The position numbers and the translations under genes were made by a program. The notes beneath the pieces are model-generated. The model worked only from the letters and a program-made list of their open reading frames with translations. It was not told the DNA's origin and made no database searches. This document shows positions 1-55,336 of a stretch of DNA of 55,336 nucleotides, one piece after another. The stretch is from IMG/VR virus record IMGVR_UViG_2541047870_000005. The stretch is one strand, 5' to 3'. This DNA comes from a virus. Lineage: Duplodnaviria > Heunggongvirae > Uroviricota > Caudoviricetes. Each line of letters opens with the position of its first letter. Positions within the stretch are counted from its first letter, which is position 1.

Positions 1-867
1 ATGAAGTATGTCTTTATTGAAAAACATCAGGCTGAGTTCAGCATCAAAGCAATGTGCCGCGTGCTCCGGGTGGCCCGCAGCGGCTGGTATACGTGGTGTC
101 AGCGGCGGACAAGGATAAGCACGCGTCAGCAGTTCCGCCAACACTGCGACAGCGTTGTCCTCGCGGCTTTTACCCGGTCAAAACAGCGTTACGGTGCCCC
201 ACGCCTGACGGATGAACTGCGTGCTCAGGGTTACCCCTTTAACGTAAAAACCGTGGCGGCAAGCCTGCGCCGTCAGGGACTGAGGGCAAAGGCCTCCCGG
301 AAGTTCAGCCCGGTCAGCTACCGCGCACACGGCCTGCCTGTGTCAGAAAATCTGTTGGAGCAGGATTTTTACGCCAGTGGCCCGAACCAGAAGTGGGCAG
401 GAGACATCACGTACTTACGTACAGATGAAGGCTGGCTGTATCTGGCAGTGGTCATTGACCTGTGGTCACGTGCCGTTATTGGCTGGTCAATGTCGCCACG
501 CATGACGGCGCAACTGGCCTGCGATGCCCTGCAGATGGCGCTGTGGCGGCGTAAGAGGCCCCGGAACGTTATCGTTCACACGGACCGTGGAGGCCAGTAC
601 TGTTCAGCAGATTATCAGGCGCAACTGAAGCGGCATAATCTGCGTGGAAGTATGAGCGCAAAAGGTTGCTGCTACGATAATGCCTGCGTGGAAAGCTTCT
701 TTCATTCGCTGAAAGTGGAATGTATCCATGGAGAACACTTTATCAGCCGGGAAATAATGCGGGCAACGGTGTTTAATTATATCGAATGTGATTACAATCG
801 GTGGCGGCGGCACAGTTGGTGTGGCGGCCTCAGTCCGGAACAATTTGAAAACCAGAACCTCGCTTAG
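1..867 (+). CDS. IS3-family transposase OrfB (DDE catalytic domain)
   Basis: 288-aa ORF, identical to ORF 2238-3104 (-); upstream orfA lies outside the window. Confidence 0.85.
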
Positions 868-897
868 GCCTGTGTCCATATTACGTGGGTAGGATCA
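1..897 (+). mobile_element. IS3-family insertion sequence, copy 1 (partial; the window starts inside the element, only the orfB half and right terminal repeat are visible)
   Basis: ORF 1-867 is identical in translation to the orfB of the complete copy at 2238-3104; terminal sequence gtgggtaggatca ending at 897 is the reverse complement of the end of copy 2 at 2208. Confidence 0.8.
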
Positions 898-950
898 GTA
901 GGCTTTTATTCAACCTCGGGTGAAATACACATGCAGTTAAGATTTATGCA

Positions 951-2006
951 ATGTATAACAACAAAGGCGGTGTTGGAAAAACAACACTTGGTTTCAACAT
1001 TGCTGCACAGTATGCAGAAGAAAATCCCAGCACACAGGTACTAGTAATAGATTTGTGTCCGCAAGCAAACATTTCTCAATACCTGCTTGGAGGAGGTGAT
1101 CGTGGGTACAATACTAATCAAGAGCTACAATCTTCACGAACACGCAAAAATGTCGTAGGGTTTCTGGACTGGCTTTTAGATGGCCATTCAAATTTCACCA
1201 GTATTCGACGTTCTTTCAAAGTAGCAGTAAACCAATATAATGATGAAATCAGCGATAATTTGTTTCTCATCGCCGGTGATTCATTCCTCGAGTCCCTTAC
1301 TCTTGCACTGAACTATGCAGTTATCAGTCCAGCTAACAGGTTCGCATGGAAAGAGTATATGACAGCATTTCGTCGACTATGTACTCTAGAACATGATATT
1401 GATGATTACGATGATATGGTTGTCTTTATTGACTGTAATCCAAGTTTTTCTATCTACACCCAAATGGCTCTACTATCTTCAGATAGACTGGTCGTCCCTA
1501 TGATGGCTGATTACAGTTCATTAGAAGGGATGAAAGGAATAATGATGCTTCTTTATGGCCATTATCCCTCTTCTGCTGCACAAACCTATGCAGAAAAGTT
1601 TGTCACTTTTCATAGCCAAGTTGTGAATAATAATCTTACATTACCTAAGTTAGATCGCTTTGTTTTCAATAACTTTACGTCTAATCTTGGTGTTGCCAGA
1701 GCTTATGATTCAATCAAAGAATCCCTTTGTGCTTTTGCTTTTACACAATATCAGAACTTCCCAGAACTATTCACGGAGCGATATCGTGAAATCAATAACT
1801 TAAATGAATGGGAGGCGGCCTATCTTTCTGAAGTTAAAGATTTTCATACTTCAGGGAAAGTTTCTGCAAGTTTGGGAATTCCTCTTTTCAAACTTCCTGC
1901 TCAAACTCATTATGAAATGCCAAACGGTGAAATTATCAACGTTGTAAGAGAGCGTTATCGCGAGGCTAGAGAACATGTAAACGCTTTAGTAGAAACATTC
2001 TATTAA
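951..2006 (+). CDS. ParA/MinD-like P-loop ATPase (deviant Walker A KGGVGKTT), about 100-aa C-terminal extension; 5' end possibly abnormal
   Basis: N-terminus MYNNKGGVGKTT is the deviant Walker A box of the ParA/MinD/Soj superfamily; AT-rich gene; in-frame upstream codons (924-950) read KYHAVKIYA, resembling the beta-strand that normally precedes the P-loop, but no canonical start codon lies upstream. Confidence 0.65.
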   Translation: MYNNKGGVGKTTLGFNIAAQYAEENPSTQVLVIDLCPQANISQYLLGGGDRGYNTNQELQSSRTRKNVVGFLDWLLDGHSNFTSIRRSFKVAVNQYNDEISDNLFLIAGDSFLESLTLALNYAVISPANRFAWKEYMTAFRRLCTLEHDIDDYDDMVVFIDCNPSFSIYTQMALLSSDRLVVPMMADYSSLEGMKGIMMLLYGHYPSSAAQTYAEKFVTFHSQVVNNNLTLPKLDRFVFNNFTSNLGVARAYDSIKESLCAFAFTQYQNFPELFTERYREINNLNEWEAAYLSEVKDFHTSGKVSASLGIPLFKLPAQTHYEMPNGEIINVVRERYREAREHVNALVETFY

Positions 2007-2237
2007 GTGATTATATCGACCCTTGAACATAAAGTACGTTATTATTCAGTGTCTGATATTTTATATGTATTAATCATTATAAATAATGGCTGCATTTAAT
2101 TGTAGCCATTACTTTAAAACATTGTACAAATGGCAGGTGTAGTCTTTAACGCAACTCTAATGATAATCATCAATGTAAATATTCATTTATACTTTAAATG
2201 GGTAGGCTGATCCTACCCACGTAATATGGACACAGGC

Positions 2238-3104
2238 CTAAGCGAGGTTCTGGTTTTCAAATTGTTCCGGACTGAGGCCGCCACACCAACTGTGCCGCCG
2301 CCACCGATTGTAATCACATTCGATATAATTAAACACCGTTGCCCGCATTATTTCCCGGCTGATAAAGTGTTCTCCATGGATACATTCCACTTTCAGCGAA
2401 TGAAAGAAGCTTTCCACGCAGGCATTATCGTAGCAGCAACCTTTTGCGCTCATACTTCCACGCAGATTATGCCGCTTCAGTTGCGCCTGATAATCTGCTG
2501 AACAGTACTGGCCTCCACGGTCCGTGTGAACGATAACGTTCCGGGGCCTCTTACGCCGCCACAGCGCCATCTGCAGGGCATCGCAGGCCAGTTGCGCCGT
2601 CATGCGTGGCGACATTGACCAGCCAATAACGGCACGTGACCACAGGTCAATGACCACTGCCAGATACAGCCAGCCTTCATCTGTACGTAAGTACGTGATG
2701 TCTCCTGCCCACTTCTGGTTCGGGCCACTGGCGTAAAAATCCTGCTCCAACAGATTTTCTGACACAGGCAGGCCGTGTGCGCGGTAGCTGACCGGGCTGA
2801 ACTTCCGGGAGGCCTTTGCCCTCAGTCCCTGACGGCGCAGGCTTGCCGCCACGGTTTTTACGTTAAAGGGGTAACCCTGAGCACGCAGTTCATCCGTCAG
2901 GCGTGGGGCACCGTAACGCTGTTTTGACCGGGTAAAAGCCGCGAGGACAACGCTGTCGCAGTGTTGGCGGAACTGCTGACGCGTGCTTATCCTTGTCCGC
3001 CGCTGACACCACGTATACCAGCCGCTGCGGGCCACCCGGAGCACGCGGCACATTGCTTTGATGCTGAACTCAGCCTGATGTTTTTCAATAAAGACATACT
3101 TCAT
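2238..3104 (-). CDS. IS3-family transposase OrfB
   Basis: 288-aa ORF overlapping the 3' end of orfA in the -1 frame, as expected for the IS3 frameshift-fusion arrangement. Confidence 0.85.
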
Positions 3105-3406
3105 TTCAGACGATTCGCAAAGTATGTCGCGGCCTTTTGGAGGATAGCCAGTTCCTCTGCCTGCTCCGCCAGTTGCCGCTTCAGGCGGGCATTTTCAGCG
3201 GCCAGTTCACTTTCACGCTCTGACGAACTCATTTGTTGCTGCAGTTTGCTGCGCCACGCATAGAGCTGTGATTCATACAGGCTGAGTTCACGGGCTGCGG
3301 CAGCAACACCGATGCGTTCAGCAAGTTTCAGGGCTTCACTGAGAAATTCAGGCGAATGCTGTTTACGTTTTTTTACTGGTTGAAACTGTTTTGTCTTGTG
3401 AGTCAC
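3101..3406 (-). CDS. IS3-family transposase OrfA (HTH DNA-binding, leucine zipper); GTG start
   Basis: 101-aa ORF ...[38 protein letters not shown]...[16 protein letters not shown] closely resembles IS3 OrfA; the start codon at 3404-3406 is GTG on the minus strand. Confidence 0.8.
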
Positions 3407-3504
3407 CTCTGACTGAGAGTTTACTCACTTAGCCGCGTGTCCACTATTGCTGGGTAAGATCAGGCTTACAGAAAAATAAAACCTGCCGTAGCAGGTTCTC
3501 TTTC

Positions 3505-3720
3505 TTAAAAATTCATATGGCCCTGACCATCTGGCAATGGATGTGGAGGGGCTGTGGCAATCACTGCAGGTGTCACAATAAACCGGACCACTGTTTCATG
3601 GGTAACAAAAGTGCTCCCGCAGTTAATATTTTGGCACTGGCAGTAACGCTCTTTGGTGCTTTCCGTTACTTGAAAACTGCTCCTTGTGTGCGCCGCATGA
3701 CCACACTTTGGACAATTCAT
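3505..3720 (-). CDS. ogr: Ogr-type zinc-finger late-gene transcriptional activator
   Basis: CPKCGHAAHTRSS...KERYCQCQNINCGSTF matches the Ogr/Delta C2C2 zinc-finger pattern; start taken at the internal Met (MNCPKCG), the ORF track begins at 3768. Confidence 0.8.
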   Translation of the reverse strand: MNCPKCGHAAHTRSSFQVTESTKERYCQCQNINCGSTFVTHETVVRFIVTPAVIATAPPHPLPDGQGHMNF

Positions 3721-3791
3721 CATATCCAGATCCCTACCTTTGCTATCAGAATCAATGCAATGATACACAAAATATCGATATTGAGAACCAT

Positions 3792-4892
3792 TTATTCCAT
3801 TTCAAGATCATTAATTTTCACTTCAAGTTCAATACTGGTTGTAAAACCGTTATCCGGGCTGACGGTATGCGTCAGAGTCGTAATGGTCCATTCCGCATCA
3901 TCTATCGGCTGTTTAAAGCCACTGACTTTCACTGGCATTTCCGTGTAGAGATCTGCCCGCCCTTCTGCCAGTTGTAGCGAGAATGACGCAACGCCGCGTT
4001 GCAGGCGTTCCCACTGCATTTTCGCCGCTCGTTCGGCGTTGCTCCGGTTGGCATAAGTGCGATTAAGTACCAGCACGTTTTCATCCGTACCCACCAGGTA
4101 ATCGCCCTGCTTCGCTTCCGGCTCTTTCTTCTGCTTCTTAGTTCTGCGCTTACGCTTCACCGTGGTGCTTTCTTTCTTCGCAGGTTCGCGGGTATGCAAC
4201 CAGCTGGCAATTACGCCCGTGTAGGCTCCGCGATCTGCCAGGGTAAAGCGGTGACTGTCGCCGTCCTTGCGTGTGATAGTGATCACTGGCAGTGGTTTAC
4301 CAGTGGCGCTTTTGCCCTGCCCCTGCCGGATGAATAGCAGATTGCCATTTTTCACCGACGCGATGGCACCGTACTGTCGCGCCAGCCGCATCAGAAAACT
4401 GCCGTCACTCTCATTAGTCTGGTCTATATGTTCCACGGGCTTATCCGACAGGTCTTTACCCAGCGCCATCTTCAGCTTGTGACGCGCGGCTATTTCCTTT
4501 ACCACTTCCCCGACGGTGGTCTTGTGCCAAGATTTTTCACGGCGGGTATTCAGGGTTTCCCGAAAATCAGCACTTCGCGCCCGGATAGTCAGGCGGTCCG
4601 GTGCGCCAGTGTGTTCAATCTCGTCCACCGTGAATGCCCCTTTCGGGAAAAGCGGCTGCCCCTTCCAGCCCAGCGCCAGCGTAATGACCGCACCACGGCG
4701 CGGCAGCACGATTTTTCCATCGGCGTCGTCCAGCTCCAGATCAAGCTGGTCCGCTTCAAATCCCCGGTTATCCGTCAGCGTCAGCCCCATCAGGCGGTTG
4801 TCCAGCACAGTGGTGATATCCCTGCCTTCAATACTGATGCTGAATGCCGGAGTTTTGTTGCCTTTGTTAAGCAGTTCAGAGCTGAAATTCAC
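3792..4892 (-). CDS. D: P2 gpD-like tail protein (late control D)
   Basis: 366-aa ORF at the gpD position between ogr and U; size and synteny. Confidence 0.75.
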   Translation of the reverse strand: MNFSSELLNKGNKTPAFSISIEGRDITTVLDNRLMGLTLTDNRGFEADQLDLELDDADGKIVLPRRGAVITLALGWKGQPLFPKGAFTVDEIEHTGAPDRLTIRARSADFRETLNTRREKSWHKTTVGEVVKEIAARHKLKMALGKDLSDKPVEHIDQTNESDGSFLMRLARQYGAIASVKNGNLLFIRQGQGKSATGKPLPVITITRKDGDSHRFTLADRGAYTGVIASWLHTREPAKKESTTVKRKRRTKKQKKEPEAKQGDYLVGTDENVLVLNRTYANRSNAERAAKMQWERLQRGVASFSLQLAEGRADLYTEMPVKVSGFKQPIDDAEWTITTLTHTVSPDNGFTTSIELEVKINDLEME

Positions 4893-5374
4893 GACAGAAG
4901 CCCTCCCACCGTTTTACTGATATCGCTTAAGGCTGATGTTGCCGTTCCCTGCAGATTATTCAGCTGCGCACTGAGATCACCGAACATATCGGACAGGGAT
5001 TCATCCACCCGTTTGAGCGACAGGGTGAACTCAATCCGGCGCGGCATACCGTCGCGGAAAAACTCCGTTTTAGTCTGATTCAGTCCCTCAATCACATACA
5101 TGCCGTAAATCGTGCCGCTGCCTTCAATCAGAGGCCATGCTTTCCCCTGTTCTGCCATCTGCTCCAGTGCCAGCAACGACAGCCTGCCGCCTGTTATCTC
5201 CGGCATAAGAACACCGGAAAGCGTCAGCATGTCGTTGTCCGGTCCCAGAAACTGCGTGGACGGACGACGATTTACCCGGCTGTTAGCCGCATGTCGCCAG
5301 CTGCGCTGATACTGCAGTTCCTGATACGGCACGGTGCGCAGCATAAACACGTACAATCCCAGCACCATCATCAT
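4889..5374 (-). CDS. U: P2 gpU-like tail protein
   Basis: 161-aa ORF between tape-measure gene and D, 4-bp overlaps typical of a P2 late operon. Confidence 0.7.
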   Translation of the reverse strand: MMMVLGLYVFMLRTVPYQELQYQRSWRHAANSRVNRRPSTQFLGPDNDMLTLSGVLMPEITGGRLSLLALEQMAEQGKAWPLIEGSGTIYGMYVIEGLNQTKTEFFRDGMPRRIEFTLSLKRVDESLSDMFGDLSAQLNNLQGTATSALSDISKTVGGLLS

Positions 5375-8300
5375 GCGTCGTATCCCCCCTGATCGCTGTA
5401 GTTACTCCTGGCCTTTGCCTTCAGCCTGCGTTCACGTTCATCAAGCTGGCGGGCCACCTCCCGCGCAATATCCTGCGCACTTTGTCCTGGCTGCGTCTGG
5501 ATGATGATCTGCGTCGGTGCCTCAATCCTGTAAACGGGCGGCACAGTGGCTGCGCGACTCACAATTGCTTCTCCACCTTTCGCGGGAAGTGCCAAAGGGT
5601 GCAACGGTGGAAGCTCTGCTGGCGCGGCAGCAACTCCCATCATTCCGGTAACAACGGCAGCCAGTGCAGCTGTATTTTTCCGGCTGGTCACATTTGCCGG
5701 GCCGTTAACAATTTCCGGCCCGTTTTCACCGACGATGCCAAACTGCCCGCGCGGGATATACCCGCCGCTGTCATACATCCCCGCAAAGCCATATCCCCAT
5801 GATGGAAAACCACCCGATGGCATCATCACTTTACCGTCTGCATTCACCGTCGCAGGTTGCTGACGCGTCACGCTTTCCGGCAGTTTTGCCTTTGCGACCT
5901 CTTTACTGACAATGCCGAGCTTCTCCAGCAACCAGGAAACGCCGGATTTCAGGGAGTCCAGCGGATGCATGACCATATTTAGCCCTTCCGCCAGTGCCTC
6001 CCCGAATCGTCGCCCCATTGCCGCTGCACTCTGCAGTTCGGCAGAGGTCGACTTAACGGGCGTCAGCAGATCAGTAAACCAGCCCCACAGCGCCTGTACT
6101 TTGTCGCCAATCCACTGGAACACGGGCTTAAGCGGTTCGAATGCTTCACTGACGGGACCTGCCGCCGCTTTGAATCCCTCCACCACGCCACCAAGAAATG
6201 CGGTGATGGGTTGCCAGTATTTCCAGACAACCAGCGCCACGCCCACCAGTGCAGTAACCACAAGACCTATCGGACTGAGCAGAGCACCTAACAGACCAGA
6301 TACGGCATACAGGGCAACGCGCAGCATCGCCAGTGGACCAGATGCCAGTACTCGCAGCACCGTGCCTGCGGCGGCCAGTCCACCGCGCAGTACCGCCAGA
6401 GGATTCATAAACATCACAGCAACAGCACGTAAACCGGATAATCCAGACCGCAAAAGTGCAACCGGCGCACCTGCTACAGTTTTCAGGACATTTCCCGTCA
6501 GTAATGCCGTGCGGCGCAAAGACGACAACGGCGCAGTAAGTAAACCTGCGGCGTTGCCCGATGAAGCAAGCCCGCGTCGCAGCAGTGCCAGTGGTGCGCC
6601 AGCCAGCCAGGACAACGCGCTGCTGGTTCGGGTTACTGCTGCCGTAACGGAAGGTAACGTTTTGATACCCAGCACAGAGAATCCCAGACGAATCACTGCC
6701 AGCGGCCCCAGCACTGCAGCCAGCGCCACCGCTAAGGTTCCGAGGCCTACGGTAACCGCAGCCACCACAGCGGCTACTTTCATCAGTGTGCCTGTCAGTT
6801 CCGGGTTAGCTTCCACCCAGCGGCGCAACGCCCCCGTGATGCTTTTCACCGTGTACAGAATATCCATCAGCGGCTGGCGCAGCGTTTCGCCCAGGCTGCT
6901 GAAGGTGTTCTGCGCTCCGGTTTTGACCAGCAACCACTGCGCAGAAAGTGAGTCCTTGTTAATGTCGGATTCTTTCTGCATGGAGCCGAGCGCATCATTG
7001 CCCGCTGTCAGTTTTAGCTGGCGCTGCAGTTCCGGCAGGTTGTTTGCCAGTTTCGCCGCGTCATCGCCAAACTCTTTACCAAACAACATGGTCATGGCAG
7101 ACAGACGTTTATCCTGCGGCAGTGCGTTCACCTTCTCCAGTACGCGCTGGATAGTTCCCATCGCATCCTTCGTCATCTGCTTTTCAATCACTTCAGGATT
7201 GAGTTTCAGCAGATTCATCCCTTCAAAGAAACTCTTGCTTTGCATGGTGGCAATGGACAATTCACGCACCATCGCGTTTGCTGCACTGGCTGCAACCTCT
7301 GGCGCAGCGCCCAGTGTCAGAAAGGTGGAACCCAGCGCCGCCGCTTTACGATAATCCAGACGATCAGCCACACCGCCCAGGCGTTGCATGACATCAATGA
7401 TGTCTGCCCCTTTCGACATGGCGTTATCATCCAGATAGTTCAGCGCATCACCGAGCTGTTCAATATTGCGGGTAGGAATTTTGTAGAGCTGGGCGATTTT
7501 CCCCAGACTTTCTGACAGTTCATCCGCTGGCAGCTCAAAGGCTGTTGCCGCCTTTGCTGCCGTACTGGCGAAGGCCAGCAGGTCACGTTTCTGGTCCTCC
7601 CAGCTGTCGTCAGGGTTTGCGACGTTCATGCGCGCCCCACCTTCAACCAGTGCAGCGAAATCCACCGCACCGTTTTCCATCGGCAACTGTTCGCTGGCAG
7701 CCTTGATGGCATCCTGCATTTCATAAAAACGTGCAGTGCGGTTGCCATTATCGTCACGCAGACCATTGACCTGCTTTGCCACACCTTTCATGGCATCTTC
7801 CATGCTGGTATAGCTTTTTACTGCCGCCATCACTGGTGCGCCCATTGCCAGCCCTGCAGCCGTGGTGGTGGCTCCGGCACCTGCAATACGATCGCGCACC
7901 TCCAGCGAACGGGCATAACTGGCACGCGCTGCATTCATCCTGCGCTGAGCTTCCCCCAGTCGCTTCAGCCGCGCCTCCTGTTTCGAAAGTTCCTGGTTAT
8001 AACGTGATGTTTCACGGGCTAAACGGGCAGTTGCTCCCGCATCATCTTTCGCAGAAATTCCCGCCCGGTACAGTTCAGCACGCACAAGCGCCGTTTGCTT
8101 CTGCAAATATTTTTGTTGTTCTTCCAGGCGTTGGACTGCCAGCGTTTGCCGACCTAAAGCCACAAGATGCCTTTGTGATGGTTGCTCCATCGCCTCCAGC
8201 TCAGAGCTAAGCAAATTAGCCTTCTGTCTGGCATAGTTCAGCCTGTCGCCTAACTTCTTGTTATCAGCCTGCAGCTTGCGAAATTTTTCCAGGCTGTTAC

Positions 8301-8448
8301 CCACCTGATTGAGTTGCTTTAATGCGTCACGGGAGTTTCTGATTGCGCCAGCCAGCTCTTTCGAACTGGCCTGTGCAGCACGGAATGGGCGGGTGAGTTT
8401 GTCAACCGCATTAAGAATGACCTGCAGGCGCAGGTTGTTATCACTCAT
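5371..8448 (-). CDS. T: Tail tape measure protein (gpT-like)
   Basis: 1025-aa ORF, Ala/Gly-rich with coiled-coil N-terminus and hydrophobic repeats, directly downstream of the E/E' frameshift region. Confidence 0.85.
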   Translation of the reverse strand: MSDNNLRLQVILNAVDKLTRPFRAAQASSKELAGAIRNSRDALKQLNQVGNSLEKFRKLQADNKKLGDRLNYARQKANLLSSELEAMEQPSQRHLVALGRQTLAVQRLEEQQKYLQKQTALVRAELYRAGISAKDDAGATARLARETSRYNQELSKQEARLKRLGEAQRRMNAARASYARSLEVRDRIAGAGATTTAAGLAMGAPVMAAVKSYTSMEDAMKGVAKQVNGLRDDNGNRTARFYEMQDAIKAASEQLPMENGAVDFAALVEGGARMNVANPDDSWEDQKRDLLAFASTAAKAATAFELPADELSESLGKIAQLYKIPTRNIEQLGDALNYLDDNAMSKGADIIDVMQRLGGVADRLDYRKAAALGSTFLTLGAAPEVAASAANAMVRELSIATMQSKSFFEGMNLLKLNPEVIEKQMTKDAMGTIQRVLEKVNALPQDKRLSAMTMLFGKEFGDDAAKLANNLPELQRQLKLTAGNDALGSMQKESDINKDSLSAQWLLVKTGAQNTFSSLGETLRQPLMDILYTVKSITGALRRWVEANPELTGTLMKVAAVVAAVTVGLGTLAVALAAVLGPLAVIRLGFSVLGIKTLPSVTAAVTRTSSALSWLAGAPLALLRRGLASSGNAAGLLTAPLSSLRRTALLTGNVLKTVAGAPVALLRSGLSGLRAVAVMFMNPLAVLRGGLAAAGTVLRVLASGPLAMLRVALYAVSGLLGALLSPIGLVVTALVGVALVVWKYWQPITAFLGGVVEGFKAAAGPVSEAFEPLKPVFQWIGDKVQALWGWFTDLLTPVKSTSAELQSAAAMGRRFGEALAEGLNMVMHPLDSLKSGVSWLLEKLGIVSKEVAKAKLPESVTRQQPATVNADGKVMMPSGGFPSWGYGFAGMYDSGGYIPRGQFGIVGENGPEIVNGPANVTSRKNTAALAAVVTGMMGVAAAPAELPPLHPLALPAKGGEAIVSRAATVPPVYRIEAPTQIIIQTQPGQSAQDIAREVARQLDERERRLKAKARSNYSDQGGYDA

Positions 8449-8574
8449 CGTTGGCCCCGCATCTCTGAATCGCTTTATACCGCCATTCCAGCACTTCGGT
8501 CAGCGGCATAACGTCAGTAACGGATGGCGGCCAGTGAAAAATGGTGGCGATATCTGCCACCAGATCGTCAACCG

Positions 8575-8877
8575 TCAGGCTGTCGGTAAACCGGCAAGCA
8601 CCGACTTCTTCAACAAAAAAGTGACAACCTCAACCGACATGGCTGTGAGATCTGCCGGGTCCATCTCTGCGATTTCCTGTGCAGTCAGTGCCGGACTGGA
8701 GATGCGGGGGATCACGGTCATCATCGCGTTCACATCCATATCCATAATGGCCTGCAGGCGTGTGCCGCGCAGCGCACCAGACTGCGGTTTACGCAACACA
8801 ATTTCGGTAATTTCTGTTTTACCGCGCATGATGGGGGTATCCAGTTGAATGGTCTTTTCAGTCTGTTTATCGCTCAT
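8575..8877 (-). CDS. E: Tail assembly chaperone gpE (with predicted -1 frameshift product E+E')
   Basis: 100-aa ORF between FII and T; contains slippery TTTTTTG near its 3' end; a 126-bp gap before T would hold the E' extension. Confidence 0.7.
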   Translation of the reverse strand: MSDKQTEKTIQLDTPIMRGKTEITEIVLRKPQSGALRGTRLQAIMDMDVNAMMTVIPRISSPALTAQEIAEMDPADLTAMSVEVVTFLLKKSVLAGLPTA

Positions 8878-8931
8878 TTTGTTGTCCTGTAAATTAGGTT
8901 CTGGCGCGGCATTCCGCGCCGTTCAGATACA

Positions 8932-9447
8932 TCAGAGGCCGAGGGCGTTGCGGTGCGCTTCCATCAGGTCCACACCGTCCACAATTTCCACCATGTTGAT
9001 AAGGTCCACTTCATAGAGCACCTCACCATTGATGGTCAGCTTCGCGTAGCTGTTGGTACTGGTCACTTTGGTGGTGTTGCTTTCGCCCGTCTTCCACTCG
9101 CCGGAATCCACTTCTTTGTGACGTCCACGCACGACAAGCTCCACGGCCTGCACTTCCCCGGTATCGTCACGCTGGATAGAGCCGGTAAAGCGCAGCTGGA
9201 TGCCATCCACCGTGGATTTGCCCATCTGCTTAAACAGCAGTAGTTCAGTACCACCAATGGAAAATTCTGTATCCAGTGCACTGTCATCCAGTCCCAGATC
9301 CACATCCACCGCCCCCGGCATACCGCCGCCGCGATACTTCTCATATTTGCGGGTGAATTTCGGCAGCGTCAGCGACTCAACGATCCCCTGCCAGTTGTTC
9401 CCGTCGTTAAACAAGTTCAGATGTTTTAATTTACGTGGTAAAGCCAT
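8932..9447 (-). CDS. FII: Tail tube protein (gpFII-like)
   Basis: 171-aa ORF immediately downstream of the sheath gene; size and synteny. Confidence 0.8.
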   Translation of the reverse strand: MALPRKLKHLNLFNDGNNWQGIVESLTLPKFTRKYEKYRGGGMPGAVDVDLGLDDSALDTEFSIGGTELLLFKQMGKSTVDGIQLRFTGSIQRDDTGEVQAVELVVRGRHKEVDSGEWKTGESNTTKVTSTNSYAKLTINGEVLYEVDLINMVEIVDGVDLMEAHRNALGL

Positions 9448-9456
9448 GTTGTCCCC

Positions 9457-10629
9457 TTACGCGCTGACCTGGCTGGCGAAATTCACCAGGTACTGATCGG
9501 TGATGCGCTGGCGCAGCATCAGATTTTCAAGTGGCGGCACTGGCGTGTAGTCGTAGTCGATGGTGAGTTTTCCGGCTTTAAGCGTGTCTTTGTCGTTCAC
9601 CGACTCGTCCAGCCAGCAATCACCACCAATGAGATAGCCCTGACTGACCAGGTTGCGCATTTTGGCGCGGATACCTTCGATAATGTCGCGGGCCAGCGAC
9701 GGGTTAAGCGGTTTATCCACCGCCCACATGTGTGCTTCTGCCATCGTGTCCATCAGCACCTGCGCCGTGCGGGTGTAGTTTTCGAAGACAAAGAGCGGGT
9801 CATCACTCAGGCAGCGGGAACCCCAGAAGCGGAAACCGTCTTTACGCACAAGCGTGGTGACGTCGTTCTGGTTAAGCAGTCCCGCATCAGTTGCCGGGTC
9901 CTGCAGATCCCAGAACACATCAGCAGAAATTCCGGTGACACCGTTCACGCCCACGTTGGACAGGCTTTTGTGCCACCCTGTCTGCTCATCAATTTTGGCA
10001 CGCAGACCAAGCGCACGGGCGGTGGCATATGCCGTTGCGTCGGCATTCAGCACCGTCTCCCAGCCAGTAAAGTCAGGCCAAATCAGCATCCCTTCACGCT
10101 GACTGAAGTTTTCACGGTAAGTGATCGCCTCCTGCACCGTCTTGCAGCCATACGCTGACAGATAAGCAAACCCACGCAGGCTTTGCGCCACGCCCAGCAA
10201 CTCAGTAGCAACGGCTTTATTATCGTGCCCCGGCACGCCGAGAATGCGCGGTTTAACACCGAGCTGTGACTGGGCAGATAACAGGGCTTTCATACCAGTT
10301 TTTTTACCTTCAGCAGTCACTGCGCCGATGATATTGGTCGTGGTTTCTTCTTCCGTTTCACCCTGCGGCACACGCACAACAACGGTCACGGGTTTTGCCT
10401 GGTCAGCGATGGCATCCAGCGAGCGGGCCAGCGTACCGGATTCACCCGCCTTACCGCTGGCAGTAAGCACATCAGTGATCAGCACGGGTTTATTAAGAGG
10501 GAACATTTTTGCATCGGCATCATCGCCCGTGCAGACCATGCCCACGATGGCGGTGCTCACCGTGGTAATGGATCGAGTGCCTTCGTTGACTTCAACAACG
10601 CGCACTCCGTGGTGGTAATCCTGAGCCAT
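9457..10629 (-). CDS. FI: Contractile tail sheath protein (gpFI-like)
   Basis: 390-aa ORF, size and position of the P2 sheath gene. Confidence 0.85.
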
Positions 10630-10735
10630 AGTGGCGAACCTCCTGATTGGATTAGGCTTCGCCCTATGTTGAAGTGATTGTGTCTGACAAGCAGCTAAGC
10701 GCAGTTGTACCGTTATTCACACAAAATGACGGTAT

Positions 10736-11149
10736 TTATCTGCTTGCAGGGAAAACAGGCCAAATAATATCAGGTGCGGTGCTGGTATCTGTTGCCGTCA
10801 CAGCCTCGATATAATCCAGCACAACGTTAAGTCGGGTAGTTTCCTCTTGCGTCAGTTTGCGCCCGGCCTGCAGCTTTAACTGAATCACGCTGATATTGAC
10901 CATTGCTGCGTCTATCAACGACTGTTTTTTCTGTTCAGCGTCAGCTACCAGTTCATCATGAGAACGTTCCGGAGTGGGTGGTGCAGTAAATACCCCGTCT
11001 GAATACGCCCAGCCGATTCCGGGCTGCTCACTGATATCAGAAATATTAATGAGCTGCAGATTATCCGGCACAGTGAATTCATCCTCGCCATCCCAGACAA
11101 TGACATTCACAACCATCCCATTTTCAATAACTGCATATGACGCATTCAT
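10736..11149 (-). CDS. G: Tail fiber assembly protein (gpG-like)
   Basis: About 137-aa ORF immediately downstream of tail fiber gene H; start taken at the internal Met (MNASYAVIENG) abutting the H stop; the ORF track begins at 11173. Confidence 0.7.
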   Translation of the reverse strand: MNASYAVIENGMVVNVIVWDGEDEFTVPDNLQLINISDISEQPGIGWAYSDGVFTAPPTPERSHDELVADAEQKKQSLIDAAMVNISVIQLKLQAGRKLTQEETTRLNVVLDYIEAVTATDTSTAPDIIWPVFPASR

Positions 11150-13254
11150 TATGCAAACTCCTCGATAATACAAACCCCATCAGCACCTTTCCCGCCCGTC
11201 ATACTGGTTCCGCTATAACCTGCATCGTATGCACCACCTCCGCCTGAACCAAATGCCCTGCCTCTAACGCCACCGCCAGCGCCTGCGCGTCCACCGCCAC
11301 CCCAGTACGATGTTCCGCCTTCACCGCTGACGCTGATATTCCCGGACTGACCGTCGCCTCCATCTCCACCAGTGATGCGGATATCGCCAATATTCGGTAC
11401 GCCTCCGTTACCGCCGTTTGTGTTTGTGACTCCTACTTTTCCGCCGCCTTCACCACCAGGGGCTATTACCGATCCGAACGAGCTATCACCGCCCTTGAGG
11501 CCGTTCGTCGCACCAACGCCGCCGGCCCCACCTGCGCCGATAGTGACAGGATAACTATTCTGTATCGGGGTCAGTATGGTGATTACTGTCCCTCCGGCCC
11601 CACCGCCAGCACCGAAAAACGTTTCATTATTGGATATAGCCTTGCAGCCGCCCCCTCCGCCACCGCCGCCCGTTATTGTGACCCTGATCCGTTTTGTTCC
11701 TGGCGTCGGGGTGTACGTACCTGATGACGTGAAAACCCGGGTATTCACCAAGCGTCCCACGTATCCACTTGCATCGCTCAAGCCAAGGTCAGCAGCAGTA
11801 GGTTTAATATGTGAACTGTAAATTACATATACAGTTCCATCTGTCAGGCCTGTTGGTTTATTCGCTGTATAAGTTGGTGATGTATGAATCGTTACGCTGG
11901 CGTTACTGGTATAATCCCACTGAATATTAACACCTGTGGCGTAATTACCTATTTCAACATAAACATCATAGGTATCACCGGATGTATTCACCCATGCAAA
12001 ATTAGTAAATCCAACCGATGTCCGTCGCCATAACGCACCAGTAAGATCTTTTGGATTTCCATTTCCCGCACGAAGAACAAGTTCAGATATACCAGCCTGC
12101 ATAGGGGAGTTAACATTATATCCAGCACCACCAATCAGACTTATGTAAACCACGGAACTGGCCTGTGGCATAGTTACAGTTGCCAGCCTGAACCATCCTG
12201 TACCACCACTAAAAGACATGGTTGTTGAATTTGTTGCTCCAATATTGCGCAGGAATAATCTTTTATCAGGAATATCCGCGCCGTTCTGATCTTTCTGAAG
12301 ACGTTTTTCAGCATTGTCATAGGCAGACTTCACCGCTTTCGGTGTTGCGGCCAGCGTTTCAGAAGTGCTATTGGTGGCGCTACTGAGTTGCACGGTGCCT
12401 TTTACCGTCAGTGAAGCTGCAGGCACATCCGTTATCTGGCTCCACGGGTGCGTGTGACTGACAGGTGCCTTACCTGCTGCAAGGTCATATGCCGCCTTCA
12501 CTGCCTTTGGTGTGGCAGCCTGCGTTTCTGACGTGCTGTTAGTGGCGCTGCTAAGTTGCACAATTCCTTTTACCGTCAGCGAGGCTGCAGGCACACCTGT
12601 TATCTGATTCCACGGGTGTGTGTGACTGGCGGATGCTTTACCTGCTGCAAGATCATATGCAGCCTTCACAGCCTTCGGTGTTGCGGCCAGTATTTCGGAT
12701 TCACTGTTGGTCGCACTGCTTAACTGAGTAAAACCTTTTGCGGTCAGCGAGGCGTCCGGGTGACGTCGTGACTGTTCGTGCTCTGATATTTTGTCATCCA
12801 CATACTTGCGAGTTGCCAGTACTACAGCAGGGTCGATTTTCAGGGTGATATTGTCCGTGCTGCTGGTAATCAGCACCATGCGCACGGTCTGGGTGCGCCC
12901 GCTGCCTTCAGCCAGTTGCGGCTTATAGCTTTCCGGGCAGTTTCCCACGGCAATCAATGCCCCGGATTCATCAAACAGGCCCACTTCACGTATCCACCAA
13001 CCGCCCTCGTTTTCAGGGATCACCTGTTCAGCAATAATCTGGCTGCTGTTCTGTGGGTCGATATAGAGCATATTCAGCGCAGCCCGGCGTTTCTCATTTA
13101 CCAGTGCAGTCTGCTTTGAGTCTGGCGTTGGCAATACTCCGCCGCCATCGCCGACCGCCATATGGGTAATTTTTAGCGGCACACCGAGCGCGGCGGCGCT
13201 GGCAAGTTTCGCCGCGCCAATATCCGTCAGCAGGGTATAAAATTTTGTGCTCAT
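11149..13254 (-). CDS. H: Tail fiber protein (gpH-like) with three tandem repeats and a glycine-rich C-terminal domain
   Basis: 701-aa ORF; thrice-repeated motif ATPKAVK(A/S)AYDLAAGKA..SHTHPW; C-terminal poly-Gly tracts. Confidence 0.8.
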   Translation of the reverse strand: MSTKFYTLLTDIGAAKLASAAALGVPLKITHMAVGDGGGVLPTPDSKQTALVNEKRRAALNMLYIDPQNSSQIIAEQVIPENEGGWWIREVGLFDESGALIAVGNCPESYKPQLAEGSGRTQTVRMVLITSSTDNITLKIDPAVVLATRKYVDDKISEHEQSRRHPDASLTAKGFTQLSSATNSESEILAATPKAVKAAYDLAAGKASASHTHPWNQITGVPAASLTVKGIVQLSSATNSTSETQAATPKAVKAAYDLAAGKAPVSHTHPWSQITDVPAASLTVKGTVQLSSATNSTSETLAATPKAVKSAYDNAEKRLQKDQNGADIPDKRLFLRNIGATNSTTMSFSGGTGWFRLATVTMPQASSVVYISLIGGAGYNVNSPMQAGISELVLRAGNGNPKDLTGALWRRTSVGFTNFAWVNTSGDTYDVYVEIGNYATGVNIQWDYTSNASVTIHTSPTYTANKPTGLTDGTVYVIYSSHIKPTAADLGLSDASGYVGRLVNTRVFTSSGTYTPTPGTKRIRVTITGGGGGGGGCKAISNNETFFGAGGGAGGTVITILTPIQNSYPVTIGAGGAGGVGATNGLKGGDSSFGSVIAPGGEGGGKVGVTNTNGGNGGVPNIGDIRITGGDGGDGQSGNISVSGEGGTSYWGGGGRAGAGGGVRGRAFGSGGGGAYDAGYSGTSMTGGKGADGVCIIEEFA
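12300..12770. repeat. Three tandem coding repeats of about 150 bp inside tail fiber gene H
   Basis: Near-identical DNA units (e.g. gccttcactgcctttggtgtggcagcctgcgtttctgacgtgct...) repeated three times, matching the repeated peptide motif. Confidence 0.7.
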
Positions 13255-13856
13255 GGATTCACTCTCATTGTGTCAATAACATGGACCGCCCCGCCTTCAT
13301 GCGCGGTGCCGCCAGAAATAATTGTTTCGTTGATATACGGATAGATCGTGATTTCTTCGCCAAGATAGCTGGCGGCCCCCACCCAATGCGGACCGCTGGT
13401 CTGCAGATTGATGGACATGCCGATCATGTGACGGCTACATGGTTTGGCATCGCTTATCAGCCGCTCAAGTTCCAGATAGGTATCTTCAGTGATGCCCTGG
13501 TCCTGCACGCCGATATCCAGGCGAAACGTGCCCGGTGTCTCTCCGGTCTGCCACCACTCAATAATGCGGATCAGAAAGCCGAACGGCTCCACCACCCGCC
13601 GCACGGCACTGGTGGTCCCTTTATGCTGATGAATATAAAAAGCATCCTTCACCACCTGGCGCTTGACGCTTTCTGTCCAGCCCTCATCCCAGCGATCCAC
13701 AGAGAACGCCCAGGCGAGATAAGGCAGGAAACTGATCGGACAGGTTGCCGGATTCCACAAGTCACGCAGCGGCACCTGCAGATCAGTAATCCCGCTGCAG
13801 GTTTGCGCCAGTCGGCGCTCCAGTGGCGTTGAACCCGGTGGCAGCAGACTATTCAT
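13251..13856 (-). CDS. I: Baseplate protein gpI-like
   Basis: 201-aa ORF between J and H; synteny. Confidence 0.7.
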   Translation of the reverse strand: MNSLLPPGSTPLERRLAQTCSGITDLQVPLRDLWNPATCPISFLPYLAWAFSVDRWDEGWTESVKRQVVKDAFYIHQHKGTTSAVRRVVEPFGFLIRIIEWWQTGETPGTFRLDIGVQDQGITEDTYLELERLISDAKPCSRHMIGMSINLQTSGPHWVGAASYLGEEITIYPYINETIISGGTAHEGGAVHVIDTMRVNP

Positions 13857-14796
13857 CCGTTCCCCCGTTGGTCACGCTCCACTGCGTACATGATGCCGCC
13901 TGCGTTTTGTTCAGGACCACGTCCGCCTGCGGGGAAGCCAGTTCCACACGCTGAACACCCTCAACATGCAGCGCGGCAAAAATGGCGCTACGGCGAATAT
14001 CCCGACCAAGCCGCGTCTGACTGGCAATGTACCTCTGCAGGCTGGCTTTTGCCGCTGCCATTACCGGCTCTGCTTCCGGTCCCGGATAGAGAAAAATGGT
14101 GGCTTCCACGCGGTACGGGATGATTTTCGCGCTGCGAACCGTCAGACGGTCAGCCACCGGGCGGACATTCTCACTGTTCAGTGCTTTCTCCACCACATCC
14201 AGCAGGTCTTTTTCTGCTGTTCCGTCGCCTTCGCGGCTAAGGACTGTCAGCACCACCTCTGCAGGTGCCGGGCTGGTTGCACTGGCATCCGCCACCCGAC
14301 CGTCGGCGCTTCGGGCATGAAATTCATAAGCTGCTGTTGGCCCCGCAACAGAAAGCCCTTCAAAGGCTGCAGGCACACGCAGGCGTAACGCTTCATCGCT
14401 TTCCATCACAGCTGCAACGGGCGGCACAGCATCATTATCAGCAGGCGTCACCGTCAGGCGTGTAACGTTGTAGTTGGCAGCGAGCTGGTCAAGATCGCCG
14501 CCCATCGCGTAAGCCACCATCACCGCCTGCGCGGCTTCGTTAATGCGCTGGCGCAGAAGCAACTCACGGTAAGCGTTCTCCTGCAACAATTTAGTGACGG
14601 GTTCAGATTCCAGTTCCAGCGTGCGGATCACGGCTTCCTGCTCATCTTTCGGATGAAGCGCCACAAATTCTGCTTTGCGTTCGGCAAGCAGCGTCTCAAA
14701 GTCCGGCACATCCACAATCTGCGGTGCAGGCAACTGCGAAAGGTCAATCACTGCCATTCTCTGCTCCTGTTGATACGGAAAGGGACACAGGCACAC
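13849..14796 (-). CDS. J: Baseplate assembly protein gpJ-like
   Basis: 315-aa ORF between W and I; synteny and size. Confidence 0.75.
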   Translation of the reverse strand: MCLCPFPYQQEQRMAVIDLSQLPAPQIVDVPDFETLLAERKAEFVALHPKDEQEAVIRTLELESEPVTKLLQENAYRELLLRQRINEAAQAVMVAYAMGGDLDQLAANYNVTRLTVTPADNDAVPPVAAVMESDEALRLRVPAAFEGLSVAGPTAAYEFHARSADGRVADASATSPAPAEVVLTVLSREGDGTAEKDLLDVVEKALNSENVRPVADRLTVRSAKIIPYRVEATIFLYPGPEAEPVMAAAKASLQRYIASQTRLGRDIRRSAIFAALHVEGVQRVELASPQADVVLNKTQAASCTQWSVTNGGTDE

Positions 14797-15103
14797 CGTT
14801 ATTCCGCCGCCCGGTCAGCTCCATCACCATAGAACCGTCAAAGTTGCTGTTGATGGTGATGGAATCCAGCGTCAGCCGTGGCTCCCAGCGACTCAGCGCC
14901 ACATACACTGCCGACATGACCTGCAGGCGTAATGCCGGATTTTGTGGCTGATCTATTAAAACCGACAGGAGGGAACCATATTCCCGGCGGGCAATGCGGC
15001 TACCCTGCGGTGTCAGCAGAATGTCCCGCACCGACTGGCGCAGATGATCAATATCAGTAATGACTTTGCCGCTGGTATTGTTCATCCCGCTATAAAGCGT
15101 CAT
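14744..15103 (-). CDS. W: Baseplate protein gpW-like
   Basis: 119-aa ORF between V and J. Confidence 0.7.
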   Translation of the reverse strand: MTLYSGMNNTSGKVITDIDHLRQSVRDILLTPQGSRIARREYGSLLSVLIDQPQNPALRLQVMSAVYVALSRWEPRLTLDSITINSNFDGSMVMELTGRRNNGVPVSLSVSTGAENGSD

Positions 15104-15744
15104 ACCGGGCCTCCGGTTGTATCGCCGCCTTTCAGGACGCCAGTATGCTGATGCGCATCAACCACAATCCCGTTAGAACTCATCGCACCGCCGCCCTGGG
15201 TAACGCCACCATTGATCACCACTTCGCTGTTAATACGCGTGCGGTCAGCCTCCAGCACAAACTCACAGGTTTTCAGGGTGATGTTGTCGGCAGCCTCAAT
15301 GACCATGGATTTGATGCCCCTGACATACCAGCGCCCGGTGGTGGGCTCGTATTCAAACCAGCCGCCGTCAGGATGTTCTGTCACGCAGGCGTCTGCCGAC
15401 GTCGACGGTGGCGCGAACTGATTCGAATAGACAGCGGGCAACGCAAAGGCGGTTTCCAGATTTCCGCCCAGACTCAGCAGCACCACCTGCTCACCTTCCG
15501 ATGGTCGCCACCATGTGCGGGCATTCCCGGCACGCAGCGTCAGCCAGCTGATCCAGTTGGTTTCAAGGTCGCCCGTTTTCACCCGGCAAAGCCAGTTTGT
15601 CCTGTCCACTTCGGTGACTACCCCAGTGCGGATCAGGTTGGTGATAAGGCGCATGATTTCGGTTAATTGTGCGTTCATGCTGACAATATTGTTTCTTAAA
15701 CTGAGTGATTGCATCGAAGTGGTTTTGTATGATTGCAGGCACAA
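15100..15744 (-). CDS. V: Baseplate spike/assembly protein gpV-like
   Basis: 214-aa ORF upstream of W, 4-bp overlap. Confidence 0.7.
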   Translation of the reverse strand: MCLQSYKTTSMQSLSLRNNIVSMNAQLTEIMRLITNLIRTGVVTEVDRTNWLCRVKTGDLETNWISWLTLRAGNARTWWRPSEGEQVVLLSLGGNLETAFALPAVYSNQFAPPSTSADACVTEHPDGGWFEYEPTTGRWYVRGIKSMVIEAADNITLKTCEFVLEADRTRINSEVVINGGVTQGGGAMSSNGIVVDAHQHTGVLKGGDTTGGPV

Positions 15745-15766
15745 GTTGTAACTAAGGAGGCGATTG

Positions 15767-16204
15767 ATGAAGTCTTGGAAAAACCGAGGATTTAAAAAAA
15801 GGGTTCTTGAATATGTTTACTGTTTCTCCGCTGCTCCATTTTTAGCCATGTTCTACACGTTGTCAGAAAACCAGCTGACAATGTTTATAATTTTCTTCAC
15901 TGTGAGTTTTTATCTCACTCTGATGGTATCCGTTTTTTTAACAAAACGAGGATTTAACAAAGTATTCAAAGAATTCTTTAATTTATTATGGAACTATGAA
16001 ACGGCCTTCGTTTTTTGCTATGGCCTTTATACTTATCTTTATAGAATTGATGGGCAGAAAACTTTATCAAACGTCCTTACCATTATGTTTTCAGCTCACC
16101 CATGGACACTTATTTTCGGCATCGGACTCTTGGTTTTCACAGTAATTTTCAGGTTTGCTCTGAGTGTCGCTGACTTGCTAGTTGAAGTTAAGTCAGATAT
16201 ATAA
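15767..16204 (+). CDS. AT-rich moron: predicted four-helix integral membrane protein on the opposite strand to the tail genes
   Basis: Strong Shine-Dalgarno taaggagg 8-9 nt upstream of the ATG at 15767; four hydrophobic segments; markedly lower GC than flanking V and S. Confidence 0.6.
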   Translation: MKSWKNRGFKKRVLEYVYCFSAAPFLAMFYTLSENQLTMFIIFFTVSFYLTLMVSVFLTKRGFNKVFKEFFNLLWNYETAFVFCYGLYTYLYRIDGQKTLSNVLTIMFSAHPWTLIFGIGLLVFTVIFRFALSVADLLVEVKSDI

Positions 16205-16228
16205 TGAAACAATACAACCATAGAATTT

Positions 16229-16678
16229 TTAACTATTTACCAGCCAATCACATAATATATCCTTGGTGAAATCTAAAACATCTTTGTTGCTTCCTAACAA
16301 TTTCCGCTCTGCATAACGGACCTCAGGTCCTTTGCGACTGACGCGATCACGCAGGCCGTAATGGTGAACACGGGCAATACGCTGTACCTTACCTTCAAAC
16401 TGCACGCTGGCAGAATCGGCGCTGGCGGCAGTTTTCAGGTATTTTGTGGTGCGAAGCTTTGTAAACATCTGACGTTTGATGCGCCCCTTTTTACTACGTG
16501 CTGTTACCCTTCGCGGTTCATAGCTGCTGCCATCAGGATTACGCTGCATCCTGATGTTCTGCTGCTGTGTCCGGCGCAGTTCCTGCGCCAGCTGGCGCAT
16601 CATGCGGCTTCTTGCGGCTGGCTCCAGATTCGCCAGCAAGGCACTCAGCCAGTCGTCCACCTTCTGCAATTCAGCCAC
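16229..16678 (-). CDS. S: Tail completion protein gpS-like
   Basis: 149-aa ORF; synteny R-S. Confidence 0.7.
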   Translation of the reverse strand: MAELQKVDDWLSALLANLEPAARSRMMRQLAQELRRTQQQNIRMQRNPDGSSYEPRRVTARSKKGRIKRQMFTKLRTTKYLKTAASADSASVQFEGKVQRIARVHHYGLRDRVSRKGPEVRYAERKLLGSNKDVLDFTKDILCDWLVNS

Positions 16679-17123
16679 GTTTCACCGTCCACATTTCTTC
16701 AGGTTCATCGGGTTCCGCTACAGCTTCAACACTCGACACACTGCCGTCAGTGCTGACCAGCACACGCTCCGTCAGTTGCAGGTTAAGGCTGATATCACAG
16801 ACATCGTTGCGCAAAATATCCACCTCAAAGGTGAATAACTTTTCCCGTAACGCCGGGTTATTGATGGCATCAGGCTGGTTATCCCGCAGCCACAATAAAA
16901 CCGGGGCCATCAACAGATTCTGGTCGCCGCTGAAATCCTCAATCACCACGTTCAGGGTGTAACGGTACTCCCATGACATGGAGCTGGCCCCCGTAGCAAC
17001 CAGCGAACCGTTATCCACAAACAGATGCAGTTTGTCCGGGTTATTGCGGACATAAGGCACCGCTTTATTGAGGGCGTGGCGCAGGGATTGTGGTTTGTTC
17101 ACTGTTTCGCTCCTGACACGCAA
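16671..17123 (-). CDS. R: Tail completion protein gpR-like
   Basis: 150-aa ORF; synteny. Confidence 0.7.
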   Translation of the reverse strand: MRVRSETVNKPQSLRHALNKAVPYVRNNPDKLHLFVDNGSLVATGASSMSWEYRYTLNVVIEDFSGDQNLLMAPVLLWLRDNQPDAINNPALREKLFTFEVDILRNDVCDISLNLQLTERVLVSTDGSVSSVEAVAEPDEPEEMWTVKRG

Positions 17124-17355
17124 TAATCATGTCCACTTTGTCTGCACAGACCGCCCAGGCGGCCTCCGTTTCATCCAGCAATGCGTTCAGATCACCGTTA
17201 GTGCGCGGCGTTGCCTGATCCAGCCGACACGGCGTCACTCGCGGACAACCACTGACGGTAAGCTGCACCTCCGGTGAATGCCGGACGTTTCCGCAGCCGG
17301 ATAATGTCAGCAGGCAAAGGAGTATCAGCCCAGCGGCGTAAATCCTCGTTCTCAC
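17065..17355 (-). CDS. lysC: LysC-like outer-membrane lipoprotein spanin (o-spanin), embedded in/overlapping lysB
   Basis: 96-aa ORF with signal peptide and lipobox LTLSGC, in a different frame inside lysB and extending into R. Confidence 0.6.
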   Translation of the reverse strand: MRTRIYAAGLILLCLLTLSGCGNVRHSPEVQLTVSGCPRVTPCRLDQATPRTNGDLNALLDETEAAWAVCADKVDMIIACQERNSEQTTIPAPRPQ

Positions 17356-17626
17356 GTTTCAGTTCCTCAATCCGGCGTTGTCGTTGTCTCAGCAGTGCAC
17401 TGGTCTGTTCTGCTTCGGCGTAGAGCCGCGCCTGCTCCCGATTGTTGGTTTCAGCCAGAATGGACAGACTGATCAGCTGACTATTTTTCTTCGTTAGTTC
17501 GTGCGCTTTACTTTTCAGCGCCGCGCGCTGCGTTTCGATGGTGTGGCTGGCGCTGTTAAGCCGCCACGACTGCCAGCCCAGCGCAACGAGTGCCAGCGCC
17601 GCCACTACCGCCAGCGCACGTGTCAT
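17198..17626 (-). CDS. lysB: LysB-like inner-membrane spanin (i-spanin)
   Basis: 142-aa ORF, N-terminal transmembrane helix then charged coiled-coil region, downstream of the endolysin. Confidence 0.7.
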   Translation of the reverse strand: MTRALAVVAALALVALGWQSWRLNSASHTIETQRAALKSKAHELTKKNSQLISLSILAETNNREQARLYAEAEQTSALLRQRQRRIEELKRENEDLRRWADTPLPADIIRLRKRPAFTGGAAYRQWLSASDAVSAGSGNAAH

Positions 17627-18138
17627 AGTCCAGCTCCTTTAAGGCACCAGGCCATCTCCCGCGCACGGCGGTTATCCAGCCCCTGATTAAAAACACCTTT
17701 CACATAAACCCAGCGCGGCAACTGTCGGCACGCATCCGCCCAGCGCCGCTGATTGAGCAATTTCACCAGCGTGGAACTACAGGCATTGCCCGTCCCCACG
17801 TTGAAGGCAAACGACACCGTAGCGTCATACACCTTCTGTGGCGGCTGTTGCTTTACACACCTTTCCAGTGCCCGCTCCACACGCAGCACGTTGGAGATCA
17901 GCCCTTCTGCTGCCTGTCGTTCCGTGATTGTTTTGCCGGGAATGACGCCCGATGTATTACCAATGCCGTCGGTCCAGACACCCGCGCTGCACTGATACGG
18001 CTGCAGACGACAGCCTTCGTAATCGGCAATCAGTTTCACCCCCTCTACGGAGGTGTGAAGCTGCTGAAAACCCGGCAGAGTGGCAGCAATAGCCAGCACG
18101 GTCCCGACAAGGCAACGTTTAACGATTGATGGATTCAT
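17623..18138 (-). CDS. K: Phage endolysin (lysozyme family), with N-terminal hydrophobic segment
   Basis: 171-aa ORF in the P2 K position; N-terminal CLVGTVLAIAATLPGF looks like a signal-anchor; lysozyme assignment is by position and size. Confidence 0.7.
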   Translation of the reverse strand: MNPSIVKRCLVGTVLAIAATLPGFQQLHTSVEGVKLIADYEGCRLQPYQCSAGVWTDGIGNTSGVIPGKTITERQAAEGLISNVLRVERALERCVKQQPPQKVYDATVSFAFNVGTGNACSSTLVKLLNQRRWADACRQLPRWVYVKGVFNQGLDNRRAREMAWCLKGAGL

Positions 18139-18334
18139 AATCCTCCCGCGAGATCTGCCCGTCGCGCAGAAGCTGGTAGGCTTTGTGTTTGTAGTACCAG
18201 TTGATAGCCAGCATCAGCACACCAATCATCAGGCCGCCCAGCGTTGAGGCATCCTTGATGGACAAATCGCCCAGCCAGGCCAGCACGACGGCGATGCAAT
18301 ACGTGATAAAGGCGCTGATTCGCTCAAGCGTCAT
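18119..18334 (-). CDS. Y: Holin
   Basis: 71-aa ORF with two hydrophobic helices and a charged C-terminus, immediately upstream of the endolysin. Confidence 0.65.
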   Translation of the reverse strand: MTLERISAFITYCIAVVLAWLGDLSIKDASTLGGLMIGVLMLAINWYYKHKAYQLLRDGQISREDYESINR

Positions 18335-18337
18335 AAT

Positions 18338-18541
18338 TCAGTCCCATAGCTGGACGGTCTGCACGGTGGTGGTTGTCGGAATGTCCGGCAGCTCCACCTG
18401 CAGCCCGTGAGGTAAAAAGGGGCCGTATTCGGCAAGCCCCGGATTTGCCTTCAGTACCTGCTCCGTGACACCCTGCGTGCGCCCGTAATGACGCCAGCAA
18501 AGTGCGTCCACCGTGTCATACTGATGCGCACGCACTTTCAT
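18338..18541 (-). CDS. X: Tail protein gpX-like
   Basis: 67-aa ORF, same size and position as P2 X. Confidence 0.65.
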   Translation of the reverse strand: MKVRAHQYDTVDALCWRHYGRTQGVTEQVLKANPGLAEYGPFLPHGLQVELPDIPTTTTVQTVQLWD

Positions 18542-19068
18542 CAGATAAGCTCCACTGTGCAGTGCGGCGCATCCTGCACCCGGCTGATGGCCCAGCGGGC
18601 GTCACGCCATAAATCACCGCTTGCTTCCGCCAGTTCCTCGCCTCGCTTCGCACCGGATGCCGTGGCGTCATAGTCCTGGTAACGTTCGTTGAGCATGGCG
18701 CGTGCCCAGCAGTAAACCGCGTTGAAATAGTGCTGAATGCGCTCGCTTTTGCCGTCCAGTTGTTCCGCCGGGACTTCTGCCAGCGAGGCATACCCCAGCA
18801 TCTGCTGGCGTCTGCGAAACTCATACAGCTCTGCGTTGACCTCCGAAATTGCCGACAGCGCAACCTGCTTTAAACGCGGCTGCGTCACTGTGCCGTCAGT
18901 GCGCATGACACTGCGAAACTCCGACAGGTCCACATCAGGCCAGAACAGCGTATTTCTGATGATTTCCGCCTGTTCCGGTGCCTGTTCTGGCGCAACAAAC
19001 TTCATGCTGCTTTCTCCTGAAATAGAGGGCGGTGGACGGAGTTTTGATGTGGCTGTGCCTTTCGCCAC
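18541..19068 (-). CDS. L: Head completion/stabilisation protein gpL-like
   Basis: 175-aa ORF downstream of M. Confidence 0.7.
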   Translation of the reverse strand: MAKGTATSKLRPPPSISGESSMKFVAPEQAPEQAEIIRNTLFWPDVDLSEFRSVMRTDGTVTQPRLKQVALSAISEVNAELYEFRRRQQMLGYASLAEVPAEQLDGKSERIQHYFNAVYCWARAMLNERYQDYDATASGAKRGEELAEASGDLWRDARWAISRVQDAPHCTVELI

Positions 19069-19100
19069 CCCGTGCCGCCCGTGCGCGGGGGCACGTTCTG

Positions 19101-19751
19101 TCAGCGGCTGTCATTGCGCAGTCTGCGCTCCAGCTGCTGTTTGTCTTTTTTCACGCCACAGCGGGGATCGAGCTGTAACGCATGGTTGAGATGATTAAGG
19201 GCGGAAGCCGGATTGCTTTCACTCAGGACAGCTCCAATCGCTTTATGCAGACGCGCCCGTGACTGGTCCGGCATATCCAGACCGTCTGTCAGCTCCAGCG
19301 TCTGCAACAACAGATCGGCATCAAAGCCGGTGGCGGCAAGCATTGCGCTCTGCGCGGCGTCTGCCATTTCCTCTGCCAGCACGGTCTGCACGTTGCGGTT
19401 ACCCAGCGGCATCACCCAGCCATGACGCAGAGCATGACGCCCAATCTCCAGCGCCCCGGCATAATCTCCGGCATCAATGCGCCACAGCATCACGTACATC
19501 AGCACGTCATCCTGTTGAGCGCCTCCGGCAGCCAGGACACCCTCCGCCCAGGCGGCGTACTTCGGCAGCAGCTCCACTTTGATTTCCGCTTTTTTGACCG
19601 TGGACTGAACGCCCTTGAGACGGCGGCGGTCTTCCGCCAGTTGCAGCAGCATCAGGTCATAGCCCGACGCGTGGCGAACACTGCCACCCTCACGAGCGGC
19701 CTGTTCAGCCTGAACGCGCAGGCGATGCTGCCGTGCGGGACTCAGGCTCAT
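19101..19751 (-). CDS. M: Terminase endonuclease (small) subunit gpM-like
   Basis: 216-aa ORF between N and L. Confidence 0.7.
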   Translation of the reverse strand: MSLSPARQHRLRVQAEQAAREGGSVRHASGYDLMLLQLAEDRRRLKGVQSTVKKAEIKVELLPKYAAWAEGVLAAGGAQQDDVLMYVMLWRIDAGDYAGALEIGRHALRHGWVMPLGNRNVQTVLAEEMADAAQSAMLAATGFDADLLLQTLELTDGLDMPDQSRARLHKAIGAVLSESNPASALNHLNHALQLDPRCGVKKDKQQLERRLRNDSR

Positions 19752-19754
19752 GGG

Positions 19755-20813
19755 TTACGCTCCGGCTTCTGCTGCAGCGGCGCTAAAATCGCCAATCTGG
19801 ATGTTTTCCACCAGTGCTGCGCAGCGGTAGTCCTCAACCACATAGGCTTCGTTAACGGATTCAAAGTTTTCAATCCGGTCACGTTTCGGGTTGTCGATAA
19901 CTGAACGGCGGCGGGTGTCTTCCTGCCAGTAGATGGACAGGTTATCCAGACGGGTGATCAGCAGCGCATTCGGCGGGAAGAATGGCGCACGCACGGCCTG
20001 CAGGCCACCCATGCGTTTCTGGCTGATGATCATATCGGCAGCCAGTTTTTCACTGTTTTCCTGCTCTTTGTTGACCAGCGGGAAATACTTGTCAGACAGC
20101 AGTTCACGACCGCAAATCACCACCAGATCGTCATCGTCCTGGTAGACCACGTCGATAAGCTCATTGACCGCATCCATCACTACAGCGTCCAGGTTGGCAT
20201 ATTCGCCACCTTTGCCGACTTTCACTGCGCCCGGTGTGGTTTCACCGCCCGTGGTGGTGCTGCCCATGACGTGATCCGGTGCATCCTCACGGATTTTCTG
20301 CAGCCAGCCTTTGTTCACATCCTGCAGCAGCGGGTTTTCGCTACGGTTGGAGGTTTTCGCACGCTTCACGCCGTTAAAGCCGATCATGATGCGGTCCAGT
20401 GCCTGACGTTTCACGATGGCGTCACGGATACGCACCTGGAAATCCTGAAACTTCGCCCACAGGTCCAGCTTCGCGTAGGTCAGCACCGTGTCAAAGTTGG
20501 TCTGCTCGCATTTATATTCCACATCGACCATCAGCGTCGGATCGACAGGCTCACGCTCTTTTGCGGTGGTATCAGTGGTTCCGGCAATGGTGCTGCCAAC
20601 ACCCAGCCCCAGCAACTGACCGGACTGCTCAGTCACTGGCGTGACATTAATCAGCGTCAGGAATGCGGCGGATTGCTGGATCTGGTCTTCCAGCGTCTGC
20701 TGCACAGACGGCTCTACAGTGAACTTGCTGGACAGTTCTTCAACTGCCACACCGTTCAGACGCGCCAGCTGCTGCAGGTAAGCGTTAAAAGCAAAGCGGG
20801 TATTCTTCTTCAT
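19755..20813 (-). CDS. N: Major capsid protein gpN-like
   Basis: 352-aa ORF, size and position of P2 N. Confidence 0.85.
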   Translation of the reverse strand: MKKNTRFAFNAYLQQLARLNGVAVEELSSKFTVEPSVQQTLEDQIQQSAAFLTLINVTPVTEQSGQLLGLGVGSTIAGTTDTTAKEREPVDPTLMVDVEYKCEQTNFDTVLTYAKLDLWAKFQDFQVRIRDAIVKRQALDRIMIGFNGVKRAKTSNRSENPLLQDVNKGWLQKIREDAPDHVMGSTTTGGETTPGAVKVGKGGEYANLDAVVMDAVNELIDVVYQDDDDLVVICGRELLSDKYFPLVNKEQENSEKLAADMIISQKRMGGLQAVRAPFFPPNALLITRLDNLSIYWQEDTRRRSVIDNPKRDRIENFESVNEAYVVEDYRCAALVENIQIGDFSAAAAEAGA

Positions 20814-20829
20814 CAGGTTTTGTGCTCCA

Positions 20830-21663
20830 TCAGCAATTGGTCAGAGTGTCAGCGGTGGCGTTACCGCCTGTTGCACGCTGGCGGTAGTCCTGGCGGCTGT
20901 CTTCATGACTCAGCTTATTCACCAGTTCGTTAAAGGCGGTCTGCTGTGCCTGCAGGGCAGTCTCCAGCTCAGACAGACGTTCTTCCTGCTCAGACAGGGA
21001 TTTTTCGGTGCGTGCGCTCAGGTTTTGCTGCTCAGTGGCGACCAGCTCCACGGCCTTATGCACATCAGAGAACCGGGCATCGTCGGACTGCTCTTTTTTG
21101 GTAAACAGCGCCGTGACGCGGGCAAACAGGGACAGTTTGTCATCTTGGACTTCTTCCAGTTCGATCACCGTTTCCTCTGCAGCGGTAAAAAGATTGGCGG
21201 GATTCTGCTTGCGGTTTGCCAGCGGGTTATGGGCTGCACAGGCGCTGAATGTCAGCATTTCCGTACCCAGACTGGCTGGATCATCAGTGGCAGCCAGGCC
21301 AACCAGGTAGGCTTTGCCCGTATCAGCAAACTTCGGGCTGACTTCCATAGAGGTGAATAATTTCTGGCCTTTTTTCACCAGCTCCACCAGAGATTCTGTT
21401 GGCTCAACGTCGGCATACAGCGCCATCTTGCCTGCCAGCGGACCTTCCGTGATTTCTTCAGCAAACAGCGCCGTCACCTTGCCGTAGCGGTTAAAGGTGC
21501 TGTCCGGCAGATAAGACTTGATGTGCTCAAGGTTAATCAGCGCGGTATACATTGCCGGGTTGTAGCTGGCTGCCATCTGTTCCAGCCATTCACGCTGGAT
21601 TTCGCGTCCGTCGGTGGTGGCACCTTCCACCCCGATGCGAAAACGCTTTGCTTTCACTGTCAT
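20830..21663 (-). CDS. O: Capsid scaffolding protein gpO-like
   Basis: 277-aa ORF, divergent from the P/Q operon. Confidence 0.8.
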   Translation of the reverse strand: MTVKAKRFRIGVEGATTDGREIQREWLEQMAASYNPAMYTALINLEHIKSYLPDSTFNRYGKVTALFAEEITEGPLAGKMALYADVEPTESLVELVKKGQKLFTSMEVSPKFADTGKAYLVGLAATDDPASLGTEMLTFSACAAHNPLANRKQNPANLFTAAEETVIELEEVQDDKLSLFARVTALFTKKEQSDDARFSDVHKAVELVATEQQNLSARTEKSLSEQEERLSELETALQAQQTAFNELVNKLSHEDSRQDYRQRATGGNATADTLTNC

Positions 21664-21805
21664 GAGCCGTGCTCCGTTAGAAAAAACTTACTGGAGCCTT
21701 ATGGTTGCGGTGATGGGTGCAGTGAAACAATGCGCGGTATTTGTACCGACAACCACACAAACCGCAGGCGGGGAAAGCCTTCATTCAAGGCTGTAGGTTT
21801 GTGCC

Positions 21806-23572
21806 ATGAACACCACACTGACACCCGCAGATCTCGATCCCCGTCGGCAGGCCATGCTGCTGTACTTTCAGGGATACCGCGTAGCCCGCATTGCTGAAAT
21901 GCTGGGCGAGAAAGTTGCAACCGTTCACAGCTGGAAAAAACGCGACAAGTGGGGTGACTATGGGCCGCTGGATCAGATGCAGCTCACCACCGCCGCACGC
22001 TACTGCCAGCTCATTATGAAGGAGCACAAAGAAGGGAAAGATTTCAAAGAGATTGACCTGCTGGCGCGCCAGTCTGAGCGCCACGCGCGGATCGGCAAGT
22101 TTAACAATGGCGGCAACGAAGCCGACTTAAACCCTAACGTCGCCAACCGCAATAAAGGCCCACGCCGTCAGCCGGAAAAGAATGTTTTCACCGATGAGCA
22201 GATTGAGAAGCTGGAAGAAATCTTCCATTCTTCCATGTTCAACTACCAGCGCCACTGGTGGGAAGCAGGAAAAACCAACCGCATCCGCAACCTGCTGAAG
22301 TCACGCCAGATCGGCGCGACCTTTTACTTTGCCCGTGAAGCCCTGATTGACGCCCTGCTTACCGGACGTAACCAGATTTTCCTTTCTGCCAGTAAGGCAC
22401 AGGCCCATGTCTTCAAACAGTACATCATCGACTTTGCCAAAGAAGTGGAGGTGGAGCTGAAAGGCGATCCGATGGTGCTTCCTAACGGGGCCACGCTTTA
22501 CTTCCTCGGCACCAATGCCCGCACAGCCCAGAGTTATCACGGCAACCTGTATCTGGATGAATATTTCTGGATCCCAAAATTCCAGGAGTTGCGCAAAGTG
22601 GCTTCCGGTATGGCTATTCACAAGAAATGGCGACAGACCTATTTTTCCACGCCATCCAGCCTGACCCACAGTGCTTATCCGTTCTGGTCCGGTGCGCTGT
22701 TCAACCGTGGACGCAACAAAGCCGACAAGGTGGACATCGACCTGTCCCACAGCAATCTTGCCCCCGGCCTGCTGTGCGCAGACGGGCAATACCGCCAGAT
22801 AGTCACCGTGGAAGACGCGGTGCGCGGCGGCTGTAACCTGTTCGACCTTGACCAGTTGCGCATGGAGTACAGCCCGGATGAATACCAGAACCTGCTGATG
22901 TGCGAGTTCGTGGACGATCTCGCGTCCGTGTTTCCGCTCAGCGAACTGCAGGCGTGCATGGTGGACAGCTGGGAAGTCTGGACCGACTTTCATGCACTGG
23001 CCCTGCGCCCGTTTGGCTGGCGCGAAGTATGGATCGGTTATGACCCGGCGAAAGGTACGCAGAACGGCGACAGTGCCGGATGCGTGGTGGTGGCTCCGCC
23101 AGCCGTGCCGGGCGGTAAGTTCCGCATTCTTGAGCGTCACCAATGGCGCGGGATGGACTTCCGCGCCCAGGCGGACGCCATCAAAAAACTGACCGAACAG
23201 TACAACGTGACCTATATCGGCATCGACTCGACAGGTGTAGGTCACGGGGTTTATGAGAACGTGAAAGCGTTCTTTCCTGCCGTCCGGGAGTTTGTTTACA
23301 ACCCCAACGTTAAAAACGCCCTGGTACTCAAGGCCTACGACATTATCAGCCACCGCCGTCTGGAGTTTGACGCCGGGCACACCGACATTGCGCAGTCATT
23401 CATGGCAATCCGTCGCGCCACCACCGCCAGTGGCAACCGCCCAACCTATGAAGCCAGCCGCAGCGAAGAAGCCAGCCACGCCGATCTGGCCTGGGCAACA
23501 ATGCATGCACTGTTTAATGAACCGCTGCAGGGCGAATCCGCCAATACCAGCAATATTGTGGAGATTTTTTGA
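21806..23572 (+). CDS. P: Terminase ATPase (large) subunit gpP-like
   Basis: 588-aa ORF divergent from O, followed by the portal gene with a 4-bp overlap. Confidence 0.85.
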   Translation: MNTTLTPADLDPRRQAMLLYFQGYRVARIAEMLGEKVATVHSWKKRDKWGDYGPLDQMQLTTAARYCQLIMKEHKEGKDFKEIDLLARQSERHARIGKFNNGGNEADLNPNVANRNKGPRRQPEKNVFTDEQIEKLEEIFHSSMFNYQRHWWEAGKTNRIRNLLKSRQIGATFYFAREALIDALLTGRNQIFLSASKAQAHVFKQYIIDFAKEVEVELKGDPMVLPNGATLYFLGTNARTAQSYHGNLYLDEYFWIPKFQELRKVASGMAIHKKWRQTYFSTPSSLTHSAYPFWSGALFNRGRNKADKVDIDLSHSNLAPGLLCADGQYRQIVTVEDAVRGGCNLFDLDQLRMEYSPDEYQNLLMCEFVDDLASVFPLSELQACMVDSWEVWTDFHALALRPFGWREVWIGYDPAKGTQNGDSAGCVVVAPPAVPGGKFRILERHQWRGMDFRAQADAIKKLTEQYNVTYIGIDSTGVGHGVYENVKAFFPAVREFVYNPNVKNALVLKAYDIISHRRLEFDAGHTDIAQSFMAIRRATTASGNRPTYEASRSEEASHADLAWATMHALFNEPLQGESANTSNIVEIF

Positions 23573-24600
23573 TGGGAAAGAGTAAGAAAAACCGCGCTGC
23601 GGCGACGAATCAGCTCAAGCATAAAAGCCAGACTTCAGCCGAAGCATTCAGCTTCGGTGATCCCGTTCCTGTTCTGGACCGCCGCGAACTGCTGGACTAT
23701 GTGGAATGCGTACAAACAGATCGCTGGTATGAGCCTCCCGTCAGCTTTGACGGACTGGCGCGAACCTTCCGCGCCGCCGTGCATCACAGCTCACCGATTG
23801 CAGTGAAATGCAACATTCTGACCAGCACCTACATCCCTCACCCGCTGCTCAGCCAGCAGGCTTTTTCACGTTTTGTGCAGGACTATCTGGTATTTGGTAA
23901 CGCCTACCTGGAGAAACGCACGAACCGGTTCGGTGAAGTTATCGCCCTTGAGCCTGCTCTGGCAAAATACACCCGACGCGGGTTAGACCTGGATACCTAC
24001 TGGTTTGTGCAATACGGTATGACAACCCAGCCGTATCAGTTCACGAAAGGCAGCATTTTTCATCTGATGGAACCGGACATCAACCAAGAGATCTACGGCC
24101 TGCCAGGTTATCTTTCTGCCATCCCGTCAGCCCTGCTCAACGAGTCCGCCACACTGTTCCGCCGTAAGTATTACATCAACGGCAGCCATGCAGGTTTCAT
24201 CATGTACATGACCGATGCCGCGCAAAACCAGGAGGATGTGAACAACCTCCGCAATGCGATGAAAAGCGCCAAAGGTCCAGGCAACTTCCGCAACCTGTTT
24301 ATGTACTCGCCTAACGGCAAAAAGGACGGGCTTCAGATCATCCCATTGTCAGAAGTCGCGGCGAAGGATGAATTTCTTAATATCAAGAACGTGAGTCGGG
24401 ATGACATGATGGCAGCGCACCGCGTGCCGCCTCAGATGATGGGGATTATGCCTAATAATGTTGGGGGGTTTGGGGATGTGGAGAAGGCTAGTAAGGTTTT
24501 TGTCCGCAACGAGTTGATACCGCTGCAAAAGCGAATCAAAGAAATTAATGAATGGTTGAGTGATGAAATAATCTCTTTCCTACCATATGAATTACAATAA
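23569..24600 (+). CDS. Q: Portal protein gpQ-like
   Basis: 343-aa ORF, size and position of P2 Q. Confidence 0.85.
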   Translation: MMGKSKKNRAAATNQLKHKSQTSAEAFSFGDPVPVLDRRELLDYVECVQTDRWYEPPVSFDGLARTFRAAVHHSSPIAVKCNILTSTYIPHPLLSQQAFSRFVQDYLVFGNAYLEKRTNRFGEVIALEPALAKYTRRGLDLDTYWFVQYGMTTQPYQFTKGSIFHLMEPDINQEIYGLPGYLSAIPSALLNESATLFRRKYYINGSHAGFIMYMTDAAQNQEDVNNLRNAMKSAKGPGNFRNLFMYSPNGKKDGLQIIPLSEVAAKDEFLNIKNVSRDDMMAAHRVPPQMMGIMPNNVGGFGDVEKASKVFVRNELIPLQKRIKEINEWLSDEIISFLPYELQ

Positions 24601-24627
24601 AATAGGGCAGATACTGCCCTATTTTAA
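24601..24627. terminator. Bidirectional rho-independent terminator between convergent portal gene and cargo operon
   Basis: aaaa-tagggcag-atac-ctgccctat-tttt: 8-bp stem, 4-nt loop, A-tract on one side and T-tract on the other. Confidence 0.7.
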
Positions 24628-25476
24628 CCAAATATTATAATCCAATCTTTCTACGTATCTTGAAATAACGGCTAGAGCAATTGCTTGCCCTACACTTGTT
24701 AGTTCAATTCCTTGATAGTTGCTCTTTGAAAATTTTTCTAAAAATGCAGACACATGAGGGGCAACTAACTTAAGATTTGAAATATACGCACTCTTATCTT
24801 TTATATCAGTCGGATATTTATCCATGAAATAGTCTTCAACATCTATCCCTAAAAAAGTATTCCATGAACAAGCCCCTGCATATTGAATGTGATATATCTG
24901 GGCTTGAGACAAATTAAACCCATTAGTATACATTGGTTCAAGATTTCTAAAATTGCGCTCCAACAAATCCAATCGAACACCATTAACAGGATCTTTGATC
25001 TCAACATTCTTGAGAAGAAAAACTATCGTTATAAGTGATATTTGTTGCTGTGTTAACTTTGGAACTACAGTAACTGCCTCCGTTAAAACTATATCTCTAA
25101 AATCGTCATTGTTATTGGAGACTCGTTCAACTAACAACTGAGAAAGCACATCCATATTAGCTTTCTTTCCCTTCCTGGCTGATGACTTTAATGCCTCAGT
25201 CAATGTCGCCTGAACGTCCGGATCGCAAAATTTATCAATAATCAATCTATCAACGTTTTTTGTTAAATCCGAAACGACACGCTCTTCAAAATCTTTTGCA
25301 TTCTCTTGAGCTGCAGCATAAGCAACATCTTTCAATTTTGGGAACTGATTTTCGAAGAGAATGTTGAATAGTTCTCTAACCTCGGAAAACGACATCCCTG
25401 AAACATTTACATTATTTCCAGCTTGAATTGCATACGAATTATTACCTATTTGTTGCTTTTGTTTATCACTAAACAT
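24619..25476 (-). CDS. Hypothetical 285-aa protein, AT-rich cargo between portal gene and cos-like site; second gene of a two-gene operon
   Basis: Long AT-rich ORF 9 bp downstream of the small membrane-protein gene; no recognisable motifs. Confidence 0.7.
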   Translation of the reverse strand: MFSDKQKQQIGNNSYAIQAGNNVNVSGMSFSEVRELFNILFENQFPKLKDVAYAAAQENAKDFEERVVSDLTKNVDRLIIDKFCDPDVQATLTEALKSSARKGKKANMDVLSQLLVERVSNNNDDFRDIVLTEAVTVVPKLTQQQISLITIVFLLKNVEIKDPVNGVRLDLLERNFRNLEPMYTNGFNLSQAQIYHIQYAGACSWNTFLGIDVEDYFMDKYPTDIKDKSAYISNLKLVAPHVSAFLEKFSKSNYQGIELTSVGQAIALAVISRYVERLDYNIWLK

Positions 25477-25485
25477 ATATCCTCC

Positions 25486-25731
25486 TTATTTTTTATCACC
25501 TGTATTTATACAATCAATTTTAATATCACCGCCAGCCTGGACACCAATTGAATTATCACCAACTGATTGACTCATAGAATTATATTTATTTTTTGTAGTG
25601 ATAAGTAATCCAGCTAAAGCGCTAACTGCAGCCAAAAATGCAACAATAGAATCAAAACCAGGATCCATATAAAGCCATAATCCAGCAATCAATGCCAGTA
25701 TACATGTAATGACTATTGCAAAAATTTTCAT
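25486..25731 (-). CDS. Small membrane protein (81 aa, two predicted TM helices); first gene of the cargo operon
   Basis: Hydrophobic segments IFAIVITCILALIAGLWLY and IVAFLAAVSALAGLLIT; C-terminal motif resembles the N-terminus of the downstream protein. Confidence 0.6.
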   Translation of the reverse strand: MKIFAIVITCILALIAGLWLYMDPGFDSIVAFLAAVSALAGLLITTKNKYNSMSQSVGDNSIGVQAGGDIKIDCINTGDKK

Positions 25732-25785
25732 AAGTTCTCCTTCTAATGGAAGTGGTTATACCGAAAACAATTTCCTTTTACAACC

Positions 25786-25935
25786 ACGCTCAGCGCGCGC
25801 TCGTATCCCCGCCACGCCTGCCCGCTTTGTATAGCGGTTTTCATGCACTCGCATGGCATAAGGGAAACCTTGCCAGAACTGGCGACCCTCAGCGAAAACG
25901 ATCTTCAAACGATCATGCGGATTCATGCAGCATAG
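25786..25935. other. Putative prophage cos (packaging) region
   Basis: GC-rich non-coding segment homologous to 42890-43033; minus strand reads GGCGTGGCGGGGA, matching my recollection of the P2/186-family cohesive end. Confidence 0.5.
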
Positions 25936-26138
25936 ACAGGCACTACTGAGCAATAGCGCTTGAGTTCAGTCAGATATGAGTCCTCAATGTAATACTAATA
26001 CATCTTAACCGTTCATCATTATTCACATCGGGCTATGTAATTACAGAAAAACTTTTCACAATCAATTTTATACTGGATTATTTCAGTTTATTGTATAATT
26101 CATGACGCATGCAAATTGACATTAATTCAGGAGACAAA

Positions 26139-27050
26139 ATGACATTAATTGTAGCTGGTTTCGAAAAAGATGGAACAATTGTTTTTTGCGGGGACTCACT
26201 AATAACAACAAAAGCAAATGGAAGCACTGTAAAATTGACATCGTCCTTTAGAAAAATAATACCACTAGAAATTATTGTGCGAGTACCGGAAATCGATCCA
26301 AGTGGAAAAATCATAAATTACATTGAAAGCCTTTGCCAACATCGCTGCATGATTGCATTTGCAGGAAGCACGCTAGTTTCTCAACATATTATAAATTCTA
26401 TACAAGGTCATCTGAAACAAATAAAATACACATATGATTCTGGCACATATGACTATTCAGAAGGATGCATAAAGGGTGCTGGCTATAAGTTAATAATGGG
26501 TTGTGAAGATAACAAAAGCGTTGAGGAAACCTATTGGAACGAAGATATGTTTGTTGAGCCAGTAAAGAATGCGAACGAACTTATTAATAAAAATTTTCTA
26601 CGCAACGTCTTTAGCCACTGCATACAGAAAACCATGAATGAATTTTACATTAATATTAATGAGGAATTTAATCCAGAGTGGTTTGCAAGCGATTTCATTG
26701 TAGCTCTGTCTTGCTATGAGACTAAAAAAAACCATCTTTTTACCTTTAAAATGGAATTTAATGAGTCAGGGGTCAATCTTATAGAAAAAGAAATTAATAT
26801 CAATGAACTGGCAATAATTGGCATTTCAAGATATAGCGAAGAAATAATTCAAGCATATCAAACTCAAAAAGCGACCCTCAGTACATCTGAAATTCTCAGC
26901 CAAGAGATTACTAAAGCAATCATAGACAATGAAAGCATTGATCTTAGAGAAATAGGAGATCCTGTCGTATTAAAAAAATTCAATCAACATCGTGAATTAC
27001 GTGATGAGCAAAAACACTGGAGGTGCAATACTCCTCGAGAAAACCAATAA
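26139..27050 (+). CDS. HslV/proteasome beta-subunit-like (Ntn-hydrolase fold) protein, about 303 aa, AT-rich cargo gene
   Basis: SD aggag 5 nt upstream of ATG 26139 (ORF track starts at 26109); MTLIVAGFEKDGTIVFCGDSLIT...VKL...IAFAGST...LAIIGISRYSEEIIQAY parallels HslV [21 protein letters not shown]...KK...AGFAGGT...LIAIGSGGPYAQAAARAL (recalled from memory). Confidence 0.5.
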   Translation: MTLIVAGFEKDGTIVFCGDSLITTKANGSTVKLTSSFRKIIPLEIIVRVPEIDPSGKIINYIESLCQHRCMIAFAGSTLVSQHIINSIQGHLKQIKYTYDSGTYDYSEGCIKGAGYKLIMGCEDNKSVEETYWNEDMFVEPVKNANELINKNFLRNVFSHCIQKTMNEFYININEEFNPEWFASDFIVALSCYETKKNHLFTFKMEFNESGVNLIEKEININELAIIGISRYSEEIIQAYQTQKATLSTSEILSQEITKAIIDNESIDLREIGDPVVLKKFNQHRELRDEQKHWRCNTPRENQ

Positions 27051-27077
27051 ACGCCTCGCTATACTCGTTGTTCAACC

Positions 27078-27112
27078 TTGCTGACGCGAGAATAAAATTC
27101 TCACGTCAGCAA
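27078..27112. repeat. 13-bp inverted repeat (one mismatch) with 9-nt spacer between convergent genes
   Basis: ttgctgacgcgag-aataaaatt-ctcacgtcagcaa; no flanking T-tract, so terminator or protein-binding palindrome. Confidence 0.5.
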
Positions 27113-27123
27113 CGTTCCTGCTG

Positions 27124-27312
27124 CTAACCGAGAAGATCCATTGAGCGGTTGTATTCGTGGCTTCTGATTTTTGCCATGAGTTCATCAGTCAATTCAGAAA
27201 CCCACTGCAGAGCCAGCCCCTTCTCTTCATCATTACACTCACTAGCCGCTACAAGCTTAAGAAAAAAATCAATGCGCTGGAGCTTCAAAGACTCCAAAAA
27301 ATAGTCCTGCAT
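27124..27312 (-). CDS. Small hypothetical protein (62 aa) downstream of replication gene A
   Basis: Short AT-rich ORF; no motifs. Confidence 0.35.
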   Translation of the reverse strand: MQDYFLESLKLQRIDFFLKLVAASECNDEEKGLALQWVSELTDELMAKIRSHEYNRSMDLLG

Positions 27313-27464
27313 CTTTCCTCCTATGACACCAAAGCAATACTGTATATATAACTACTATTTATATTTACAGTATATAATAATCTTACTGATGTAAAACGTT
27401 TTTTTACGTTCATCAGCCTGATATGCCTGGTATTATTAAGAGCACAAATTGTTAACCCGCGTAA

Positions 27465-29879
27465 TTAATACAGATCCCGCCACTTATCATCTTCCTGCAA
27501 ACGCTGGTTCCGATAGAAGATACGCAGGCCTGCTCCTGACGGAATACTGCCGCCGCGAAGGAGTAAATCGACCTCTTTCTCGCTGCCATCAAATCCTCTG
27601 GACTTCAGTTCATAGACGAGCTGCTGTCGCTGATGGTCTGTAATTCGCTGTTTGTAGTCTTTACGCCGTTTCGGTTTCACCAGGCGTAACCTTGCAGCCA
27701 GTTCCCGGCGCTCTTTTTTGCTCATACTGTGCAGGTAATCGTGCAACTCCTTGTCATCCATGCGGGTAATGTCCGTTCTGGTATCCCCATCAGCTGATTT
27801 GTCTTTCCCTTGTTGGTTCAAATTTTCAGCAAGGGGACAGTTATTGCCACGAGTCCAAGGGGCGCAAGCGCCCTGGTCGGCTGCCGCCTCCTGAACGTCA
27901 ACGGCCTTACGAACCATTTTCCACTTCACCGCATGAGTGCAGATCTTGCCCTCTGCAATGGGTGACCAGATGCCATAAATACGAATACCGTGATCGCCAT
28001 AGGCGGTCGGTTCTTCGTTGATTTCATAAGCAGTTCTGATGAGGTGATATTTGCGGGGAACCAGTACGCCGCCCTGCTTCATGATGTAGGTGGCAAAACA
28101 ACCAGCATCAGCAGCAGCCAGGATTGCATCAAGGCGCGGGTTATCCAGTACCGGCGCACCTGCTTTTTTGTCCCCCTGTTGCCTTGCCGCCTGACCAGCC
28201 AGCAATCGCAGTTCACGGTAAGCCTGACGCCCCGGAATGCCAAAGAAGCGGAATTGCTGAACACGATGCAGAGACGCCCAGGCATTAACGTATTCAGCGT
28301 TATCACGCAGGGATTTACCCGTTTCCTTGCTGATCTCGCCAGCCAGACCACGCCCGTCAATGTTCTTACTGATGTATTTCGCGATGTAGCTTGTTGGCGT
28401 ACCTTTGCGCGGGTTTATCAGCTCAGACTTAAAGCGTGGTCCCGTGTTATTACCCAGCTCCTCGCGGTCTTCACGAATGGCAAACTTACGCAACAAAGCA
28501 GTAATGGTGCGGCGATCTTTTTTGCGCATAAAACACAACAGATGCCAGTGAACTGTACCGTCATGATGCGGCTCAGCCACCCGCACGCCATACCAGCGCA
28601 ATCCGGCTTTGTGCATCGCCTTACGAAATGCAGCAAACATGCCGACCAGATAATCACTGCTTTGTCTTACCGTCGCATTTGTCCAGGTCGGGTTGGGCCT
28701 GCCGTTATTTAGCGTGGAATGGAAACGTGACGGACAGGTGATGGTGTAGAAAACGGCGCAGTCACCGCGCATTTCCGCGATAAGCTCCAGACCTTTAACA
28801 CAGGCCATCATCTCATTGCGGCGATGCGCAGGGTTGCTGCTGCTGGCGTTTACCACATCCTCCATGTCCAGCGTGTCGCCGTCTTCGTTCACCAGTTCAT
28901 GAGAACGGAAAAACTCCAGTGACTTGCGGCGCTGCTCACGTTTATGCATCACGGCTTCATAGCTGACATAGGGAGATGCTTTTTTGCTGACCAGGCAAAC
29001 AGCACGCAACTGCTCTTCCCGCCATTCGCAACGCATCTTCCACAATTTCCGATACCACCAGTCGGCGCACAGCATACGCGCCAGCGACCCCGGAATGAGT
29101 TCATAGGGCACGGGTTTACGGCGGTTTCTTTTCCGGCGGAGTTGCTCAAACGCAGGCGGTATGACATCCAGTCGCAGGGTTTCTGCTGCCACCTTTTCCC
29201 ATGTCTTGCGGATTTCTTCTGGCTTAACATCATCGGTGGCATACAAATCGCCACAAGCAGCATCAAGGCACATGCTCATATGCGCAGCTACCAAGGTGGA
29301 CAGGCGTTTCACCTGATCCTGACTCATTTCAGGCAGAATCAGCAGGCCATCCAGCCCTTCATGGCTTGCCATAAAGCGAAAAGAAGTGGATAGCTGACTG
29401 TCGCGTACATGCTCCAGCCGTTCCAGACATGGCTTAATCGTCTCACGCAAATAGCGGGAATAAGCCTTTGGCCTGCCCAGGCTGCTGAAGTATTCAATAC
29501 GTTGCATCAGCGGCTTGCTGATATGGGAAGGCTGGGCGTTAACGTCCGCCAGAATGACCATGTCTGGATTAAAACGCTGCTGCTCATGCGCCAGCTTTGC
29601 CCAGCTAATGAGCTTATCCTGCTCCATTTCGCGTTGGACAGGATCACGGGATTCATTAAAGAAATAACGCTCCCAGACCTGAGCACTCAGTGCCTCGCGG
29701 CGCAGCTGTTCCTGCTCGTTATCGGCAGCGTACAGAGTGATCAGGTTTGAAAGCGCAGAAACCGGCGCGACTTCCGCCGGGTCCAGATAAGGGTTAATGG
29801 CCTTTTTCGGGCTGTTCCATGAGAATGCTGCGGCGGCCTCGTTAAAGCCGCTGCAGTTGTTCATATCAGCATGGCTCAT
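27465..29879 (-). CDS. A: Replication initiation protein gpA-like (rolling-circle endonuclease)
   Basis: 804-aa ORF in the position of P2/186 A; contains YIAKYISK-type tyrosine motif. Confidence 0.8.
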
Positions 29880-30733
29880 GCACGCACTCCGTTCACGGCA
29901 GAACTATCCACGCCACGCAAAGGATCAAATCCCACCCAGCAGCGCGCCCCGGAAACAGCGATGATTTCTGTTGCAGATTTACTCTCACCAGCTGCTACGC
30001 CGATGCTGCGTTTTGCCTTGATGTAGTGGTGAGTAAAATTGCGATACAGCGAACGGATCAGGGATGTGTCACTGTTAGAAACAATGACCGGATGTCCTTC
30101 AGATGCTCGATGTTCAAGAACGGATGCCAGGTGATACTGGTCATCTTCAGTGAAACCATCAGTGTGATAGCCGGAAAACGTACCGTCATACGGCGGATCG
30201 CAATACACCACATCCCCCGCCTTCAACATCGCCAGCGTTTCATCAAAGCTGGCGCAGATAAACGTTGCCCGCTGGGCTTTTTCTGCAAATGCGCGAATTT
30301 CTTTTTCAGGTAAATACGGATTTTTATAATTACCGTAGGGAATGTTGAAATGCCCGCTCTTGTTATAGCGATATAAACCACGGTAACCGTGACGATTGAG
30401 ATACAGGAAATATACCGCTTTCATGAAATCAGTAATTTCAGTTGAGTAATTAAACTCCTGCCTTATGTTGTAATAAGCTACCTCCCTGTTTGCGATCTCA
30501 AATAAAACTCTGGCGCGAGATATAAACGATTCACAATCAGCGGCAACCTTTTTATAGAGGTTGATTAAATCAGGATTAATATCCGCAACCAGATAGCTTG
30601 GATAATCCGTCTCCATCATCACCGCACAGGAACCCGCGAAAGGTTCAACCAGTCGCGGGCCAGCAGGAAGGTGTTTTTTCAGTTCGGACATAATTGCGGT
30701 TTTATTTCCCGCCCATTTCAGGATGGTGCTCAT
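29876..30733 (-). CDS. dam: Phage DNA adenine methyltransferase (Dam family)
   Basis: ILKWAGNK...LVEPFAGS...DIN.DLI.LY...DPPY motifs; start taken at the internal Met ([11 protein letters not shown]); the ORF track extends to 30793. Confidence 0.8.
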
Positions 30734-30957
30734 ACAGCACCTCCGTTGTAATGTTTGCCTTTCAGCTCTGCGATTTCCTGACAGGTAATGCAAAGCTGCA
30801 CACCCGGAATGGCACGACGGCGTGCTGGCGGAATTGGCGCTTCACACTCAACGCAAAGCACGCGGGACACGCCCGGTGTTTTGGCACGGGCAGCACGGAT
30901 ATGACGTTGGCGTTCTTCTTCAACTCGCTGCTGTACGAGATCCATTGCATCAGCCAT
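30730..30957 (-). CDS. TraR/DksA-family C4 zinc-finger protein
   Basis: 75-aa ORF with CVEC...CITC four-cysteine motif. Confidence 0.7.
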   Translation of the reverse strand: MADAMDLVQQRVEEERQRHIRAARAKTPGVSRVLCVECEAPIPPARRRAIPGVQLCITCQEIAELKGKHYNGGAV

Positions 30958-31196
30958 CAGTGGATCTCCTGCGCTTCGTTCTGGATTGCTTCAGCAGTCA
31001 CACGCAGCAGTTCTGCCGCTTCGACGTGGTTTAACTGGCGGGATGTGATATGACACGCCAGGCTATCAAGGCGGGCAGCCATTGCCTCAGCCCTTGCCCG
31101 ACGTTCTTCAAGACGGGCCTCTGTCAGTAAAAGATTAAGACCTGCATCATCCGGTCCGGTTTTAGTCGTGAGGGTTTCAATATTACGCATAATCAA
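30957..31196 (-). CDS. Hypothetical early-region protein (79 aa)
   Basis: ORF in operon context between dam and upstream early genes. Confidence 0.5.
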   Translation of the reverse strand: MIMRNIETLTTKTGPDDAGLNLLLTEARLEERRARAEAMAARLDSLACHITSRQLNHVEAAELLRVTAEAIQNEAQEIH

Positions 31197-31257
31197 TTCT
31201 CCTGAATTTAGATAAAGGGATGCCCGGCGGGTTTACGCCATTAATTTCATTAGTTGG

Positions 31258-31599
31258 TTAATTCGGCATGGTTAGCCGTCTGGGAAATAAGCTCACCACT
31301 GCACGAAAATGATTCATTGCTTTAATCAACTCCCGCTTTTCGTCAGTGGTCAGCTCATTAATGCTGATGCTATGACGTTCAGCTGGAATTTTTGCCATAA
31401 AGAATATGGCAGCCAGTGCCCGTTTATTTTGTTCGCTATTAATATCCCGTGAATCACGCATATCTTTAATAAACCGCTCAAGCTCTGACTCAATATTCAG
31501 GCCAAAAACTTTCGCCCTTAACTCCGCAATGTGATTAAGTCCATTCAGGCGTTCACCGGGGCTTAATGGAACAGTCGCCGCAGTGCCTTCAATAGCCAT
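31258..31599 (-). CDS. Hypothetical early-region protein (113 aa)
   Basis: ORF in the early operon. Confidence 0.5.
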   Translation of the reverse strand: MAIEGTAATVPLSPGERLNGLNHIAELRAKVFGLNIESELERFIKDMRDSRDINSEQNKRALAAIFFMAKIPAERHSISINELTTDEKRELIKAMNHFRAVVSLFPRRLTMPN

Positions 31600-31680
31600 T
31601 TATGCATCCCACAACACATCTACTAAAAAATTTTTGATATGATCCATTACCAACATATTGATAGCTAGAAGGAATCATCA

Positions 31681-31929
31681 ATGTTGAACCCGGTTGAAAG
31701 AGAGCGTATAGAGCAACTTGAAAACGAGATCTCCAGTCTTCGCGATGAGGTTGCTGTTCAACGAATTCTTGTTTCAGGTCTGATCCACTCCTTATTTCGA
31801 ACTGACTCAGCAAATCAATCAGCATTTTTTGAGCTCCTCCGCGAAGAATTAAACAAACTTCCTTTAGGTTCGGTTAAACAACAAGAATTCACTCATCTGA
31901 TACAGACACTGATAGATCGTTACCGATAA
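31681..31929 (+). CDS. Hypothetical coiled-coil protein (82 aa) on the strand opposite to the early operon
   Basis: SD-like aggaa upstream of the ATG; competes with minus-strand ORF 31589-31825. Confidence 0.35.
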   Translation: MLNPVERERIEQLENEISSLRDEVAVQRILVSGLIHSLFRTDSANQSAFFELLREELNKLPLGSVKQQEFTHLIQTLIDRYR

Positions 31930-32144
31930 ATATTTCGCCGATAACGTTCAAGAGGTGATGTCTTTATACGCATCACTTCTTGTACTTTTTCACCACGTAT
32001 AAAGGTTCCATCCTTTAGCGTGAAAAAGTAGCTACCATCGCCCGACAACGACGGATAACAACAGAGCAAATCATCTTCAGGTACTGAATAATTCTCCCCT
32101 CTGTAACGAAAGTGATAAACCACTTTATTTTCTGCCGCATACAT
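31920..32144 (-). CDS. Hypothetical early-region protein (74 aa)
   Basis: ORF downstream of cII; overlapping alternative frame 32015-32341 not excluded. Confidence 0.35.
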   Translation of the reverse strand: MYAAENKVVYHFRYRGENYSVPEDDLLCCYPSLSGDGSYFFTLKDGTFIRGEKVQEVMRIKTSPLERYRRNIYR

Positions 32145-32318
32145 TTGGACTTTCTCCGTTTCCTCGTGGTCAATTCAGACAGCAATTCATCTTGTGAACG
32201 GCACGGATGCCAGCGTTTACCATCCTCACCCATGATCCAGCCGTGACCGTAGTGCATTGCCGGGCTTTGTTTTACCAGCAGCGATGCAAATGATGGTTCT
32301 TTCGTCAGCATAAGCACC

Positions 32319-32828
32319 TCACAGCAAACCGAATGAAGCACCGAGGCCAGTCACGGTATCAACTGCACTCGCCATCGCAGGATTAGCCTGTAAACGGGCC
32401 TGCAATGAAACAGCCGCCAGCGCCATCAGTCGTGTTACAGAGTTAATGCTGCTGATAGCATCACGACGACCGGCACAGGTTTTTACATCGCCAGATACCG
32501 CACCTGCAGCAACACGCCCGATCTCTGCGGTTGCACTCATGACGTAATGTGGCAGTTTCTCTTTTGCCACCTCATTAATCGGTACACATGGCAGACAATG
32601 AATCTGAGCCAGAAAGCCATCGACCAGCGTTGAATCTTCAGTCAGATCGGTAAGCAACCAGATTTCTGACGGCGTGAGCTGATGTGATTGTTCCGGGTTA
32701 AGCTTGTTACGCAGCGTCTGGACGTTCATTCCCGCGCGTTCTGCCAGCTTCGCCATGTTGTGACGCAGTGCGAAAGCCCGACAGGCTTCATCAAAATGCG
32801 GATGTTTGGAAATCTTGTAATCAAACAT
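32319..32828 (-). CDS. cII: CII-like establishment regulator (186 type)
   Basis: 169-aa ORF downstream of apl, divergent from cI, same size as 186 CII; HTH-like NVQTLRNKLN. Confidence 0.65.
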   Translation of the reverse strand: MFDYKISKHPHFDEACRAFALRHNMAKLAERAGMNVQTLRNKLNPEQSHQLTPSEIWLLTDLTEDSTLVDGFLAQIHCLPCVPINEVAKEKLPHYVMSATAEIGRVAAGAVSGDVKTCAGRRDAISSINSVTRLMALAAVSLQARLQANPAMASAVDTVTGLGASFGLL

Positions 32829-32860
32829 GGTGCTCCCTTAGAAAGTTCCCATAATTGAAG

Positions 32861-33103
32861 TTACTTACCAACAATGACGCGGAAGTTGGAATGACCGAGG
32901 GATTCACGGACCTGATCAGTTTTGTACATCAGATAACGCAGGCTTACGCGGCCTTTGTTTTTTTCTTTCTTGACCATGTACTTAGCGAGTTGGCCATGGT
33001 GAATTTTTTGGTAAACAGACCCACGGGAAATACCTTCCCATTCAGCGAATTCAGCAGGCGTAGCCATCTCTTTTGGTACACGAATTGAAATATCTGTGCT
33101 CAT
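32861..33103 (-). CDS. apl: Apl/Cox-like excisionase-repressor
   Basis: 80-aa ORF, first gene of the rightward-type operon facing cI; HTH-like AEWEGISRGSVYQKI. Confidence 0.65.
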   Translation of the reverse strand: MSTDISIRVPKEMATPAEFAEWEGISRGSVYQKIHHGQLAKYMVKKEKNKGRVSLRYLMYKTDQVRESLGHSNFRVIVGK

Positions 33104-33210
33104 AGTGCAGTATCCTTAGATTTAAGTTAGTTTTATCTCGTTTTAGCTCACTTTTCGGGATTCCCCTTGCGGGATAATCGCGATACTACGATCACTTTAA
33201 GTGGTCGTCA
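33104..33210. promoter_or_regulatory. Lysis-lysogeny switch region (divergent promoters/operators between apl and cI)
   Basis: 107-bp intergenic region between divergent regulator genes; positional inference. Confidence 0.45.
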
Positions 33211-33855
33211 ATGGAGTATTTGATGATCAACATTCAGGCAGGTCCCAATACGGGAGGTAGAGAGGCGATCGAAAGATTGCTTAAGGCATATGGATTCAGC
33301 ACCAAACAAGCACTAGCTGACCATTTAAAAATTTCAAAAAGCACTATGGCAAACAGAAACTTACGAGATAGCTTTCCTGCTGAGTGGGTCATCCAGTGTG
33401 CACTTGAAACAGGGGTTTCGCTGCTATGGCTAGCCACAGGCCAGGGTGAAATGTTCACTTCAGAAGATCGAGAAAAAAATCCCGTAAACGAGTCAAACGT
33501 CACGCTTCGACCACTTTCCAAAATCGTTGCCCCCAGCATTAAGCAAGCCGAATTGAAGAATGGGGAGTTGAATAACGAAGGGGAAGTCTTGCTTGATAGC
33601 AGCTTACTGGACAGTGAGCCCGGCAATTCATTGTTTATAAAAACGTCTACTGACTGCTTTGTAGTGGATATATCTGTCAAACAGGTTAGCAATGGTTACT
33701 GGCTTGTCGATATTGATGGGGTGAAAAGCATCGTCAAGATTGCCCGAATACCAGGCAACAGAATTGTTGTTCACCAGGACGACTCATCCTTTGAGTGTTC
33801 TGTTGATGATGTGGAAGTTGTCGGGCGAGCCATTAAAGTAATCAAGAGTATTTAG
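33211..33855 (+). CDS. cI: CI-type immunity repressor (186-like, N-terminal HTH plus C-terminal domain)
   Basis: 214-aa ORF upstream of int, HTH motif STKQALADHLKISKSTMANR; true start may be the Met at 33223. Confidence 0.75.
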   Translation: MEYLMINIQAGPNTGGREAIERLLKAYGFSTKQALADHLKISKSTMANRNLRDSFPAEWVIQCALETGVSLLWLATGQGEMFTSEDREKNPVNESNVTLRPLSKIVAPSIKQAELKNGELNNEGEVLLDSSLLDSEPGNSLFIKTSTDCFVVDISVKQVSNGYWLVDIDGVKSIVKIARIPGNRIVVHQDDSSFECSVDDVEVVGRAIKVIKSI

Positions 33856-33857
33856 TC

Positions 33858-34877
33858 ATGACCATCAGGAAACAGCCGAACGGAAAATGGTTGTGTGAGT
33901 GCTACCCTAACGGGCGGGACGGCAAGCGCGTGCGCAAGCAATTTGCGACGAAAGGCGAAGCCGTAGCATTCGAAAACTTCACCATGGATGAAGTAAACAA
34001 AAAACCATGGCTGGGGGAAAAGGAAGATCGGCGGCATCTGTCAGAAGTGATAGAGCAATGGCACTCACTATACGGGCAGACGCTCGCAGACCCCAAACGC
34101 CTGATGGCGAAACTTAGAATTATCTGTAATGGCCTGGGCGACCCTATCGCCTCAGAGCTGACCGCCGGAGATTTTACGAAATACCGTGAAGCGCGATTAA
34201 AAGGTGAAGTGCGAAATGAAGATGGCGCGCTTATGTCGCCAGTTAAGCCCCGAACGGTAAACCTCGAACAACGCAACCTATCATCAGTTTTTGGGACTCT
34301 GAAAAAACTGGGCCACTGGTCAGCCCCTAACCCGCTCGCCGGTCTGCCAACATTCAAAATCGCAGAGGGTGAACTGGCATTCCTGACCCCAGAAGAAATT
34401 AAACGCCTGCTGGATGCCTGCGCGGATTCTCAAAGCCCCAGCCTGCTGATGATTGCAAAAATATGCCTAGCTACTGGTGCGCGGTGGAGTGAAGCAGAAA
34501 ACCTGCAGGGCCATCAGTTATCAAAATACCGCATCACTTATACCAAGACGAAGGGCAAGAAAAACCGTACCGTGCCGATATCTCAGGATCTGTATGACGA
34601 ACTCCCCAAGAACAGAGGGAAGTTATTCACCCCATGCAGAAAAGCTTTTGAGCGTGCAGTTAAACGAGCTGGTATCGACTTGCCAGAGGGACAATGTACC
34701 CACGTCTTGCGCCATACATTCGCCAGTTACTTTATGATGAATGGAGGGAATATTCTTGTACTAAGAGATATTTTAGGCCATTCAGATATAAAAATGACTA
34801 TGGTCTATTCTCATTTTTCACCTGAGCATCTTGAAGATGCTGTAACAAAAAACCCTTTATCATCACTAGCGATTTAA
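33858..34877 (+). CDS. int: Tyrosine integrase (P2/186 Int family)
   Basis: 339-aa ORF after cI; C-terminal catalytic-region motifs (HVLRHTFAS, LGHSDIKMTMVYSH). Confidence 0.85.
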   Translation: MTIRKQPNGKWLCECYPNGRDGKRVRKQFATKGEAVAFENFTMDEVNKKPWLGEKEDRRHLSEVIEQWHSLYGQTLADPKRLMAKLRIICNGLGDPIASELTAGDFTKYREARLKGEVRNEDGALMSPVKPRTVNLEQRNLSSVFGTLKKLGHWSAPNPLAGLPTFKIAEGELAFLTPEEIKRLLDACADSQSPSLLMIAKICLATGARWSEAENLQGHQLSKYRITYTKTKGKKNRTVPISQDLYDELPKNRGKLFTPCRKAFERAVKRAGIDLPEGQCTHVLRHTFASYFMMNGGNILVLRDILGHSDIKMTMVYSHFSPEHLEDAVTKNPLSSLAI

Positions 34878-34881
34878 CATA

Positions 34882-36093
34882 ATGAAAATTAATAAAATTA
34901 GTACCACAGATTATGTAGCAATGCTTAATGAAATATTATTCGAAATAGAGTCCAAACCACTATTACAAGCTCCTTATCTCGCGGGAAATAATATCATTAA
35001 AGATTTTAACAATAGGGTTAAATGTTACCTAGAAGTCATAAACAAGATTTACAGTAAAAACCCTCACAACCTTGTAATTCGTGAAATAAAATCAAAAATA
35101 AAAAGCACAAAAACACTCTCGGATAAAATTTCAGAAACACTTAGATTATATTTAAACGGTAAAATCAAAGAATCTTACCTAACATTTGATCACGCTATCA
35201 CCAAGACAAATATAAATGACCACATCTATAATATGTCCGTTCCATTAAGTGTATTTTGTCATCCTGGAAAACCTCTATTTCGCGTAAGAAAAAGCGATCA
35301 AATAATAAAAGAAAGGCGTGATATCTTTCATATTCCTTTTTCTAAACGTTATCTTGTGAATGCACAAAGATACTCAGTCTCAGGCCTTCCTTGTTTATAT
35401 TTAGGAACCTCTATTTTTGTATGTTGGCAAGAAATGGAAAAACCAGACTTTGATAAATTATATGTATCTTCATTCATCACAGAGTCTGGTTCATCACATA
35501 GAATACTTAACCTTGGTTATAATTTGAGATCAGCATTGAACATAAACACCTTAGCATGGCTGTTAGATAATGATACTGAAGGAACTATGAATAGGGTCAT
35601 TTCGAACTTAATTTCCTGGCCACTTGTGTTAGCCTGTAATTATACAAAACAACATAAAAACTCTAGTTTCAACCCTGAGTACATAATCCCCAACCTTCTT
35701 ATGCAATGGCTCAGCAGCAATGAAAATAAGGGCATAGCCGGTATCGCTTATCGCACGACTAAAATTCTCAATCAAAAAGATAGTGATATTGGTATTAATA
35801 TAATCATGCCACCTAAAATGGATAATATTTTGGATTCTGGTTATGATTACTGCCCACACTTACTAAATATATTTAAATTTACCAAACCTGTTTCATGGCA
35901 AGTATTTAGCACTTTAAACGTCAAGACCGATGGTATGGATGAAGATAGACTCATAATGGGAGGACCAACTCCAGCATCAGGTACAATTGAAGATTTTGAT
36001 GAATCGCTAGTGGAATATTACAATAATACCTCATTCAAAAAAGTTCAATTGTTAATTCATAAAATGATGAAGCATGATTATCTTGAGCCTTAA
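34882..36093 (+). CDS. RES-domain-like protein (403 aa) with about 150-aa N-terminal extension; AT-rich cargo
   Basis: Segment RYSVSGLPCLYLGTSIFVCWQE reproduces the spacing of the RES-domain core (R-W-N-x-P-G-x-P-x-L-Y-x-x-x-S...E) as I recall the consensus. Confidence 0.5.
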   Translation: MKINKISTTDYVAMLNEILFEIESKPLLQAPYLAGNNIIKDFNNRVKCYLEVINKIYSKNPHNLVIREIKSKIKSTKTLSDKISETLRLYLNGKIKESYLTFDHAITKTNINDHIYNMSVPLSVFCHPGKPLFRVRKSDQIIKERRDIFHIPFSKRYLVNAQRYSVSGLPCLYLGTSIFVCWQEMEKPDFDKLYVSSFITESGSSHRILNLGYNLRSALNINTLAWLLDNDTEGTMNRVISNLISWPLVLACNYTKQHKNSSFNPEYIIPNLLMQWLSSNENKGIAGIAYRTTKILNQKDSDIGINIIMPPKMDNILDSGYDYCPHLLNIFKFTKPVSWQVFSTLNVKTDGMDEDRLIMGGPTPASGTIEDFDESLVEYYNNTSFKKVQLLIHKMMKHDYLEP

Positions 36094-36126
36094 GTGGCGG
36101 CGTTTTGGCGGTAGAGTATTAAGAGG

Positions 36127-37080
36127 ATGCAGTTACAAAAAACCTCTAACTCCATTATAGAAATAGGAAGTGATCTGATGAATAACATCATCTATACAAA
36201 CGAACAATATGAAATCGAAAATCTAAGTATAGCCCTGTATGCAATTTTCGATAAAATAAAAGAAAGGATTTCCATCGCCGAAGAATCTAACATTTACACT
36301 ATCAGAGATGTTGGTCATAACTCGGAATCTCAAGTTTGCAAAAACACTTTTAATAAATTAACGCAATTTTTTGATTCAAACATTCTTTACATCCAAGACT
36401 GTGAAGTCTTAATTTCATATATAACAGAGTGTAGTTTGGAACTCTCTGTTATAGCGCAACAATTTTATGAAATACTCTGGAGCGATTTGTTAATAACCAC
36501 ACCAGACAAAGATTTTAAAGGGATTTTAGTAGCAAAATCGCCAAAAACAAGCTTGCTATTTTCTTTGTTAAGCATGCTATTTATAAAAATGAATAGTTTG
36601 TTTGACTACGTTACTAAAATCTCCTTTGAATTATTAAAGAGTAACTTCCCAATCTCTAAATACAAGAAATTAATATCCAAAAATAAATTATACGGCAACT
36701 ATAAAGAATTAGTTTTTTCGACAACAACGGATACCATATTTGAAAATAGCAATTTTATAAACACTGTAACATCATTACGAAATCATATAATTCACCACGG
36801 TTATATAGATGAGCACCCAAAGGTATATGTTGAAGTGGAAAATGGCATTGCATTTGGGAGATTTGTACTATTCCCCGATTTGAATGAGAGTGGAGGACTG
36901 GAAAATTGCATTAACAGAACTTTATTCTATTCAAAAGAAACAAAGATTGATGAAAAATTACCTGACTTAATTAAGGAATGCCAAATTAAAGTAATTAACT
37001 CGTTGAAGGTACTAATTAAAGATCATGAAGCATTAGAAGATTCAAGAAAGACTGGCGGCACTTTGGCGGCAGAGCATTAA
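36127..37080 (+). CDS. Hypothetical 317-aa protein with HEPN-like Rx4H motif (Abi-like candidate); AT-rich cargo
   Basis: Motif LRNHIIHHGY; gene lies 33 bp downstream of the RES-like gene on the same strand. Confidence 0.45.
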   Translation: MQLQKTSNSIIEIGSDLMNNIIYTNEQYEIENLSIALYAIFDKIKERISIAEESNIYTIRDVGHNSESQVCKNTFNKLTQFFDSNILYIQDCEVLISYITECSLELSVIAQQFYEILWSDLLITTPDKDFKGILVAKSPKTSLLFSLLSMLFIKMNSLFDYVTKISFELLKSNFPISKYKKLISKNKLYGNYKELVFSTTTDTIFENSNFINTVTSLRNHIIHHGYIDEHPKVYVEVENGIAFGRFVLFPDLNESGGLENCINRTLFYSKETKIDEKLPDLIKECQIKVINSLKVLIKDHEALEDSRKTGGTLAAEH

Positions 37081-37165
37081 AAACGAGTAAAATGAACAAA
37101 CACCGAGTAATACCAACCTACTGTTTTAAAAAGCAAATCATTGTTTTTGTTATAGTTAAGATAGT

Positions 37166-37210
37166 ATGTAGGAATTTCGGACGCGGGTTCAACTCCCGCC
37201 AGCTCCACCA
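37166..37210 (+). other. ssrA: 45-nt 3' terminal fragment of tmRNA gene ssrA ending in CCA (integration core / att copy), not a complete ssrA
   Basis: atgtaggaatttcggacgcgggttcaactcccgccagctccacca matches the E. coli ssrA 3' end; sequence upstream does not continue the ssrA match. Confidence 0.8.
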
Positions 37211-37245
37211 AATAATGATCCGGATACGTCCGGTGAAGTACAGAA

Positions 37246-37279
37246 AGCCCGCATGGCACAAGCCCTGCGGGCTTTTTTG
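37246..37279 (+). terminator. Rho-independent terminator downstream of the ssrA core
   Basis: agcccgca-tggcacaagccc-tgcgggct followed by tttttt. Confidence 0.7.
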
Positions 37280-37330
37280 TGTTTGTCGTTGTCCGAGAAC
37301 ATCCGGCTAAATCCGATGATTATTGGTATA

Positions 37331-37384
37331 CGTTTCGGTATACGGTAGGATGTATACCTAAAAGCGTATACCAATTCATGAAGG
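37331..37384. promoter_or_regulatory. Cluster of four GGTATAC/GTATACC sites upstream of the satellite integrase gene
   Basis: ttGGTATACgtttcGGTATACggtaggatGTATACCtaaaagcGTATACC; the first 23 bp recur at 49543-49565. Confidence 0.5.
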
Positions 37385-37394
37385 AGCGGCCACA

Positions 37395-38594
37395 GTGGCA
37401 CGGACAACACGCCCCCTGACCAACACCGAAGTTCTGCGCGCGAAAGCGTTAGAGAAGGATCTAACGCTGCATGATGGCGATGGGCTTTTCCTGATAGTGA
37501 AAACTAGCGGCAAGAAACTCTGGCGCTTTCGCTATCAACGCCCAGCAACAAAACAGCGGACTATGATGGGACTTGGTGCTTTTCCTGCCCTTTCTCTTGC
37601 TGATGCCCGAGGGTTAAGAGCAGATTACCTTGCCCTATTAGCCAACGGAATCGACCCGCAAATTCAAGCTGAAGTTGCAGAGGAACAGCAGCAAATCGCT
37701 CTGGACAGTATTTTTTCGACGGTCGCCGCTAACTGGTTCCAGCTCAAAAGCAAAAGCGTTACCCATGATTACGCTAAAGATATATGGCGTTCACTGGAAA
37801 AAGACGTATTCCCCACCATCGGGGAGATCCCTGTCCAGCAAATCAAAGCCCGAACACTGGTTGAAGCCCTTGAACCGATCAAAGCTCGTGGGGCGCTGGA
37901 GACGGTGCGCCGGTTGGTGCAGCGTGTTAACGAGATAATGATTTATGCCGTAAATACTGGTCTTATTGATGCCAATCCAGCATCAGGCATTGGAATGGCC
38001 TTTGAGAAGCCAAAAAAACAAAATATGCCTACGTTGCGCCCAGAAGAATTGCCTATGCTGATGCGTTCTCTCGTCATGTCAAATTTGTCTGTTCCGACTC
38101 GCTGCCTCATTGAGTGGCAACTCCTGACTCTAGTTCGTCCTTCTGAGGCTTCCGGTGCTAGGTGGGCTGAGCTCGATCTCGATGCAAAGCTCTGGACTAT
38201 CCCAGCTGAACGAATGAAGGCTAAGCGGGAACACATAGTCCCTCTATCTCCTCAGGCATTAGAGATTCTTGATGTGATGAAGCTAATCAGTGCCCATCGT
38301 GAACATGTTTTCCCGAGTCGGAATGACCCAAAGCAACCAATGAATAGCCAGACGGCAAATGCTGCTTTAAAAAGGATTGGATTTGGTGGTAGATTGGTTG
38401 CTCATGGATTGCGTTCAATTGCCAGCACCGCATTAAATGAAGCGGGTTTTAATGCAGATGTAATTGAGGCTGCTCTTGCACATAGTGATAAAAATGAAGT
38501 GCGCAGAGCATATAATCGTTCAACTTACCTTGAGCAACGAATAGGACTTATGAATTGGTGGGGCCAAAAAGTGTACGAGCGCAATCAATATTAG
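37395..38594 (+). CDS. P4-type tyrosine integrase (IntA-like); GTG start
   Basis: 399-aa ORF about 185 bp downstream of the ssrA core, as for intA next to ssrA in E. coli K-12; integrase-like N-terminal region. Confidence 0.85.
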   Translation: MARTTRPLTNTEVLRAKALEKDLTLHDGDGLFLIVKTSGKKLWRFRYQRPATKQRTMMGLGAFPALSLADARGLRADYLALLANGIDPQIQAEVAEEQQQIALDSIFSTVAANWFQLKSKSVTHDYAKDIWRSLEKDVFPTIGEIPVQQIKARTLVEALEPIKARGALETVRRLVQRVNEIMIYAVNTGLIDANPASGIGMAFEKPKKQNMPTLRPEELPMLMRSLVMSNLSVPTRCLIEWQLLTLVRPSEASGARWAELDLDAKLWTIPAERMKAKREHIVPLSPQALEILDVMKLISAHREHVFPSRNDPKQPMNSQTANAALKRIGFGGRLVAHGLRSIASTALNEAGFNADVIEAALAHSDKNEVRRAYNRSTYLEQRIGLMNWWGQKVYERNQY

Positions 38595-38623
38595 TTAACT
38601 TGTTATACATGGAGATATAGTTC

Positions 38624-39082
38624 ATGGAGAATAATCTAGATAATTTATGTTATGAATTCTTTAGAGAGTTTTCACGTTATGAATATTGCCTTAAGGCATG
38701 TGGACTTCATCATAAAATAAAAGATGCTAAAGCGAACTGGGATGAGTATGCAAAGCAAGTTTCTGAAATCATAAATAACACAACTGATCCAGAGCTAATT
38801 GCTGCTATCACCTACTTTAAAGAACACCCACCCAAAAAACAAATCATAGAAGATGACTCTTTAGTTTGGGATGATTCTTTACCACAAGAAAAAGATTTAG
38901 CAAAATTTCTTTTTTTGTTAATCCGCCGTGTAAGAAACAATCTTTTTCACGGAGGAAAATTTAACGGGAAATGGTTTGAACCTGAACGTAGTGAGGCGTT
39001 ACTGCAACATGGCCTTGTTATTTTGAGGCATTGCGGCACAAGGCATAGTGAAGTAAGCAAAGCCTATTCTGGAATAGCCTGA
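38624..39082 (+). CDS. Hypothetical 152-aa protein with HEPN-like Rx4H motif
   Basis: Motif RRVRNNLFHGG; AT-rich; first cargo gene after int. Confidence 0.45.
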   Translation: MENNLDNLCYEFFREFSRYEYCLKACGLHHKIKDAKANWDEYAKQVSEIINNTTDPELIAAITYFKEHPPKKQIIEDDSLVWDDSLPQEKDLAKFLFLLIRRVRNNLFHGGKFNGKWFEPERSEALLQHGLVILRHCGTRHSEVSKAYSGIA

Positions 39083-39096
39083 GCGGTGTTATAAAA

Positions 39097-39143
39097 GAGA
39101 AGTTTTTGTTACTGGAAGAATGATAAAATTCAAAAACTTCTCT
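39097..39143. terminator. Long inverted repeat between convergent genes (candidate bidirectional terminator)
   Basis: agagaagtttttg ... caaaaacttctct, 13-bp arms, 21-nt spacer. Confidence 0.4.
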
Positions 39144-39174
39144 ATTGATTGTTTAAAAAATCGTCTAAATAAGA

Positions 39175-41757
39175 CTATTGTACCCAAAAGTTACGAAATA
39201 TATTATGTATTTCGTTTTGAACTAATTGTGGCAGTTCTTCCATGTCAACTTTATTGTCCTTAATCCAATTAATGCATTCTTCCTCATCTAAACTATCATT
39301 AGGAATAAGCTCTGAAATCATTACAGCAGCAGTTCTTGAAAAGCCAAGCCCTATTAGTGAAATCTGAGTTTTTAAACTTACACCCAGTTCTAAATAAACA
39401 CCGATATCTTCAACATCTTTTGCTAAGTCTGTGCGATCTATCGAAAGATAAAAGCTTTTTAATAAATCATTATAACATCCTAAAAGCCTTGGAGCTTGAT
39501 AGCGAGCGATCTCTTCAACATCCTTCATAACCCCTCGTATTAAAGTCGCTTCTTTGAAAACAATATTTTTCTTTTTGTTATATCTTATTCTATCCGAGAT
39601 CAATCTTGCTAGGGGATAACCTTTCATCCACTTGGAAACTAACAAGGCCTGTACGTAAGCTCCTTTTGAATTATAACCTAGCTTCTTACTCAGAGTATCA
39701 CTAATTCTAGAGAATGCGGATACATATGAATCTAACGCATCATTACTACCAGGTTCAGAAAGCAGTAATCTCTCTACAGGTTTGTTTGTATCCCGCGAAA
39801 ATCTATCCCAAAGGTTTTGCATTAAAAGCGGGCTTATACCAGGATGCCGCACAACCAATTCGTGTGGAAAAGTTAAAGAATCAAAAACATCAAATATTGC
39901 TTCATTTAAAACATCGATATTTTTTATATTGTACTTTTCCATGTAAGGATTATTATCCAAGCCATTATAAAAATAAAATGATGAACATAAATAACTAAAT
40001 AGACTCTGGAGATTAGGATTCCGCTCAGACATACCAAAATGATGCTCTGAAAAAATATAGGAAACCAACTTATCCATGTCATGGGAAATAGCATCCGTGG
40101 CGCGAGTTATAAATATATTTTTTTTGGTTTTTGGAGGCTCTCCATTCCAAATTTTTTCATTGTCGCTATCGATGCAGATGACATTACCTTGGAATTCTTT
40201 TCCCCAACGACCAGCTCTGCCAGCAAGATTCCAAAAATCCTCTTCTCGCATCGGGGTTGAATTACCCTTTTTAGGGCCTCTTATAAAAATATTTTTACAA
40301 GCCATGTTTACGCCCTCAACTAAAGTTGAGGTACAAATTAAAAAATCAATCTTACCTTTACTAAACAATCGTTCAATCTCGCCCTTTATTATTAAAGGCA
40401 TGTTGCCATAATGAAAAGCGACTCTCTTTTTTAGAGTGCGATTTAATGCGAAATTTTTATGTATAATTGTCTCACTAAGCTCAACGAGAGCTAAAATTTC
40501 TTCATCCTCAGTCTCATTTTCTATACTTGCAGATATTAGCTTGGAAGTAGATTCTGCTTCAGCGGCTCCATTTACGTAAACTACGTTACCAGAAGCCCCC
40601 TTACCTAAACAAAGAGCTACAAAAGGCAATCTTTTACTTTCAGGAGATGGTGCATTTTCTAAAGAAAAGTTTCCTAACTCGCGTTTTTCACCGTTTGCAA
40701 AATAATACATCAACCAATCTTTGGTCTTGCGTGGTTTTTGTTCTACCCATATTAAATTTTGATTAACTGTAACATAGTCACTTTTTATAGTTCTTTTGTT
40801 TTTTAATATTGGAGCATCACTGAGCAATATTTCAGGATTTAAGGTGAAAGGACTTGCAAAGATAACTTTTGAATCAGGGTTATTTAGACAAGTCAGTTCA
40901 ATTACATGTTGAAGAATAACACCTCTTCCACCATCACCGATCTTGTGTGCTTCATCAACAACTAAGACGTCTATCTTTGGAATTTGTGAGAAATGATTGT
41001 AGAATAAATTTAATCTTTCCTGTGTAAATATGAAGACATTAGATTTTTCGCTCTGGTATACATTACTCAATGGTAGTGTCTGAATATTAACTATATTTGT
41101 TAAATTAGGATCCAAACGTTTTTGCAACTCAGAATATACTTCTGAAATCAATGCCCTTGTTGGTACGATATAAATAACTAAGCAATTCTTATTTCTTTTT
41201 ACAAACTGCTCCACCCAAGATTCCAGGATAAATGATTTTCCTACAGAGGTAGGAGCAGAGACACTAACCCATGAGTTTTCTTGTACCGCATCCCAAAACT
41301 CTGATTGAAACCTATTAGCATAAATATGCTTATCAGCATCTATTTCAATTGTATATAGAATTTTTCTTTTAGTTAGTTCTAACTGAGCCTTTAAGGGTAA
41401 TCTTTCTTCGAAATCAGGGTTAAGATACCCCCTATTTTCAGCAAGTTGTATTGCTGGATTATTAGATAATGAATCAAGAATTAATGCAGCACTATCTTTT
41501 CTTGCTTCACTTTTTTCATTCAATAAGCAATACTGTGCAATCCTTAAGGCTGCATCTTGGCATTTCTCATCACTTGAGAAAGCCAAAGAACTAGCACATG
41601 TTAAAAGATAGCCGACATCCTCAGAACTAATCTGTGGGATTACATCTGATTTTAACTCTGGAAATTGATCTTTTATCGAGTTAGCGACTAATGCCTGATA
41701 TTTTCTTAAGAATCCTTGATTCTTAATCAACCACCCAGATAAATCTCGCAACGACAT
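39175..41757 (-). CDS. hamB: SF2 DExH-box helicase, HamB-like (Hachiman-type defence helicase candidate)
   Basis: 860-aa AT-rich ORF; Walker A APTSVGKSF and motif II VLVVDEAHKIG; start overlaps the stop of the upstream gene. Confidence 0.55.
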   Translation of the reverse strand: MSLRDLSGWLIKNQGFLRKYQALVANSIKDQFPELKSDVIPQISSEDVGYLLTCASSLAFSSDEKCQDAALRIAQYCLLNEKSEARKDSAALILDSLSNNPAIQLAENRGYLNPDFEERLPLKAQLELTKRKILYTIEIDADKHIYANRFQSEFWDAVQENSWVSVSAPTSVGKSFILESWVEQFVKRNKNCLVIYIVPTRALISEVYSELQKRLDPNLTNIVNIQTLPLSNVYQSEKSNVFIFTQERLNLFYNHFSQIPKIDVLVVDEAHKIGDGGRGVILQHVIELTCLNNPDSKVIFASPFTLNPEILLSDAPILKNKRTIKSDYVTVNQNLIWVEQKPRKTKDWLMYYFANGEKRELGNFSLENAPSPESKRLPFVALCLGKGASGNVVYVNGAAEAESTSKLISASIENETEDEEILALVELSETIIHKNFALNRTLKKRVAFHYGNMPLIIKGEIERLFSKGKIDFLICTSTLVEGVNMACKNIFIRGPKKGNSTPMREEDFWNLAGRAGRWGKEFQGNVICIDSDNEKIWNGEPPKTKKNIFITRATDAISHDMDKLVSYIFSEHHFGMSERNPNLQSLFSYLCSSFYFYNGLDNNPYMEKYNIKNIDVLNEAIFDVFDSLTFPHELVVRHPGISPLLMQNLWDRFSRDTNKPVERLLLSEPGSNDALDSYVSAFSRISDTLSKKLGYNSKGAYVQALLVSKWMKGYPLARLISDRIRYNKKKNIVFKEATLIRGVMKDVEEIARYQAPRLLGCYNDLLKSFYLSIDRTDLAKDVEDIGVYLELGVSLKTQISLIGLGFSRTAAVMISELIPNDSLDEEECINWIKDNKVDMEELPQLVQNEIHNIFRNFWVQ

Positions 41758-41758
41758 T

Positions 41759-42700
41759 TCAACTCTCCAATGCTTTAATTAAACTAGCCCTAAATGCTTT
41801 TACTGAAGGAAAAGGAAGAATAAAAACATGCATAGCAAAGCGATCAAGTTTTTTATTAACTATACCACCTTGCACACTAGTTGACCATTTCCCGACTTTA
41901 GTATTAATCAAAGCAACTAGTTCACTGATATCAATTGAACTGGGCCCTTGTGGATAATCTTTAAGATCAAACCCAACTAAGCATATTCCTCTGTATTCCA
42001 ATTTATTAAAATCCGGGCTATCAGGATCTAAGAATCTTTTCAACGCTTGTTCTAGTTCTATATCATCAACATTTAAGTGCGACTCCAGCAACTGCATATC
42101 ACGTGTCTCAGCGCCTTCTATTCCCATAGAACTTTGAAGTAATGGAGCTATACTATCCATACACTCAGAAATACCTTTGCTCAGATTGGAATAGAGTTTA
42201 GACTCGCCCCAGTATAAACATAATTTTTTATTATCTTTATCTACGCCTATATGTATTCCATCTGCACCATGGTAATGCATTTGAGAACTCGTTTTCAGGC
42301 TCATTTTGCAAATAATTTGTGGAAATCTAAGGAATTGCTCTGCAAATAAAAAAAGAATAAATTCACCGCCTTCGCCACTATTTGCAAGCCTAGTAAATAA
42401 TTTTTTTGCTTGATTTGCTAATTTTGTTATTTTCGCTGTTGATTGTGTTTCATTAAAATATTGCACTGCCTCATTGATTTTTTTCCTTGGAATAGCATAA
42501 TCAACTACTTTATCGTTCAAGAATTGGATTAACGCGTCTACCCGAGGACGTCCATTGCCATCAAGATTAAGGCAATGAAAATGACAAGTTGCATTTGTAT
42601 TTTCAATCAATGAATTAACTTTAACTTCACTAAAATAACTATTTAGTGTTTGACCATCATCTCTAATCAGATTTTCAAGCGCGACATGCAGTGCATCCAT
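41759..42700 (-). CDS. hamA: HamA-like protein with PD-(D/E)xK-type motif (Hachiman-type effector candidate)
   Basis: 313-aa AT-rich ORF immediately upstream of the helicase; GIHIGVD ... LYWGESK resembles a PD-(D/E)xK nuclease signature. Confidence 0.5.
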   Translation of the reverse strand: MDALHVALENLIRDDGQTLNSYFSEVKVNSLIENTNATCHFHCLNLDGNGRPRVDALIQFLNDKVVDYAIPRKKINEAVQYFNETQSTAKITKLANQAKKLFTRLANSGEGGEFILFLFAEQFLRFPQIICKMSLKTSSQMHYHGADGIHIGVDKDNKKLCLYWGESKLYSNLSKGISECMDSIAPLLQSSMGIEGAETRDMQLLESHLNVDDIELEQALKRFLDPDSPDFNKLEYRGICLVGFDLKDYPQGPSSIDISELVALINTKVGKWSTSVQGGIVNKKLDRFAMHVFILPFPSVKAFRASLIKALES

Positions 42701-42889
42701 GAGTAGGTCCTTGCATATTTTATTTTCCTCATCATTTGCAATATATACTTATTTCAATAGCTTGCAACATTTTTACTCGACAATGATACTTACACCACAC
42801 TCGCTGCTTAAAATCATTGTTATCGCTTTAACGTGATAAACGATTCTTTCAATCAGGTACTCATTGAAAGTTAAAAGTTACTTTGACCA

Positions 42890-43033
42890 TACACAGCGTG
42901 CGCTGCCCCGCCCGCCTGCCCGCTTCGCTTAACAGACTGGTTTTCATGCACCCCGTAAATCGTCTCAGAAGCCACCACACAAGGGCTTTCGCGTCAAAAA
43001 TGGCGCATGAGACTCATGCGTTTTCATGCGCTA
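42890..43033. other. Putative satellite cos (packaging) region
   Basis: GC-rich non-coding segment homologous to 25786-25935; minus strand reads GGCGGGCGGGGCAGCGCACGCTG, resembling the P2/P4 cohesive end as I recall it. Confidence 0.45.
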
Positions 43034-43125
43034 TAGATATGCACTCATACGCCTTCAGGCCAGCCAGGGAAAAGGCGTAAAAAATCCCGGTACTGGACCG
43101 GGACTACGTGGGCGTATTTTGCTAA

Positions 43126-43398
43126 TCAGACAGGAATTAGCTGACGGCTTGACAGCTTTGACGCGGAGCCATAGCGGTTGAGAGTTTGCTGTTGTTTTTC
43201 TGGCATTTGTTCTTTGTCTGATTCCTGTTCATTGCGCCAAGGCTTCATAATTATCGTATCCACGCTTTCCAGAGCGGTAAATGTGCAGGAACATTCCAGA
43301 TTCTGGCACTGATACCATGAGCGTTTAACCGATGGAGCTTCATAGGCGCTGGTTCTGGCGTGAGCGACCGTCCCACATTCAGGACACTTCAGGGCCAT
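43126..43398 (-). CDS. Delta/Ogr-like zinc-finger transactivator of helper late genes
   Basis: MALKCPECGTVAHARTS...YQCQNLECSCTF matches the Ogr/Delta zinc-finger pattern; start taken at the internal Met; the ORF track begins at 43500. Confidence 0.7.
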   Translation of the reverse strand: MALKCPECGTVAHARTSAYEAPSVKRSWYQCQNLECSCTFTALESVDTIIMKPWRNEQESDKEQMPEKQQQTLNRYGSASKLSSRQLIPV

Positions 43399-43399
43399 A

Positions 43400-43954
43400 T
43401 CAGTACCCTCCTTTTTCATTAAGTCGGTTAAGGCGGGCCAGGAAAACTTTATGTTGTGCCGGGGTGAAACTGGTTGAAGCATCAGCGTACATTGATGCAT
43501 CCACCGTTAATCCGGTTTCGTCGATAATGCTCTTGTATGCTGCTGAAATTACCGGAGTACGCACTTCCGTTTGTCGGGCTACAGCGGTTCGTAATATTTT
43601 CATTGCCGCCTCAAGCCCGTATGGAGCGCAAAGAAAAGGAGCCAGTGCGTCAGTGAGTGCATCACCATGCTCGCTCATGAAGTTTTCCGTTGCGCTTGTA
43701 ACACAACTCTCCAGCACAATCTGGTGAGCATAAAGACCATCCCGTGCAGCACAGTTAATCTGCCATTCGAGGACAGCAAGACGCTCACGAAGCTCCTCAA
43801 GCTGGCTGGCATATGCTGCCGGTTTTTCTTCAGTATTCAGCAGAGCCGCCAGACGAAGCTGGTAGGTACTTTGCGTATTACGTAGTGTCAGCCAGCTTTT
43901 TATCGCCGAGCGGTAATCGTTGAGAGCTTCCTGAGTAATGGTTCCGGCATTCAT
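43400..43954 (-). CDS. psu: Psu-like protein (polarity suppression / capsid decoration)
   Basis: 184-aa ORF in the sid-psu-delta block; segments FMSEHGDALTDALAPF and SFTPAQHKVF resemble P4 Psu as I recall it. Confidence 0.55.
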   Translation of the reverse strand: MNAGTITQEALNDYRSAIKSWLTLRNTQSTYQLRLAALLNTEEKPAAYASQLEELRERLAVLEWQINCAARDGLYAHQIVLESCVTSATENFMSEHGDALTDALAPFLCAPYGLEAAMKILRTAVARQTEVRTPVISAAYKSIIDETGLTVDASMYADASTSFTPAQHKVFLARLNRLNEKGGY

Positions 43955-44736
43955 TTCTTCTCGCCCCCTTTAACCATGTCACGCTGTTTAAGCATCCGTG
44001 AACGCGCTGCAGGGCTGGGGGATTGTCTGGCATCCTGGATGGCTTTATCGTCCGCATAAATGCTGATCCCCGGCAGGGTAATATCATCCGTTGAAGATAC
44101 GTTACAGGACAGTGCCGGAGTGGTGAGGTGCTCGCTGATAAATTGCTTCAGCACACTTTCGGGGTCGTTTACGGTATGAACTACACCGATAACAGCAGAA
44201 GCGCTTCGGCCCAGAGTCATTTTCAACAGTCCAAGGATCTGAATAAGTTTCTGGCCGTGTTCCTTCATAAACTCATTCCAGAGCCACACTGCATGAGTTT
44301 CAATCAGGCGATTATGTTCGCTGATGTAGTGGTTTGCAGCATCCGCAGTTTTCCAGGGCAGGAATTCATTTTCTGCCACCTGAGCTGCCAGCAAATCTTC
44401 GAACTCATCCAGTGTTTCGCGTCCGAGGGCGATTTCTGCCCGCAGTTTTTTCATGCGTGGTGTCATATTTCCCTGATTCTCACGAAACAGGTTTCGCCAT
44501 TCATCATTAAGCGCCTGCGTTTCCGTTTTTGTATCTTCCTGACGTTTACGGATAGTTTCAATCATTGCAGCAGCTTCAGTTTGTTTTCGCCGTTCTTCCT
44601 GCCAGACAGCTTTTGCTGCCTTAACTTTTTCCACCGCTTCGCGAATTTTCGGCGGGAGGGAGGATGTAATGTTTGCATCAGAGATCTGGTTAACAGTAGT
44701 CATGAATGCTCCGGTAGTGTTTTGTTGTCGTGTCAA
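43951..44736 (-). CDS. sid: Sid-like capsid size-determination protein
   Basis: 261-aa coiled-coil-rich ORF first in the operon upstream of psu; assignment by position and size. Confidence 0.45.
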   Translation of the reverse strand: MTRQQNTTGAFMTTVNQISDANITSSLPPKIREAVEKVKAAKAVWQEERRKQTEAAAMIETIRKRQEDTKTETQALNDEWRNLFRENQGNMTPRMKKLRAEIALGRETLDEFEDLLAAQVAENEFLPWKTADAANHYISEHNRLIETHAVWLWNEFMKEHGQKLIQILGLLKMTLGRSASAVIGVVHTVNDPESVLKQFISEHLTTPALSCNVSSTDDITLPGISIYADDKAIQDARQSPSPAARSRMLKQRDMVKGGEKK

Positions 44737-44860
44737 TTGTGCCGATGCCCATACAAGCGCACTACCGAGGGGGATTGTGTCAGTGACAGAACAATGACCT
44801 TGTTCTGGCTAGCCAGAGAAATGTGTCATGTCTGATCTTCAACTTTCCTTTAATAAATAC

Positions 44861-45066
44861 TATTCACTACTGTTCACTTTGATAAAAAAATTGATAATAC
44901 AGCTAGTTAAGAGGTGAAGGGTTGACAAGGCAGTATTCAGTGACTGTTCATGAGTGTTCATCGGAAGGTAGCGTGATTTATGATTTTTTTTCATCAAAAG
45001 TGAAATTTTTATTCCGAATGATTATTTCATTATTGTTCCTCACAACTATTCACCACTCTTCAGTAG
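44861..45066. repeat. Cluster of TGTTCAC(C)-like iterons (P4-type ori/crr candidate) in an AT-rich intergenic region
   Basis: tattcactacTGTTCACttt, gtgacTGTTCAtgagTGTTCAtcgg, ctaTTCACCactcTTCAg. Confidence 0.5.
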
Positions 45067-45616
45067 TATTCAACAGATGATGAAATAGACGATTTTTCTT
45101 TGCCGGGAAATAACATGATTCCCCCCTTTCCCTGGTGTTGCATTTCAATCTGATTTTTATAAAACTAGAACTGCTCGGTCTTTTATGAATTTATTTGGAT
45201 ATATTTTTAGGTTAAGAATGCGTGGTTATTGATTTTATGCGGTTCTAATTCTTCTGAGCTTGATGCAATTCATGAGTATATCCTGAAGTTAGGTTTGCAA
45301 TGTAAAGCCATATGTAGAAATTGTGCATCCCTGCTGAATGGGTTGCGGTTTCAGTACCATTAAGTTCTATGACTTATGGGGTAGTAACCCCTGGATGAAA
45401 GTTAGTTCCTATTAATGTCCCTGTATTTATAGTTCGCAGACATAATATCTATCATGCCATTTTATGTGGTTTGATATAGTTTTAAATTCCATTAAATCAA
45501 TATGTGACGCTAAATAAATAATGGGTGCGTAAGCGAGAAATATATACATAATAAGGAACTACCTGAATCCGGGGGGATTTATCCGGACTGATGAAGGAAT
45601 TAAAGAGGGTAGATAA

Positions 45617-45877
45617 ATGCATGATATTTCTGTTTCTGCGCCAGCTCCGGCTGCGCCATTATTTCCTGTGCTGAACCAGCATGAGCGATTTTTACGTCTT
45701 CCCGAGGTGATGCATTTATGCGGCTTGTCCCGCTCAACTATATACGACCTGATAAGCCGCGATGCTTTCCCGAAGCAGATCCCGCTTGGTGGTAAAAATG
45801 TTGCCTGGGCACAGTCAGAGGTAAGCGCATGGATGGCGGATCGTATAAGTGCCCGCGGACGGGGATGTGATGCATAA
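45617..45877 (+). CDS. alpA: AlpA/Vis-family transcriptional regulator
   Basis: [48 protein letters not shown] is the typical AlpA-family HTH signature. Confidence 0.8.
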
Positions 45878-46428
45878 TGATGCCTGAACGCATTAATCCC
45901 CATTTTTCTGGCTTGCATCCTGCAGTCATTTCCAGGTATAGTTTTTCCGCTGCCGCAAAATCGGCAGCCGGAATTGGCGTTCCGCGAAACTCAATGGCGA
46001 CACCAGACGCGCCAAGCGTCTTTTTTTTCGTCGAAGCTCTGGCACACCCATTTTCCAGGCTGTGGTGTTTATGCGTACACCGTGGTTCTTTCGAGATAAT
46101 GGCAGTCCGGGCGGGGCAGCCTTCGGGCTGGCCGGTATCCATTGAGGCCGGTTACGCCAACCCCGTTCGGGCTGCCACCAGTGAAATTGGCGTTTCCGGT
46201 GGTAGCAATAACCGCTACTCAATGGAGGCTGCCATCATGGCTACAACCCTCACCCCGTTTTACCCGCAATATGTCTTTGTGCTTGCCGCAATCCGCCGTG
46301 CTGACACTCAACCCCGCATCTGTATGCTTCGCACCGTGGCCTGCGATGAGCGCTTTGCACGCCTTTCGCTGGTCCGTGATTATGTGCTCTCCCTTTCTGC
46401 ACGGCTGCCTGCCGGGGAGGTGATGTGA
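45877..46428 (+). CDS. Hypothetical protein (start uncertain), translationally coupled to downstream genes
   Basis: GC-rich ORF whose stop overlaps the next start (ATGA); several overlapping alternative ORFs on both strands make the 5' end unreliable. Confidence 0.35.
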
Positions 46429-46652
46429 TGAATCACGCCGCAATTTCTTATGACGATATTGTCCGCCTCAAGCATCTTCGTAACGTGGGGGAATTTGTCA
46501 CCGGAATGGCTGTTCTTCAGGACTGCTATGAAAAACCTGCAGGTGCTCAATGTGAGCAACTGGTTTCCCTGATTTATCTGATGACAGAACAGCTTGATGG
46601 CGTGGTACAGCGTTGCCAGGATGACCTGATGAACAAGGAGGTGGTGCAATGA
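46425..46652 (+). CDS. Hypothetical small protein (75 aa)
   Basis: 4-bp start/stop overlaps with flanking genes (operon coupling). Confidence 0.5.
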
Positions 46653-46972
46653 AATCACGCACTCTTCCCCTCTCACTTCGGCTGGCGTTATATCGCCGCG
46701 CGGTTGCCTGCGCCTGGCTGAGTATCTGCCATCAGCACAACCGCCACCTGCAGCTCACTCTGGATGAAATTGAAACCGCCATTGCCCGTGAGCTTGAAGG
46801 TTTTTATCTGCGACAGCACGGGCAAACAAAAGGCATGGAAATCGCCTGCGCCCTGCTTTCAGACCTGATGGAATCCGGTCCTCTAATGTCCTGCCCCGCA
46901 CTCTCCCAGCTCGGAATAGCCGTAATGGATGAGTTATGCGTCCGTCACATTATAAAGCCGGTTTTACACTGA
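46649..46972 (+). CDS. Hypothetical protein (107 aa)
   Basis: Coupled ORF immediately upstream of the primase gene. Confidence 0.5.
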
Positions 46973-46986
46973 GGGAGAACTGCATC

Positions 46987-55336: not shown

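What the first reader, a model, noticed from the sequence alone, without database searches (positions are those of the whole stretch)
951..2006. Orphan ParA/MinD-like ATPase gene boxed in by two inverted IS3 copies, with an anomalous 5' end
A 351-aa deviant-Walker-A ATPase gene lies in a 1.3-kb AT-rich segment between two identical IS3-family copies in inverted orientation, with no partner ParB-like gene. The annotated start (MYNNKGGVGKTT) leaves only four residues before the P-loop, yet the in-frame upstream codons read KYHAVKIYA, like the beta-strand that normally precedes the P-loop, and lack any canonical start before the stop at 921-923. The gene may be 5'-damaged or use a non-canonical start. 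Its placement is compatible with it being prophage att-proximal cargo or a stranded IS-associated passenger.
Basis: partly seen in the sequence, partly recalled or inferred. Interest (0 to 1): 0.5.

Follow-up and report, generated by a model that had tools for sequence, protein, structure and literature searches.

The report
Frameshifted solitary ParA-like prophage cargo gene
The gene is a broken copy (one base lost right after its start codon, and cut off from its upstream DNA by an insertion sequence) of a stand-alone ParA-type ATPase that P2/186-like prophages carry as cargo next to their attachment site. Its nearest studied relative is a single-gene anti-phage protein, so it is most likely a decayed phage-defence gene, not a plasmid-partition gene.

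Summary
ORF 951-2006 (351 aa, KGGVGKT P-loop) lies in a 1310-bp AT-rich segment (898-2207, 37% GC) between two IS3 copies that are identical over the 897 bp that can be compared. The odd 5' end has a simple cause. IS-free E. coli relatives carry the same segment between ssrA and ogr of a P2/186-like prophage and encode 358 aa starting MAVKIYAMYNNKGGVGKT. The window has lost one G (ATGGCA to ATGCA at 931-935), so the native ATG now opens a 37-codon dead-end frame. The surviving ORF starts at Met8 and lacks strand beta-1. The left IS3 ends 33 bp upstream of the native ATG. The right IS3 is a simple insertion with a GGC target duplication. The segment is native prophage cargo in a variable att-ogr slot, not an IS passenger. 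The family is uniformly about 357 aa, 55-86% identical from enterobacteria to cyanobacteria and a Bacillus, always without ParB or any conserved neighbour, and found on prophages, integrative elements and plasmids. It is an end-to-end homologue (hhalign E 4e-53, 340 columns) of the GiPD474 family, a Gifsy-1 single-gene anti-phage ATPase. Best reading: a pseudogenised member of a solitary ParA-like defence superfamily. The defence function and its mechanism are inferred, not shown.

The parts
1..897 (+). Left IS3 copy, cut by the window start. orfB is 1-867 and the right-end inverted repeat ends at 897.
   Evidence: 100% complementary to 2208-3104 of the right copy; orfB translation. It ends 33 bp upstream of the native ATG. 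In IS-free relatives position 898 is contiguous with the DNA downstream of ssrA.
898..2207 (.). AT-rich cargo segment native to the prophage: the right-hand part of a variable att-ogr slot.
   Evidence: 99.7% identical to three IS-free E. coli chromosomes, with only 4 differences. GC is 0.369 against 0.502 for the prophage. The slot boundaries are defined by conserved arms shared with strain D3, which carries a different cargo gene.
931..1044 (+). Native start codon (931-933) followed by the 1-bp deletion (one G of ATGGCA lost). It now opens a 37-codon out-of-frame ORF, MQLRF...HRY*.
   Evidence: Alignment with L001 and L002, difference list, translation.
951..2006 (+). Residual 351-aa ORF of the solitary ParA-like ATPase. 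It starts at Met8 of the 358-aa protein and lacks strand beta-1.
   Evidence: The AF2 model places beta-1 at residues 3-8. Apart from the deletion, the coding sequence does not differ from the intact alleles.
2085..2110 (+). Hairpin downstream of the gene (AATGGCTGCA-tttaat-TGTAGCCATT). It is a possible terminator and has no clear T-run.
   Evidence: Read from the sequence. The stem is perfect in L001 (I1). The terminator scan did not call it.
2205..2207 (.). Left copy of the 3-bp target duplication (GGC) of the right IS3.
   Evidence: The IS-free sequence reads ...aaatggataGGCttacag.... The window reads ...gtaGGC[IS3]GGCttacag.
2208..3462 (-). Right IS3 copy, complete (orfA 3101-3406, orfB 2238-3104 on the minus strand). 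It was inserted at the cargo/ogr-arm boundary.
   Evidence: The boundary comes (the conserved arm starts at L001 9315, directly after GGC).
3463..3465 (.). Right copy of the GGC target duplication.
3505..3768 (-). ogr/Delta zinc-finger late activator. This is the first conserved prophage gene after the cargo slot.
   Evidence: Pfam Ogr_Delta 1.4e-20. Annotated as ogr in relatives.
33211..34877 (+). 186-type CI repressor (33211-33855) and integrase (33858-34877). They have the same orientation as the ParA-like gene on the circular phage map.
   Evidence: Pfam Phage_CI_repr and Phage_CI_C, Int_N and Phage_integrase.
37172..37215 (+). attR core: a duplicate of the 3' end of ssrA. It marks the far end of the prophage.
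   Evidence: Exact 25-nt match to the ssrA 3' end, none expected by chance. A roughly 44-nt core is shared with attL of the relatives.

Best explanation
What it is:
- The ORF is the remnant of a 358-aa solitary ParA/Soj-fold ATPase gene.
- The gene is accessory cargo ('moron') in the variable slot between the attachment site and ogr of a 186/P2-like prophage integrated at ssrA.

How it is damaged in this genome:
- One G was lost directly after the start codon. Ribosomes starting at the native ATG (931) terminate after 37 codons, and the only in-frame ORF left begins at Met8 without strand beta-1 and without a good ribosome-binding site.
- An IS3 sits 33 bp upstream of the ATG and separates the gene from its native upstream region.
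- A second, independent IS3 insertion sits at the downstream edge of the cargo.

Probable function of the intact protein (inferred):
- It most likely acts as a single-gene anti-phage (superinfection-exclusion or defence) factor expressed from the lysogen, like its end-to-end homologue GiPD474 of Gifsy-1.
- Mechanistically, the invariant deviant Walker A signature lysine, the CPQ switch motif and the Walker B aspartate imply ATP-dependent sandwich dimerisation, as in ParA, Soj and MinD.
- The family-specific insert (about residues 56-110) and the C-terminal extension (about 253-358) are the candidates for sensing or obstructing an invading phage component.

Status of the claims:
- Shown: identity, location, lesions, solitary status, homology.
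- Inferred: the defence function and how the ATPase cycle is used.

The confidence of 0.6 is for the whole statement. Taken alone, the structural part (prophage cargo, frameshift, independent IS3 insertions) is about 0.9, and the defence function is about 0.5.
For: Lesion:
- Three IS-free E. coli genomes have ATGGCAGTT... where the window has ATGCAGTT... It is the only coding difference.
- All 72 aligned homologues carry the N-terminal beta-1 segment. The shorter database entries are gene-calling artefacts with an in-frame ATG and a Shine-Dalgarno sequence upstream.
- The AF2 model (pLDDT 91.6, pTM 0.92) places beta-1 at residues 3-8.

Location:
- The order is ssrA, att core, ParA-like gene, ogr, D, U, T in SCU-172, 1002W03 and MS1665.
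- The att core is duplicated at window 37172-37215.
- The same slot holds a different 160-aa gene in strain D3, flanked by conserved arms.

Solitary status:
- No neighbour family is shared across 43 loci, apart from synteny within Nostocales.
- There are no iterated repeats around the gene.

Mobile-element context of family members:
- A Pantoea integrative element with a relaxase, next to a DUF4238 gene (to my knowledge, not checked here, a lone DUF4238 gene is a described defence system).
- A Pseudomonas island with a resolvase.
- A Nostoc plasmid, between a HaeIII restriction-modification system and pPIWI-RE.
- A Morganella lambdoid prophage, between the lysis and terminase genes on the opposite strand.
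- The end of a Stenotrophomonas prophage.

Homology to a tested defence gene:
- BLASTP 31% identity over 328 aa, E 1e-45. hhalign probability 100%, E 3.9e-53, 340 columns end to end.
- The target cluster matches the published GiPD474 description: 361 aa, GGVGKT at residues 29-34, S. Typhimurium members.
- GiPD474 gives a 5-log reduction of T4, about 5.5 logs of Alf5, and resistance to FO1 as a single gene (PMC12724215).
- GiPD474-type genes sit directly downstream of the cI repressor in Klebsiella, Pseudomonas, Salmonella and E. coli phages. This matches the published 'immunity region' location (PMC12724215) and, from my own knowledge, corresponds to where lambda carries rexAB.

Decay elsewhere: in strain Eco_23-2667 the same gene is cut by IS3.
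Against: - No member of the 358-aa subfamily has been tested. At 31% identity, function need not transfer from GiPD474.
- PADLOC 2.0 has no model that hits the protein.
- Only a minority of the 130 immediate neighbours scanned were defence genes (methyltransferases, one DRT, one Cas1, pPIWI, two PDC candidates), and many were housekeeping genes. I made no comparison with a background rate, so guilt by association is weak.
- The GiPD474 mechanism is itself unknown.
- The 1-bp deletion could be a sequencing or assembly error, because I cannot see reads.
- The native promoter was not identified by the consensus scan. That the IS3 cuts off the promoter is therefore an inference.
Confidence: 0.6

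Rival explanations
1. The gene is intact in the real genome, and the missing G is a sequencing or assembly error in a GG dinucleotide. The strain would then carry a full 358-aa gene that is merely flanked by IS3 copies.
For: The deletion is the only difference from the intact alleles within the 1077-bp gene. That fits either a very recent mutation or an error. Single-base indels are the commonest long-read error.
Against: GG is not a long homopolymer. The locus shows other real decay: two IS3 insertions here, and an IS3 inside the gene in another strain. The three downstream substitutions show that this is an independent lineage.
Confidence: 0.12
2. The gene is a partition or maintenance ATPase for the episomal (excised or replicating) form of the phage or other mobile element. 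It would act like Soj of PAPI-1/ICEclc-type islands or ParA of phage-plasmids, possibly using a host factor instead of ParB.
For: The fold and motifs are ParA/Soj. PHROG 164 'ParA-like partition protein' matches at 5.9e-40. The gene abuts att and is co-oriented with CI-int on the circular map, so read-through from the circular form is conceivable. Family members occur on plasmids.
Against: There is no ParB or centromere-binding gene and no repeat array next to it in any lineage. The hosts include integrated P2-like and lambdoid prophages, which have no plasmid stage. More distant homologues sit on 3.2-5 kb plasmids with no partner gene, which, from general knowledge, are usually multicopy and need no partition system. 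The position within elements varies: att end, the lysis/terminase gap, defence islands. All NCBIfam partition models score far below their cut-offs (42 bits against 180).
Confidence: 0.12
3. The 351-aa product made from Met8 (or by a non-canonical start or recoding) is still functional, so the gene is not a pseudogene.
For: The ORF is otherwise intact, with all catalytic motifs (K5/K10 of the short form, CPQ, DCNPS). Gene callers sometimes pick Met8 in other members.
Against: In those members an in-frame ATG with a Shine-Dalgarno sequence lies 7 codons upstream, so Met8 is not their real start. Position 8 is Phe in most of the family. Beta-1 (residues 3-8) is a core strand of the P-loop sheet. 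ATG951 lies inside the frameshifted ORF that begins at the native ATG and has no recognisable Shine-Dalgarno sequence. The IS3 displaces the upstream region.
Confidence: 0.06
4. The IS3-gene-IS3 arrangement is a composite transposon that brought the ATPase gene in as a passenger.
For: Two identical IS3 copies in inverted orientation bracket the gene.
Against: IS-free genomes carry the same 1.3-kb segment at the same place, contiguous with ssrA-side and ogr-side DNA. The right IS3 has its own GGC duplication, which marks a single-IS insertion. No other genomic location of the segment was found in 5426 E. coli genomes.
Confidence: 0.02

Closest known systems
GiPD474 (STM474_RS13505, WP_000368620.1), the Gifsy-1 single-gene anti-phage ParA-like ATPase of S. 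Typhimurium 4/74 (PMC12724215)
   Same: End-to-end homologue: hhalign 100%, E 3.9e-53, 340 columns. Similar length (358 against 361 aa). Shared motifs NNKGGVGKT, CPQ, DCNPSF and VKD. Solitary, prophage-borne, no ParB.
   Different: Only 29-31% identical. It lacks the roughly 17-residue N-terminal leader of GiPD474. It sits in the att-ogr slot of a P2/186-like phage, not downstream of cI in a lambdoid phage. The subfamily has a much wider range (cyanobacteria, alpha-, beta- and gamma-proteobacteria, a Bacillus). It is untested experimentally, and the copy in the window is broken.
Chromosomal and plasmid ParA/Soj partition ATPases (for example T. thermophilus Soj 2BEK, H. pylori Soj 6IUB, ParA 8RAY)
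   Same: Same core fold (Foldseek E 1e-11, probability 1.0). Same deviant Walker A with the signature lysine, and Walker A' and B motifs.
   Different: About 100 extra residues: an insert at about 56-110 and a C-terminal extension. TM-score normalised to the query is only 0.44-0.57. There is no ParB partner or parS-like repeats. NCBIfam partition models score far below their cut-offs.
Lysogen-expressed prophage exclusion cargo such as lambda rexAB and P2 old, tin and fun(Z); comparison partly from my own knowledge
   Same: An AT-rich accessory gene in a variable slot of a temperate phage. P2-like phages are known to carry defence hotspots, including minor ones next to att (PMC9122126, PMC13586616).
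   Different: The proteins are unrelated. The att-ogr slot is not one of the hotspots listed in those papers: A/Q, the tail genes, int-att and int-primase.
DIP2308 of Corynebacterium diphtheriae (PDB 3PG5), an uncharacterised 361-aa ParA-like protein
   Same: A long (about 360 aa) ParA-like protein. Profile hit E 2.6e-12 and fold hit E 2e-09.
   Different: The sequence match is limited to the P-loop region. TM-scores are 0.47-0.54, no better than Soj. Its function is unknown, so it adds nothing on mechanism.

Membership tests
ParA/MinD/Soj deviant-Walker-A ATPase superfamily | Deviant Walker A KGGxxGK[ST] with the N-terminal signature lysine | tested here: met
   KGGVGKT is invariant in 72 homologues (K12-T18 of the 358-aa form) and present in the window ORF.
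ParA/MinD/Soj deviant-Walker-A ATPase superfamily | ParA/Soj alpha/beta fold with Walker A' and Walker B aspartates | tested here: met
   AF2 model with pLDDT 91.6. Foldseek top hits are Soj and ParA at E 1e-11. D41 is invariant and D168 nearly invariant.
ParABS-type partition system (type I ParA) | An adjacent ParB or centromere-binding partner gene | tested here: not met
   No partner in the window, in IS-free relatives or as a conserved neighbour in 43 loci.
ParABS-type partition system (type I ParA) | A cis-acting centromere (repeat array) next to the operon | tested here: not met
   Only short two-copy, chance-level repeats around the gene.
ParABS-type partition system (type I ParA) | A score above the curated cut-off of a partition-ParA model | tested here: not met
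   NF041546 scores 42.4 bits against a cut-off of 180. RepA and PrgP models are also far below theirs.
GiPD474-like solitary prophage ParA-like ATPases | Full-length homology, including the non-canonical insert and C-terminal region | tested here: met
   hhalign 100%, E 3.9e-53, columns 1-357 against 11-355. BLASTP E 1e-45. The identity of cluster P0138 with GiPD474 rests on length, motif position and host. The accession itself could not be checked.
GiPD474-like solitary prophage ParA-like ATPases | A single-gene unit on a prophage or other mobile element | tested here: met
GiPD474-like solitary prophage ParA-like ATPases | Location in the immunity region, next to the cI, cro and cII regulators | tested here: not met
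   Here the gene is in the att-ogr slot. CI is about 31 kb away on the prophage map, although co-oriented with the gene across attP on the circular map.
GiPD474-like solitary prophage ParA-like ATPases | Confers phage resistance when expressed alone | not testable with these tools
   This needs plaque assays. It has been shown only for GiPD474 itself (PMC12724215).
Known defence systems in PADLOC-DB 2.0 | A match to any defence-protein HMM | tested here: not met
   0 families at E up to 0.1.
IS3 composite transposon | The passenger segment is absent from the site in IS-free genomes, and target duplications lie outside the pair of IS copies | tested here: not met
   The segment is present in situ without IS in three genomes. 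The right IS3 has its own GGC duplication. The outer flank of the left IS3 lies outside the window.

The most novel reading that the evidence does not exclude
The 358-aa family is a distinct, exceptionally mobile single-gene immunity ATPase. It is 55-86% identical from E. coli to Nostoc, Pyxidicoccus and a Bacillus. It would use the ParA-type ATP-driven dimer and DNA cycle, without any partner protein, to detect or block incoming phage DNA. Its repeated inactivation in E. coli (a frameshift plus IS3 here, an IS3 inside the gene in Eco_23-2667) would reflect a fitness or autoimmunity cost. The att-ogr slot would then be an additional, so far unlisted, defence hotspot of ssrA-integrating P2/186-like phages.
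Probability: 0.3. Interest if true: 0.6.

Novelty: new member of a known kind. Interest (0 to 1): 0.33.

Why it matters
For this window, the result is a corrected annotation. The 'ParA family protein' is a pseudogene of prophage cargo, not a partition gene and not a transposon passenger.

More widely, it points to a large, tightly conserved and widely transferred subfamily of solitary ParA-like ATPases. Their only studied relative is a recently reported single-gene anti-phage factor of unknown mechanism. If the subfamily also defends, ParA-type ATPases would be confirmed as stand-alone immune proteins across phyla. Intact alleles are readily available for cloning (WP_113870597.1 in E. coli SCU-172, MS1665 and 1002W03). 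The result would also add the att-ogr slot to the cargo hotspots of P2/186-like phages.

Tried and rejected
- PADLOC search of the protein: no hit.
- NCBIfam: only sub-threshold P-loop matches.
- Rfam on 800-3900: nothing.
- Consensus promoter scan upstream of the intact gene: no call. A TGATAAAAT extended -10-like motif at L001 7970-7978 was seen by eye only.
- Search for a conserved partner among the four genes on each side in 43 loci: none outside Nostocales synteny.
- Pfam and PADLOC scans of 130 immediate neighbours: heterogeneous, with a few integrases, resolvases and defence genes. This is too weak to use as proof.
- Link between the ParA-like gene and the two unknown genes on the other side of attP (orf403, orf317): rejected. 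They occur in 11 E. coli genomes that lack the ParA-like gene.
- Short homologues starting at Met8 as evidence for a real internal start: rejected, because they are gene-calling artefacts.
- Walker B D168N seen in cluster representative P0001: it is not present in the window or in the complete-genome alleles, so it is not a feature of this locus.
- Direct check of accession WP_000368620.1: not possible. The E. coli allele of the GiPD474 family is in 71 of 5426 genomes, but it is a different allele.
- Papers on P2/P4 hotspots (PMC9122126, PMC13586616) and on metagenomic defence selections (PMC12366544): none mentions a ParA-like system.
Full report
**1. What is in the sequence**

ORF 951-2006 (+) encodes 351 aa beginning MYNNKGGVGKTT. 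It matches Pfam AAA_31 (1.4e-20) and CbiA.

It lies in a 1310-bp segment (898-2207) of 36.9% GC. The flanking IS3 DNA is 52-60% GC and the rest of the prophage is 50.2%.

The segment is bracketed by IS3 sequence in inverted orientation. Arms 1-898 and 2207-3104 are 100% complementary. The left copy is cut by the window start, so only 897 bp can be compared. The right copy (2208-3462) is complete.

The stop at 921-923 is real.

No other ORF of 60 aa or more lies in the segment. The five other ORFs listed down to 40 aa (41-50 aa) all lie inside the gene, three on the opposite strand and two on the same strand in other frames. No Rfam family matches 800-3900.

**2. Why the 5' end looks wrong**

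The segment is rare. Only 4 of 5426 complete E. coli genomes have it.

In three of them (SCU-172, MS1665, 1002W03) it is IS-free and annotated as a 358-aa 'ParA family protein', WP_113870597.1. Alignment shows ACACATGGCAGTTAAG in the relatives and ACACATGCAGTTAAG in the window, so one G is missing.

Across the whole 1.3 kb there are four differences. This is the only one inside the gene.

The intact protein starts MAVKIYAMYNNKGGVGKT. In the window the native ATG (931) now opens a 37-codon dead-end frame. The first in-frame Met is residue 8.

All 72 aligned homologues have the 7-residue N-terminal segment, and residue 8 is Phe in most of them. A few database entries begin at the equivalent Met. 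I fetched two of them, and both have an in-frame ATG with a good Shine-Dalgarno sequence 7 codons upstream, so they are gene-calling artefacts.

An AlphaFold2 model of the family (pLDDT 91.6, pTM 0.92) places strand beta-1 at residues 3-8. The residual ORF therefore lacks a core strand of the P-loop sheet.

I cannot exclude that the missing G is a sequencing error.

**3. Where the gene belongs**

In the IS-free genomes the order is smpB, ssrA (tmRNA), 296 nt, the ParA-like gene (+), ogr (-), D, U, tape measure and so on. This is the end of a P2/186-like prophage integrated at ssrA.

The window contains the other prophage end:
- A roughly 44-nt copy of the ssrA 3' end at 37172-37215.
- Before it, a 186-type CI (33211-33855), the integrase (33858-34877) and two unknown ORFs.

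The gene therefore lies inside the prophage, between attL and ogr. On the circular phage map it follows CI-int-orf403-orf317-attP in the same orientation.

In E. coli D3, a related prophage has a different 160-aa gene in the same place. Conserved arms flank it on both sides (L001 7701-7828 and 9315-9681). The att-ogr interval is therefore a variable cargo slot.

**4. The IS3 copies are later arrivals**

The right IS3 is flanked by GGC on both sides, where the IS-free sequence has a single GGC. That is an ordinary single insertion. It sits exactly at the cargo/ogr-arm boundary.

The left IS3 ends at 897, 33 bp upstream of the native ATG, inside what is contiguous upstream DNA in the relatives. 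It therefore separates the gene from its native upstream region. That this region holds the promoter is an inference, because the consensus scan found no promoter. By eye there is a TGATAAAAT extended -10-like motif about 55 nt upstream of the ATG.

In a fourth genome (Eco_23-2667) an IS3 sits inside the same gene and the prophage beyond it is gone.

The composite-transposon-passenger idea is thus refuted, and the locus shows repeated decay.

**5. The family**

- **Conservation.** The intact protein has about 2800 relatives at E 0.001 or better in the 90%-clustered database. The top 120 are all 59-100% identical and mostly 355-362 aa long.
- **Taxonomic range.** A scan of one genome per species found 45 loci at 49% identity or more (mostly 54-73%) in gamma-, beta- and alpha-proteobacteria, many cyanobacteria, a myxobacterium, a flavobacterium and a Bacillus. 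This breadth at this identity implies horizontal transfer under strong constraint.
- **Clustering.** At 50% clustering the close family collapses to about one cluster. It sits inside a wider set of 54 (E 1e-30 or better) to 308 (E 1e-10 or better) clusters of ParA-like proteins, most of them roughly 340-370 aa.
- **Fold.** The core is ParA/Soj (Foldseek E 1e-11). About 100 extra residues form an insert at about 56-110 and a C-terminal extension. No solved structure covers these.
- **Invariant residues.** These include N10-N11-K12-GGVG-K17, D41-x-C-P-Q, P171-S172 (after D168-C-N), A193-D194 and K303-D304.

**6. Solitary, and on mobile elements**

I called ORFs in 43 loci and clustered the four neighbours on each side. 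No family recurs, except within Nostocales, which share synteny by descent. There is no repeat array near the gene.

The contexts seen were:
- A Pantoea integrative element with a relaxase and an integrase, immediately upstream of a DUF4238 gene.
- A Pseudomonas island with a resolvase.
- A Nostoc plasmid, between a HaeIII restriction-modification system and pPIWI-RE.
- A Morganella lambdoid prophage, between the lysis cassette and the terminase genes, on the opposite strand.
- The ends of Stenotrophomonas prophages.
- Next to an integrase on a metagenome contig.

Pfam and PADLOC scans of 130 immediate neighbours were heterogeneous. They found three integrases, two resolvases, two Y-family polymerases, a few methyltransferases, one DRT, one Cas1, two PDC candidates and many housekeeping genes. 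This suggests mobile or defence surroundings, but I made no comparison with a background rate and it is not strong evidence.

More distant full-length relatives (33% identity) are cargo on 3.2-5 kb Klebsiella plasmids and small Acinetobacter plasmids, with no ParB-like partner annotated.

**7. Link to a tested defence gene**

A literature search found GiPD474 (PMC12724215). It is a 361-aa protein from the immunity region of Gifsy-1 in S. Typhimurium 4/74, with a ParA/MinD/Soj-like domain and GGVGKT at residues 29-34. Expressed alone it reduces plating of T4 by 5 logs and of Alf5 by about 5.5 logs, and confers resistance to FO1. Its mechanism is unknown.

Cluster P0138 matches that description: 361 aa, GGVGKT at 29-34, S. 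Typhimurium and E. coli members. I could not check the accession itself.

The window family and the GiPD474 family align end to end:
- BLASTP: 31% identity over 328 aa, E 1e-45.
- hhalign: probability 100%, E 3.9e-53, 340 columns, 1-357 against 11-355.

The alignment includes the insert and the C-terminal region that canonical ParA proteins lack.

GiPD474-type genes lie directly downstream of the cI repressor in a Klebsiella phage, Pseudomonas phage phi297, a Salmonella phage and E. coli prophages. From my own knowledge, this is where lambda carries rexAB.

The E. coli allele of that family is in 71 of 5426 genomes. The 358-aa family is in 4.

**8. Interpretation**

- **Shown.** The gene is native cargo of a P2/186-like prophage at ssrA. 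It is solitary. It belongs to a long ParA-like superfamily that includes GiPD474. In this window it is frameshifted at codon 2 and flanked by two independent IS3 insertions.
- **Inferred.** The intact protein is a lysogen-expressed single-gene anti-phage factor. It would use ATP-dependent ParA-type dimerisation (signature lysine, Walker A' and B). Its extra elements would provide target recognition or interference.
- **Rivals.** A sequencing error; an episome-maintenance ATPase; a functional Met8 product; a composite transposon. They are weighed in the rival section. The partition reading fails on three tested defining features: partner gene, centromere and curated model scores.

**9. Novelty and score**

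The specific feature is a pseudogene, which is ordinary. The family is an untested, very widely transferred sister of a defence gene first described in 2025.

I file it as a new member of a known kind, at moderate-low interest. The upside would come if the intact alleles prove to be defensive.

Noticed in passing
window 34882-36093 and 36127-37080 (+): Two ORFs (403 aa and 317 aa) lie between the integrase and the attR core, with no Pfam or PADLOC hit. This int-att interval is a reported minor defence hotspot of P2-like phages (PMC13586616). The pair occurs at 99% identity or more in 11 of 5426 E. coli genomes, none of which has the ParA-like gene.
   Followed up: partly
window 24619-25476 (-) and 26109-27050 (+): Two ORFs (285 aa and 313 aa) lie next to replication gene A (27465-29879) and, by position (the neighbouring ORFs were not scanned), on the portal/terminase side. 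This would be the classical P2 old/tin hotspot. Neither has a Pfam or PADLOC hit, so they are candidate unknown cargo or defence genes.
   Followed up: partly
window 37395-38594 (+): A second tyrosine integrase (Arm-DNA-bind_3, Phage_int_M, Phage_integrase) starts about 180 bp after the attR core. This suggests another island integrated in tandem at ssrA.
   Followed up: no
L108 4628-5132 (E. coli D3) against L001 7829-9314: The att-ogr slot of ssrA-integrated P2/186-like prophages is variable. D3 carries an unrelated 160-aa ORF there, between arms that are about 93% identical. The right IS3 of the window sits exactly at the right boundary of this slot.
   Followed up: partly
L014 6034-7790 (E. 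coli Eco_23-2667): The same ParA-like gene is truncated at nt 567 by an IS3. The prophage beyond it is replaced by unrelated DNA that includes a 1283-aa P-loop NTPase gene. This is a second independent IS3 hit on the locus.
   Followed up: partly
L027 3981-4001 and L028 167-187: Metagenome gene calls for family members P0032 and P0040 start at the internal Met8, although an in-frame ATG with a Shine-Dalgarno sequence lies 7 codons upstream. This is a recurrent start-site miscall for the family.
   Followed up: yes
P0001 residue 168: The 90%-cluster representative closest to the E. coli protein carries Asn instead of the nearly invariant Walker B Asp (FINCNPSF against FIDCNPSF). The window and the complete-genome alleles have Asp.
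   Followed up: partly
L043, L045, L047, L049, L057, L063, L069 (Nostocales): In Nostocales the family member has a conserved opposite-strand neighbourhood (about 210 aa, about 420 aa, and 445-479 aa proteins) that is not seen in any other lineage. It was not annotated.
   Followed up: no
L001 7747-7774: The phage arm next to attL supplies a strong intrinsic terminator hairpin directly after the reconstituted ssrA 3' end. Read-through from ssrA into the cargo gene is therefore probably limited.
   Followed up: no
L016 (3.2-kb K. pneumoniae plasmid pS465MC_p6) and similar 3.2-5 kb plasmids: Full-length relatives (33% identity) of the protein are carried on very small non-mobilizable plasmids, together with DUF2251 and DUF6530 genes and without ParB.
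   Followed up: partly

Follow-up and report, generated by a model that had tools for sequence, protein, structure and literature searches.

P2-like phages have three recognised moron regions, of which the interval between the tail completion gene S and the baseplate gene V is one (PMC6823313, citing Christie & Calendar; PMC3091744, citing Nilsson et al.). In the annotated P2 genome S and the O-operon terminator are followed by the non-essential orf30, which runs on the opposite strand, and then by the pV activator-binding site and V, with V transcription starting at the V ATG. Surveys of cargo hotspots (Rousset et al. 2022, PMC9122126; bioRxiv 10.1101/2024.10.15.618418) concentrate on the old/tin and Z/fun positions, and the S-V interval is not treated as a hotspot in them. 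Here we describe an S-V junction in a 55,336-nucleotide stretch of DNA (IMG/VR record IMGVR_UViG_2541047870_000005), the whole of which we refer to as the window, and the family of small membrane proteins to which its cargo gene belongs.

The window contains an apparently complete P2-like prophage running from ogr (3505-3723) to the integrase gene (33858-34877), as judged from the order of its open reading frames and from Pfam matches that include Ogr_Delta, a CI-type repressor, an integrase and a tail-fibre assembly protein. Among deposited phages its closest relatives are the Klebsiella phages KP12 and 4LV2017, the Escherichia phage 500465-1, and Cartapus (Peduoviridae, Elveevirus), and its gpV is 97% identical to those of KP12 and Cartapus. 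The S-V junction has the same gene order and orientation as the orf30 locus of P2, with S, a low-GC open reading frame on the opposite strand, the pV activator site and V, and its features are as follows.

15100-15678, minus strand: gpV baseplate spike, first gene of the V late operon (Pfam Phage_base_V, 7e-18, and Apex)
15705-15733, plus strand: candidate weak sigma-70 promoter, GTGATT-17 nt-TATGAT (own scan, 8/12 matches; -10 element within the activator dyad)
15726-15743, no strand assigned: TGT-N12-ACA dyad, putative Ogr/Delta-type activator site of the late pV promoter (conservation and P2 annotation)
15754-15760, plus strand: Shine-Dalgarno sequence AAGGAGG, 6 nt 5' of the cargo-gene ATG
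15767-16204, plus strand: cargo gene, an open reading frame of 438 bp (145 aa) for a predicted four-TM inner-membrane protein (N-in/C-in)
16229-16678, minus strand: gpS tail completion protein, last gene of the O late operon (Pfam Phage_tail_S, 3e-40, and P2 operon annotation)
16229-16291, minus strand: 3' end of the gpS gene (last 20 codons and stop), GC 0.30, part of the exchanged cassette
15679-16291, no strand assigned: low-GC exchanged block, or cassette, reaching from the pV promoter region through the cargo gene to the last 20 codons and stop of S (composition)
3505-3723, minus strand: homologue of the late activator Ogr, expected to bind the dyad (Pfam Ogr_Delta, 9e-21)

The cargo gene is divergent from V across a gap of 88 nt and convergent with S across a gap of 24 nt (the S stop is at 16229), and it is the sole gene between V and S in the window. 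An initial annotation had called it a four-helix membrane-protein gene on the strand opposite to its neighbours, and this is borne out as a prediction for a protein of 145 aa, with V and S both on the minus strand. Its placement of the gene in the middle of the late tail operon was wrong: the gene lies between the end of one operon (S, in the O operon) and the start of another (V), as in P2.

The insert stands out in composition. In 300-nt windows the GC content over 15700-16300 is 0.34-0.35 against 0.55-0.60 on both sides, and the cargo gene itself, already noted as much lower in GC than its neighbours, has a GC of 0.35 where the neighbouring genes have 0.52-0.58. The deficit is present at all three codon positions (0.36/0.31/0.38 at the first, second and third, against 0.58/0.49/0.66 in V), and the low GC is thus not only an effect of the hydrophobic amino acid composition. 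The open reading frame is a real gene and not a product of chance: shuffling the insert yields an open stretch of at least 150 codons in just 2 of 5000 shuffles, the five other frames of the gene contain 7-18 stops each, and full-length homologues are known down to 21% identity with the frame open in every member. The ratio of nonsynonymous to synonymous change (omega) is 0.44 between the window and a Citrobacter homologue, a comparison that includes only 37 substitutions. The start codon is an ATG at 15767, with an in-frame TTG at 15764, and the consensus-like Shine-Dalgarno sequence described initially is the AAGGAGG upstream of it; other family loci have purine-rich, Shine-Dalgarno-like blocks at the equivalent place. 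A terminator-like hairpin within the gene (15857-15884) was considered and set aside, as such hairpins occur at the chance rate (1 against 1.3 expected) and by eye the Citrobacter stem has a mismatch. The gene also contains a 19-nt direct repeat (15781-15799 and 15943-15961, 89% identical and 162 nt apart) encoding NRGFKK in the N-terminal tail and KRGFNK in a cytoplasmic loop; it is restricted to the subfamily of the window and Citrobacter, and could reflect duplication of a two-TM unit within the gene, or chance.

The cargo gene is variably present. It is absent from KP12, the Kp48xx phages and 500465-1, in which the flanks are 95% identical to those of the window and the V-S gap is an empty 68 bp, and the Cartapus junction carries an unrelated 176-aa open reading frame on the same opposite strand. 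The phage backbone is found in 1043 of 5426 complete E. coli genomes, and just six of the 1043 have the cargo gene. Natural lysogens include E. coli GF130 (NZ_CP172140) and ETEC-2265 (NZ_CP023346). We sampled 40 E. coli hits at even steps, 33 of which matched both flanks; 20 of the 33 are empty and 13 hold other cargo on the opposite strand, so that about 40% are occupied. The E. coli cargo at this junction includes TIR-domain, SIR2-family, FRG-domain and DUF6216 proteins (in H100, H105, H129 and H102/H111/H121/H122), together with several hypothetical proteins. The junction is therefore variable, mostly an empty 68-bp gap, and the gene is not universally conserved at this position.

A homologue in Citrobacter tells us something of how the gene travels. 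Citrobacter sp. S2-9 has a protein of 86% aa identity at the same V-S junction, and between the E. coli and Citrobacter loci the cargo gene has a dS of 0.16 (91.6% nt identity), whereas V and S have dS values of 0.76 and 0.66 (83-84% nt identity). Because the cargo gene is closer than the genes that flank it, the cassette must have moved between phages that had already diverged. Identity between the window and Citrobacter is about 0.9 from approximately 15620 to 16340 and about 0.8 in the flanks, and the C-terminus of gpS, which falls within this block, is nearly the same in the window and Citrobacter but different in KP12, Cartapus, BL21 and JA0257. More generally, the last 20 or so residues of gpS, beyond a conserved LLG, are mosaic among the window, L001, L002, L004, L032, L033 and other loci, and at many occupied junctions the corresponding DNA is low in GC and specific to the cassette; in BL21 the DUF6216 coding sequence overlaps the 3' end of S by 59 nt. 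These mosaic ends indicate that the junction of cargo exchange is often inside S. No direct repeats flank the insert, which rules out a transposon-type insertion and points to recombination rather than transposition.

We conclude that the cargo gene is almost certainly a moron at the known orf30 hotspot of a P2-like prophage, because it is absent from close relatives, is rare in E. coli, lies at a junction whose cargo varies, and has a homologue closer than its flanks. It lies between the S stop and the pV activator site, is present in some relatives and absent from others, and differs in composition from its surroundings. The initial annotation had also read the gene as a moron, and its absence from the closest phages, its occurrence in 6/1043 E. 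coli backbones, its foreign composition and its dS of 0.16 against 0.66-0.76 all uphold that reading.

Several other parts of the window are variable or of unusual composition. A second low-GC island (24601-27460, GC 0.33-0.38) occupies the classical old/tin defence hotspot, between the portal gene Q, which ends at 24600, and the replication gene A (27465-29879), and holds two open reading frames.

24619-25476, minus strand: island open reading frame 1, 285 aa, no Pfam or PADLOC match
26109-27050, plus strand: island open reading frame 2, 313 aa, no Pfam or PADLOC match

Just outside ogr, at the prophage end, there is an IS3-family insertion sequence (2238-3406) with orfA at 3101-3406 and orfB at 2238-3104 (rve, HTH_21). 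Beyond the integrase there are low-GC blocks (0.31-0.36) at 34882-37200 and 38400-42600, with large open reading frames at 34882-36093, 36127-37080, 39175-41757 and 41759-42700, and these may be another island adjoining the prophage. The lysis cassette has a second presence/absence polymorphism: a lysA-like membrane gene is missing between endolysin gene K and lysB in the window (17623-17626) and is present in KP12 (L001, 3639-4016) and in an Enterobacter prophage (L005, 5481-5858).

By sequence similarity the cargo protein belongs to an unnamed family of 141-166 aa proteins of Enterobacterales prophages, and it is the definition of this family that is the new part of the present analysis. A phmmer search of 1.84 billion cluster representatives returns nine relatives of 141-162 aa that match end to end (E values of 5e-39 to 3e-4), and a profile search of 5.8 billion proteins returns 20 clusters (2e-53 to 6e-24). 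In an alignment of 26 sequences M1, K68, W75, N76, F83, L122 and R129 are invariant and N72, T79 and Y85 nearly so. The family can be recognized by the motif K-x3-N-x2-W-N-x-E/S-T-A-x2-F-x-Y-G in TM3 and by an invariant Arg within F/L-R-x3-S of TM4, both of which are present in the cargo protein. Members with a named host come from E. coli, E. albertii, Citrobacter, Salmonella, Enterobacter, Pantoea and Pectobacterium and, on hundreds of contigs, from the Klebsiella pneumoniae complex; the annotations listed for named members are 'hypothetical protein' or 'uncharacterized membrane protein', with one UniRef label of 'DUF4199 domain-containing'. DNA and protein searches with three members as queries found none in 50,697 deposited phage records, and a search of a plasmid collection gave nothing useful. 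The GC content of every family member is between 0.29 and 0.38.

The family is strongly associated with the V-S junction. At least 21 of the 25 distinct family loci examined, which span 21-99% identity, are in this position, including 16 of 19 IMG/VR loci together with loci in Citrobacter, Enterobacter, Pantoea and one metagenome. Their geometry is that of the window, divergent from V across a 77-92-nt gap containing the dyad and convergent with S, and this fidelity to the junction persists where gpV is only 64% identical to that of the window. Most family loci have no partner gene, and in 3 of about 20 a second cargo gene follows the family member on the same strand.

L026, 3966-5924, same strand as the family gene: Old-family ATPase/TOPRIM nuclease (PADLOC Old, 5.6e-71)
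L008, 5544-6995, same strand as the family gene: ApeA-like HEPN protein (weak match below the Pfam cutoff)
L022, 4672-5896, same strand as the family gene: the same HEPN gene in three pieces

The exceptions are of two kinds: a Pectobacterium island that also has AlpA and an H-NS-like gene, and three loci (L017-L019) that look like decayed P2-like prophages in which the family gene has been kept while V, S, and the lysis and head genes have been lost. In L017 (3700-6000) just 17 codons of V are left, along with the pV promoter region and the family gene, the portal gene, the C-terminal part of the terminase, and Schlafen-type cargo, and the remnant adjoins the integrase of another element and a tRNA-like att fragment. 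In L018 the family gene is accompanied by a terminase fragment and the portal gene and then by RelA/SpoT and GmrSD cargo; the family member of L019 belongs to the same protein cluster as that of L018.

The cargo protein is predicted to be an inner-membrane protein with four TM segments and both termini in the cytoplasm, and hydropathy, the positive-inside rule and an AlphaFold2 model concur in this. There are strong hydrophobic segments at residues ~37-59 and ~113-135 and moderate ones at ~13-32 and ~70-93. Lys and Arg residues are concentrated in the N-terminal tail (six) and in the second loop (four in residues 60-69), with none or one in each of the other two, periplasmic, loops. The AlphaFold2 model, built with 11 homologues, is all-helical (pLDDT 76.6, pTM 0.66), with helices at 9-32, 35-60, 64-94, 100-110 and 112-138. 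In this predicted arrangement the cytoplasmic halves of TM3 and TM4 are where the conserved residues gather (K68, N72, W75, N76, E78, T79, F83 and R129), and TM1, TM2 and the periplasmic loop are variable; the predicted periplasmic exposure is tiny. Searches with the protein give no match in Pfam at E values up to 1 and none among the families of PADLOC-DB 2.0 at E values up to 10; the best NCBIfam (E = 4.5) and PHROGs (E = 0.04 over 29 residues) hits are not significant. A sequence-profile search of the PDB gives no match, Foldseek of the model against the PDB and BFVD finds nothing at E < 1, and an Rfam scan of 15400-16600 gave nothing useful.

The signals around the gene bear on how it might be expressed. 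The dyad at 15726-15743, whose centre is some 56 nt 5' of the V ATG (15678), is common to the window, KP12, Cartapus and nearly all of the family loci compared, although it is degenerate in L022; P2 has an equivalent annotated activator-binding site for pV. By analogy, the dyad is expected to be the pV activator site, retained beside the cargo gene. Further TGT-N12-ACA dyads are found upstream of FI (10706-10723) and in the O/P divergent region (21742-21759 and 21800-21817), but the pattern is not enriched over the whole window (16 matches against 14.9 expected), and its meaning at V follows from position and conservation between phages and not from its count. We note that there is no Shine-Dalgarno sequence 5' of V in either the window or KP12; if transcribed as annotated in P2, V would have an mRNA that lacks a leader and starts at the ATG.

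For the cargo gene itself, a consensus scan reveals neither a promoter 5' of the gene nor a terminator 3' of it. The initial annotation had supposed an independently expressed gene, and of the signals that this implies a terminator did not emerge, while a promoter survives as the weak GTGATT-17-TATGAT candidate of our own scan; the equivalent sigma-70 candidates in other family loci are not conserved in position. Independent expression of the gene from its own promoter is plausible on this evidence. Given the layout, any such promoter would have to overlap the pV control region, and binding of Ogr should interfere with it. P2 has an annotated terminator after S, whereas none is detectable in the window, and O-operon transcription would probably run antisense through the cargo gene.

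These observations suggest a model for the role of the gene. In a lysogen it would be transcribed weakly from a promoter overlapping the pV activator dyad and translated efficiently from the consensus Shine-Dalgarno sequence, and the protein, at the inner membrane, would protect the lysogen from other phages, either by excluding superinfecting phages or by acting as a defence effector. Once lytic growth began, expression would be switched off by Ogr, bound over the -10 element, and by convergent transcription of the O operon in the absence of a terminator after S. The position, the cassette nature, the family membership, the topology prediction and the fidelity of the locus enter this model as observed parts, and the expression pattern and function are what we infer from them. 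Taken whole (a hotspot moron, expressed in the lysogen, protecting it from phages at the inner membrane and switched off in lytic growth), the model falls a little short of an even chance. Its central proposal, that the protein is expressed in lysogens and acts in exclusion or defence at the inner membrane, is a tentative one whose chances we place clearly below even; it is favoured because the hotspot holds defence genes among its cargo, the gene has an opposite-strand, self-translated design, it is retained in prophage remnants, and its product is predicted to be in the membrane. Against it are the weak and positionally variable promoter candidate, the lack of similarity to any known exclusion or defence protein, the predicted cytoplasmic placement of the conserved face, the small share of loci (3 of about 20) with an Old or HEPN neighbour, and the unrelated cargo that the hotspot also carries. 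The roles put forward in the initial annotation, superinfection exclusion or lysogenic conversion, are thus plausible candidates. The broadest form of the proposal is that the family constitutes an unrecognised single-gene inner-membrane anti-phage or exclusion system, specific to the Peduoviridae S-V junction across Enterobacterales, on in lysogeny, off through Ogr and antisense transcription, and kept for the host as the prophage decays; this is conjectural and rather unlikely to hold in full.

The same moron signature would be expected of a lysogenic-conversion factor outside phage defence, acting in envelope stress, transport, colonisation or immunity to a toxin or bacteriocin, and giving the lysogen a benefit in its niche. 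Retention of the gene in prophage remnants is consistent with this, as are its wide distribution among Enterobacterales of the gut and of plants (in E. coli, Klebsiella, Citrobacter and Pantoea) and a conserved cytoplasmic face that would suit interaction with a host protein. However, there is no domain or fold to indicate such an activity, and the neighbours at the hotspot are of defence type rather than virulence type; we regard a conversion factor as unlikely, though it is the best of the alternatives.

A further, improbable alternative is that the protein damages membranes as the effector or toxin of an abortive-infection or toxin-antitoxin-like module, silenced in the lysogen (for instance by H-NS acting on AT-rich DNA or by antisense transcription) and released upon infection. 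The protein is small and very hydrophobic, its DNA is AT-rich across the whole family, the gene converges on the O operon and no terminator separates the two, and in some loci it is upstream of a same-strand Old or HEPN gene. But 145 aa and four TM helices make it far larger than the type I toxins, most of its loci have no partner gene, and comparison with lambda RexB shows no relationship (hhalign probability 0.16%).

It is very improbable that the gene encodes a lytic-cycle accessory protein (for lysis timing, tail assembly or DNA injection) not expressed in the lysogen. Such a role could account for the fidelity to the V-S junction across V proteins diverged to 64% identity and would suit the proximity to the lysis cassette, and P2 LysA is also a small multi-TM protein. 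The gene is, however, on the strand opposite to every late gene, and the Ogr geometry is wrong for it, as transcription that started divergently at 55 nt from the centre of the dyad would begin within the open reading frame. It is also absent from about 99% of the E. coli prophages with the same backbone and from the viable KP12 and Cartapus, and is kept in remnants that have no lysis or tail genes. That it replaces LysA is ruled out by locus L005, which has both LysA and a family member. Finally, that it is a non-functional or spurious open reading frame in an AT-rich spacer, as might be argued from the bare 'hypothetical protein' annotation, the lack of a promoter in the consensus scan and an omega only moderately below 1, is scarcely credible given homologues of 21-99% identity that are full-length, share invariant polar residues and keep the frame open in every member, the stops that fill the other frames, the shuffle result of 2/5000 and the consensus-like Shine-Dalgarno sequence.

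Cargo at the orf30 site is textbook P2 biology, and finding it there is by itself ordinary. What is of more interest is that the S-V site of a widespread lineage of Enterobacterales prophages behaves as a real cargo hotspot, with TIR, SIR2, FRG, Old and HEPN proteins and several membrane proteins, and that an unnamed membrane-protein family can now be defined with a clear motif and a predicted topology and is strongly tied to this position. As a single gene of 438 bp for which natural strains with and without the gene exist, it is a cheap candidate for anti-phage screening.

The S-V site resembles the old/tin and Z/fun hotspots of P2 in that all are small, high-turnover cargo loci between conserved phage genes, and it shares with them cargo of defence type (Old, HEPN, TIR and SIR2); it differs in its genome position, and the cargo of the window has no known defence domain. 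The product of P2 orf30 is, like the cargo protein, encoded by AT-rich DNA (GC 0.34) and has about three hydrophobic segments, but it has 261 aa against 145 aa, and the two are unrelated (hhalign probability 0.18%). The DUF6216 protein of the P2-like prophage of E. coli BL21 is similarly at the same junction and on the same strand, with a GC of 0.33 and a multi-TM character (3-4 hydrophobic segments), and is a 268-aa protein also unrelated to that of the window (hhalign probability 0.6%). Lambda RexB is close in size (144 aa against 145) and likewise has four TM helices and a prophage-borne, non-essential gene, but there is no homology, its gene is in the immunity region and not among tail genes, and there is no adjacent RexA-like partner here. 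HK97 gp15, T4 Imm and P22 SieA are small prophage- or phage-encoded inner-membrane superinfection-exclusion proteins, and HK97 gp15 is a moron embedded among tail genes. The cargo protein resembles these in being a small, predicted inner-membrane protein; it has no sequence or fold match to any Pfam or BFVD entry, and its predicted conserved face is cytoplasmic, unlike that of exclusion proteins that act through a periplasmic domain.

Follow-up and report, generated by a model that had tools for sequence, protein, structure and literature searches.

A conserved two-gene cassette with a shared terminal motif in the Q-cos interval of a P2-like Escherichia coli prophage as a candidate anti-phage system

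Between the portal gene Q and the cohesive-end site cos of a P2-like E. coli prophage lies a cassette of two genes, found in the window (the whole stretch of DNA analysed, 55,336 nucleotides, to which all coordinates refer). A preliminary description of the sequence had called it a low-GC operon of about 1.2 kb, inserted where the portal gene and cos of P2 are nearly adjacent. This is borne out by the open reading frames, a gap of 9 bp between the two genes and a GC content of 0.34 for the cassette (0.32-0.39 over the whole Q-cos interval versus about 0.55 in Q, P and A). The Q-to-cos interval is 1,199 bp long, whereas that of the reference P2 has only 167 bp, with the tQ terminator alone between cosL and Q. 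The features of the locus are as follows.

23569-24600: portal gene Q
24598-24626, no strand assigned: 13-bp hairpin terminator where gene Q and the cassette converge (terminator scan and sequence)
24619-25476, minus strand: gene 2, 285-aa soluble protein (ORF list)
25402-25467, minus strand: receptor-side motif, large protein aa 4-25, DKQKQQIGNNSYAIQAGNNVNV (invariant residues and motif alignment)
25486-25731, minus strand: gene 1, 81-aa membrane protein (ORF list)
25513-25581, minus strand: effector-side motif, small protein aa 51-73, NSMSQSVGDNSIGVQAGGDIKID, core G-V-Q-A-G (family conservation and alignment to the large-protein N-terminus)
25755-25783, minus strand: candidate sigma-70 promoter of the cassette, TTGTAA / 17-nt spacer / TATAAC (by eye)
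25800-25818, minus strand: cos cohesive-end site, the cos-side boundary of the cassette slot (P2 cosL comparison and conservation)
27465-29879: gene A (replication gpA)

Reading of the sequence reveals a strong Shine-Dalgarno sequence for each gene, AAGGAG at 25742-25737 for gene 1 and AAGGAGG at 25487-25481 for gene 2. The latter overlaps the stop codon of gene 1, and the two genes are most likely translationally coupled. At the other end of the cassette the 13-bp hairpin spans the stop codons of both Q and the cassette and was flagged by the scan on the minus strand. It had earlier been taken for a bidirectional terminator; the hairpin is there, and its use in both directions is plausible by eye, the sequence being nearly palindromic with T-rich tracts on either side. 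The candidate promoter was not flagged by the consensus scan. It lies 17 bp from cos within the variable cassette DNA, in a region which is specific to the cassette and not conserved in relatives. The cos site itself, whose reverse complement is GGCGTGGCGGGGATACGAG, is identical to P2 cosL at 14 of 19 positions and 99-100% conserved among 77 relatives, and its core was matched in 76 P2-family phage records; identity drops to random at or below position 25789. A conserved, integron-like slot promoter could be ruled out, as conservation stops within about 10 bp of cos. The locus is best explained as a mobile unit of two genes that spreads horizontally and is self-contained, having a promoter region and a terminator of its own.

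The cassette is rare (7 of 5,426 complete E. coli genomes and two of 78 sampled Q-cos intervals), and no blastn match was found among INPHARED phages. The view that it is cargo and not part of the conserved P2 core is thus upheld; its rarity and the conservation of the families led us to reject both a P2 core gene and lysis genes. Chance ORFs were rejected as well, both proteins belonging to conserved families (NF045477 with an E-value of 1e-72 for the large protein, 256 homologues for the small one).

The slot was sampled in 78 Q-cos intervals of phages with a Q at least 93% identical. These intervals harbour 55 AT-rich cargo types, with almost all ORFs oriented alike, which confirms the variable cargo position that a Q-to-cos comparison had been proposed to reveal. 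The cargo in sister phages includes retron RT, AbiU/AIPR, GmrSD, PIN, DprA and SieB, and further TIR, Schlafen, Cap4 nuclease and ThsB-TIR; because known defence genes are among this cargo, the Q-cos interval is a defence slot. The cassette is situated between gpQ and gpA, adjoining cos, which places it in the gpA-gpQ hotspot as delimited by Rousset et al. 2022 (PMC9122126), and the cargo of close relatives is varied and includes known defence domains. In Table S5 of that study the pair appears unnamed, as 'hypothetical + hypothetical'. Like the hotspot systems old, tin, 3HP and 2TM-1TM-TIR, the pair is AT-rich, swappable cargo beside cos. It differs from the named systems in lying on the Q side of cos, which is empty in the reference P2, and PADLOC assigns it to none of them. 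The preliminary description had placed it in the tin/old region. This is right for the hotspot as a whole, but old and tin must be on the A side of cos, because P2 has nothing between cos and Q. The slot on the Q side of cos is sharply bounded and behaves as a cassette site in its own right, with a cargo that varies independently of that on the A side. In sister strains the validated 3HP system on the A side co-occurs with the pair on the opposite side of cos, and the pair is therefore a separate unit. A Klebsiella P2-like prophage carries a homologue of only 40% identity in the same slot, an independent capture as is typical for mobile defence cargo. An 81-aa ORF in another cargo (type 6) was considered as the same small protein with a different partner and was found to be unrelated.

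Studying the family of the large protein across bacteria reveals a two-gene module of wide distribution. In about 24 full-length loci the family gene is preceded on the same strand by an ORF that directly adjoins or overlaps it (gap -14 to +14 nt); this upstream ORF always encodes two transmembrane (TM) segments, a PGFDS loop, a basic linker and a tail of the type Q.Q.V..S.GIQAG[RG]D. In the reverse test the family gene was found directly downstream of three out of four sampled small-protein genes. The pair occurs in at least eight phyla, the lineages being Alpha-, Beta- and Gammaproteobacteria, Chlorobi, Planctomycetes, Acidobacteria, Bacteroidetes and Desulfobacterota. Nitrospirillum possesses one small protein followed by two tandem paralogues of the large one, with the motif on each. 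Loci outside P2 prophages adjoin Shedu, IetAS, Mrr, GmrSD, Cas1, RM, ParDE, integrases and T4SS genes; several chromosomal loci lie among housekeeping genes, e.g. in Burkholderia between GST and MarR, and other neighbourhoods are mixed. That this is a real conserved two-gene module can be regarded as practically certain. The small membrane partner is often left unannotated at the family loci.

The 81-aa product had been described as a two-helix membrane protein, and the AF2 model agrees, with a helical hairpin (residues 2-22 and 26-44, pLDDT about 90) and an unstructured tail. The plan of the protein consists of TM1 (about aa 2-22), a short acidic PGFDS loop, TM2 (about aa 26-44), a basic linker and a tail of about 35 aa. 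Its charges follow the positive-inside pattern with the tail predicted to be cytoplasmic, and the protein is modelled as an inner-membrane hairpin with both termini in the cytoplasm. While a single-sequence search found only three near-identical clusters, a profile recovered a family of 256 proteins of about 80 aa without a Pfam domain. The small protein matches phrog_27656, and no significant family was found for it in PADLOC, Pfam or NCBIfam. Matches to SLATT, 2TM effectors, holins and Wzy were rejected, as they reflect TM composition only: the PADLOC profiles for the 2TM effector of the CBASS/Pycsar type and for CARF_TM gave E-values of 0.027 and 0.022, and NCBIfam SLATT_1 reached 13.6 bits, below its cutoff of 41. 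As an 81-aa 2-TM hairpin with no Pfam or PADLOC family above threshold, it is also distinct from Bell/HeLo/Hell, TIR, CHAT and PNP effectors.

The 285-aa protein had been described as soluble and without a motif that could be placed, which does not hold. It belongs to the LPO_1073/Vpar_1526 family (NF045477; 244.7 bits against a cutoff of 45, E-value 1.2e-72, aa 27-284) and carries a conserved N-terminal motif, and RefSeq gives the same family name to copies of 97-99% identity. A search of both proteins against PADLOC and Pfam had been suggested; no PADLOC or Pfam defence model matched either protein (PADLOC 2.0 has no model for the pair), while PF28206 was found on all homologues of the large one. 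Its AF2 model is all-alpha (pLDDT 81, pTM 0.76), with residues 1-24 below a pLDDT of 50, and structure comparison detected no fold relative. According to the conservation profile the most variable segment lies at about aa 150-255, and the protein is presumed to be the sensor of the pair. Pfam, NCBIfam and PADLOC revealed no NTPase, TPR, GreA/B or PIN domain, and domain and fold searches no recognisable oligomerisation domain; the protein is neither an NLR/STAND receptor (NB-ARC or NACHT) nor a TGP receptor. A resemblance to the T4 Cef family (PF24050, phrog_1354) is local only, confined to aa 122-167 with 16.6 bits against a cutoff of 27 and a PHROG E-value of 0.0012. In the literature we found no mention of LPO_1073, and Vpar_1526 solely in a proteome table, which lists it for membrane fractions of V. 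parvula (PMC5491611).

What connects the two proteins is a motif of about 23 aa with the core G/A-phi-Q-A-G, located in the cytoplasmic C-terminal tail of the small protein and in the unstructured N-terminus of the large one. Such a sharing of about 20-25 residues by an effector C-terminus and the N-terminus of the neighbouring gene's receptor is conserved in about 24 loci. An hhalign comparison of the two families' motifs gives a probability of 96.8% and an E-value of 2.8e-10 over 24 columns (tail 52-75 versus N-terminus 7-30), and a BLASTP comparison of the window's own two motifs an E-value of 3e-4. In all six frames of the 55-kb window the pattern is found in these two ORFs only. [quoted passage not shown] Q8, A16, Q18, A19 and G20 of the large protein are invariant in 32 homologues, although this part is an N-terminal extension outside the NCBIfam domain model, which begins at aa 27. 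Both motif segments are rich in G, Q, S, N and V and are unstructured, with low confidence, in the AF2 models of the monomers. The Pfam RHIM and PP (Ses_B) profiles match neither protein at E <= 1, short-motif HMMs being insensitive. Motifs of cognate partners resemble each other more closely than non-cognate motifs do (BLOSUM permutation p 1.5e-4, identity p 0.02), and position +3 of the motif matches in 77% of the cognate pairs versus 43% expected; this co-variation is modest and confounded by shared phylogeny, and is no proof of co-evolution. The commonest E. coli allele has TAVQARG instead of IGVQAGG, a change of two of the most conserved residues, so that either the motif tolerates change or that allele is impaired. 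We are fairly confident that the motif mediates direct pairing of the two proteins. That this pairing is specifically amyloid templating seems to us conceivable, at somewhat less than even odds.

The signature G-phi-Q-phi-G is common to RHIM, PP and BASS3 (Dyrka et al., bioRxiv 10.1101/2020.01.06.895854), and the pair, earlier of unknown type, can now be compared with these systems: a widespread module with a RHIM/BASS3-like motif points to a specific mechanism. [quoted passage not shown] In contrast to BASS3, the receptor here is not an NB-ARC/NACHT NLR and the effector not a Bell protein, the receptor core has A instead of G at its first position, and the Pfam RHIM and PP profiles miss the motif. 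Furthermore, whereas BASS were reported to be restricted to multicellular bacteria (Dyrka et al., bioRxiv 10.1101/2020.01.06.895854), the pair is mainly found in unicellular Proteobacteria and other phyla.

Bab/Agp (BASS11) from E. coli ECOR25 is experimentally established as an Abi system (Ibarlosa et al., bioRxiv 10.1101/2024.11.07.622273). Like the pair it consists of two neighbouring genes located in prophage or defence-island DNA of E. coli, encoding a small (about 100 aa) membrane-targeting effector with a C-terminal motif of about 20 aa and a larger sensor with the same motif at its extreme N-terminus, and the motif is again G/N/Q-rich and unstructured before activation. However, Bab is a soluble Bell-like helical domain which relocates to the membrane, while the effector here appears to be a constitutive 2-TM hairpin. 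Compared by the residues named in the text of that paper, I87-G88-S89-V90, Q92, D99 and N100 of Bab do not fit the register I-G-V-Q-A-G-G-D, so that, judged by sequence, the motif probably represents a different family from BASS11. In layout the pair agrees with amyloid-signalling pairs (HET-S/NWD2, Bell/NLR BASS3 and Bab/Agp of E. coli), but both globular parts are new.

RexA/RexB of phage lambda is a further soluble plus membrane pair, in which a soluble sensor of about 280 aa acts with a small polytopic membrane effector of four TM helices (RexB) and membrane depolarisation leads to abortive infection. We know of no shared terminal motif in Rex. The pair described here is likewise prophage-encoded, and no sequence or fold similarity between the two systems was detected.

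An anti-phage role of the pair is likely in our view. By analogy with HET-S/NWD2, Bell/NLR and Bab/Agp, the cassette may be an anti-phage abortive-infection system in which a sensor and a membrane effector are coupled by motif templating, a reading to which we give a probability of roughly 0.45. The soluble protein would sense infection by its variable C-terminal half and self-associate, whereupon its N-terminal motifs would nucleate a cross-beta (amyloid-like) fold. This fold would template the tails of the membrane proteins, and the clustered hairpins would compromise the inner membrane, so that the cell is killed or arrested before phage release. What we infer here comprises the anti-phage function, the motif-motif contact and its amyloid nature, the identity of the sensor and the membrane damage. 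Several observations speak against an amyloid reading or against the mechanism as a whole. The receptor is of neither the NLR/STAND nor the TGP type, no NTPase or oligomerisation domain could be recognised in it, and the effector is predicted to be a constitutive 2-TM hairpin, not a soluble Bell/HeLo protein which moves to the membrane. The core of the large protein begins with A, the Pfam RHIM and PP profiles match neither protein, and the co-variation of the motifs is modest. In addition, several chromosomal loci lie among housekeeping genes, and the commonest E. coli allele alters the motif.

Some of these observations would suit a different kind of contact, a stable non-amyloid one such as beta-strand pairing, by which the soluble protein is permanently tethered to the hairpin. 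Such a pair might still be defensive. It could be similar to a toxin-antitoxin (TA) system, with a small hydrophobic toxin that is restrained by the large protein and freed on infection, or a membrane-anchored complex with another activity. The shared motif and its cytoplasmic placement fit simple heterotypic binding equally well, an effector that resides in the membrane from the start does not have to move there as Bab does, and no oligomerisation domain was detected in the large protein. The coupling by a Shine-Dalgarno sequence over the gene 1 stop codon suggests stoichiometric co-production as in TA pairs, and the recovery of Vpar_1526 in membrane fractions of V. parvula (PMC5491611) would agree with tethering. 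However, in length, composition and G-phi-Q-phi-G core the motif agrees with known amyloid signalling motifs, and the models of both monomers show it as unstructured. A homotypic design, in which each partner bears the same motif, is usual for templating and not for lock-and-key binding. A stable contact of this kind is rather unlikely in our view.

Improbable is a moron or housekeeping module outside defence, for instance a membrane-stress, signalling or regulatory pair without effect on other phages. The slot in sister phages is overwhelmingly filled by defence genes, and the pair is patchy, rare in E. coli (7 of 5,426 genomes), AT-rich and independently captured at the same slot in Klebsiella; it recurs beside Shedu, Mrr, Iet and integrases, and all these features are those expected of mobile defence cargo. 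A further candidate is superinfection exclusion, in which the 2-TM protein would block phage DNA entry at the inner membrane, as is done by small membrane proteins like T4 Imm and P22 SieA, with the large protein as cytoplasmic accessory or regulator and without cell death. This would fit an inner-membrane protein of the right size, encoded by a prophage whose sister phages carry SieB-family genes in the same slot; yet it is very improbable. Exclusion proteins are normally phage- and host-specific, whereas the pair has an invariant architecture across at least eight phyla and is also found at non-phage chromosomal sites, both of which speak for a generic intracellular mechanism. Nor is it obvious how the conserved matched motif on the soluble partner would help to block injection.

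Irrespective of the mechanism, the Q-cos side in this P2 lineage is a sharply bounded slot with fixed orientation and very high turnover. The analysis also reveals a family of membrane proteins of about 80 aa which is often missed by annotation pipelines, and assigns a testable function to the uncharacterised PF28206/NF045477 family. With about 1.2 kb, two genes, a native promoter and E. coli as host, the cassette is experimentally tractable and suits the study of motif conversion by a sensor and of cell killing by a bare TM hairpin. Tentatively, and with some doubt, one may go further and see in the pair the founder of a new class of RHIM-like signalling modules, amyloid or prion-like in nature and phylogenetically very broad, with no NLR, TGP or Bell protein on either side. 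If so, the class would combine a minimal transmembrane executioner of about 80 aa with a sensor of about 285 aa and novel fold, the receptor could be duplicated against a single effector as in Nitrospirillum, and amyloid-templated immunity would extend to unicellular bacteria of at least eight phyla and to temperate phages. Should the templating mechanism proposed above hold, no smaller or more widespread immune signalling pair of the amyloid type would be known, and signalling by templated motifs would be possible without NLR or TGP receptors and outside multicellular bacteria.

Both open reading frames that the preliminary description had placed between the portal gene Q, which ends at 24600, and cos are real, and they are separated by 9 bp. 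The features of this region and of the neighbouring stretch toward the replication gene A (the A side of cos) are as follows.

24598-24626: 13-bp hairpin covering the stop codons of Q and of the cassette, which are convergent
24619..25476, minus strand: large protein gene, 285-aa ORF
25486..25731, minus strand: small protein gene, 81-aa ORF
25800-25818: cos, 14/19 identity to P2 cosL
26109-27050, plus strand: second AT-rich cargo candidate, 313-aa ORF on the A side of cos (phrog_25719, E 4.5e-133)
27124-27312, minus strand: 62-aa ORF adjoining gpA (phrog_698, E 3e-37)

The proposed insertion of low-GC DNA is likewise borne out: the spacing is 1,199 bp in the window versus 167 bp from cosL to Q in reference P2, a stretch which there contains the tQ terminator, and GC is 0.32-0.39 over the Q-cos interval versus about 0.55 in the P2 genes on either side. 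As read from the sequence, a strong Shine-Dalgarno sequence precedes each cassette ORF, and that of the large protein gene (AAGGAGG) shares bases with the small protein gene's stop codon, which suggests that the two genes are translationally coupled. The host is E. coli, as shown by the flanking ypjA, which has 100% identity.

The variability supposed for this position was found when the interval was compared across relatives. From IMG/VR 80 contigs with a Q protein at least 93% identical were taken, of which 77 allowed the positions of both Q and cos to be fixed. Their Q-cos intervals range from 508 to 3,487 bp, and the minimal spacing of P2 occurs in none of the 77. Together with the window these make 78 intervals with 55 unrelated cargo types, all with a cargo GC of 0.31-0.43 and nearly all cargo ORFs on the strand opposite Q. 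The cos 19-mer is 99-100% conserved and identity on its Q side is random (~0.27) within ~10 bp, while at the other end variability begins inside the last ~40 nt of Q; these sharp limits imply that every cassette comes with a promoter region and a terminator of its own. The cargo of the relatives includes retron-type RTs (4), AbiU/AIPR (4), GmrSD (3), PIN (3), DprA-like (2), SieB (2), TIR (2) and Schlafen/AlbA (2) proteins, as well as Cap4 nuclease, ThsB-TIR, AbiEii-type ATPases and KAP NTPases. Because known defence genes are among this cargo, the Q-cos interval is a slot for defence cassettes, lying within the gpA-gpQ hotspot of Rousset et al. (PMC9122126), and the cassette belongs to the cargo class of this P2 hotspot.

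The cassette itself is rare: of 5,426 complete E. coli genomes 7 have it, each at the same position, and it occupies two of the 78 Q-cos intervals. Carriers of the cassette differ in their A-side cargo, one of them having the validated 3HP system there (Hp1-3 at E ~1e-240), which makes the Q-side cassette a unit of its own. In Table S5 of Rousset et al. (PMC9122126) the pair is entered only as 'hypothetical + hypothetical'.

On two circular E. coli 'plasmids' of 55.6 and 55.2 kb (NZ_CP148585.1 and NZ_CP148400.1, matches H3 and H4) the cassette and 3HP accompany P2-type genes for head, terminase, portal and gpA; these records could represent a phage-plasmid, or else a P2-like element that is episomal or mis-binned. 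In the relative closest among E. coli (L001, NZ_CM168005.1, 4972-5997), whose cassette is 99.2% identical, the annotation gives the neighbouring portal gene as a pseudogene interrupted by a stop codon, so that this prophage may be defective with the cassette still intact. On the A side of cos in the window, the 313-aa ORF matches no family in PADLOC, Pfam or NCBIfam, its only other match being a weak one of its N-terminus to an HslV-type peptidase PHROG (E 0.013); sister strains have different genes at this position, including the validated 3HP system. Relatives also have an ORF of the same size as the 62-aa one (189 nt, 'hypothetical protein') beside a DinI-like gene, and no DinI-like ORF is evident between cos and A in the window.

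The large protein belongs over its full length to the LPO_1073/Vpar_1526 family (NF045477, E 1.2e-72; also phrog_19542), and PF28206 is found on all homologues. These form ~190 clusters of 283-296 aa with ~40% identity from many phyla. Conservation is high in the N-terminal half and in the C-terminal LTSVGQAIA helix, and variation is greatest at aa ~150-255. Sub-threshold local matches to the T4 Cef family, obtained from two independent libraries (PF24050, 16.6 bits, E 0.007; phrog_1354, E 0.0012), cover aa 119-167 (24976-25122) and coincide with the conserved LSEAVxVVPKLTxxQI segment. The namesake Vpar_1526 has been detected in membrane-fraction preparations of Veillonella parvula (PMC5491611), which is consistent with membrane association via a partner.

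Such a partner gene, a same-strand ORF of ~80 aa abutting or overlapping the start of the family gene and often unannotated, was present at every full-length locus examined (~24), in E. coli, Klebsiella, Vibrio, Burkholderia, Comamonadaceae, Nitrospirillum, Methylocystaceae, Chlorobiaceae, Kuenenia/Brocadiaceae, Bryobacterales, Polaribacter and Desulfomonile. Its plan is constant: TM1, a PGFDS loop, TM2, a basic stretch and a Q.Q.V..S.GIQAG[RG]D..[IV] tail. A profile of the small proteins recovers 256 proteins, almost all of 77-86 aa and essentially none with a Pfam domain; in three of four sampled the family gene follows directly downstream, the remaining one being an orphan. As annotation pipelines frequently leave the small gene uncalled (L008 from Burkholderia, 4714-4992, and several more loci), protein databases hold too few members of the family, and Pfam has no entry for it. 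In Nitrospirillum viridazoti (L022, 2702-4849) one small gene precedes two Vpar_1526 paralogues in tandem, both of which carry an N-terminal motif (AIQAGGD in one, AIQAGNN in the other), giving two soluble partners per membrane partner. An orphan small gene in a Rhodocyclaceae MAG (L114, 4001-4240) has an intact motif and adjoins a Schlafen/AlbA_2 gene, and no Vpar_1526 partner or remnant was found within 610 bp downstream. Several homologues sit among housekeeping genes.

The small protein is modelled as a helical hairpin (residues 2-22 and 26-44, pLDDT ~90) with a tail unstructured from residue 45, and its acidic loop and the basic linker after TM2 predict both termini to be cytoplasmic. In profile-profile comparison this tail (52-75) aligns with residues 7-30 of the large protein (96.8% probability, E 2.8e-10; BLASTP of the window pair alone, E 3e-4). 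The large protein begins with DKQ.Q.....S.AIQAG[RG]D[VI], in which Q8, A16, Q18, A19 and G20 are invariant. Translated in all six frames, the window contains no further instance of the pattern. Motifs within a cognate pair resemble each other somewhat more closely than motifs from different pairs do (BLOSUM permutation p 1.5e-4), above all at the R/G position after QAG, which agrees in 77% of cognate pairs versus 43% expected; this comparison is confounded by shared phylogeny. The small-protein allele commonest in E. coli (L002 in NZ_CP148585.1, H2 and H4-H6; 97% DNA identity) reads NSTAVQARGD where the window has NSIGVQAGGD; G63A and G67R alter two residues that are among the best conserved of the motif, with the partner's motif unchanged, and this allele could be attenuated or inactive, or the core could tolerate change.

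The layout of such pairs has a shared motif of ~23 aa, rich in G/Q/S/N/V and with a G-phi-Q-phi-G core, located C-terminally on a small membrane-acting protein and N-terminally on the product of the next gene, unstructured in both monomer models, with the presumed effector gene upstream and the ORFs overlapping. By analogy, this five-feature layout is the defining one of amyloid signalling pairs. The same core is common to RHIM, fungal PP and bacterial BASS3, and a Bell/NLR pair with a 4-bp ORF overlap is known (Dyrka et al., bioRxiv 10.1101/2020.01.06.895854). E. coli Bab/Agp, of the same layout, is by experiment an abortive-infection system in which beta-breaker mutations in either motif abolish activity (Ibarlosa et al., bioRxiv 10.1101/2024.11.07.622273), whereas the cassette is known from sequence and models. 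It shares motif layout and core signature with the BASS/FASS class, but the large protein is neither an NLR nor a TGP, the small protein is not Bell, and neither protein's motif is picked up by the Pfam RHIM and PP profiles. We therefore describe the pair as one that would work like an amyloid signalling pair, and do not assign it to a named BASS family.

In the proposed mechanism the Vpar_1526 protein would be the sensor, which on infection would self-associate; its N-terminal motifs would then take a cross-beta fold and template the cytoplasmic tails of the hairpin protein, and the clustered hairpins would breach the inner membrane. The analysis shows the anatomy, the conservation, the motif homology, the predicted topology and a position that points to defence; the pair's function, its interaction, its amyloid nature and the direction in which the signal runs are inferred. 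Its main rival is an interaction of non-amyloid kind through the same shared motif, toxin-antitoxin-like or tethering; a non-defence role and pure superinfection exclusion are less likely.

Neither the deep-learning ASM survey nor a 2026 review mentions the pair, and PADLOC 2.0 has no model for it. Known BASS motifs were reported only from multicellular bacteria (Dyrka et al., bioRxiv 10.1101/2020.01.06.895854), in contrast to this module, which occurs mainly in unicellular Proteobacteria and a temperate phage. The cassette stands as a real candidate for a defence cassette not yet described, and as a new variation on a known signalling logic.

Follow-up and report, generated by a model that had tools for sequence, protein, structure and literature searches.

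Why should a small membrane protein and the protein encoded directly downstream of it carry the same peptide, at the C-terminus of the one and the N-terminus of the other? The question is raised by two minus-strand genes in a viral DNA of 55,336 nucleotides, the whole of which was analysed (the window). They encode proteins of 81 and 285 amino acids (the small and large proteins), and lie in a P2-like prophage, in the interval that separates the portal gene (gpQ) from the replication gene (gpA). In a first-pass annotation a peptide pattern common to the two facing termini was reported within 25400-25580, and it was suggested that this might be a local duplication across the junction, or a common interaction or processing motif. 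The pattern is indeed present on both proteins, and both segments lie within that interval.

Organization of the gene pair

The features of the locus are:

21806-23572, terminase gene
23569-24600, portal gene (gpQ)
24598-24626, minus strand, terminator-like hairpin at the operon end (13-bp stem followed by a T-rich tail)
24619-25476, minus strand, large protein gene, 285 aa (ORF translation)
24625-25398, minus strand, LPO_1073/Vpar_1526 domain of the large protein, aa 27-284 (NF045477 match; all-alpha)
25402-25461, minus strand, N-terminal tail motif of the large protein, QKQQIGNNSYAIQAGNNVNV, aa 6-25 (local alignment, conservation)
25477-25485, minus strand, 9-nt spacer GGAGGATAT between the genes, carrying the Shine-Dalgarno sequence of the large gene
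25486-25731, minus strand, small membrane protein gene, 81 aa (ORF list; PHROG match)
25516-25569, minus strand, C-terminal tail motif of the small protein, QSVGDNSIGVQAGGDIKI, aa 55-72 (local alignment, conservation)
25591-25728, minus strand, transmembrane helical hairpin of the small protein, aa 2-22 and 26-47 (AF2 helices, pLDDT ~90)
27465-29879, gpA-like gene

The portal gene is convergent with the pair, and the terminator-like hairpin sits between it and the large gene. The junction had been described as a stop codon, 9 bp and a start codon, and translation of the minus strand agrees; it consists of the TAA of the small gene (25486-25488), 9 nt and the ATG of the large gene (25474-25476), and nothing else. 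The two genes are tightly coupled. The intergenic gap is between -14 and +16 nt in 49 related pairs, with one exception of ~300 nt. In the window both open reading frames share one frame, by chance of the arrangement. This hinted at stop-codon read-through or a programmed fusion, which was rejected because both the frame and the gap vary among loci.

The shared motif and its conservation

The best local alignment of the small and large proteins is exactly the motif segment. It has a BLOSUM62 score of 50, compared with 27.7 ± 4.7 for shuffled controls, of which 4 in 2000 reached 50. The large protein begins with QQIGNNSYAIQAGNNVNV, and its residues 9-25 (25402-25452) are QIGNNSYAIQAGNNVNV. The consensus on both proteins is Q-x-Q-x-[VI]-x3-S-x-[GA]-[IV]-Q-A-G-[RG]-[DN]-[VI]-x-[IV]. 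In the small protein Q55 and Q65 are invariant, and G63, A66 and G67 are at least 90% conserved; in the large protein Q8, Q18 and A19 are invariant.

The motif is conserved in homologues, on both partners. It is present at the N-terminus of 120 of 120 large-protein homologues among those listed, which are ~40% identical to the window protein. In every related locus whose sequence extends far enough upstream, the small protein encoded there has the motif at its C-terminus. All such loci have the same pair, i.e. a ~80-aa two-helix membrane protein followed by a protein of the LPO_1073/Vpar_1526 family. The 49 non-redundant loci that retain the motif on the upstream membrane protein come from Alpha-, Beta- and Gammaproteobacteria, Chlorobi, Planctomycetes, Acidobacteria, Bacteroidetes and Desulfobacterota, and the gene arrangement is present in at least six phyla. 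On the evidence of these sequences the arrangement is ancient, and the match between the partners is not due to chance. Chance is ruled out more strongly by the conservation than by the shuffles, because the motif is kept across homologues.

The motif is largely confined to the module. Searching a six-frame translation of the whole 55-kb window with the motif as a regular expression gave no occurrence beyond the pair, and a six-frame search of the window and the first 79 loci with the motif pattern returned only the pair, tandem paralogues and two loose matches. In viral contigs with the motif in a terminal tail an LPO_1073 gene is adjacent wherever the neighbor can be read (10 loci; in L097 the end of the locus truncates the downstream gene). 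The exception is L152, a phage contig encoding an orphan multi-pass membrane protein that has the tail motif and no LPO_1073 neighbor. The question of whether the motif might be a general adaptor was addressed by two degenerate DNA-pattern scans of viral contigs. Apart from noise, the R-type 8-mer found members of the module and haemagglutinin repeats and nothing else. The G-type 8-mer is found within unrelated globular proteins too (e.g. tape-measure proteins and an R-T-A-I-Q-A-G-G-N-V-G-V-Y-P family), so the 8-mer alone is not diagnostic. A literature search using the motif strings and the family names returned nothing relevant.

Selection acts on the peptide

The proposal of a local duplication, as a recent event in the DNA, did not survive comparison of the nucleotide sequences. 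When the two DNA segments were aligned, as the first-pass annotation had advised, 33 of 54 bases (61%) were equal. Across the 49 non-redundant pairs identical residues were encoded by the same codon in 160 cases, where the codon usage of the individual genes predicts 180 (z = -2.0). There is thus no sign at the DNA level of duplication or gene conversion; selection on the motif acts on the peptide and not on the DNA. If the motif were a functionless leftover of a duplication, or of ongoing gene conversion across the junction, its two copies might well be found as they are in the window, as in-frame direct repeats 114 nt apart. However, this is countered by the low DNA identity, by synonymous codons that agree slightly less often than expected, by retention of the motif on both partners across phyla at ~40% overall identity, and by the variable frame relation and gap. 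Neutral duplication is extremely improbable, and we regard it as already effectively refuted. A role for the repeat in the RNA was also rejected, because the copies are direct rather than inverted and synonymous sites are not conserved.

Matching between cognate partners

The motifs of cognate partners are more alike than those of non-cognate ones, with 8.86 and 7.98 identities respectively in 20 positions; none of 20000 permutations reached the observed value. The strongest coupling is in register, between position +3 of the small-protein motif and position +3 of that in the large protein (z = 18.7). By comparison, the maximum coupling of large-protein position +3 to any of 247 columns in the body of the same protein is 7.0. 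Some variants are confined to cognates; in L077/78 both partners have INVQAGRD, and in L020 both have QAD plus an insertion. A tree-aware parsimony analysis of the switch between R and G in the motif gave 3 co-changes where 1.2 were expected (P = 0.09), which is not significant, so that phylogeny may account for much of the raw covariation.

We note that the R/G state of the small protein is also tracked by a column of the LPO_1073 body that is D or E, at about residue 85 in an invariant F-x-[DE]-P-D-V-Q loop. The combinations are R-E 18, G-D 19, R-D 7 and G-E 2. This could mean that the tail docks onto the LPO_1073 domain, or it may be a clade effect.

The two proteins

The small protein matches phrog_27656 (E = 1.1e-56), and has 269 homologues of 74-114 aa. 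Its hairpin has a conserved W19...P-G-F-D-S turn, with W19 invariant in two family alignments. Basic residues flank both ends of the hairpin, so by the positive-inside rule the topology is probably N-in/C-in with a cytoplasmic tail. The tail (aa 48-81) has an AF2 pLDDT of ~50.

The large protein matches NF045477 over aa 27-284 and the complete model (1-257 of 257), with 244.7 bits against a cutoff of 45. Its motif thus lies outside the NCBIfam domain model, and the first 28 residues (pLDDT 45-60) precede a domain modelled with confidence. In both proteins, then, AF2 places the motif in a low-confidence tail beside a confident domain. The family assignment agrees with the RefSeq name of a 99%-identical E. 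coli gene (LPO_1073/Vpar_1526 family), and homologues carry Pfam PF28206 in precomputed annotation. The family is large, with 2340 representative clusters at E ≤ 1e-3 and 1645 at E ≤ 1e-10. A fold search of BFVD with the LPO_1073 model gave nothing at E ≤ 0.001, and a profile search of PDB sequences gave no match. The domain is a putative sensor or regulator. A similarity to T4 Cef (PF24050, E = 0.007; phrog_1354, E = 0.0012) was treated as chance, because it is seen in just 1 of 56 family members.

Fused relatives

It had been asked whether homologues exist as one fused open reading frame. They do, among distant relatives only. In P0300, P0343, P0348 and P0374 one membrane helix, the motif and the LPO_1073 domain form a single chain, and P0360 has a membrane helix, two tandem copies of the motif and the LPO_1073 domain. 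A module with a single helix, N-x-E-W-L-F-x-G-I-G, is split in L077 and fused in P0300 and P0348. In a further five proteins (P0337, P0364, P0367, P0373 and P0382) an N-terminal extension of ~110-145 residues precedes the motif and the LPO_1073 domain. The P0337 extension matches the HNH endonuclease PDB 9om4 (E = 1.5e-8) and also Cap5 chains (7rwm, 7rwk and 8ysq). The match was tested for P0337 alone; the other four were judged by eye to have its C..C / H-I-E / HH signature. All eight relatives scanned pass the NF045477 cutoff (P0337, P0344, P0360, P0364, P0367, P0373, P0374 and P0382), the scan having left out P0300, P0343 and P0348.

The architecture of P0337, a distant relative and not a window protein, resembles that of the CBASS effector Cap5 (HNH-SAVED; 7rwm, 7rwk, 8ysq). 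The N-terminal domain of P0337 matches the HNH nuclease domain of Cap5, and the LPO_1073 domain stands where Cap5 has its C-terminal sensor. Unlike Cap5, P0337 has neither a SAVED domain nor a cyclase partner.

The motif is retained in the fused relatives though no link between two chains is needed there. This fits homo-oligomerization, and equally a role unrelated to coupling.

Similarity of the motif to a beta-helix rung

The motif comprises 15% G, 12% Q, 11% A, 10% S, 9% V, 9% I and 7% N (G+Q+N 34.5%), with little L (1.4%) or K (2.7%) and no P, W or C. This agrees with the bias reported for the ~25-aa BASS motifs, in which Q, N, G, V and I are over-represented and K, P and L under-represented (bioRxiv 10.1101/2020.01.06.895854).

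The 8-mer GIQAGRDV is found as a rung in haemagglutinin repeats, and haemagglutinin/TpsA repeats (PF13332) share with the motif the one-rung pattern x-[IL]-x-A-G-x-D-[IV]-x-[IL]. A concatemer of ten natural small-protein tails matched Pfam Fil_haemagg_2 with E = 1.5e-5 (25.6 bits, cutoff 22), and one of large-protein tails with E = 0.01; shuffled controls gave no match at all. PF13332 was listed for neither native protein at E ≤ 1, and a single motif falls below every Pfam threshold. Unlike the haemagglutinin/TpsA proteins, those of the pair have one copy each, are not secreted and lack a TPS domain. The likeness is best described as a structural analogy and not family membership.

Genomic context

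The P2 gpQ-gpA region in which the pair lies is a validated defence hotspot (PMC9122126), and a locus in E. coli PEC422 has the same annotation as the window. When the four cargo ORFs were searched against Pfam, NCBIfam and PADLOC the sole significant match was that of the large protein to NF045477. The small protein thus has no family in the three collections, and PADLOC had no significant match to either protein (best E for the small protein 0.022-0.027, on the membrane helices). In a literature search we found no paper naming the LPO_1073/Vpar_1526 family in an anti-phage role. Outside prophages the flanking genes are mixed, with housekeeping as well as defence genes, and among those examined there is no third conserved gene beside the pair.

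Rst_2TM_1TM_TIR and other membrane-effector systems of the hotspot occupy the same gpQ-gpA site, and their small transmembrane proteins are presumed to be suicide effectors (PMC9122126). Unlike Rst_2TM_1TM_TIR, the pair has no TIR or nucleotide-signalling partner, and its coupling is apparently via the shared peptide and not a small molecule. We think it somewhat more probable than not that the pair has an anti-phage function.

Proposed mechanism and alternatives

Of the two functions suggested at the outset, processing fared poorly, with nothing to support a processing site. Interaction between the tails is favored by sequence and model evidence, namely the conservation of the motif on both partners, the likeness of cognates and the variants confined to them, the flexible tails and the fused relatives. 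A direct motif-motif interaction is likely. We put at about even the chance that the motif serves for homotypic coupling within a conserved two-gene module, probably by cross-beta stacking, and connects a sensor to a membrane effector; amyloid-like templating by the motif is possible, at somewhat less than an even chance.

The mechanism that we propose is as follows. The large protein would be the sensor, and the small protein the effector. The former would be a soluble, all-alpha LPO_1073/Vpar_1526 protein with its motif in a flexible N-terminal tail of ~25 residues, the latter a two-helix membrane hairpin presenting its motif in a C-terminal tail of ~35 residues, probably on the cytoplasmic side. 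The tails would recognize each other in register, joining the LPO_1073 protein to the membrane protein and replacing the covalent link of those relatives in which a membrane helix or a Cap5-like HNH domain is fused through the motif. Recognition would most likely take the form of a cross-beta assembly resembling a beta-helix, in which copies of the motif stack up as rungs; this would be signalling of the amyloid type, as in HET-S/NWD2, the bacterial BASS motifs and Bab/Agp of E. coli. In response to a trigger, which is probably infection by a phage, LPO_1073 would oligomerize, and its N-terminal motifs would then nucleate a stack. Recruitment of the membrane-protein tails to this stack would cluster the hairpins, leading to membrane damage and abortive infection.

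In its most far-reaching form, which we consider doubtful, this would be a widespread new prion-like immune switch in unicellular Gram-negative bacteria and phages. LPO_1073, as an uncharacterised sensor fold, would nucleate a beta-solenoid with one rung per subunit and polymerize the cytoplasmic tails of the two-helix protein into a lethal pore; the same motif would gate HNH nucleases in the fused relatives, and phage orphans of the L152 type would be decoys, as viral RHIM proteins are.

The conservation, the adjacency of the genes, the location of the motif in tails, and the split and fused architectures would be explained equally well by a constitutive, stoichiometric complex that involves no templated polymerization, in which the motif anchors or regulates LPO_1073 at the membrane, as for example in a toxin/antitoxin-like pair. 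The tails might pair as an ordinary small beta-sheet, or each might bind the same groove of LPO_1073, the large protein's own tail being a pseudo-ligand in cis that is displaced by the tail of the small protein. Docking of this kind would be consistent with the D/E column that tracks the R/G state of the small protein, if that is not a clade effect, and with the single motif copy kept in fused forms (P0360 is listed with two in tandem). However, AF2 leaves the N-terminal tail undocked on the domain, and neither a proline-free composition rich in G, Q and N nor the likeness to a beta-helix rung would be expected of an ordinary groove-binding peptide; we consider a static tether unlikely. Another route to similar tails would be a single host or phage factor that binds or processes both (a protease, chaperone, degron reader or phage trigger protein), so that they resemble each other through a shared reader and not through contact. 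The motif is terminal, predicted to be flexible and strongly conserved on both proteins, as such a reader might need, and the L152 orphan has it with no LPO_1073 neighbor. But a single reader, conserved in six or more phyla, would need to have changed together with the lineage-specific variants that only cognates share, there is no third conserved gene beside the pair, and the fused architectures put the motif where a covalent link otherwise stands. A common reader is therefore quite improbable.

If templated stacking of the tails, the reading that we prefer, is correct, then amyloid-type signalling extends beyond the NLR/Bell pairs of filamentous bacteria and the single Bab/Agp case, and is used by a large family in which a new sensor domain is linked to effectors that can be exchanged (two-helix hairpin, single membrane helix or HNH nuclease). 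It would provide a function for the LPO_1073/Vpar_1526 family and for an unannotated family of small membrane proteins, and the P2 hotspot of Salmonella and E. coli would gain a further candidate for defence. At 81 and 285 aa the pair would be a compact system, in tractable hosts, for the study of cross-beta activation of an integral membrane effector. Even on a conservative reading, as a self-matching peptide tag in place of a covalent link, the motif offers a useful rule for deciding which genes of a defence island belong together.

Comparison with known amyloid-signalling systems

In the fungal HET-S/NWD2 system the N-terminal motif of the receptor templates the C-terminal motif of the effector, which attacks the membrane. 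The HET-s fold is a beta-solenoid with rungs of ~21 residues. Fungal FASS motifs (HET-S/NWD2, HRAM, PP and sigma) and the metazoan RHIM occur in fused all-in-one forms alongside split pairs, as here. They differ in being eukaryotic, with a HeLo pore-forming effector, and have no sequence relationship to the present motif.

The general plan of FASS and BASS systems is largely reproduced. In the window and the 49 loci two collinear genes stand side by side, and the same short motif is C-terminal in the putative effector and N-terminal in its partner. It is ~20-25 aa in length, rich in G, N, Q, V and I and poor in P, L and K, and lies in tails with pLDDT ≤60. All-in-one fusions join a membrane helix or an HNH-like domain via the motif to LPO_1073. 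What was not found, using Pfam, NCBIfam and AF2, was a NACHT/NB-ARC NLR or a Bell/HeLo domain. An NLR is not obligatory, because Bab/Agp works without one.

Bab/Agp (BASS11) of E. coli ECOR25 is the closest parallel in organization. It acts by abortive infection, with both amyloid formation and defence demonstrated experimentally (bioRxiv 10.1101/2024.11.07.622273); for the pair here we infer them. In each case adjacent collinear genes in a prophage defence hotspot encode a small membrane-targeting effector with a C-terminal motif and a large non-NLR partner with an N-terminal one. The Bab/Agp motif is likewise ~23-25 residues long, contains glycine breakers and conserves Q, D and N. The effectors differ, in that Bab/Agp has a soluble helical domain, Bell-like, which moves to the membrane, whereas the one proposed for the window is an integral two-helix hairpin.

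BASS1-10 (bioRxiv 10.1101/2020.01.06.895854) are Bell/NLR pairs of Actinobacteria and Cyanobacteria, reported mainly in multicellular bacteria, whereas the present module is found mainly in unicellular Gram-negative bacteria and phages. Their receptors are NACHT/NB-ARC NLRs and their effectors Bell proteins, and the module here has neither domain. The motifs within a BASS1-10 pair are ~40-55% identical and, in the same placement as in the window, C-terminal in the effector and N-terminal in the receptor. The genes are likewise adjacent and mostly collinear, and either overlap or are separated by no more than 10 bp.

The motif pair within the prophage

The genes encoding the small membrane protein and the large LPO_1073/Vpar_1526 protein lie in a region that is part of a P2-like prophage, with the features listed below.

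Features of the prophage region around the motif pair
21806-23572 (+): large terminase gene
23569-24600 (+): portal gene
24598-24626: terminator-like hairpin, after the two cargo genes
24619-25476 (-): large-protein gene, 285 aa, between the portal gene and the cos-like sequence
25486-25731 (-): small-protein gene, 81 aa, tightly packed with the large-protein gene and in the same interval
26109-27050 (+): 313-aa ORF, phrog_25719 (E = 4.5e-133), a separate cargo gene
27124-27312 (-): 62-aa ORF, phrog_698 (E = 3e-37)
27465-29879 (-): gpA-like replication gene, 804 aa

The first-pass annotation had described the same motif at the facing ends of the two proteins, and translation of both genes bears this out exactly. 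The small protein ends ...MSQSVGDNSIGVQAGGDIKIDCINTGDKK and the large protein begins MFSDKQKQQIGNNSYAIQAGNNVNVSG..., the genes being joined by TAA, the 9-nt spacer GGAGGATAT, which is a Shine-Dalgarno sequence, and ATG. Aligned locally, the two proteins match best over exactly the motif segment, with a score of 50 compared with 27.7 ± 4.7 for shuffled controls (4 of 2000 shuffles reach 50), and in the DNA alignment that had been suggested 33 of 54 bases are identical. When the 55-kb window was translated in all six frames, a pattern search revealed no further copies of the motif.

The sequence ctcgtatccccgccacgcc at 25800-25818 (the reverse complement of GGCGTGGCGGGGATACGAG) resembles the cohesive end (19 nt) of P2/186-type phages. 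Many E. coli P2-like prophages share the GC-rich block in which it lies (about 25760-25960), and with a wider query the matches begin at about 25788. The motif pair is therefore located between the portal gene and cos, with the 313-aa gene on the far side of cos. The 313-aa ORF has only a weak likeness to HslV-family peptidases (phrog_1040, E = 0.013) and no match in Pfam, NCBIfam or PADLOC. The 62-aa ORF is probably a P2 backbone gene and not cargo. It also adjoins the pair in a P2-like prophage of Pantoea (L019, 3310-3498) and, judged by position and length (189 nt), probably recurs beside gpA in E. coli PEC422, where the annotation is hypothetical protein.

The exact form of the window pair is rare in E. 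coli, occurring in 6 of 5426 complete genomes. The annotation of PEC422 has the same gene layout as the P2-like region of the window, with different genes at the position of the 313-aa ORF. Since the same motif pair has other cargo neighbours there, the pair is a self-contained module.

Conservation of the two-gene module

The large protein scores 244.7 bits against the LPO_1073/Vpar_1526 model (NCBIfam NF045477; cutoff 45). The model spans only residues 27-284, which leaves the motif outside that domain. The motif is conserved in homologues, both in the large proteins and in the small proteins upstream. All 120 listed large-protein homologues (about 40% identical) have an N-terminus that is a variant of M-L-G-D-K-Q-x-Q-x4-G-S-T-A-I-Q-A-G-[RG]-D-V-x-[YI]. 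Loci were sampled from genomes (n=23), viral contigs (n=12) and metagenomes (n=44), and every one with sufficient upstream DNA encodes a protein of about 80 aa directly upstream of the LPO_1073 gene, apparent exceptions having been settled by eye. The gap between the genes is -14 to +16 nt, with a single exception of about 300 nt. The upstream proteins have two hydrophobic helices, an invariant Trp, a P-G-F-D-S turn and the C-terminus Q-x-Q-x-V-S-x2-S-x-G-I-Q-A-G-[RG]-[DN]-V-x-I. Their family comprises 269 detected clusters, all of 74-114 aa, and is essentially without Pfam annotation (PF19428 on 1 of 120 listed). The pair is found, among other hosts, in Comamonadaceae, Pelomonas, Salinimonas, Glaciecola, Pantoea, Acinetobacter, Nitrospirillum, Methylocystaceae, Chlorobiaceae, Kuenenia/Brocadiaceae, Bryobacterales, Polaribacter and Desulfomonile. 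The motif is thus the signature of a conserved two-gene module.

At several loci (L008/L034, L012 and L064-067) two LPO_1073 paralogues in tandem come after a single small gene, and the N-terminal motif of one paralogue differs from that of the other (e.g. ALQAKGNI and ALQAGGNI in L008). In one metagenome-assembled genome (L016, about 3650-4100) a frameshift in the first membrane helix splits the small gene, which is a pseudogene or else misassembled.

Split and fused architectures

An exhaustive profile search gave 2340 representative clusters of LPO_1073 relatives (E ≤ 1e-3), most with the motif at the extreme N-terminus. The first-pass annotation had asked whether the pair exists elsewhere as one fused ORF, and single polypeptides with the motif do occur.

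Single-chain relatives of the large protein
P0300, P0343, P0348, P0374: one membrane helix, basic stretch, motif (degenerate in P0343 and P0348), LPO_1073 domain
P0360: one membrane helix, two tandem motif copies, LPO_1073 domain
P0337, P0364, P0367, P0373, P0382: N-terminal extension of ~110-145 residues, motif-like linker (e.g. G-S-G-T-Q-I-I-T-Q-A-G-D-V-N-I-N-Y-G), LPO_1073 domain

P0360 has the appearance of a pair fused directly, though it is a singleton cluster on one 2.5-kb contig. The NF045477 cutoff was passed by all 8 relatives scanned (P0337, P0344, P0360, P0364, P0367, P0373, P0374 and P0382). The extension of P0337, the sole one searched against structures, matches an HNH endonuclease (PDB 9om4, E = 1.5e-8) and the Cap5 chains 7rwm, 7rwk and 8ysq (E = 3e-4 to 1e-3). 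Its C..C / H-I-E / HH signature can be seen by eye in P0364, P0367, P0373 and P0382. Pfam HNH_2 fell below threshold on P0337 and P0367 (E = 0.05-0.07), and P0382 gave no HNH match. The single-helix module N-x-E-W-L-F-x-G-I-G is a separate small protein in locus L077 and is fused in P0300 and P0348.

From the split and fused forms, the general plan is effector, motif and LPO_1073 domain, the two-gene version having a copy of the motif on each half. The same argument has been made for fungal and bacterial amyloid signalling, with the conclusion that a motif pair stands in for a covalent link (10.1101/2020.01.06.895854; 10.1101/2024.11.07.622273). We note that P0381 (374 aa) and P0321 (396 aa) have soluble helical N-terminal extensions of 90-140 aa with no family assignment, connected to the LPO_1073 domain by a Q/N/G-rich linker; these may be further effector types.

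Nature of the motif

The composition of 98 motif copies (G 15%, Q 12%, A 11%, S 10%, V 9%, I 9% and N 7%, with L at 1.4%, K at 2.7% and P, W and C absent) has the bias reported for bacterial amyloid signalling (BASS) motifs and beta-helical proteins (10.1101/2020.01.06.895854). Viral contigs were scanned with a degenerate DNA pattern for [GA]-I-Q-A-G-R-D-V, giving three classes of match, including noise. These included additional module members (L086, L090 and L093), a small motif-tailed protein whose locus ends within the downstream gene (L097), and two giant ORFs with haemagglutinin-type repeats (Pfam Fil_haemagg_2, E = 3.9e-8), where the 8-mer forms one rung. When ten natural small-protein tails were joined artificially, the concatemer matched Fil_haemagg_2 with 25.6 bits (E = 1.5e-5; cutoff 22) and one of large-protein tails with E = 0.01; residue-shuffled controls gave no match. 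From these matches, one motif looks like one rung of a beta-helix; stacking of several tails in a cross-beta assembly of beta-solenoid type would predict this. The G-type 8-mer was also found inside unrelated globular proteins in a second viral-contig scan, and the module-specific feature is the terminal-tail context only.

A phage contig (L152) encodes at 4345-4767 (+) a 140-aa multi-pass membrane protein with the full tail motif at its C-terminus (GQTQTVGAGSVGIQAGGDVYARHEA). By eye, the gene after it looks like a ThyX-type thymidylate synthase, and the locus contains no LPO_1073 gene. The protein may be an orphan, a trans-acting partner or a phage decoy.

Relationship between partner motifs

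The likeness had been read as a possible local duplication across the junction. In 49 non-redundant pairs from loci L001-L077, identical motif residues use the same codon 160 times compared with 180 expected from the codon usage of each large gene itself (z = -2.0). There is therefore no sign of a recent duplication or of gene conversion, and neutral duplication is effectively excluded. The likeness is maintained at the peptide level. One possible reason for the deficit is that direct DNA repeats, which would cause deletion of the junction, are avoided. The in-frame arrangement of the two genes in the window is not conserved at other loci.

Cognate pairs are identical at 8.86 of 20 aligned positions compared with 7.98 for non-cognate pairs (0 of 20000 permutations reach 8.86). 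The strongest coupling of all position pairs is in register, between +3 of the small and +3 of the large protein (R or G in both; z about 19-20), while as a control for ancestry 247 columns of the LPO_1073 body give z ≤ 7.0 with large +3. However, parsimony on a neighbour-joining tree gave 7 and 8 changes, of which 3 were on the same branch compared with 1.2 expected (P = 0.09, not significant), and the covariation is consequently suggestive only. More telling are derived states confined to a single locus, where both partners have them. These are N at -2 in L077/78 (Q-Q-G-G-[SD]-N-[SA]-I-N-V-Q-A-G-R-D) and Q-A-D plus an insertion in an Acinetobacter locus (L020).

Three further loci (L028, L029 and L036) have a small protein near-identical to that of the window. 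Five residues differ, three of them in the motif core (I62T, G63A and G67R), and the partner motif is unchanged.

Predicted structures and possible function

AlphaFold2, run with family alignments for both proteins, gave a confident all-alpha domain for the large protein (whole-chain mean pLDDT 86.2, pTM 0.81) with residues 1-28 at pLDDT 45-60. The small protein is predicted to form a helical hairpin (aa 2-22 and 26-47; pLDDT around 90) followed by a tail (48-81; pLDDT around 50). The hairpin is flanked by basic residues at its N- and C-terminal ends and has acidic ones in its turn, from which we infer that the tail is cytoplasmic.

The pair occupies the gpQ-gpA interval of P2-like phages, which experiments have shown to be a reservoir of anti-phage systems (PMC9122126). 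At loci outside prophages it is flanked by a mixture of defence, conjugation and housekeeping genes; the defence genes at individual loci are IetA/IetS, Cas1e, type I and type II restriction-modification components, SoFic, PDC candidates and PIN. We propose that the LPO_1073 protein would be a cytosolic sensor or regulator, whose N-terminal motif would associate in register with the same motif on the cytoplasmic tail of the hairpin. Upon a trigger the motifs would polymerise as cross-beta rungs, and the polymerised tails would cluster the hairpins into a membrane lesion, leading to abortive infection.

The main alternative is a static tether or docking complex of the two proteins. This is favoured by a D/E column in the large-protein body that tracks the R/G of the small protein. 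The column is at about residue 85 (nt about 25222-25224), in the invariant loop F-x-[DE]-P-D-V-Q. Its combinations with small +3 are R-E 18, G-D 19, R-D 7 and G-E 2 (z = 13.7), much stronger than with the +3 of the large protein itself (z = 2.5), and E is present in 4 of 4 loci where the small protein has R and the large G. Either a clade effect or a contact could underlie this association. That both tails are instead read by a common third party seems improbable.

Comparison with known systems

PADLOC 2.0.0 covers neither protein, and a literature search did not find the LPO_1073 family or the motif in this context. The observation of the shared motif is solid, and the mechanism is one that we infer; the family is large and open to experiment. 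The proposed mechanism follows a logic demonstrated experimentally for the Bab/Agp gene pair in E. coli prophage hotspots (10.1101/2024.11.07.622273). The layout here agrees with amyloid signalling motif pairs in position, composition and architecture, but lacks their NLR and Bell domains. We would class the module with effector/sensor gene pairs coupled by a common motif; its sensor fold and integral-membrane effector are new, and its motif appears to be so.

Follow-up and report, generated by a model that had tools for sequence, protein, structure and literature searches.

The window (the whole stretch of 55,336 nt that was analysed) is a piece of E. coli chromosome with two mobile elements in tandem. 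Two related segments within it are very probably packaging sites, one for each element: a P2/186-like (Peduoviridae) prophage has its cos at site A, and the adjacent P4-like satellite has its own at site B. The arrangement is expected and already described, and it leaves the current view of P2/P4 biology unchanged. Site A is a new allele of cos in a window that is otherwise a textbook instance of the known organization. The only aspect that is mildly novel is found at site B, whose core is shifted in register, occurs in our sample only beside satellite genes and is joined to an arm that matches the helper lineage. The location of cos sets the genome ends and the packaging origin of both elements, and cos delimits their cargo slots to the base pair, at 25793 and about 25951 for the prophage and at 42896 for the satellite.

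Two related segments in the window

The initial annotation had put forward a homology between 25786-25935 and 42890-43033. Both segments are found there and their similarity is beyond chance. The best non-self BLASTN match of 25740-26000 in the whole window is 42886-42951 (73% over 71 nt, E 2e-5), and a collinear second block follows at 43014-43045 (78% over 32 nt). The two regions have a Smith-Waterman score of 50, against 17.2 +/- 2.5 for 1000 dinucleotide shuffles, whose maximum is 29 (z = 13). Two sequence blocks had been named as shared. One, GGTTTTCATGCAC, is indeed common to both sites and has two exact copies in the window (25836-25848 and 42939-42951) with an expectation of 0. The other, ccccgcc(a/c)cgcctgcccgctt, is matched by site A alone: site B has there a 1-nt deletion and no substitution, and 4 more nt are missing nearby. 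Site B is not a simple point-mutated copy of site A, its central segment being shifted in register. The conserved element is somewhat longer than the segments first flagged, running from about 25793 to 25951 or 25959 at site A and from 42896 to about 43070 at site B.

The cos core of site A and its predicted ends

The alignment to the cos sequences of P2, 186 and P4, proposed as a check of the assignment, was run on circular cos junctions rebuilt from the GenBank ends of P2 (NC_001895), 186 (NC_001317) and P4 (NC_001609). Site A falls on these junctions in register, and its 55-bp core (25793-25847, minus strand) pairs with them without gaps, column for column. The core is composed of TGCATGAAAACC, 17 nt, the 19-mer GGCGTGGCGGGGATACGAG and CGCGCGC, and presents a G-rich 19-nt segment flanked by TGCATKAAAACC...AAGCGGGC and YGCGCGC. 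The span from TGCATKAAAACC to YGCGCGC is 55 bp in site A, P2, 186 and P4, which is the length of the conserved cos core according to Ziermann and Calendar (1990), as relayed in passages of PMC3931495 and PMC5694545. The string GGCGTGGCGGGGA, which had been read on the minus strand and likened to the 5' part of the 186/P2 cohesive end, agrees with the cohesive end of 186 at 13 of 13 positions and with that of P2 at 12 of 13. When right flank, 19-mer and left flank are read on this strand they are, in this order, GTGCATGAAAACCGCTATACAAAGCGGGCA, GGCGTGGCGGGGATACGAG and CGCGCGC in site A, CTGCATTAAAACCGACCCATAAAGTGGGCA, GGCGTGGCGGGGAAAGCAT and TGCGCGC in 186, and CTGCATTAAAACCGCCCCGCAAAGCGGGCG, GGCGAGGCGGGGAAAGCAC and CGCGCGC in P4.

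The 19-mer (25800-25818, minus strand) is positionally homologous to the cohesive ends annotated for P2 and for 186 and is predicted to form a 19-nt 5' cohesive end. Judging from this correspondence, cleavage would take place at 25800-25818, with nicks between 25819 and 25818 on the minus strand and between 25799 and 25800 on the plus strand. The 19-mer is also the commonest variant among the 94 sites sampled by a pattern scan of IMG/VR, where it is present 31 times. Nothing more than about 86% identical to site A was found in the E. coli complete genomes and the phage collection.

The right arm and the classes of cos

Conservation is asymmetric around the 19-mer, covering about 130 bp on its right and 7 bp on its left. 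The right arm of site A (25848-25951, minus strand), which is the presumed terminase recognition region, is conserved at 78-85% in 74-93 P2-like phage records whose flanks are variable. Block conservation and the entropy profile delimit as conserved blocks of the element the GCATG pair, an imperfect palindrome, CATGCnnnTGCATGAAAACC and the core. A GCATG/CATGC motif, CATGCGAGTGCATG (25842-25855, minus strand), runs into the core, while the pair TGCATGAATCCGCATGA (25913-25929, minus strand) features two GCATG 11 bp apart. The imperfect palindrome CGCCAGTTCTGGCA, of the form CGCCAGnnCTGGCR, is at 25871-25884 (minus strand). A hairpin between AAAACC and the nick was considered as a further conserved feature and set aside; by eye its stem shifts in register among variants, and it is mismatched in the class A consensus.

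The class A cos consensus, to which site A was compared, reads TGCATG ... NTACGAG followed by CGCGCGC, and that of the P2/186 class reads TGCATT ... AAAGCAY followed by TGCGCGC. The cos class tracks the terminase lineage: gpM has a median identity to the window protein of 95% at class A cos loci versus 49% at P2/186-class loci, and for the gpP amino terminus the values are 97% and 58%, respectively. The sequences are consistent with a cognate pairing of cos and terminase; the co-variation could also stem from plain linkage and shared ancestry, not from specificity.

The prophage gene map and the cargo beside cos

The prophage follows the P2-like map, with P, Q, M, O (scaffold), N (capsid), L (head completion) and A in their required places, and also has CI and an integrase. 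Prophage attachment repeats of at least 13 nt were searched for between 1-4000 and 34800-37400, and none was found. Both subunits of the terminase are encoded by the element that carries site A: the gpM-like small subunit (19101-19751, minus strand; PF05944, E 2.2e-40), which is the presumed cos-binding protein, and the gpP-like large subunit (21806-23572, plus strand; PF06056, PF03237, PF17289) with the ATPase/nuclease role. Site A sits in the interval between the gene of the gpQ-like portal protein (23569-24600, plus strand; PF04860) and the gene of the replication endonuclease gpA (27465-29879, minus strand; PF05840, E 1e-127), which is the far boundary of the cos-proximal hotspot. The predicted nick is 1.2 kb from the end of Q (24600), in agreement with the distance between cos and portal gene that had been estimated at the outset.

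The space between Q and cos is taken by a cargo operon (24619-25731, minus strand) composed of an 81-aa ORF (25486-25731) and a 285-aa ORF (24619-25476), with PHROG matches to phrog_19542 and phrog_27656. The 285-aa protein belongs to the LPO_1073/Vpar_1526 family (NF045477, E 1.2e-72), and the 81-aa ORF gives a weak SLATT-like hint (E 0.05). A strong bidirectional terminator is found after Q at 24598-24626. The operon has a Shine-Dalgarno sequence (AAGGAG, 25737-25742) and, as read from the sequence, a possible promoter on the minus strand, TTGTAA (25778-25783) and TATAAC (25755-25760) spaced by 17 nt, which abuts the cos core. A sigma-70 promoter for the 81/285-aa operon, starting 9 bp from the core, is plausible. 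After packaging the operon would be no more than about 90 bp away from the left virion DNA end. On the other side of cos, between cos and A, is a gene for a 313-aa protein (26109-27050, plus strand) that matches phrog_25719 only and has no match in Pfam, PADLOC, NCBIfam or PDB sequences. It was correctly described as an insertion at this place; its label "HslV-like" finds no support in sequence-profile searches and was dropped. The 285-aa, 81-aa and 313-aa proteins have no PADLOC match, and their genes are candidate defence/hotspot genes.

Compared with the window, the prophage of E. coli 1-62 (NZ_CM131229) has an identity of 99.6% across 27136-36799 and of 95.6% across 20852-24572. Between these stretches only 25793-25951 aligns (82%), plus 70 bp at 27050-27119 directly upstream of the 99.6% block, and the homology resumes exactly at 25793, which sets the left edge of the functional island to the base. 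Since the island of 25793-25951 alone is shared there, the cargo flanking cos has been swapped on both sides. On the Q side strain 1-62 has three other genes in place of those for the 285-aa and 81-aa proteins. On the A side a DinI-like gene and a hypothetical gene stand in place of the 313-aa gene. The DinI/Tum-like gene present between cos and A in strain 1-62 (6010-6335 of locus L006) is absent from 25952-27135 of the window. In 186 the DinI/Tum-like gene mediates SOS induction, and because the gene is missing the prophage may not be SOS-inducible.

The P4-like satellite and site B

The second copy of the segment lies inside a satellite, as had been proposed. This element is P4-like and has site B between delta/psu and the int-proximal hotspot. 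On one side are the late genes (43126-44736, minus strand) coding delta (43126-43398), psu (43400-43954) and sid (43951-44736), assigned by Pfam (Ogr_Delta and Psu) and by what RefSeq annotates in the region of E. coli 1-62 that is identical. Across site B from them, and abutting it, the hotspot cargo is a complete Hachiman system (39175-42700, minus strand) with HamB (39175-41757, 860 aa; PADLOC E 0) and HamA (41759-42700, 313 aa; PADLOC E 9.5e-136; Pfam HamA), beyond which is the integrase gene int (37395-38594). The alpha primase is encoded at 46936-49320, and Rfam identifies isrK RNA (45949-46026) and C4 antisense RNA (46095-46182) in the immunity region, as expected in P4-like elements. 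Att-like repeats of 23 nt at 37321 and 49543, 12,222 bp apart, give the satellite a size of about 12.2 kb. The string TGCATTAAAACC at 38445-38456, examined as a further site, is inside the satellite int with no G-rich core adjoining it and was treated as a chance occurrence.

Prophage and satellite follow each other in tandem; their cos sites are 17.1 kb apart and have the same orientation. Between the phage and satellite integrases are two genes of unknown function, 34882-36093 (phrog_7835) and 36127-37080 (phrog_31026). The region 34800-55336, including these two genes and the satellite, has a 100% match in seven E. coli complete genomes; the tandem satellite/prophage pair is confirmed only in strain 1-62, where a class A phage cos is likewise paired with a B-type satellite cos.

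The 55-bp core of site B (42896-42950, minus strand) is a satellite variant featuring a duplication of AAGCG (42921-42930) and a centre that is 5 nt shorter. Relative to site A the extra AAGCG is on the right of the nick, the 5 nt are lost in the overhang segment, and the span of 55 bp is kept. The right arm spans 42951-43070 (minus strand; GCGCATGAAAACGCATGA at 43014-43031). Of 5426 complete E. coli genomes, 856 contain a match to site B. In genomes that carry other cargo in the hotspot the match to site B begins exactly at 42896. A search of the phage collection with site B returned no match. The B-type core is consistently associated with satellites: it adjoins satellite genes in all 22 viral loci, and satellite genes are within 3 kb of it in 49 of 55 metagenome loci, the other 6 having no scorable gene at that distance. 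None of the 22 viral and 55 metagenome loci has the core beside phage genes only. The sequence of the B-type core was not found in the full text of papers; figures lie outside such a search, and Fig. 1A of Rousset et al. 2022 may show it. The right arm of site B, scored without the core, obtains 28.3 bits on the class A profile and 9.5 bits on the P2/186-class profile. The P4 right arm has the reverse preference (10.8 bits on the class A profile and 71.8 bits on the P2/186 profile).

The cohesive-end segment of site B differs from that of the helper, with only 10 of 19 positions matching in either register, and the ends of the satellite are predicted to differ from those of its resident helper. 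By its position and its frame site B still belongs to the P4-like satellite cos. Three overhangs can be envisaged depending on what is held constant: GGGCAGGCGGGCGGGGCAG (42903-42921, 19 nt) if anchored to the 55-bp frame, GGCGGGCGGGGCAGCGCAC (42898-42916, 19 nt) if anchored to the top-strand nick, and GGCGGGCGGGGCAG (42903-42916, 14 nt) if both nick contexts are kept. Contig ends were inspected in the 55 metagenome contigs with a B-type core. One of them, L181 (OGHK01005189.1), stops at the predicted bottom-strand nick, exactly 19 nt past ...AAGCGAAGC. It was rejected as evidence for a virion end: the next base is the first to vary among B-type sites, a branch in the assembly graph would break the contig there too, and the case stands alone. 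No viral contig ends at a core.

In some P4-like satellites with a B-type cos the hotspot side of this site has a complete gpQ-like portal gene, whose product has 85-86% amino acid identity to Q of the window, and others have at the same place a 39-51-aa remnant of the 3' end of such a gene (genes and remnants are at L164 3431-4399, L182 436-1404, L191 9592-9708 and L196 3914-4066). This looks like helper-satellite recombination at cos. One metagenome satellite site combines the AAGCG duplication with an A-type overhang segment (GGGCAGGCGTGGCGGGGGCTACGAGC) and could be intermediate between A-type and B-type cores. As this site has the duplication and yet an A-type overhang segment, the 55-bp span is not universal.

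Integrity of the sites and other readings of the conserved element

Of the 100 class A positions with a conservation of 90% or more, 8 differ in site A. One departure hits a GCATG motif, GTGCCTG in place of GTGCATG, and the activity of site A may be reduced. A relic cos, at site A, site B or both, could account for these departures, as could defective elements for the missing DinI/Tum-like gene that a close relative has beside cos; the centre of site B, not identical to that of the helper, would fit a satellite that this helper does not mobilise. We nevertheless hold it improbable that either site has decayed in this manner or that the two elements are mismatched. Within the 55-bp core of site A a single conserved class A position is off, and it is in the spacer. 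Every head and packaging gene of the prophage is an intact ORF that Pfam matches over its full length. Site B is a near-consensus copy, with 1 departure in the 116 positions that are at least 90% conserved among 49 other B-type sequences, of a variant kept in hundreds of genomes, and its arm matches the class of the helper.

That the element acts as a transcription terminator or another RNA signal, instead of or besides being a packaging site, is very unlikely. The proposal would be founded on the hairpin CCGCTttgtatAGCGG followed by TTTT (25822-25841, plus strand), which is flagged by a scan for terminator-like patterns (25822-25837, plus strand) and has a counterpart at the same place in P2 and P4, where a comparable GC hairpin is followed by TTTTAATGCA. 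The stem, however, is just 5 bp; it has a mismatch in the class A consensus (CCACT/AGCGG), and the version of site B on the plus strand has C·A mismatches. No Rfam family is found at site A, and a strong bidirectional terminator is already present after Q. A terminator would also leave unexplained the conservation of 160 bp and the co-variation with the terminase lineage.

Hardly any credence can be given to coding constraint as the source of the conservation, through a small protein encoded by the 67-aa plus-strand ORF (25746-25949) or the 65-aa minus-strand ORF with a TTG start (25756-25953), even if both ORFs exist, the minus-strand one matches phrog_28685 (E 8e-23), a "hypothetical protein" is annotated across the stretch in several phage records, and 33 of 58 class A sequences have an open ORF that begins with an ATG lying upstream of the predicted nick by 108 nt: the minus-strand frame is closed in the other 25 and in 36 of 37 P2/186-class sequences, its carboxyl terminus enters non-homologous cargo DNA with no conserved stop, and the plus-strand ORF, which has no family match, is interrupted by a stop in frame in 93 of the 95 homologues. 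Outside the core the variability has no 3-base periodicity (entropy 0.655, 0.658 and 0.655 at codon positions 1, 2 and 3; permutation p = 0.51), single-base codon differences are least often synonymous in the frame of the minus-strand ORF (fraction 0.17 versus 0.25 and 0.35 in the other two), and most indels relative to site A have a length not divisible by 3 (218 versus 56). Frames closed in many homologues and the lack of a coding substitution pattern bear out the initial annotation, which had called both ORFs spurious. Phrog_28685 appears to group spurious ORFs called over the conserved cos DNA of P2-like phages.

A model for packaging of phage and satellite

If sites A and B are the cos of prophage and satellite, the helper terminase, composed of the gpM small and gpP large subunits, would bind after excision and replication to the right arm of about 130 bp with its GCATG repeats, and would then cut the 55-bp core in its G-rich centre by a pair of staggered nicks. 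The phage product would have the 19-nt 5' overhang GGCGTGGCGGGGATACGAG, its DNA being subsequently threaded through the gpQ portal. By offering the same recognition arm the satellite would have its genome of about 12.2 kb packaged by the helper terminase in capsids shrunk by Sid. We infer binding, nick positions and activity from the P2/P4 literature and from analogy with lambda cosB/cosN. Because only about 7 bp are constrained on the left of the overhang, the DNA beside cos is free to vary and holds swappable cargo.

The satellite core is a register-shifted version of the helper core. A more speculative proposal, which we regard as possible though rather doubtful, is that the P2-family terminase nicks according to the distance from its anchors, not to the overhang sequence. 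If class A helpers package these satellites efficiently, nick placement would be set by the distance of the flanking anchors. The ends of the satellite (predicted to be GGGCAGGCGGGCGGGGCAG) would then be unable to anneal to those of the helper, a difference that could be selected against the joining of satellite and helper DNA or to bias competition for the terminase. The variant core associated with satellites provides in this respect a natural test of nick-site choice by a P2-type terminase. That the satellite arm matches the lineage of the helper beside it would fit a specificity of P4-like satellites for helper lineages.

Comparison with known systems

Site A has the organization of the 186 and P2 cos: a 55-bp frame with the flanks TGCAT(T/G)AAAACC, AAGYGGGC(A/G) and (T/C)GCGCGC, a position on the portal side of the interval between Q and A, as in 186 (Eganvirus) and P2, and a right arm with GCATG repeats. 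The first 13 of the 19 nt of its cohesive end are identical to those of 186. The last 6 nt of the overhang are TACGAG in site A versus AAGCAT or AAGCAC in 186/P2; the diagnostic flank is TGCATG versus TGCATT, and the base after the overhang is C versus T. The terminase of the prophage is of another lineage than that of 186/P2, with about 49-58% identity (gpM and gpP amino terminus), and cos is separated from the portal gene by 1.2 kb of cargo versus 187-196 bp in P2 and 186.

A precedent for site A is the cos of the Salmonella phage SEN8 (Felsduovirus-like), whose published 19-mer (PMC5427200), ggcgtggcggggatacgag, is identical to that of site A and whose right arm is 83% identical. This cos is itself putative, having been inferred by annotation: feature 1-19 of NC_047753 (SEN8) is a "putative cos site", and the record ends at the position equivalent to 25819 of the window. 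SEN8 likewise carries cargo between cos and Q, namely two genes for a hypothetical protein and an HNH endonuclease, which differ from those of the window.

Site B has the map position of the P4 cos, in the order sid/psu/delta, cos, variable hotspot and int, with the 55-bp span and the reliance on a borrowed helper terminase. The window satellite has delta after psu, unlike P4. The P4 cohesive end is that of P2, whereas the centre of site B differs from that of its resident helper by the AAGCG duplication and the 5 missing nt, and its right arm is of the class A helper group, unlike the P4 arm, which is of the P2/186 group.

The lambda cos (cosN and cosB) combines a nicking site with short symmetric flanks and an asymmetric multi-repeat arm that binds terminase, and it generates 5' cohesive ends. 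It works alike to what is proposed for site A, with no sequence homology between them and with an overhang of 12 nt versus 19 nt. A further difference is that P2-type terminase acts on circular monomers. The position between cos and Q is a known site of foreign-gene uptake (PMC5694545). P2 and P4 have the core cos signal in common, and hotspots of defence genes adjoin it, which in phages lie in the gpA-gpQ interval and in satellites between psu and int (Rousset et al. 2022, PMC9122126). The layout of the window is exactly that of these hotspots, the one of the satellite being filled by Hachiman, a known defence system.

What the first reader, a model, noticed from the sequence alone, without database searches (positions are those of the whole stretch)
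26109..27050. HslV/proteasome-like Ntn-hydrolase gene as stand-alone cargo between cos and replication gene A
An AT-rich gene with its own strong ribosome-binding site sits in the variable cos-proximal region of the prophage, divergent from the neighbouring cargo operon. From Met-Thr onward it parallels HslV/proteasome beta subunits: Thr directly after the initiator Met, a GD about 17 residues in, a Lys near position 31, an AFAGS block and an IIGIS block near the position of the HslV GSGG loop. It is about 300 aa against about 176 for HslV. A proteasome-like protease carried as phage accessory cargo is not a system I know to be described; it could act with host HslU, either in defence or against a host factor.
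Basis: partly seen in the sequence, partly recalled or inferred. Interest (0 to 1): 0.8.

Follow-up and report, generated by a model that had tools for sequence, protein, structure and literature searches.

The report
Proteasome-like protease in prophage defence slot
A P2/186-like prophage carries a self-contained one-gene cassette for a previously unnamed, proteasome/HslV-like threonine protease in the slot where phage P2 keeps its anti-phage genes tin and old, which makes it a testable candidate for a new kind of phage-defence enzyme, although no function has been shown.

Summary

In 103 full-length homologues:
- the N-terminus is Met-Thr in 97 and Met-Ser in 3;
- Asp19 is 99% conserved and Lys39 100%.

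Pfam, NCBIfam, PADLOC and PDB sequence searches find nothing. PHROGs has it only as an unknown-function family.

The gene is a discrete 1,098-bp, 33%-GC cassette (25952-27049). It sits in the P2 tin/old slot in the same orientation. Sibling prophages carry the validated defence gene PD-T4-7 or the candidate PDC-S42 in that slot. Homologues occur almost only on mobile elements, often near known defence genes. None has an AAA+ partner.

The fold and catalytic competence are well supported. A defence role is inferred, at about 0.45. Partnership with HslU is unsupported. Phage-borne proteasome homologues were already catalogued (Fuchs et al. 2021). The new elements are therefore the architecture (two family-wide insertions) and the link to a defence hotspot, not the existence of such proteins.

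The parts
25782..25951 (.). Conserved cos-region block of the P2/186-like phage. It forms the left boundary of the cassette and is not part of the cargo.
   Evidence: blastn against three sibling prophages (no cargo here, or a different one) aligns window 25782/25786/25793 to 25928/25938/25951 at about 83% identity. The GC-rich motif CCCCGCCACGCC at about 25805-25817 resembles the P2/186 cohesive-end core (recalled from memory). Exact P2 and 186 cos 19-mers are not found.
25952..27049 (+). The cargo cassette: 1,098 bp, about 33% GC, comprising a 5' leader/promoter region and one gene.
   Evidence: In the cargo-less relative E. coli JP538 (L035), the flanks 25782-25951 and 27050-27116 are adjacent (subject 1669|1671). 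The same cassette is 99.4% identical in prophages whose Q-side cargo differs. GC profile.
26094..26099 (+). Perfect -10 hexamer TATAAT with no recognisable -35. Candidate promoter of the cassette.
   Evidence: Read directly from the sequence. The consensus scan did not call a full sigma-70 promoter here, so this is tentative.
26129..26133 (+). Shine-Dalgarno AGGAG, 5 nt before the start codon.
   Evidence: Sequence. A GGAG/GAGG motif is the only conserved upstream element in homologous loci.
26139..27050 (+). Gene for a 303-aa proteasome-like (T1 Ntn-hydrolase fold) protein. The stop codon is included.
26142..26144 (+). Codon for Thr2, the predicted N-terminal nucleophile Thr1 after Met removal.
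   Evidence: Thr in 99 and Ser in 3 of 103 homologues; 97 of 102 begin Met-Thr. Removal of Met before Thr by methionine aminopeptidase is established knowledge but is inferred here.
26193..26195 (+). Codon for Asp19, equivalent to Asp17 of HslV/20S beta.
   Evidence: Asp in 102 of 103 homologues. hhalign aligns it to HslV Asp17. Four residues later, position 23 is Thr or Ser in 102 of 103, as is Thr21 in HslV.
26253..26255 (+). Codon for Lys39, equivalent to Lys33 of HslV/20S beta.
   Evidence: Lys in 103 of 103 homologues. hhalign aligns it to HslV Lys33.
26268..26339 (+). Residues 44-67: a family-wide beta-hairpin insertion between strands S3 and S4, next to the active site.
   Evidence: Treated as a 22-residue gap against HslV by hhalign. 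Model strands 47-52 and 58-63 have pLDDT of about 90. The K39-to-G76 spacing is 35-40 residues in all 103 homologues, against 12-15 in HslV and 20S.
26355..26372 (+). AFAGST motif (residues 73-78) at the end of strand S4 and start of helix H1. This is the oxyanion-hole region.
   Evidence: G76 is conserved in 102 of 103; A73 is Ala 89, Gly 8, Ser 5. The motif aligns with HslV GFAGGT. Which residue matches Gly47 (20S) / Gly45 (HslV) is unresolved.
26418..26588 (+). Residues 94-150: a family-wide insertion between helices H1 and H2, made of a long beta-hairpin plus short helices. It contains the conserved Cys122.
   Evidence: Model elements E95-105, E110-119, H126-129 and H141-147 lie between H78-93 and H151-171. 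The segment is 43-58 residues long in all 103 homologues. Cys122 is 83% conserved.
26820..26822 (+). Codon for Gly228, the invariant glycine at the position of the HslV/20S G-S-G loop.
   Evidence: Gly in 103 of 103 homologues. The following residue is hydrophobic, and Ser230 is only 29% conserved, so the Ser129 equivalent is not conserved.
27078..27112 (.). Strong hairpin between the convergent cassette gene and the phage 62-aa gene. It belongs to the conserved phage block 27050-27116, not to the cassette.
   Evidence: RNA fold -24.5 kcal/mol, z -5.0, with 0 of 200 shuffles as stable. The block is conserved in cargo-less relatives.

Best explanation
The gene encodes a catalytically competent, stand-alone threonine N-terminal-nucleophile peptidase of the proteasome/HslV (T1) fold. 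It belongs to an unnamed family found on mobile elements.

Proposed mechanism:
- Shown: the cassette is autonomous. It has its own RBS and AT-rich leader, and it is transcribed from cos towards gpA, like P2 old-tin.
- Inferred: it is expressed from the lysogen.
- Inferred: methionine aminopeptidase removes Met1 and exposes Thr as the nucleophile. Asp19 and Lys39 complete the proteasome-type triad.
- Shown to exist, role inferred: two family-specific insertions take over substrate gating or recognition, so no AAA+ unfoldase is needed. One is a hairpin beside the active site. The other is a ~55-aa element between H1 and H2 on the outward face.
- Inferred from location and neighbours only: the biological role is prophage-encoded exclusion of other phages. 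The protease would cleave a phage protein, or a host protein needed by the invader, in the manner of a single-gene defence or abortive-infection effector.

Confidence by part: about 0.85-0.9 that it is an active T1-fold Ntn hydrolase carried as stand-alone cargo, and about 0.45 that its role is anti-phage defence. The overall figure given is for the whole statement.
For: Fold:
- AF2 model pLDDT 85, pTM 0.85.
- Foldseek against PDB and BFVD agrees.

Catalytic set across 103 homologues:
- Met-Thr or Met-Ser N-terminus in 100 of 102. T2 96% (plus 3% Ser), D19 99%, K39 100%, T/S23 99%, G76 99%, G228 100%.
- hhalign maps D19, K39 and AFAGST onto HslV D17, K33 and GFAGGT.

Functional constraint: dN/dS 0.09-0.20.

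Autonomy:
- The cassette is exactly 25952-27049 when compared with a cargo-less relative.
- The identical protein sits in the same slot next to four different Q-side cargos: Vpar_1526+TM, a PADLOC Hp1/GAPS4-like system, retron II-A, and retron I-C RT-Toprim.

Defence inference:
- The gpA-gpQ cos-proximal locus is the published P2 defence hotspot (PMC9122126).
- In P2, tin and old occupy this same A-side slot in the same orientation.
- Of 8 sampled sibling prophages, one has no cargo in this slot and seven carry other cargo. One of the seven is the single-gene system PD-T4-7 (E 3e-144), also transcribed from cos towards gpA. One is the PADLOC candidate PDC-S42 (E 7e-44).
- Homologues lie on prophages, satellite-like or ICE-like islands and plasmids. 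Their neighbours include ABC-3C, ApeA, a NACHT protein, type I R-M, Mrr, AbiEii and TA genes.
- 6 of 8 randomly chosen unknown P4 hotspot loci were functional defences in a 2026 preprint (10.64898/2026.02.27.708500).
Against: - No phenotype, no substrate and no oligomeric state is known.
- No PADLOC model matches.
- Most alternative cargos in this slot are themselves uncharacterised: 5 of 7 sampled cargo sets have no PADLOC hit.
- The same preprint's machine-learning score flags only 15-32% of unknown P2 hotspot proteins as antiviral.
- One homologue (Dickeya zeae) sits in an ordinary-looking chromosomal context.
- Sequence-profile evidence for proteasome homology is sub-threshold. hhalign gives E 0.002-0.003 and probability 10-13%. 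Pfam PF00227 hits only 2 of 103 members, at E 0.08. PDB profile searches give no hit.
- The Ser129 equivalent is not conserved, and the oxyanion-Gly equivalence is ambiguous (A73 or G76).
- Model coordinates could not be inspected, so the active-site geometry was not checked.
Confidence: 0.45

Rival explanations
1. One reading: an alternative HslV that docks onto the host's HslU ATPase. It would replace or compete with chromosomal HslV and redirect ATP-dependent proteolysis.
Against: - 20S beta and Anbu match the fold as well as or better than HslV does.
- The HslV HMMs (Pfam PF00227, NCBIfam) do not recognise the protein.
- It is 303 aa against 176.
- Fuchs et al. state that H3/H4 mediate ring-ring contacts. 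The family-wide H1/H2 insertion therefore lies on the opposite, outward face, where HslU docks on HslV. That placement is my inference and coordinates were not inspected.
- No AAA+ neighbour occurs in any context examined. Fuchs et al. also found no AAA+ co-occurrence for their new homologues.
- One subfamily pairs with a J-domain protein, which points to DnaK rather than HslU.
Confidence: 0.08
2. An active protease, but not a defence gene. It would be a moron serving the prophage or host in another way. Possibilities are counter-defence, degradation of a host regulator, control of prophage induction (it sits where relatives carry the DinI-like gene), or a fitness or virulence factor.
For: - The DinI-like gene present in sibling prophages is missing in the window.
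- Most cargos in this slot have no known function.
- Lytic-phage proteasome homologues (PPH, AAH) exist and are not obviously defensive.
- BFVD holds phage HslV-like proteins.
- The Serratia homologue sits in a different moron slot between gpV and gpS.
- The Dickeya homologue is chromosomal.
Against: - Homologues also occur on plasmids and ICE-like islands that have no lysogeny circuit. That argues against a phage-specific regulatory role.
- The slot holds tin/old in P2 and PD-T4-7 in a sibling prophage.
- Known defence genes recur near homologues.
Confidence: 0.3
3. An Ntn enzyme that is not a general protease. It could be a sequence-specific protein ligase or transpeptidase like connectase, or an amidase acting on a non-protein substrate.
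For: - An insertion between S3 and S4 is the signature site of connectase, where it covers the active site and confers specificity (PMC8665760). This family has a universal insertion at that site.
- The Ser129 equivalent is not conserved.
Against: - The insertion here is a beta-hairpin, not connectase's two helices.
- A J-domain partner in one subfamily suggests protein substrates delivered by a chaperone.
Confidence: 0.12
4. A decaying or chance ORF in AT-rich filler DNA with only superficial HslV-like motifs.
For: AT-rich DNA. No hits in Pfam, NCBIfam, PADLOC or PDB sequence searches. Some database copies are split into 81-aa and 184-aa fragments.
Against: - 117 representatives at the 50%-identity level.
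- dN/dS 0.09-0.2.
- Invariant catalytic residues.
- The identical protein appears in 283 collection blocks, and cluster members come from E. coli, Klebsiella, Salmonella and Enterobacter.
Confidence: 0.02

Closest known systems
HslV (ClpQ), peptidase of the HslUV ATP-dependent protease (MEROPS T1B)
   Different: - 303 aa against 176.
- Two family-wide insertions, at S3/S4 and H1/H2.
- Not recognised by the HslV/Proteasome HMMs.
- No HslU/AAA+ neighbour.
- The Ser124/Ser129 equivalent is not conserved.
- Carried on mobile elements rather than in the heat-shock hslVU operon.
20S proteasome beta subunits, Anbu and BPH
   Different: No propeptide. No alpha-type partner. The insertions are absent from those families. 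Oligomeric state is unknown. Sequence similarity is below detection by HMMER.
The 22 uncharacterised proteasome-homologue families of Fuchs, Alva & Lupas 2021 (PMC8665760), especially GPH (gammaproteobacterial), the PMI variants (multiple insertions), and the phage-borne PPH and AAH
   Same: - Divergent proteasome-like proteins that keep Thr1/Asp17/Lys33.
- No propeptide and no AAA+ partner.
- Spread by horizontal transfer and by phages.
- Every member of this family that carries an organism name is from Gammaproteobacteria, as for GPH.
- An S3/S4 insertion is reported for PMI-5 and PMI-6.
   Different: - PPH is about 140 aa and lacks H2; this protein is 303 aa and has H2.
- An H1-H2 insertion is not among the insertion sites that paper lists.
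- The paper reports no genomic context suggestive of function, whereas here the context is a defence hotspot.
- Whether this family is GPH, a PMI type, or uncatalogued could not be tested.
P2 tin and old, and PD-T4-7 (cargo of the same prophage slot)
   Same: - Same position between gpA and cos.
- tin-old and PD-T4-7 share the orientation (promoter near cos, transcribed towards gpA).
- tin and old are accessory lysogenic-conversion genes, and PD-T4-7 is a single-gene cassette.
   Different: Unrelated proteins. Old is a nuclease/ATPase and Tin blocks growth of T-even phages. Their anti-phage activity is experimentally established; this gene's is not.
Connectase (archaeal proteasome-like protein ligase)
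   Different: A much weaker structural match. Connectase lacks H1/H2 and has a two-helix insertion. It is restricted to methanogenic archaea.
Lit protease of prophage e14 (a single-protein, protease-based abortive-infection system)
   Same: Functional analogy only (from my own knowledge): a prophage-encoded single protease that blocks a superinfecting phage by cleaving a specific target.
   Different: Lit is a zinc metalloprotease that cleaves EF-Tu. There is no structural or sequence relationship. The analogy is a hypothesis, not a finding.

Membership tests
Proteasome-like (T1) Ntn hydrolases, as defined in Fuchs et al. 2021 | Proteasome-type alpha-beta-beta-alpha sandwich with strands S1-S10 and helices H1-H4 | tested here: met
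Proteasome-like (T1) Ntn hydrolases, as defined in Fuchs et al. 2021 | N-terminal nucleophile Thr1 (or Ser1) | tested here: met
   Met-Thr in 97 and Met-Ser in 3 of 102 full-length homologues. Exposure by Met removal is inferred and not tested.
Proteasome-like (T1) Ntn hydrolases, as defined in Fuchs et al. 2021 | Asp17 and Lys33 equivalents | tested here: met
   D19 in 102 of 103 and K39 in 103 of 103. They align with HslV D17 and K33.
Proteasome-like (T1) Ntn hydrolases, as defined in Fuchs et al. 2021 | Gly47 (oxyanion hole) | tested here: inconclusive
   G76 is 99% conserved at the end of S4. However, hhalign places HslV Gly45 opposite A73 (Ala 86%, Gly 8%, Ser 5%) and HslV Gly48 opposite G76.
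Proteasome-like (T1) Ntn hydrolases, as defined in Fuchs et al. 2021 | Significant sequence-profile match to the family (Pfam PF00227 or PDB members) | tested here: not met
   No Pfam hit for the window protein. PF00227 hits only 2 of 103 members, at E 0.08. Profile searches of PDB sequences find nothing at E<=10. hhalign E 0.002-0.003, probability 10-13%.
20S beta / HslV active-site shell | Ser129 (HslV Ser124) after the conserved Gly, hydrogen-bonding Thr1 | tested here: not met
   G228 is invariant. The next residue is Met, Ile, Leu or Val, and Ser230 is only 29% conserved.
HslV proper | Compact subunit of about 175 aa without insertions, recognised by HslV models | tested here: not met
   303 aa. 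Insertions at residues 44-67 and 94-150. No NCBIfam or Pfam HslV hit.
HslV proper | Partnership with HslU (adjacent hslU; docking of HslU C-termini) | tested here: not met
   No AAA+ gene next to the gene in the window, or in about 12 distinct homologue contexts. Physical docking is not testable with these tools.
HslV / 20S / BPH self-compartmentalising rings | Hexameric or heptameric double-ring assembly | not testable with these tools
   Only monomer prediction is available.
GPH / PMI / other families of the Fuchs et al. 2021 catalogue | Sequence membership in one of the 22 clusters (representatives such as WP_152342571.1 for GPH) | not testable with these tools
None of the accessions listed for the clusters looked up coincides with a representative accession named in the paper. 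The gammaproteobacterial distribution fits GPH.
PPH (proteasome homologue of phages and their hosts) | About 140 residues, lacking helix H2 | tested here: not met
   303 aa, with a long helix at 151-171 in the H2 position. Description of PPH.
Anti-phage defence systems of the P2 cos-proximal hotspot | Location in the gpA-gpQ variable locus next to cos | tested here: met
   Cassette 25952-27049 lies between the cos block and the 62-aa gene/gpA. Hotspot definition from PMC9122126. tin and old occupy the same slot in P2. PD-T4-7 and PDC-S42 occupy the same slot in siblings.
Anti-phage defence systems of the P2 cos-proximal hotspot | Match to a known or candidate defence model | tested here: not met
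   PADLOC-DB v2.0.0: no hit.
Anti-phage defence systems of the P2 cos-proximal hotspot | Protection against phage infection | not testable with these tools
   Requires cloning and plaque assays.

The most novel reading that the evidence does not exclude
This is the first anti-phage immune effector built on the proteasome (T1 threonine-peptidase) fold. It would be a single-gene, AAA+-independent defence whose two built-in insertions gate or target the active site. It travels as a 1.1-kb cassette between hotspots of P2-like phages, satellites, ICEs and plasmids.
Probability: 0.4. Interest if true: 0.8.

Novelty: new variant of a known kind. Interest (0 to 1): 0.62.

Why it matters
Bacterial proteasome homologues beyond HslV form a large set of families without a known function (Fuchs et al. 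2021). Those authors found no informative genomic context. This family has one. It is a self-contained cassette in the tin/old slot of a P2-like prophage. It is interchangeable with validated defence genes, and elsewhere it sits in defence-rich mobile islands.

That makes an open question directly testable: what do orphan proteasome homologues do? The experiment is simple. Clone 1.1 kb, challenge with phages, and mutate Thr2 and Lys39.

If the result is positive, it would add a threonine protease to the known repertoire of immune effectors. It would also give a natural example of a proteasome-fold enzyme working without an unfoldase. If negative, the family remains a well-defined, easily expressed model for the structural diversity of this fold.

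Tried and rejected
Searches that found nothing for the protein:
- Pfam, NCBIfam and PADLOC scans.
- Scanning all 103 family members against Pfam gave only sub-threshold PF00227 hits in 2 members.
- Profile searches of PDB sequences with 20- and 103-sequence alignments: no hit even at E<=10.
- hhalign against E. coli HslV and against a 15-sequence HslV alignment gave the same residue mapping but a non-significant score. The HslV set returned by the search was too uniform (86-99% identity) to help.

Searches for related loci:
- With the close alignment, the genome-contig scan found no relative. Viral contigs gave two near-identical P2-like contigs.
- The afdb50 fold library was unavailable.
- The gene is absent from 5,426 complete RefSeq E. 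coli genomes, even with the sensitive ('distant') blastn mode, and from 50,697 phage records by tblastn.

Sequence features checked:
- Exact P2 and 186 cos 19-mers are not found at up to 3 mismatches. cos is placed by conservation instead.
- A LexA box upstream (as for 186 tum) was looked for by eye and not seen.
- No full sigma-70 promoter was called.

Conserved partner gene rejected. Upstream neighbours differ between subfamilies: none, a 154-aa protein, MauJ-like, DUF2513, J-domain, Fic, or Mrr.

I first mislabelled the 62-aa gene (27124-27312) as DinI-like. Annotated relatives show that it is a separate conserved hypothetical gene, and that the DinI-like gene is absent from the window.

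Literature searches for a proteasome-like, HslV-like or Ntn defence protein found nothing relevant.
Full report
**1. What is in the sequence**

The ORF listed at 26109-27050 (+) exists. Its biological start is ATG 26139:
- AGGAG lies at 26129-26133, 5 nt upstream.
- 97 of 102 full-length homologues begin Met-Thr and 3 begin Met-Ser.
- Gene callers in eight other assemblies call the 303-aa form.
- In an alignment of upstream regions from four other genera, only the RBS and ATG-ACx-TTA are conserved.

The gene has about 33% GC. It lies between phage genes of about 52-55% GC.

The window is a P2/186-like prophage. Terminase P is at 21806-23572 and portal Q at 23569-24600. Replication gene A is at 27465-29879 and a Dam-like methylase at 29876-30793.

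**2. Is the HslV/proteasome resemblance real?**

Sequence libraries are silent. There is no Pfam, NCBIfam or PADLOC hit. Profile searches of PDB sequences find nothing. PHROGs holds the protein only as phrog_25719, of unknown function (E 4e-133).

Structure is decisive:
- With a 20-sequence alignment, AlphaFold2 gives pLDDT 85.4 and pTM 0.85.
- Foldseek against the PDB and against viral models agrees.

An exhaustive HMMER search of 1.84 billion representatives finds 117 family members. In the 103 full-length sequences (102 homologues plus the window protein), conservation is as follows:

| Position | Conservation |
|---|---|
| Thr2 | 96%, plus 3% Ser |
| Asp19 | 99% |
| Ser20 | 95% |
| Thr/Ser23 | 99% |
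| Lys39 | 100% |
| Gly76 | 99% |
| Gly228 | 100% |

hhalign against E. coli HslV aligns Asp19 with Asp17, Lys39 with Lys33, and AFAGST with GFAGGT. It treats residues 44-65 as an insertion. The score itself is not significant (E 0.002-0.003).

The catalytic-lysine equivalent is K39, not the lysine near position 31.

Two deviations remain:
- The Ser129/Ser124 equivalent is not conserved.
- It is unclear whether A73 or G76 corresponds to the oxyanion glycine.

dN/dS of 0.09-0.20 shows purifying selection.

**3. Architecture**

Compared with HslV and 20S beta, every family member has two insertions:
- A beta-hairpin between S3 and S4. The K39-to-G76 spacing is 35-40 residues, against 12-15.
- A 43-58-residue element between H1 and H2, made of a long hairpin and short helices.

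The S1-S2 loop varies from 5 to 76 residues. What looked like N-terminal extensions in the search table are insertions after a conserved MTL(V/I)IAG strand.

Cys122, Cys192, His83, His91 and His160 are each conserved in 75-88% of the family. A metal site is possible but untested.

**4. The gene is a discrete, autonomous cassette in the tin/old slot**

Boundaries:
- blastn against a cargo-less relative (E. coli JP538) shows that window 25782-25951 (cos block) and 27050-27116 are adjacent there.
- The cargo is therefore exactly 25952-27049, 1,098 bp.
- A stable hairpin at 27078-27112 (-24.5 kcal/mol, z -5) lies in the conserved phage block, between the convergent genes.

Independence from the neighbouring cargo:
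- The identical protein occurs in 283 collection blocks.
- In every one of the eight places shown it occupies the same slot of a P2/186-like prophage.
- The slot on the other side of cos holds four different cargos: Vpar_1526/LPO_1073 plus an 81-aa membrane protein (as in the window), a PADLOC Hp1/GAPS4-like system, a type II-A retron, or a type I-C RT-Toprim retron.
- The gene is therefore independent of the neighbouring operon.

The slot itself:
- In phage P2 the order is A, orf91, tin, old, cosR. The old-tin transcript starts near cos and runs towards A. That is the same slot and orientation as here.
- Rousset et al. 2022 defined the gpA-gpQ cos-proximal locus as a defence hotspot (PMC9122126).
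- I sampled this slot in 8 sibling prophages. One has no cargo. One carries PD-T4-7 (E 3e-144, same orientation). One carries PDC-S42 (E 7e-44). Five carry cargo with no PADLOC hit.
- None of the 1,291 complete E. coli genomes that carry this phage backbone has the cassette.

**5. Homologues elsewhere**

All database names are 'hypothetical protein'. Cluster members come from E. coli, Klebsiella, Salmonella and Enterobacter. Contexts examined:

| Host or source | Setting | Notable neighbours |
|---|---|---|
| Enterobacter and relatives | ICE-like island | ABC-3C, DEAD/ResIII helicase |
| Enterobacter/Citrobacter | AlpA/ORF6N islands | a NACHT protein in one locus |
| Metagenomic contig | beside an integrase | ApeA |
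| Metagenomic contig | beside a resolvase | type I R-M; MauJ-like gene upstream |
| Metagenomic contig | relaxase-bearing element | Fic |
| Acinetobacter | plasmid | DUF2513 immediately upstream, TA pair |
| Vibrio | plasmid | HigB family toxin, many small hypothetical genes |
| Enterobacteriaceae | ~330-kb plasmids | J-domain protein upstream |
| Yersinia | plasmid-like element | Mrr-type nuclease upstream, AbiEii nearby |
| Serratia | P2-like prophage, between gpV and gpS | three unknown genes |
| Dickeya zeae | chromosome | ordinary metabolic genes |

No AAA+ partner appears anywhere, and no partner is conserved across the family.

**6. Comparison with what is known**

Fuchs, Alva & Lupas (2021, PMC8665760) described 22 uncharacterised proteasome-homologue families. 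They are defined by the fold plus Thr1/Ser1, Asp17, Lys33 and Gly47. They have no propeptides, no AAA+ partners and no informative context. Among them are the phage-borne PPH (~140 aa) and AAH, the gammaproteobacterial GPH, and the multi-insertion PMI types.

This family meets the fold and triad criteria. It is clearly neither HslV nor PPH.

I found no paper linking any proteasome-like protein to phage defence.

**7. Most likely mechanism**

- Shown: a conserved, selected, stand-alone T1-fold protein with an intact Thr/Asp/Lys set, carried as an autonomous cassette in a defence slot.
- Inferred: Met removal exposes Thr1. The enzyme is a peptidase. The insertions replace an unfoldase by gating or selecting substrates. 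The H1/H2 insertion should lie on the outward face, because Fuchs et al. assign ring-ring contacts to H3/H4.
- Speculative: it excludes superinfecting phages by cleaving a phage or host protein.

I put about 0.85-0.9 on 'active T1-fold Ntn hydrolase as stand-alone cargo' and about 0.45 on a defence role. The HslU-dependent model gets about 0.08, another moron function about 0.3, and a ligase or amidase chemistry about 0.12.

**8. Verdict**

The novelty is moderate. Orphan proteasome homologues, some phage-borne, are known. This architecture and its placement in a validated defence slot are not described in the literature I could search, and they make the function directly testable.

Noticed in passing
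window 24619-25731 (- strand): A two-gene module lies between portal gene Q and cos. It consists of an LPO_1073/Vpar_1526-family protein (285 aa, NCBIfam E 1e-72) and an 81-aa predicted membrane protein. In sibling prophages the same slot holds retrons or a GAPS4-like system, so this pair is itself a candidate defence system. PADLOC has no model for the large protein.
   Followed up: partly
window 27117-27135, compared with L034 2458-2691 and L035 1741-1974: The DinI-like gene sits between the 62-aa gene and cos in eight of the nine sibling prophages inspected. It is absent from this prophage (and from L033). This could change SOS inducibility.
   Followed up: partly
L024 6003-7981 (Citrobacter freundii plasmid p1_140542); also L021: One subfamily of the proteasome-like protein has the motif AFAGGKDTAHH. 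It occurs on ~330-kb plasmids of Enterobacteriaceae (most of the 18 plasmid hits are typed conjugative). It is always preceded, 84 bp upstream, by a 304-aa J-domain (DnaJ) protein. This suggests delivery of substrates by DnaK/Hsp70.
   Followed up: partly
L040 7572-11447 (Serratia marcescens P2-like prophage): A 69%-identical homologue sits in a different variable site of a P2-like phage, between baseplate gene V and tail gene S. It is accompanied by three unannotated genes (254, 79 and 343 aa) with no PADLOC hits.
   Followed up: partly
window 26139-27050: residues His83, His91, Cys122, His160, Cys192: Five potential metal ligands are each conserved in 75-88% of the family (Cys/Cys together in 79 of 103 sequences; His/His/His together in 70 of 103). 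They might tether the H1/H2 insertion to the core as a metal site or a disulfide. This could not be checked without model coordinates.
   Followed up: no
Protein cluster of the window protein (P0138 81 aa and P0139 184 aa, consecutive accessions, about 25 contigs): Some E. coli assemblies carry the gene split into two adjacent fragments. It is apparently a frameshifted copy, so the cassette is occasionally inactivated.
   Followed up: no
L022 6638-7984 (Acinetobacter plasmid pMsp65): A distant homologue (30% identity) starts 4 bp after a DUF2513 gene. It lies next to a Phd/RelE pair and close to a helicase + DUF4391 + methyltransferase cluster.
   Followed up: no
L046 622-1680 (E. coli GN02461) and L043 1038-1931 (E. 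coli VG12A2): In the same A-side slot of sibling prophages, genes annotated only as 'hypothetical protein' match PD-T4-7 (E 3e-144) and PDC-S42 (E 7e-44). RefSeq annotation therefore hides known and candidate defence genes in this slot.
   Followed up: yes
L032 6327-8741: In one assembly that carries the cassette, replication gene A is split into 475-aa and 315-aa ORFs. This suggests a defective prophage that still retains the cassette.
   Followed up: no
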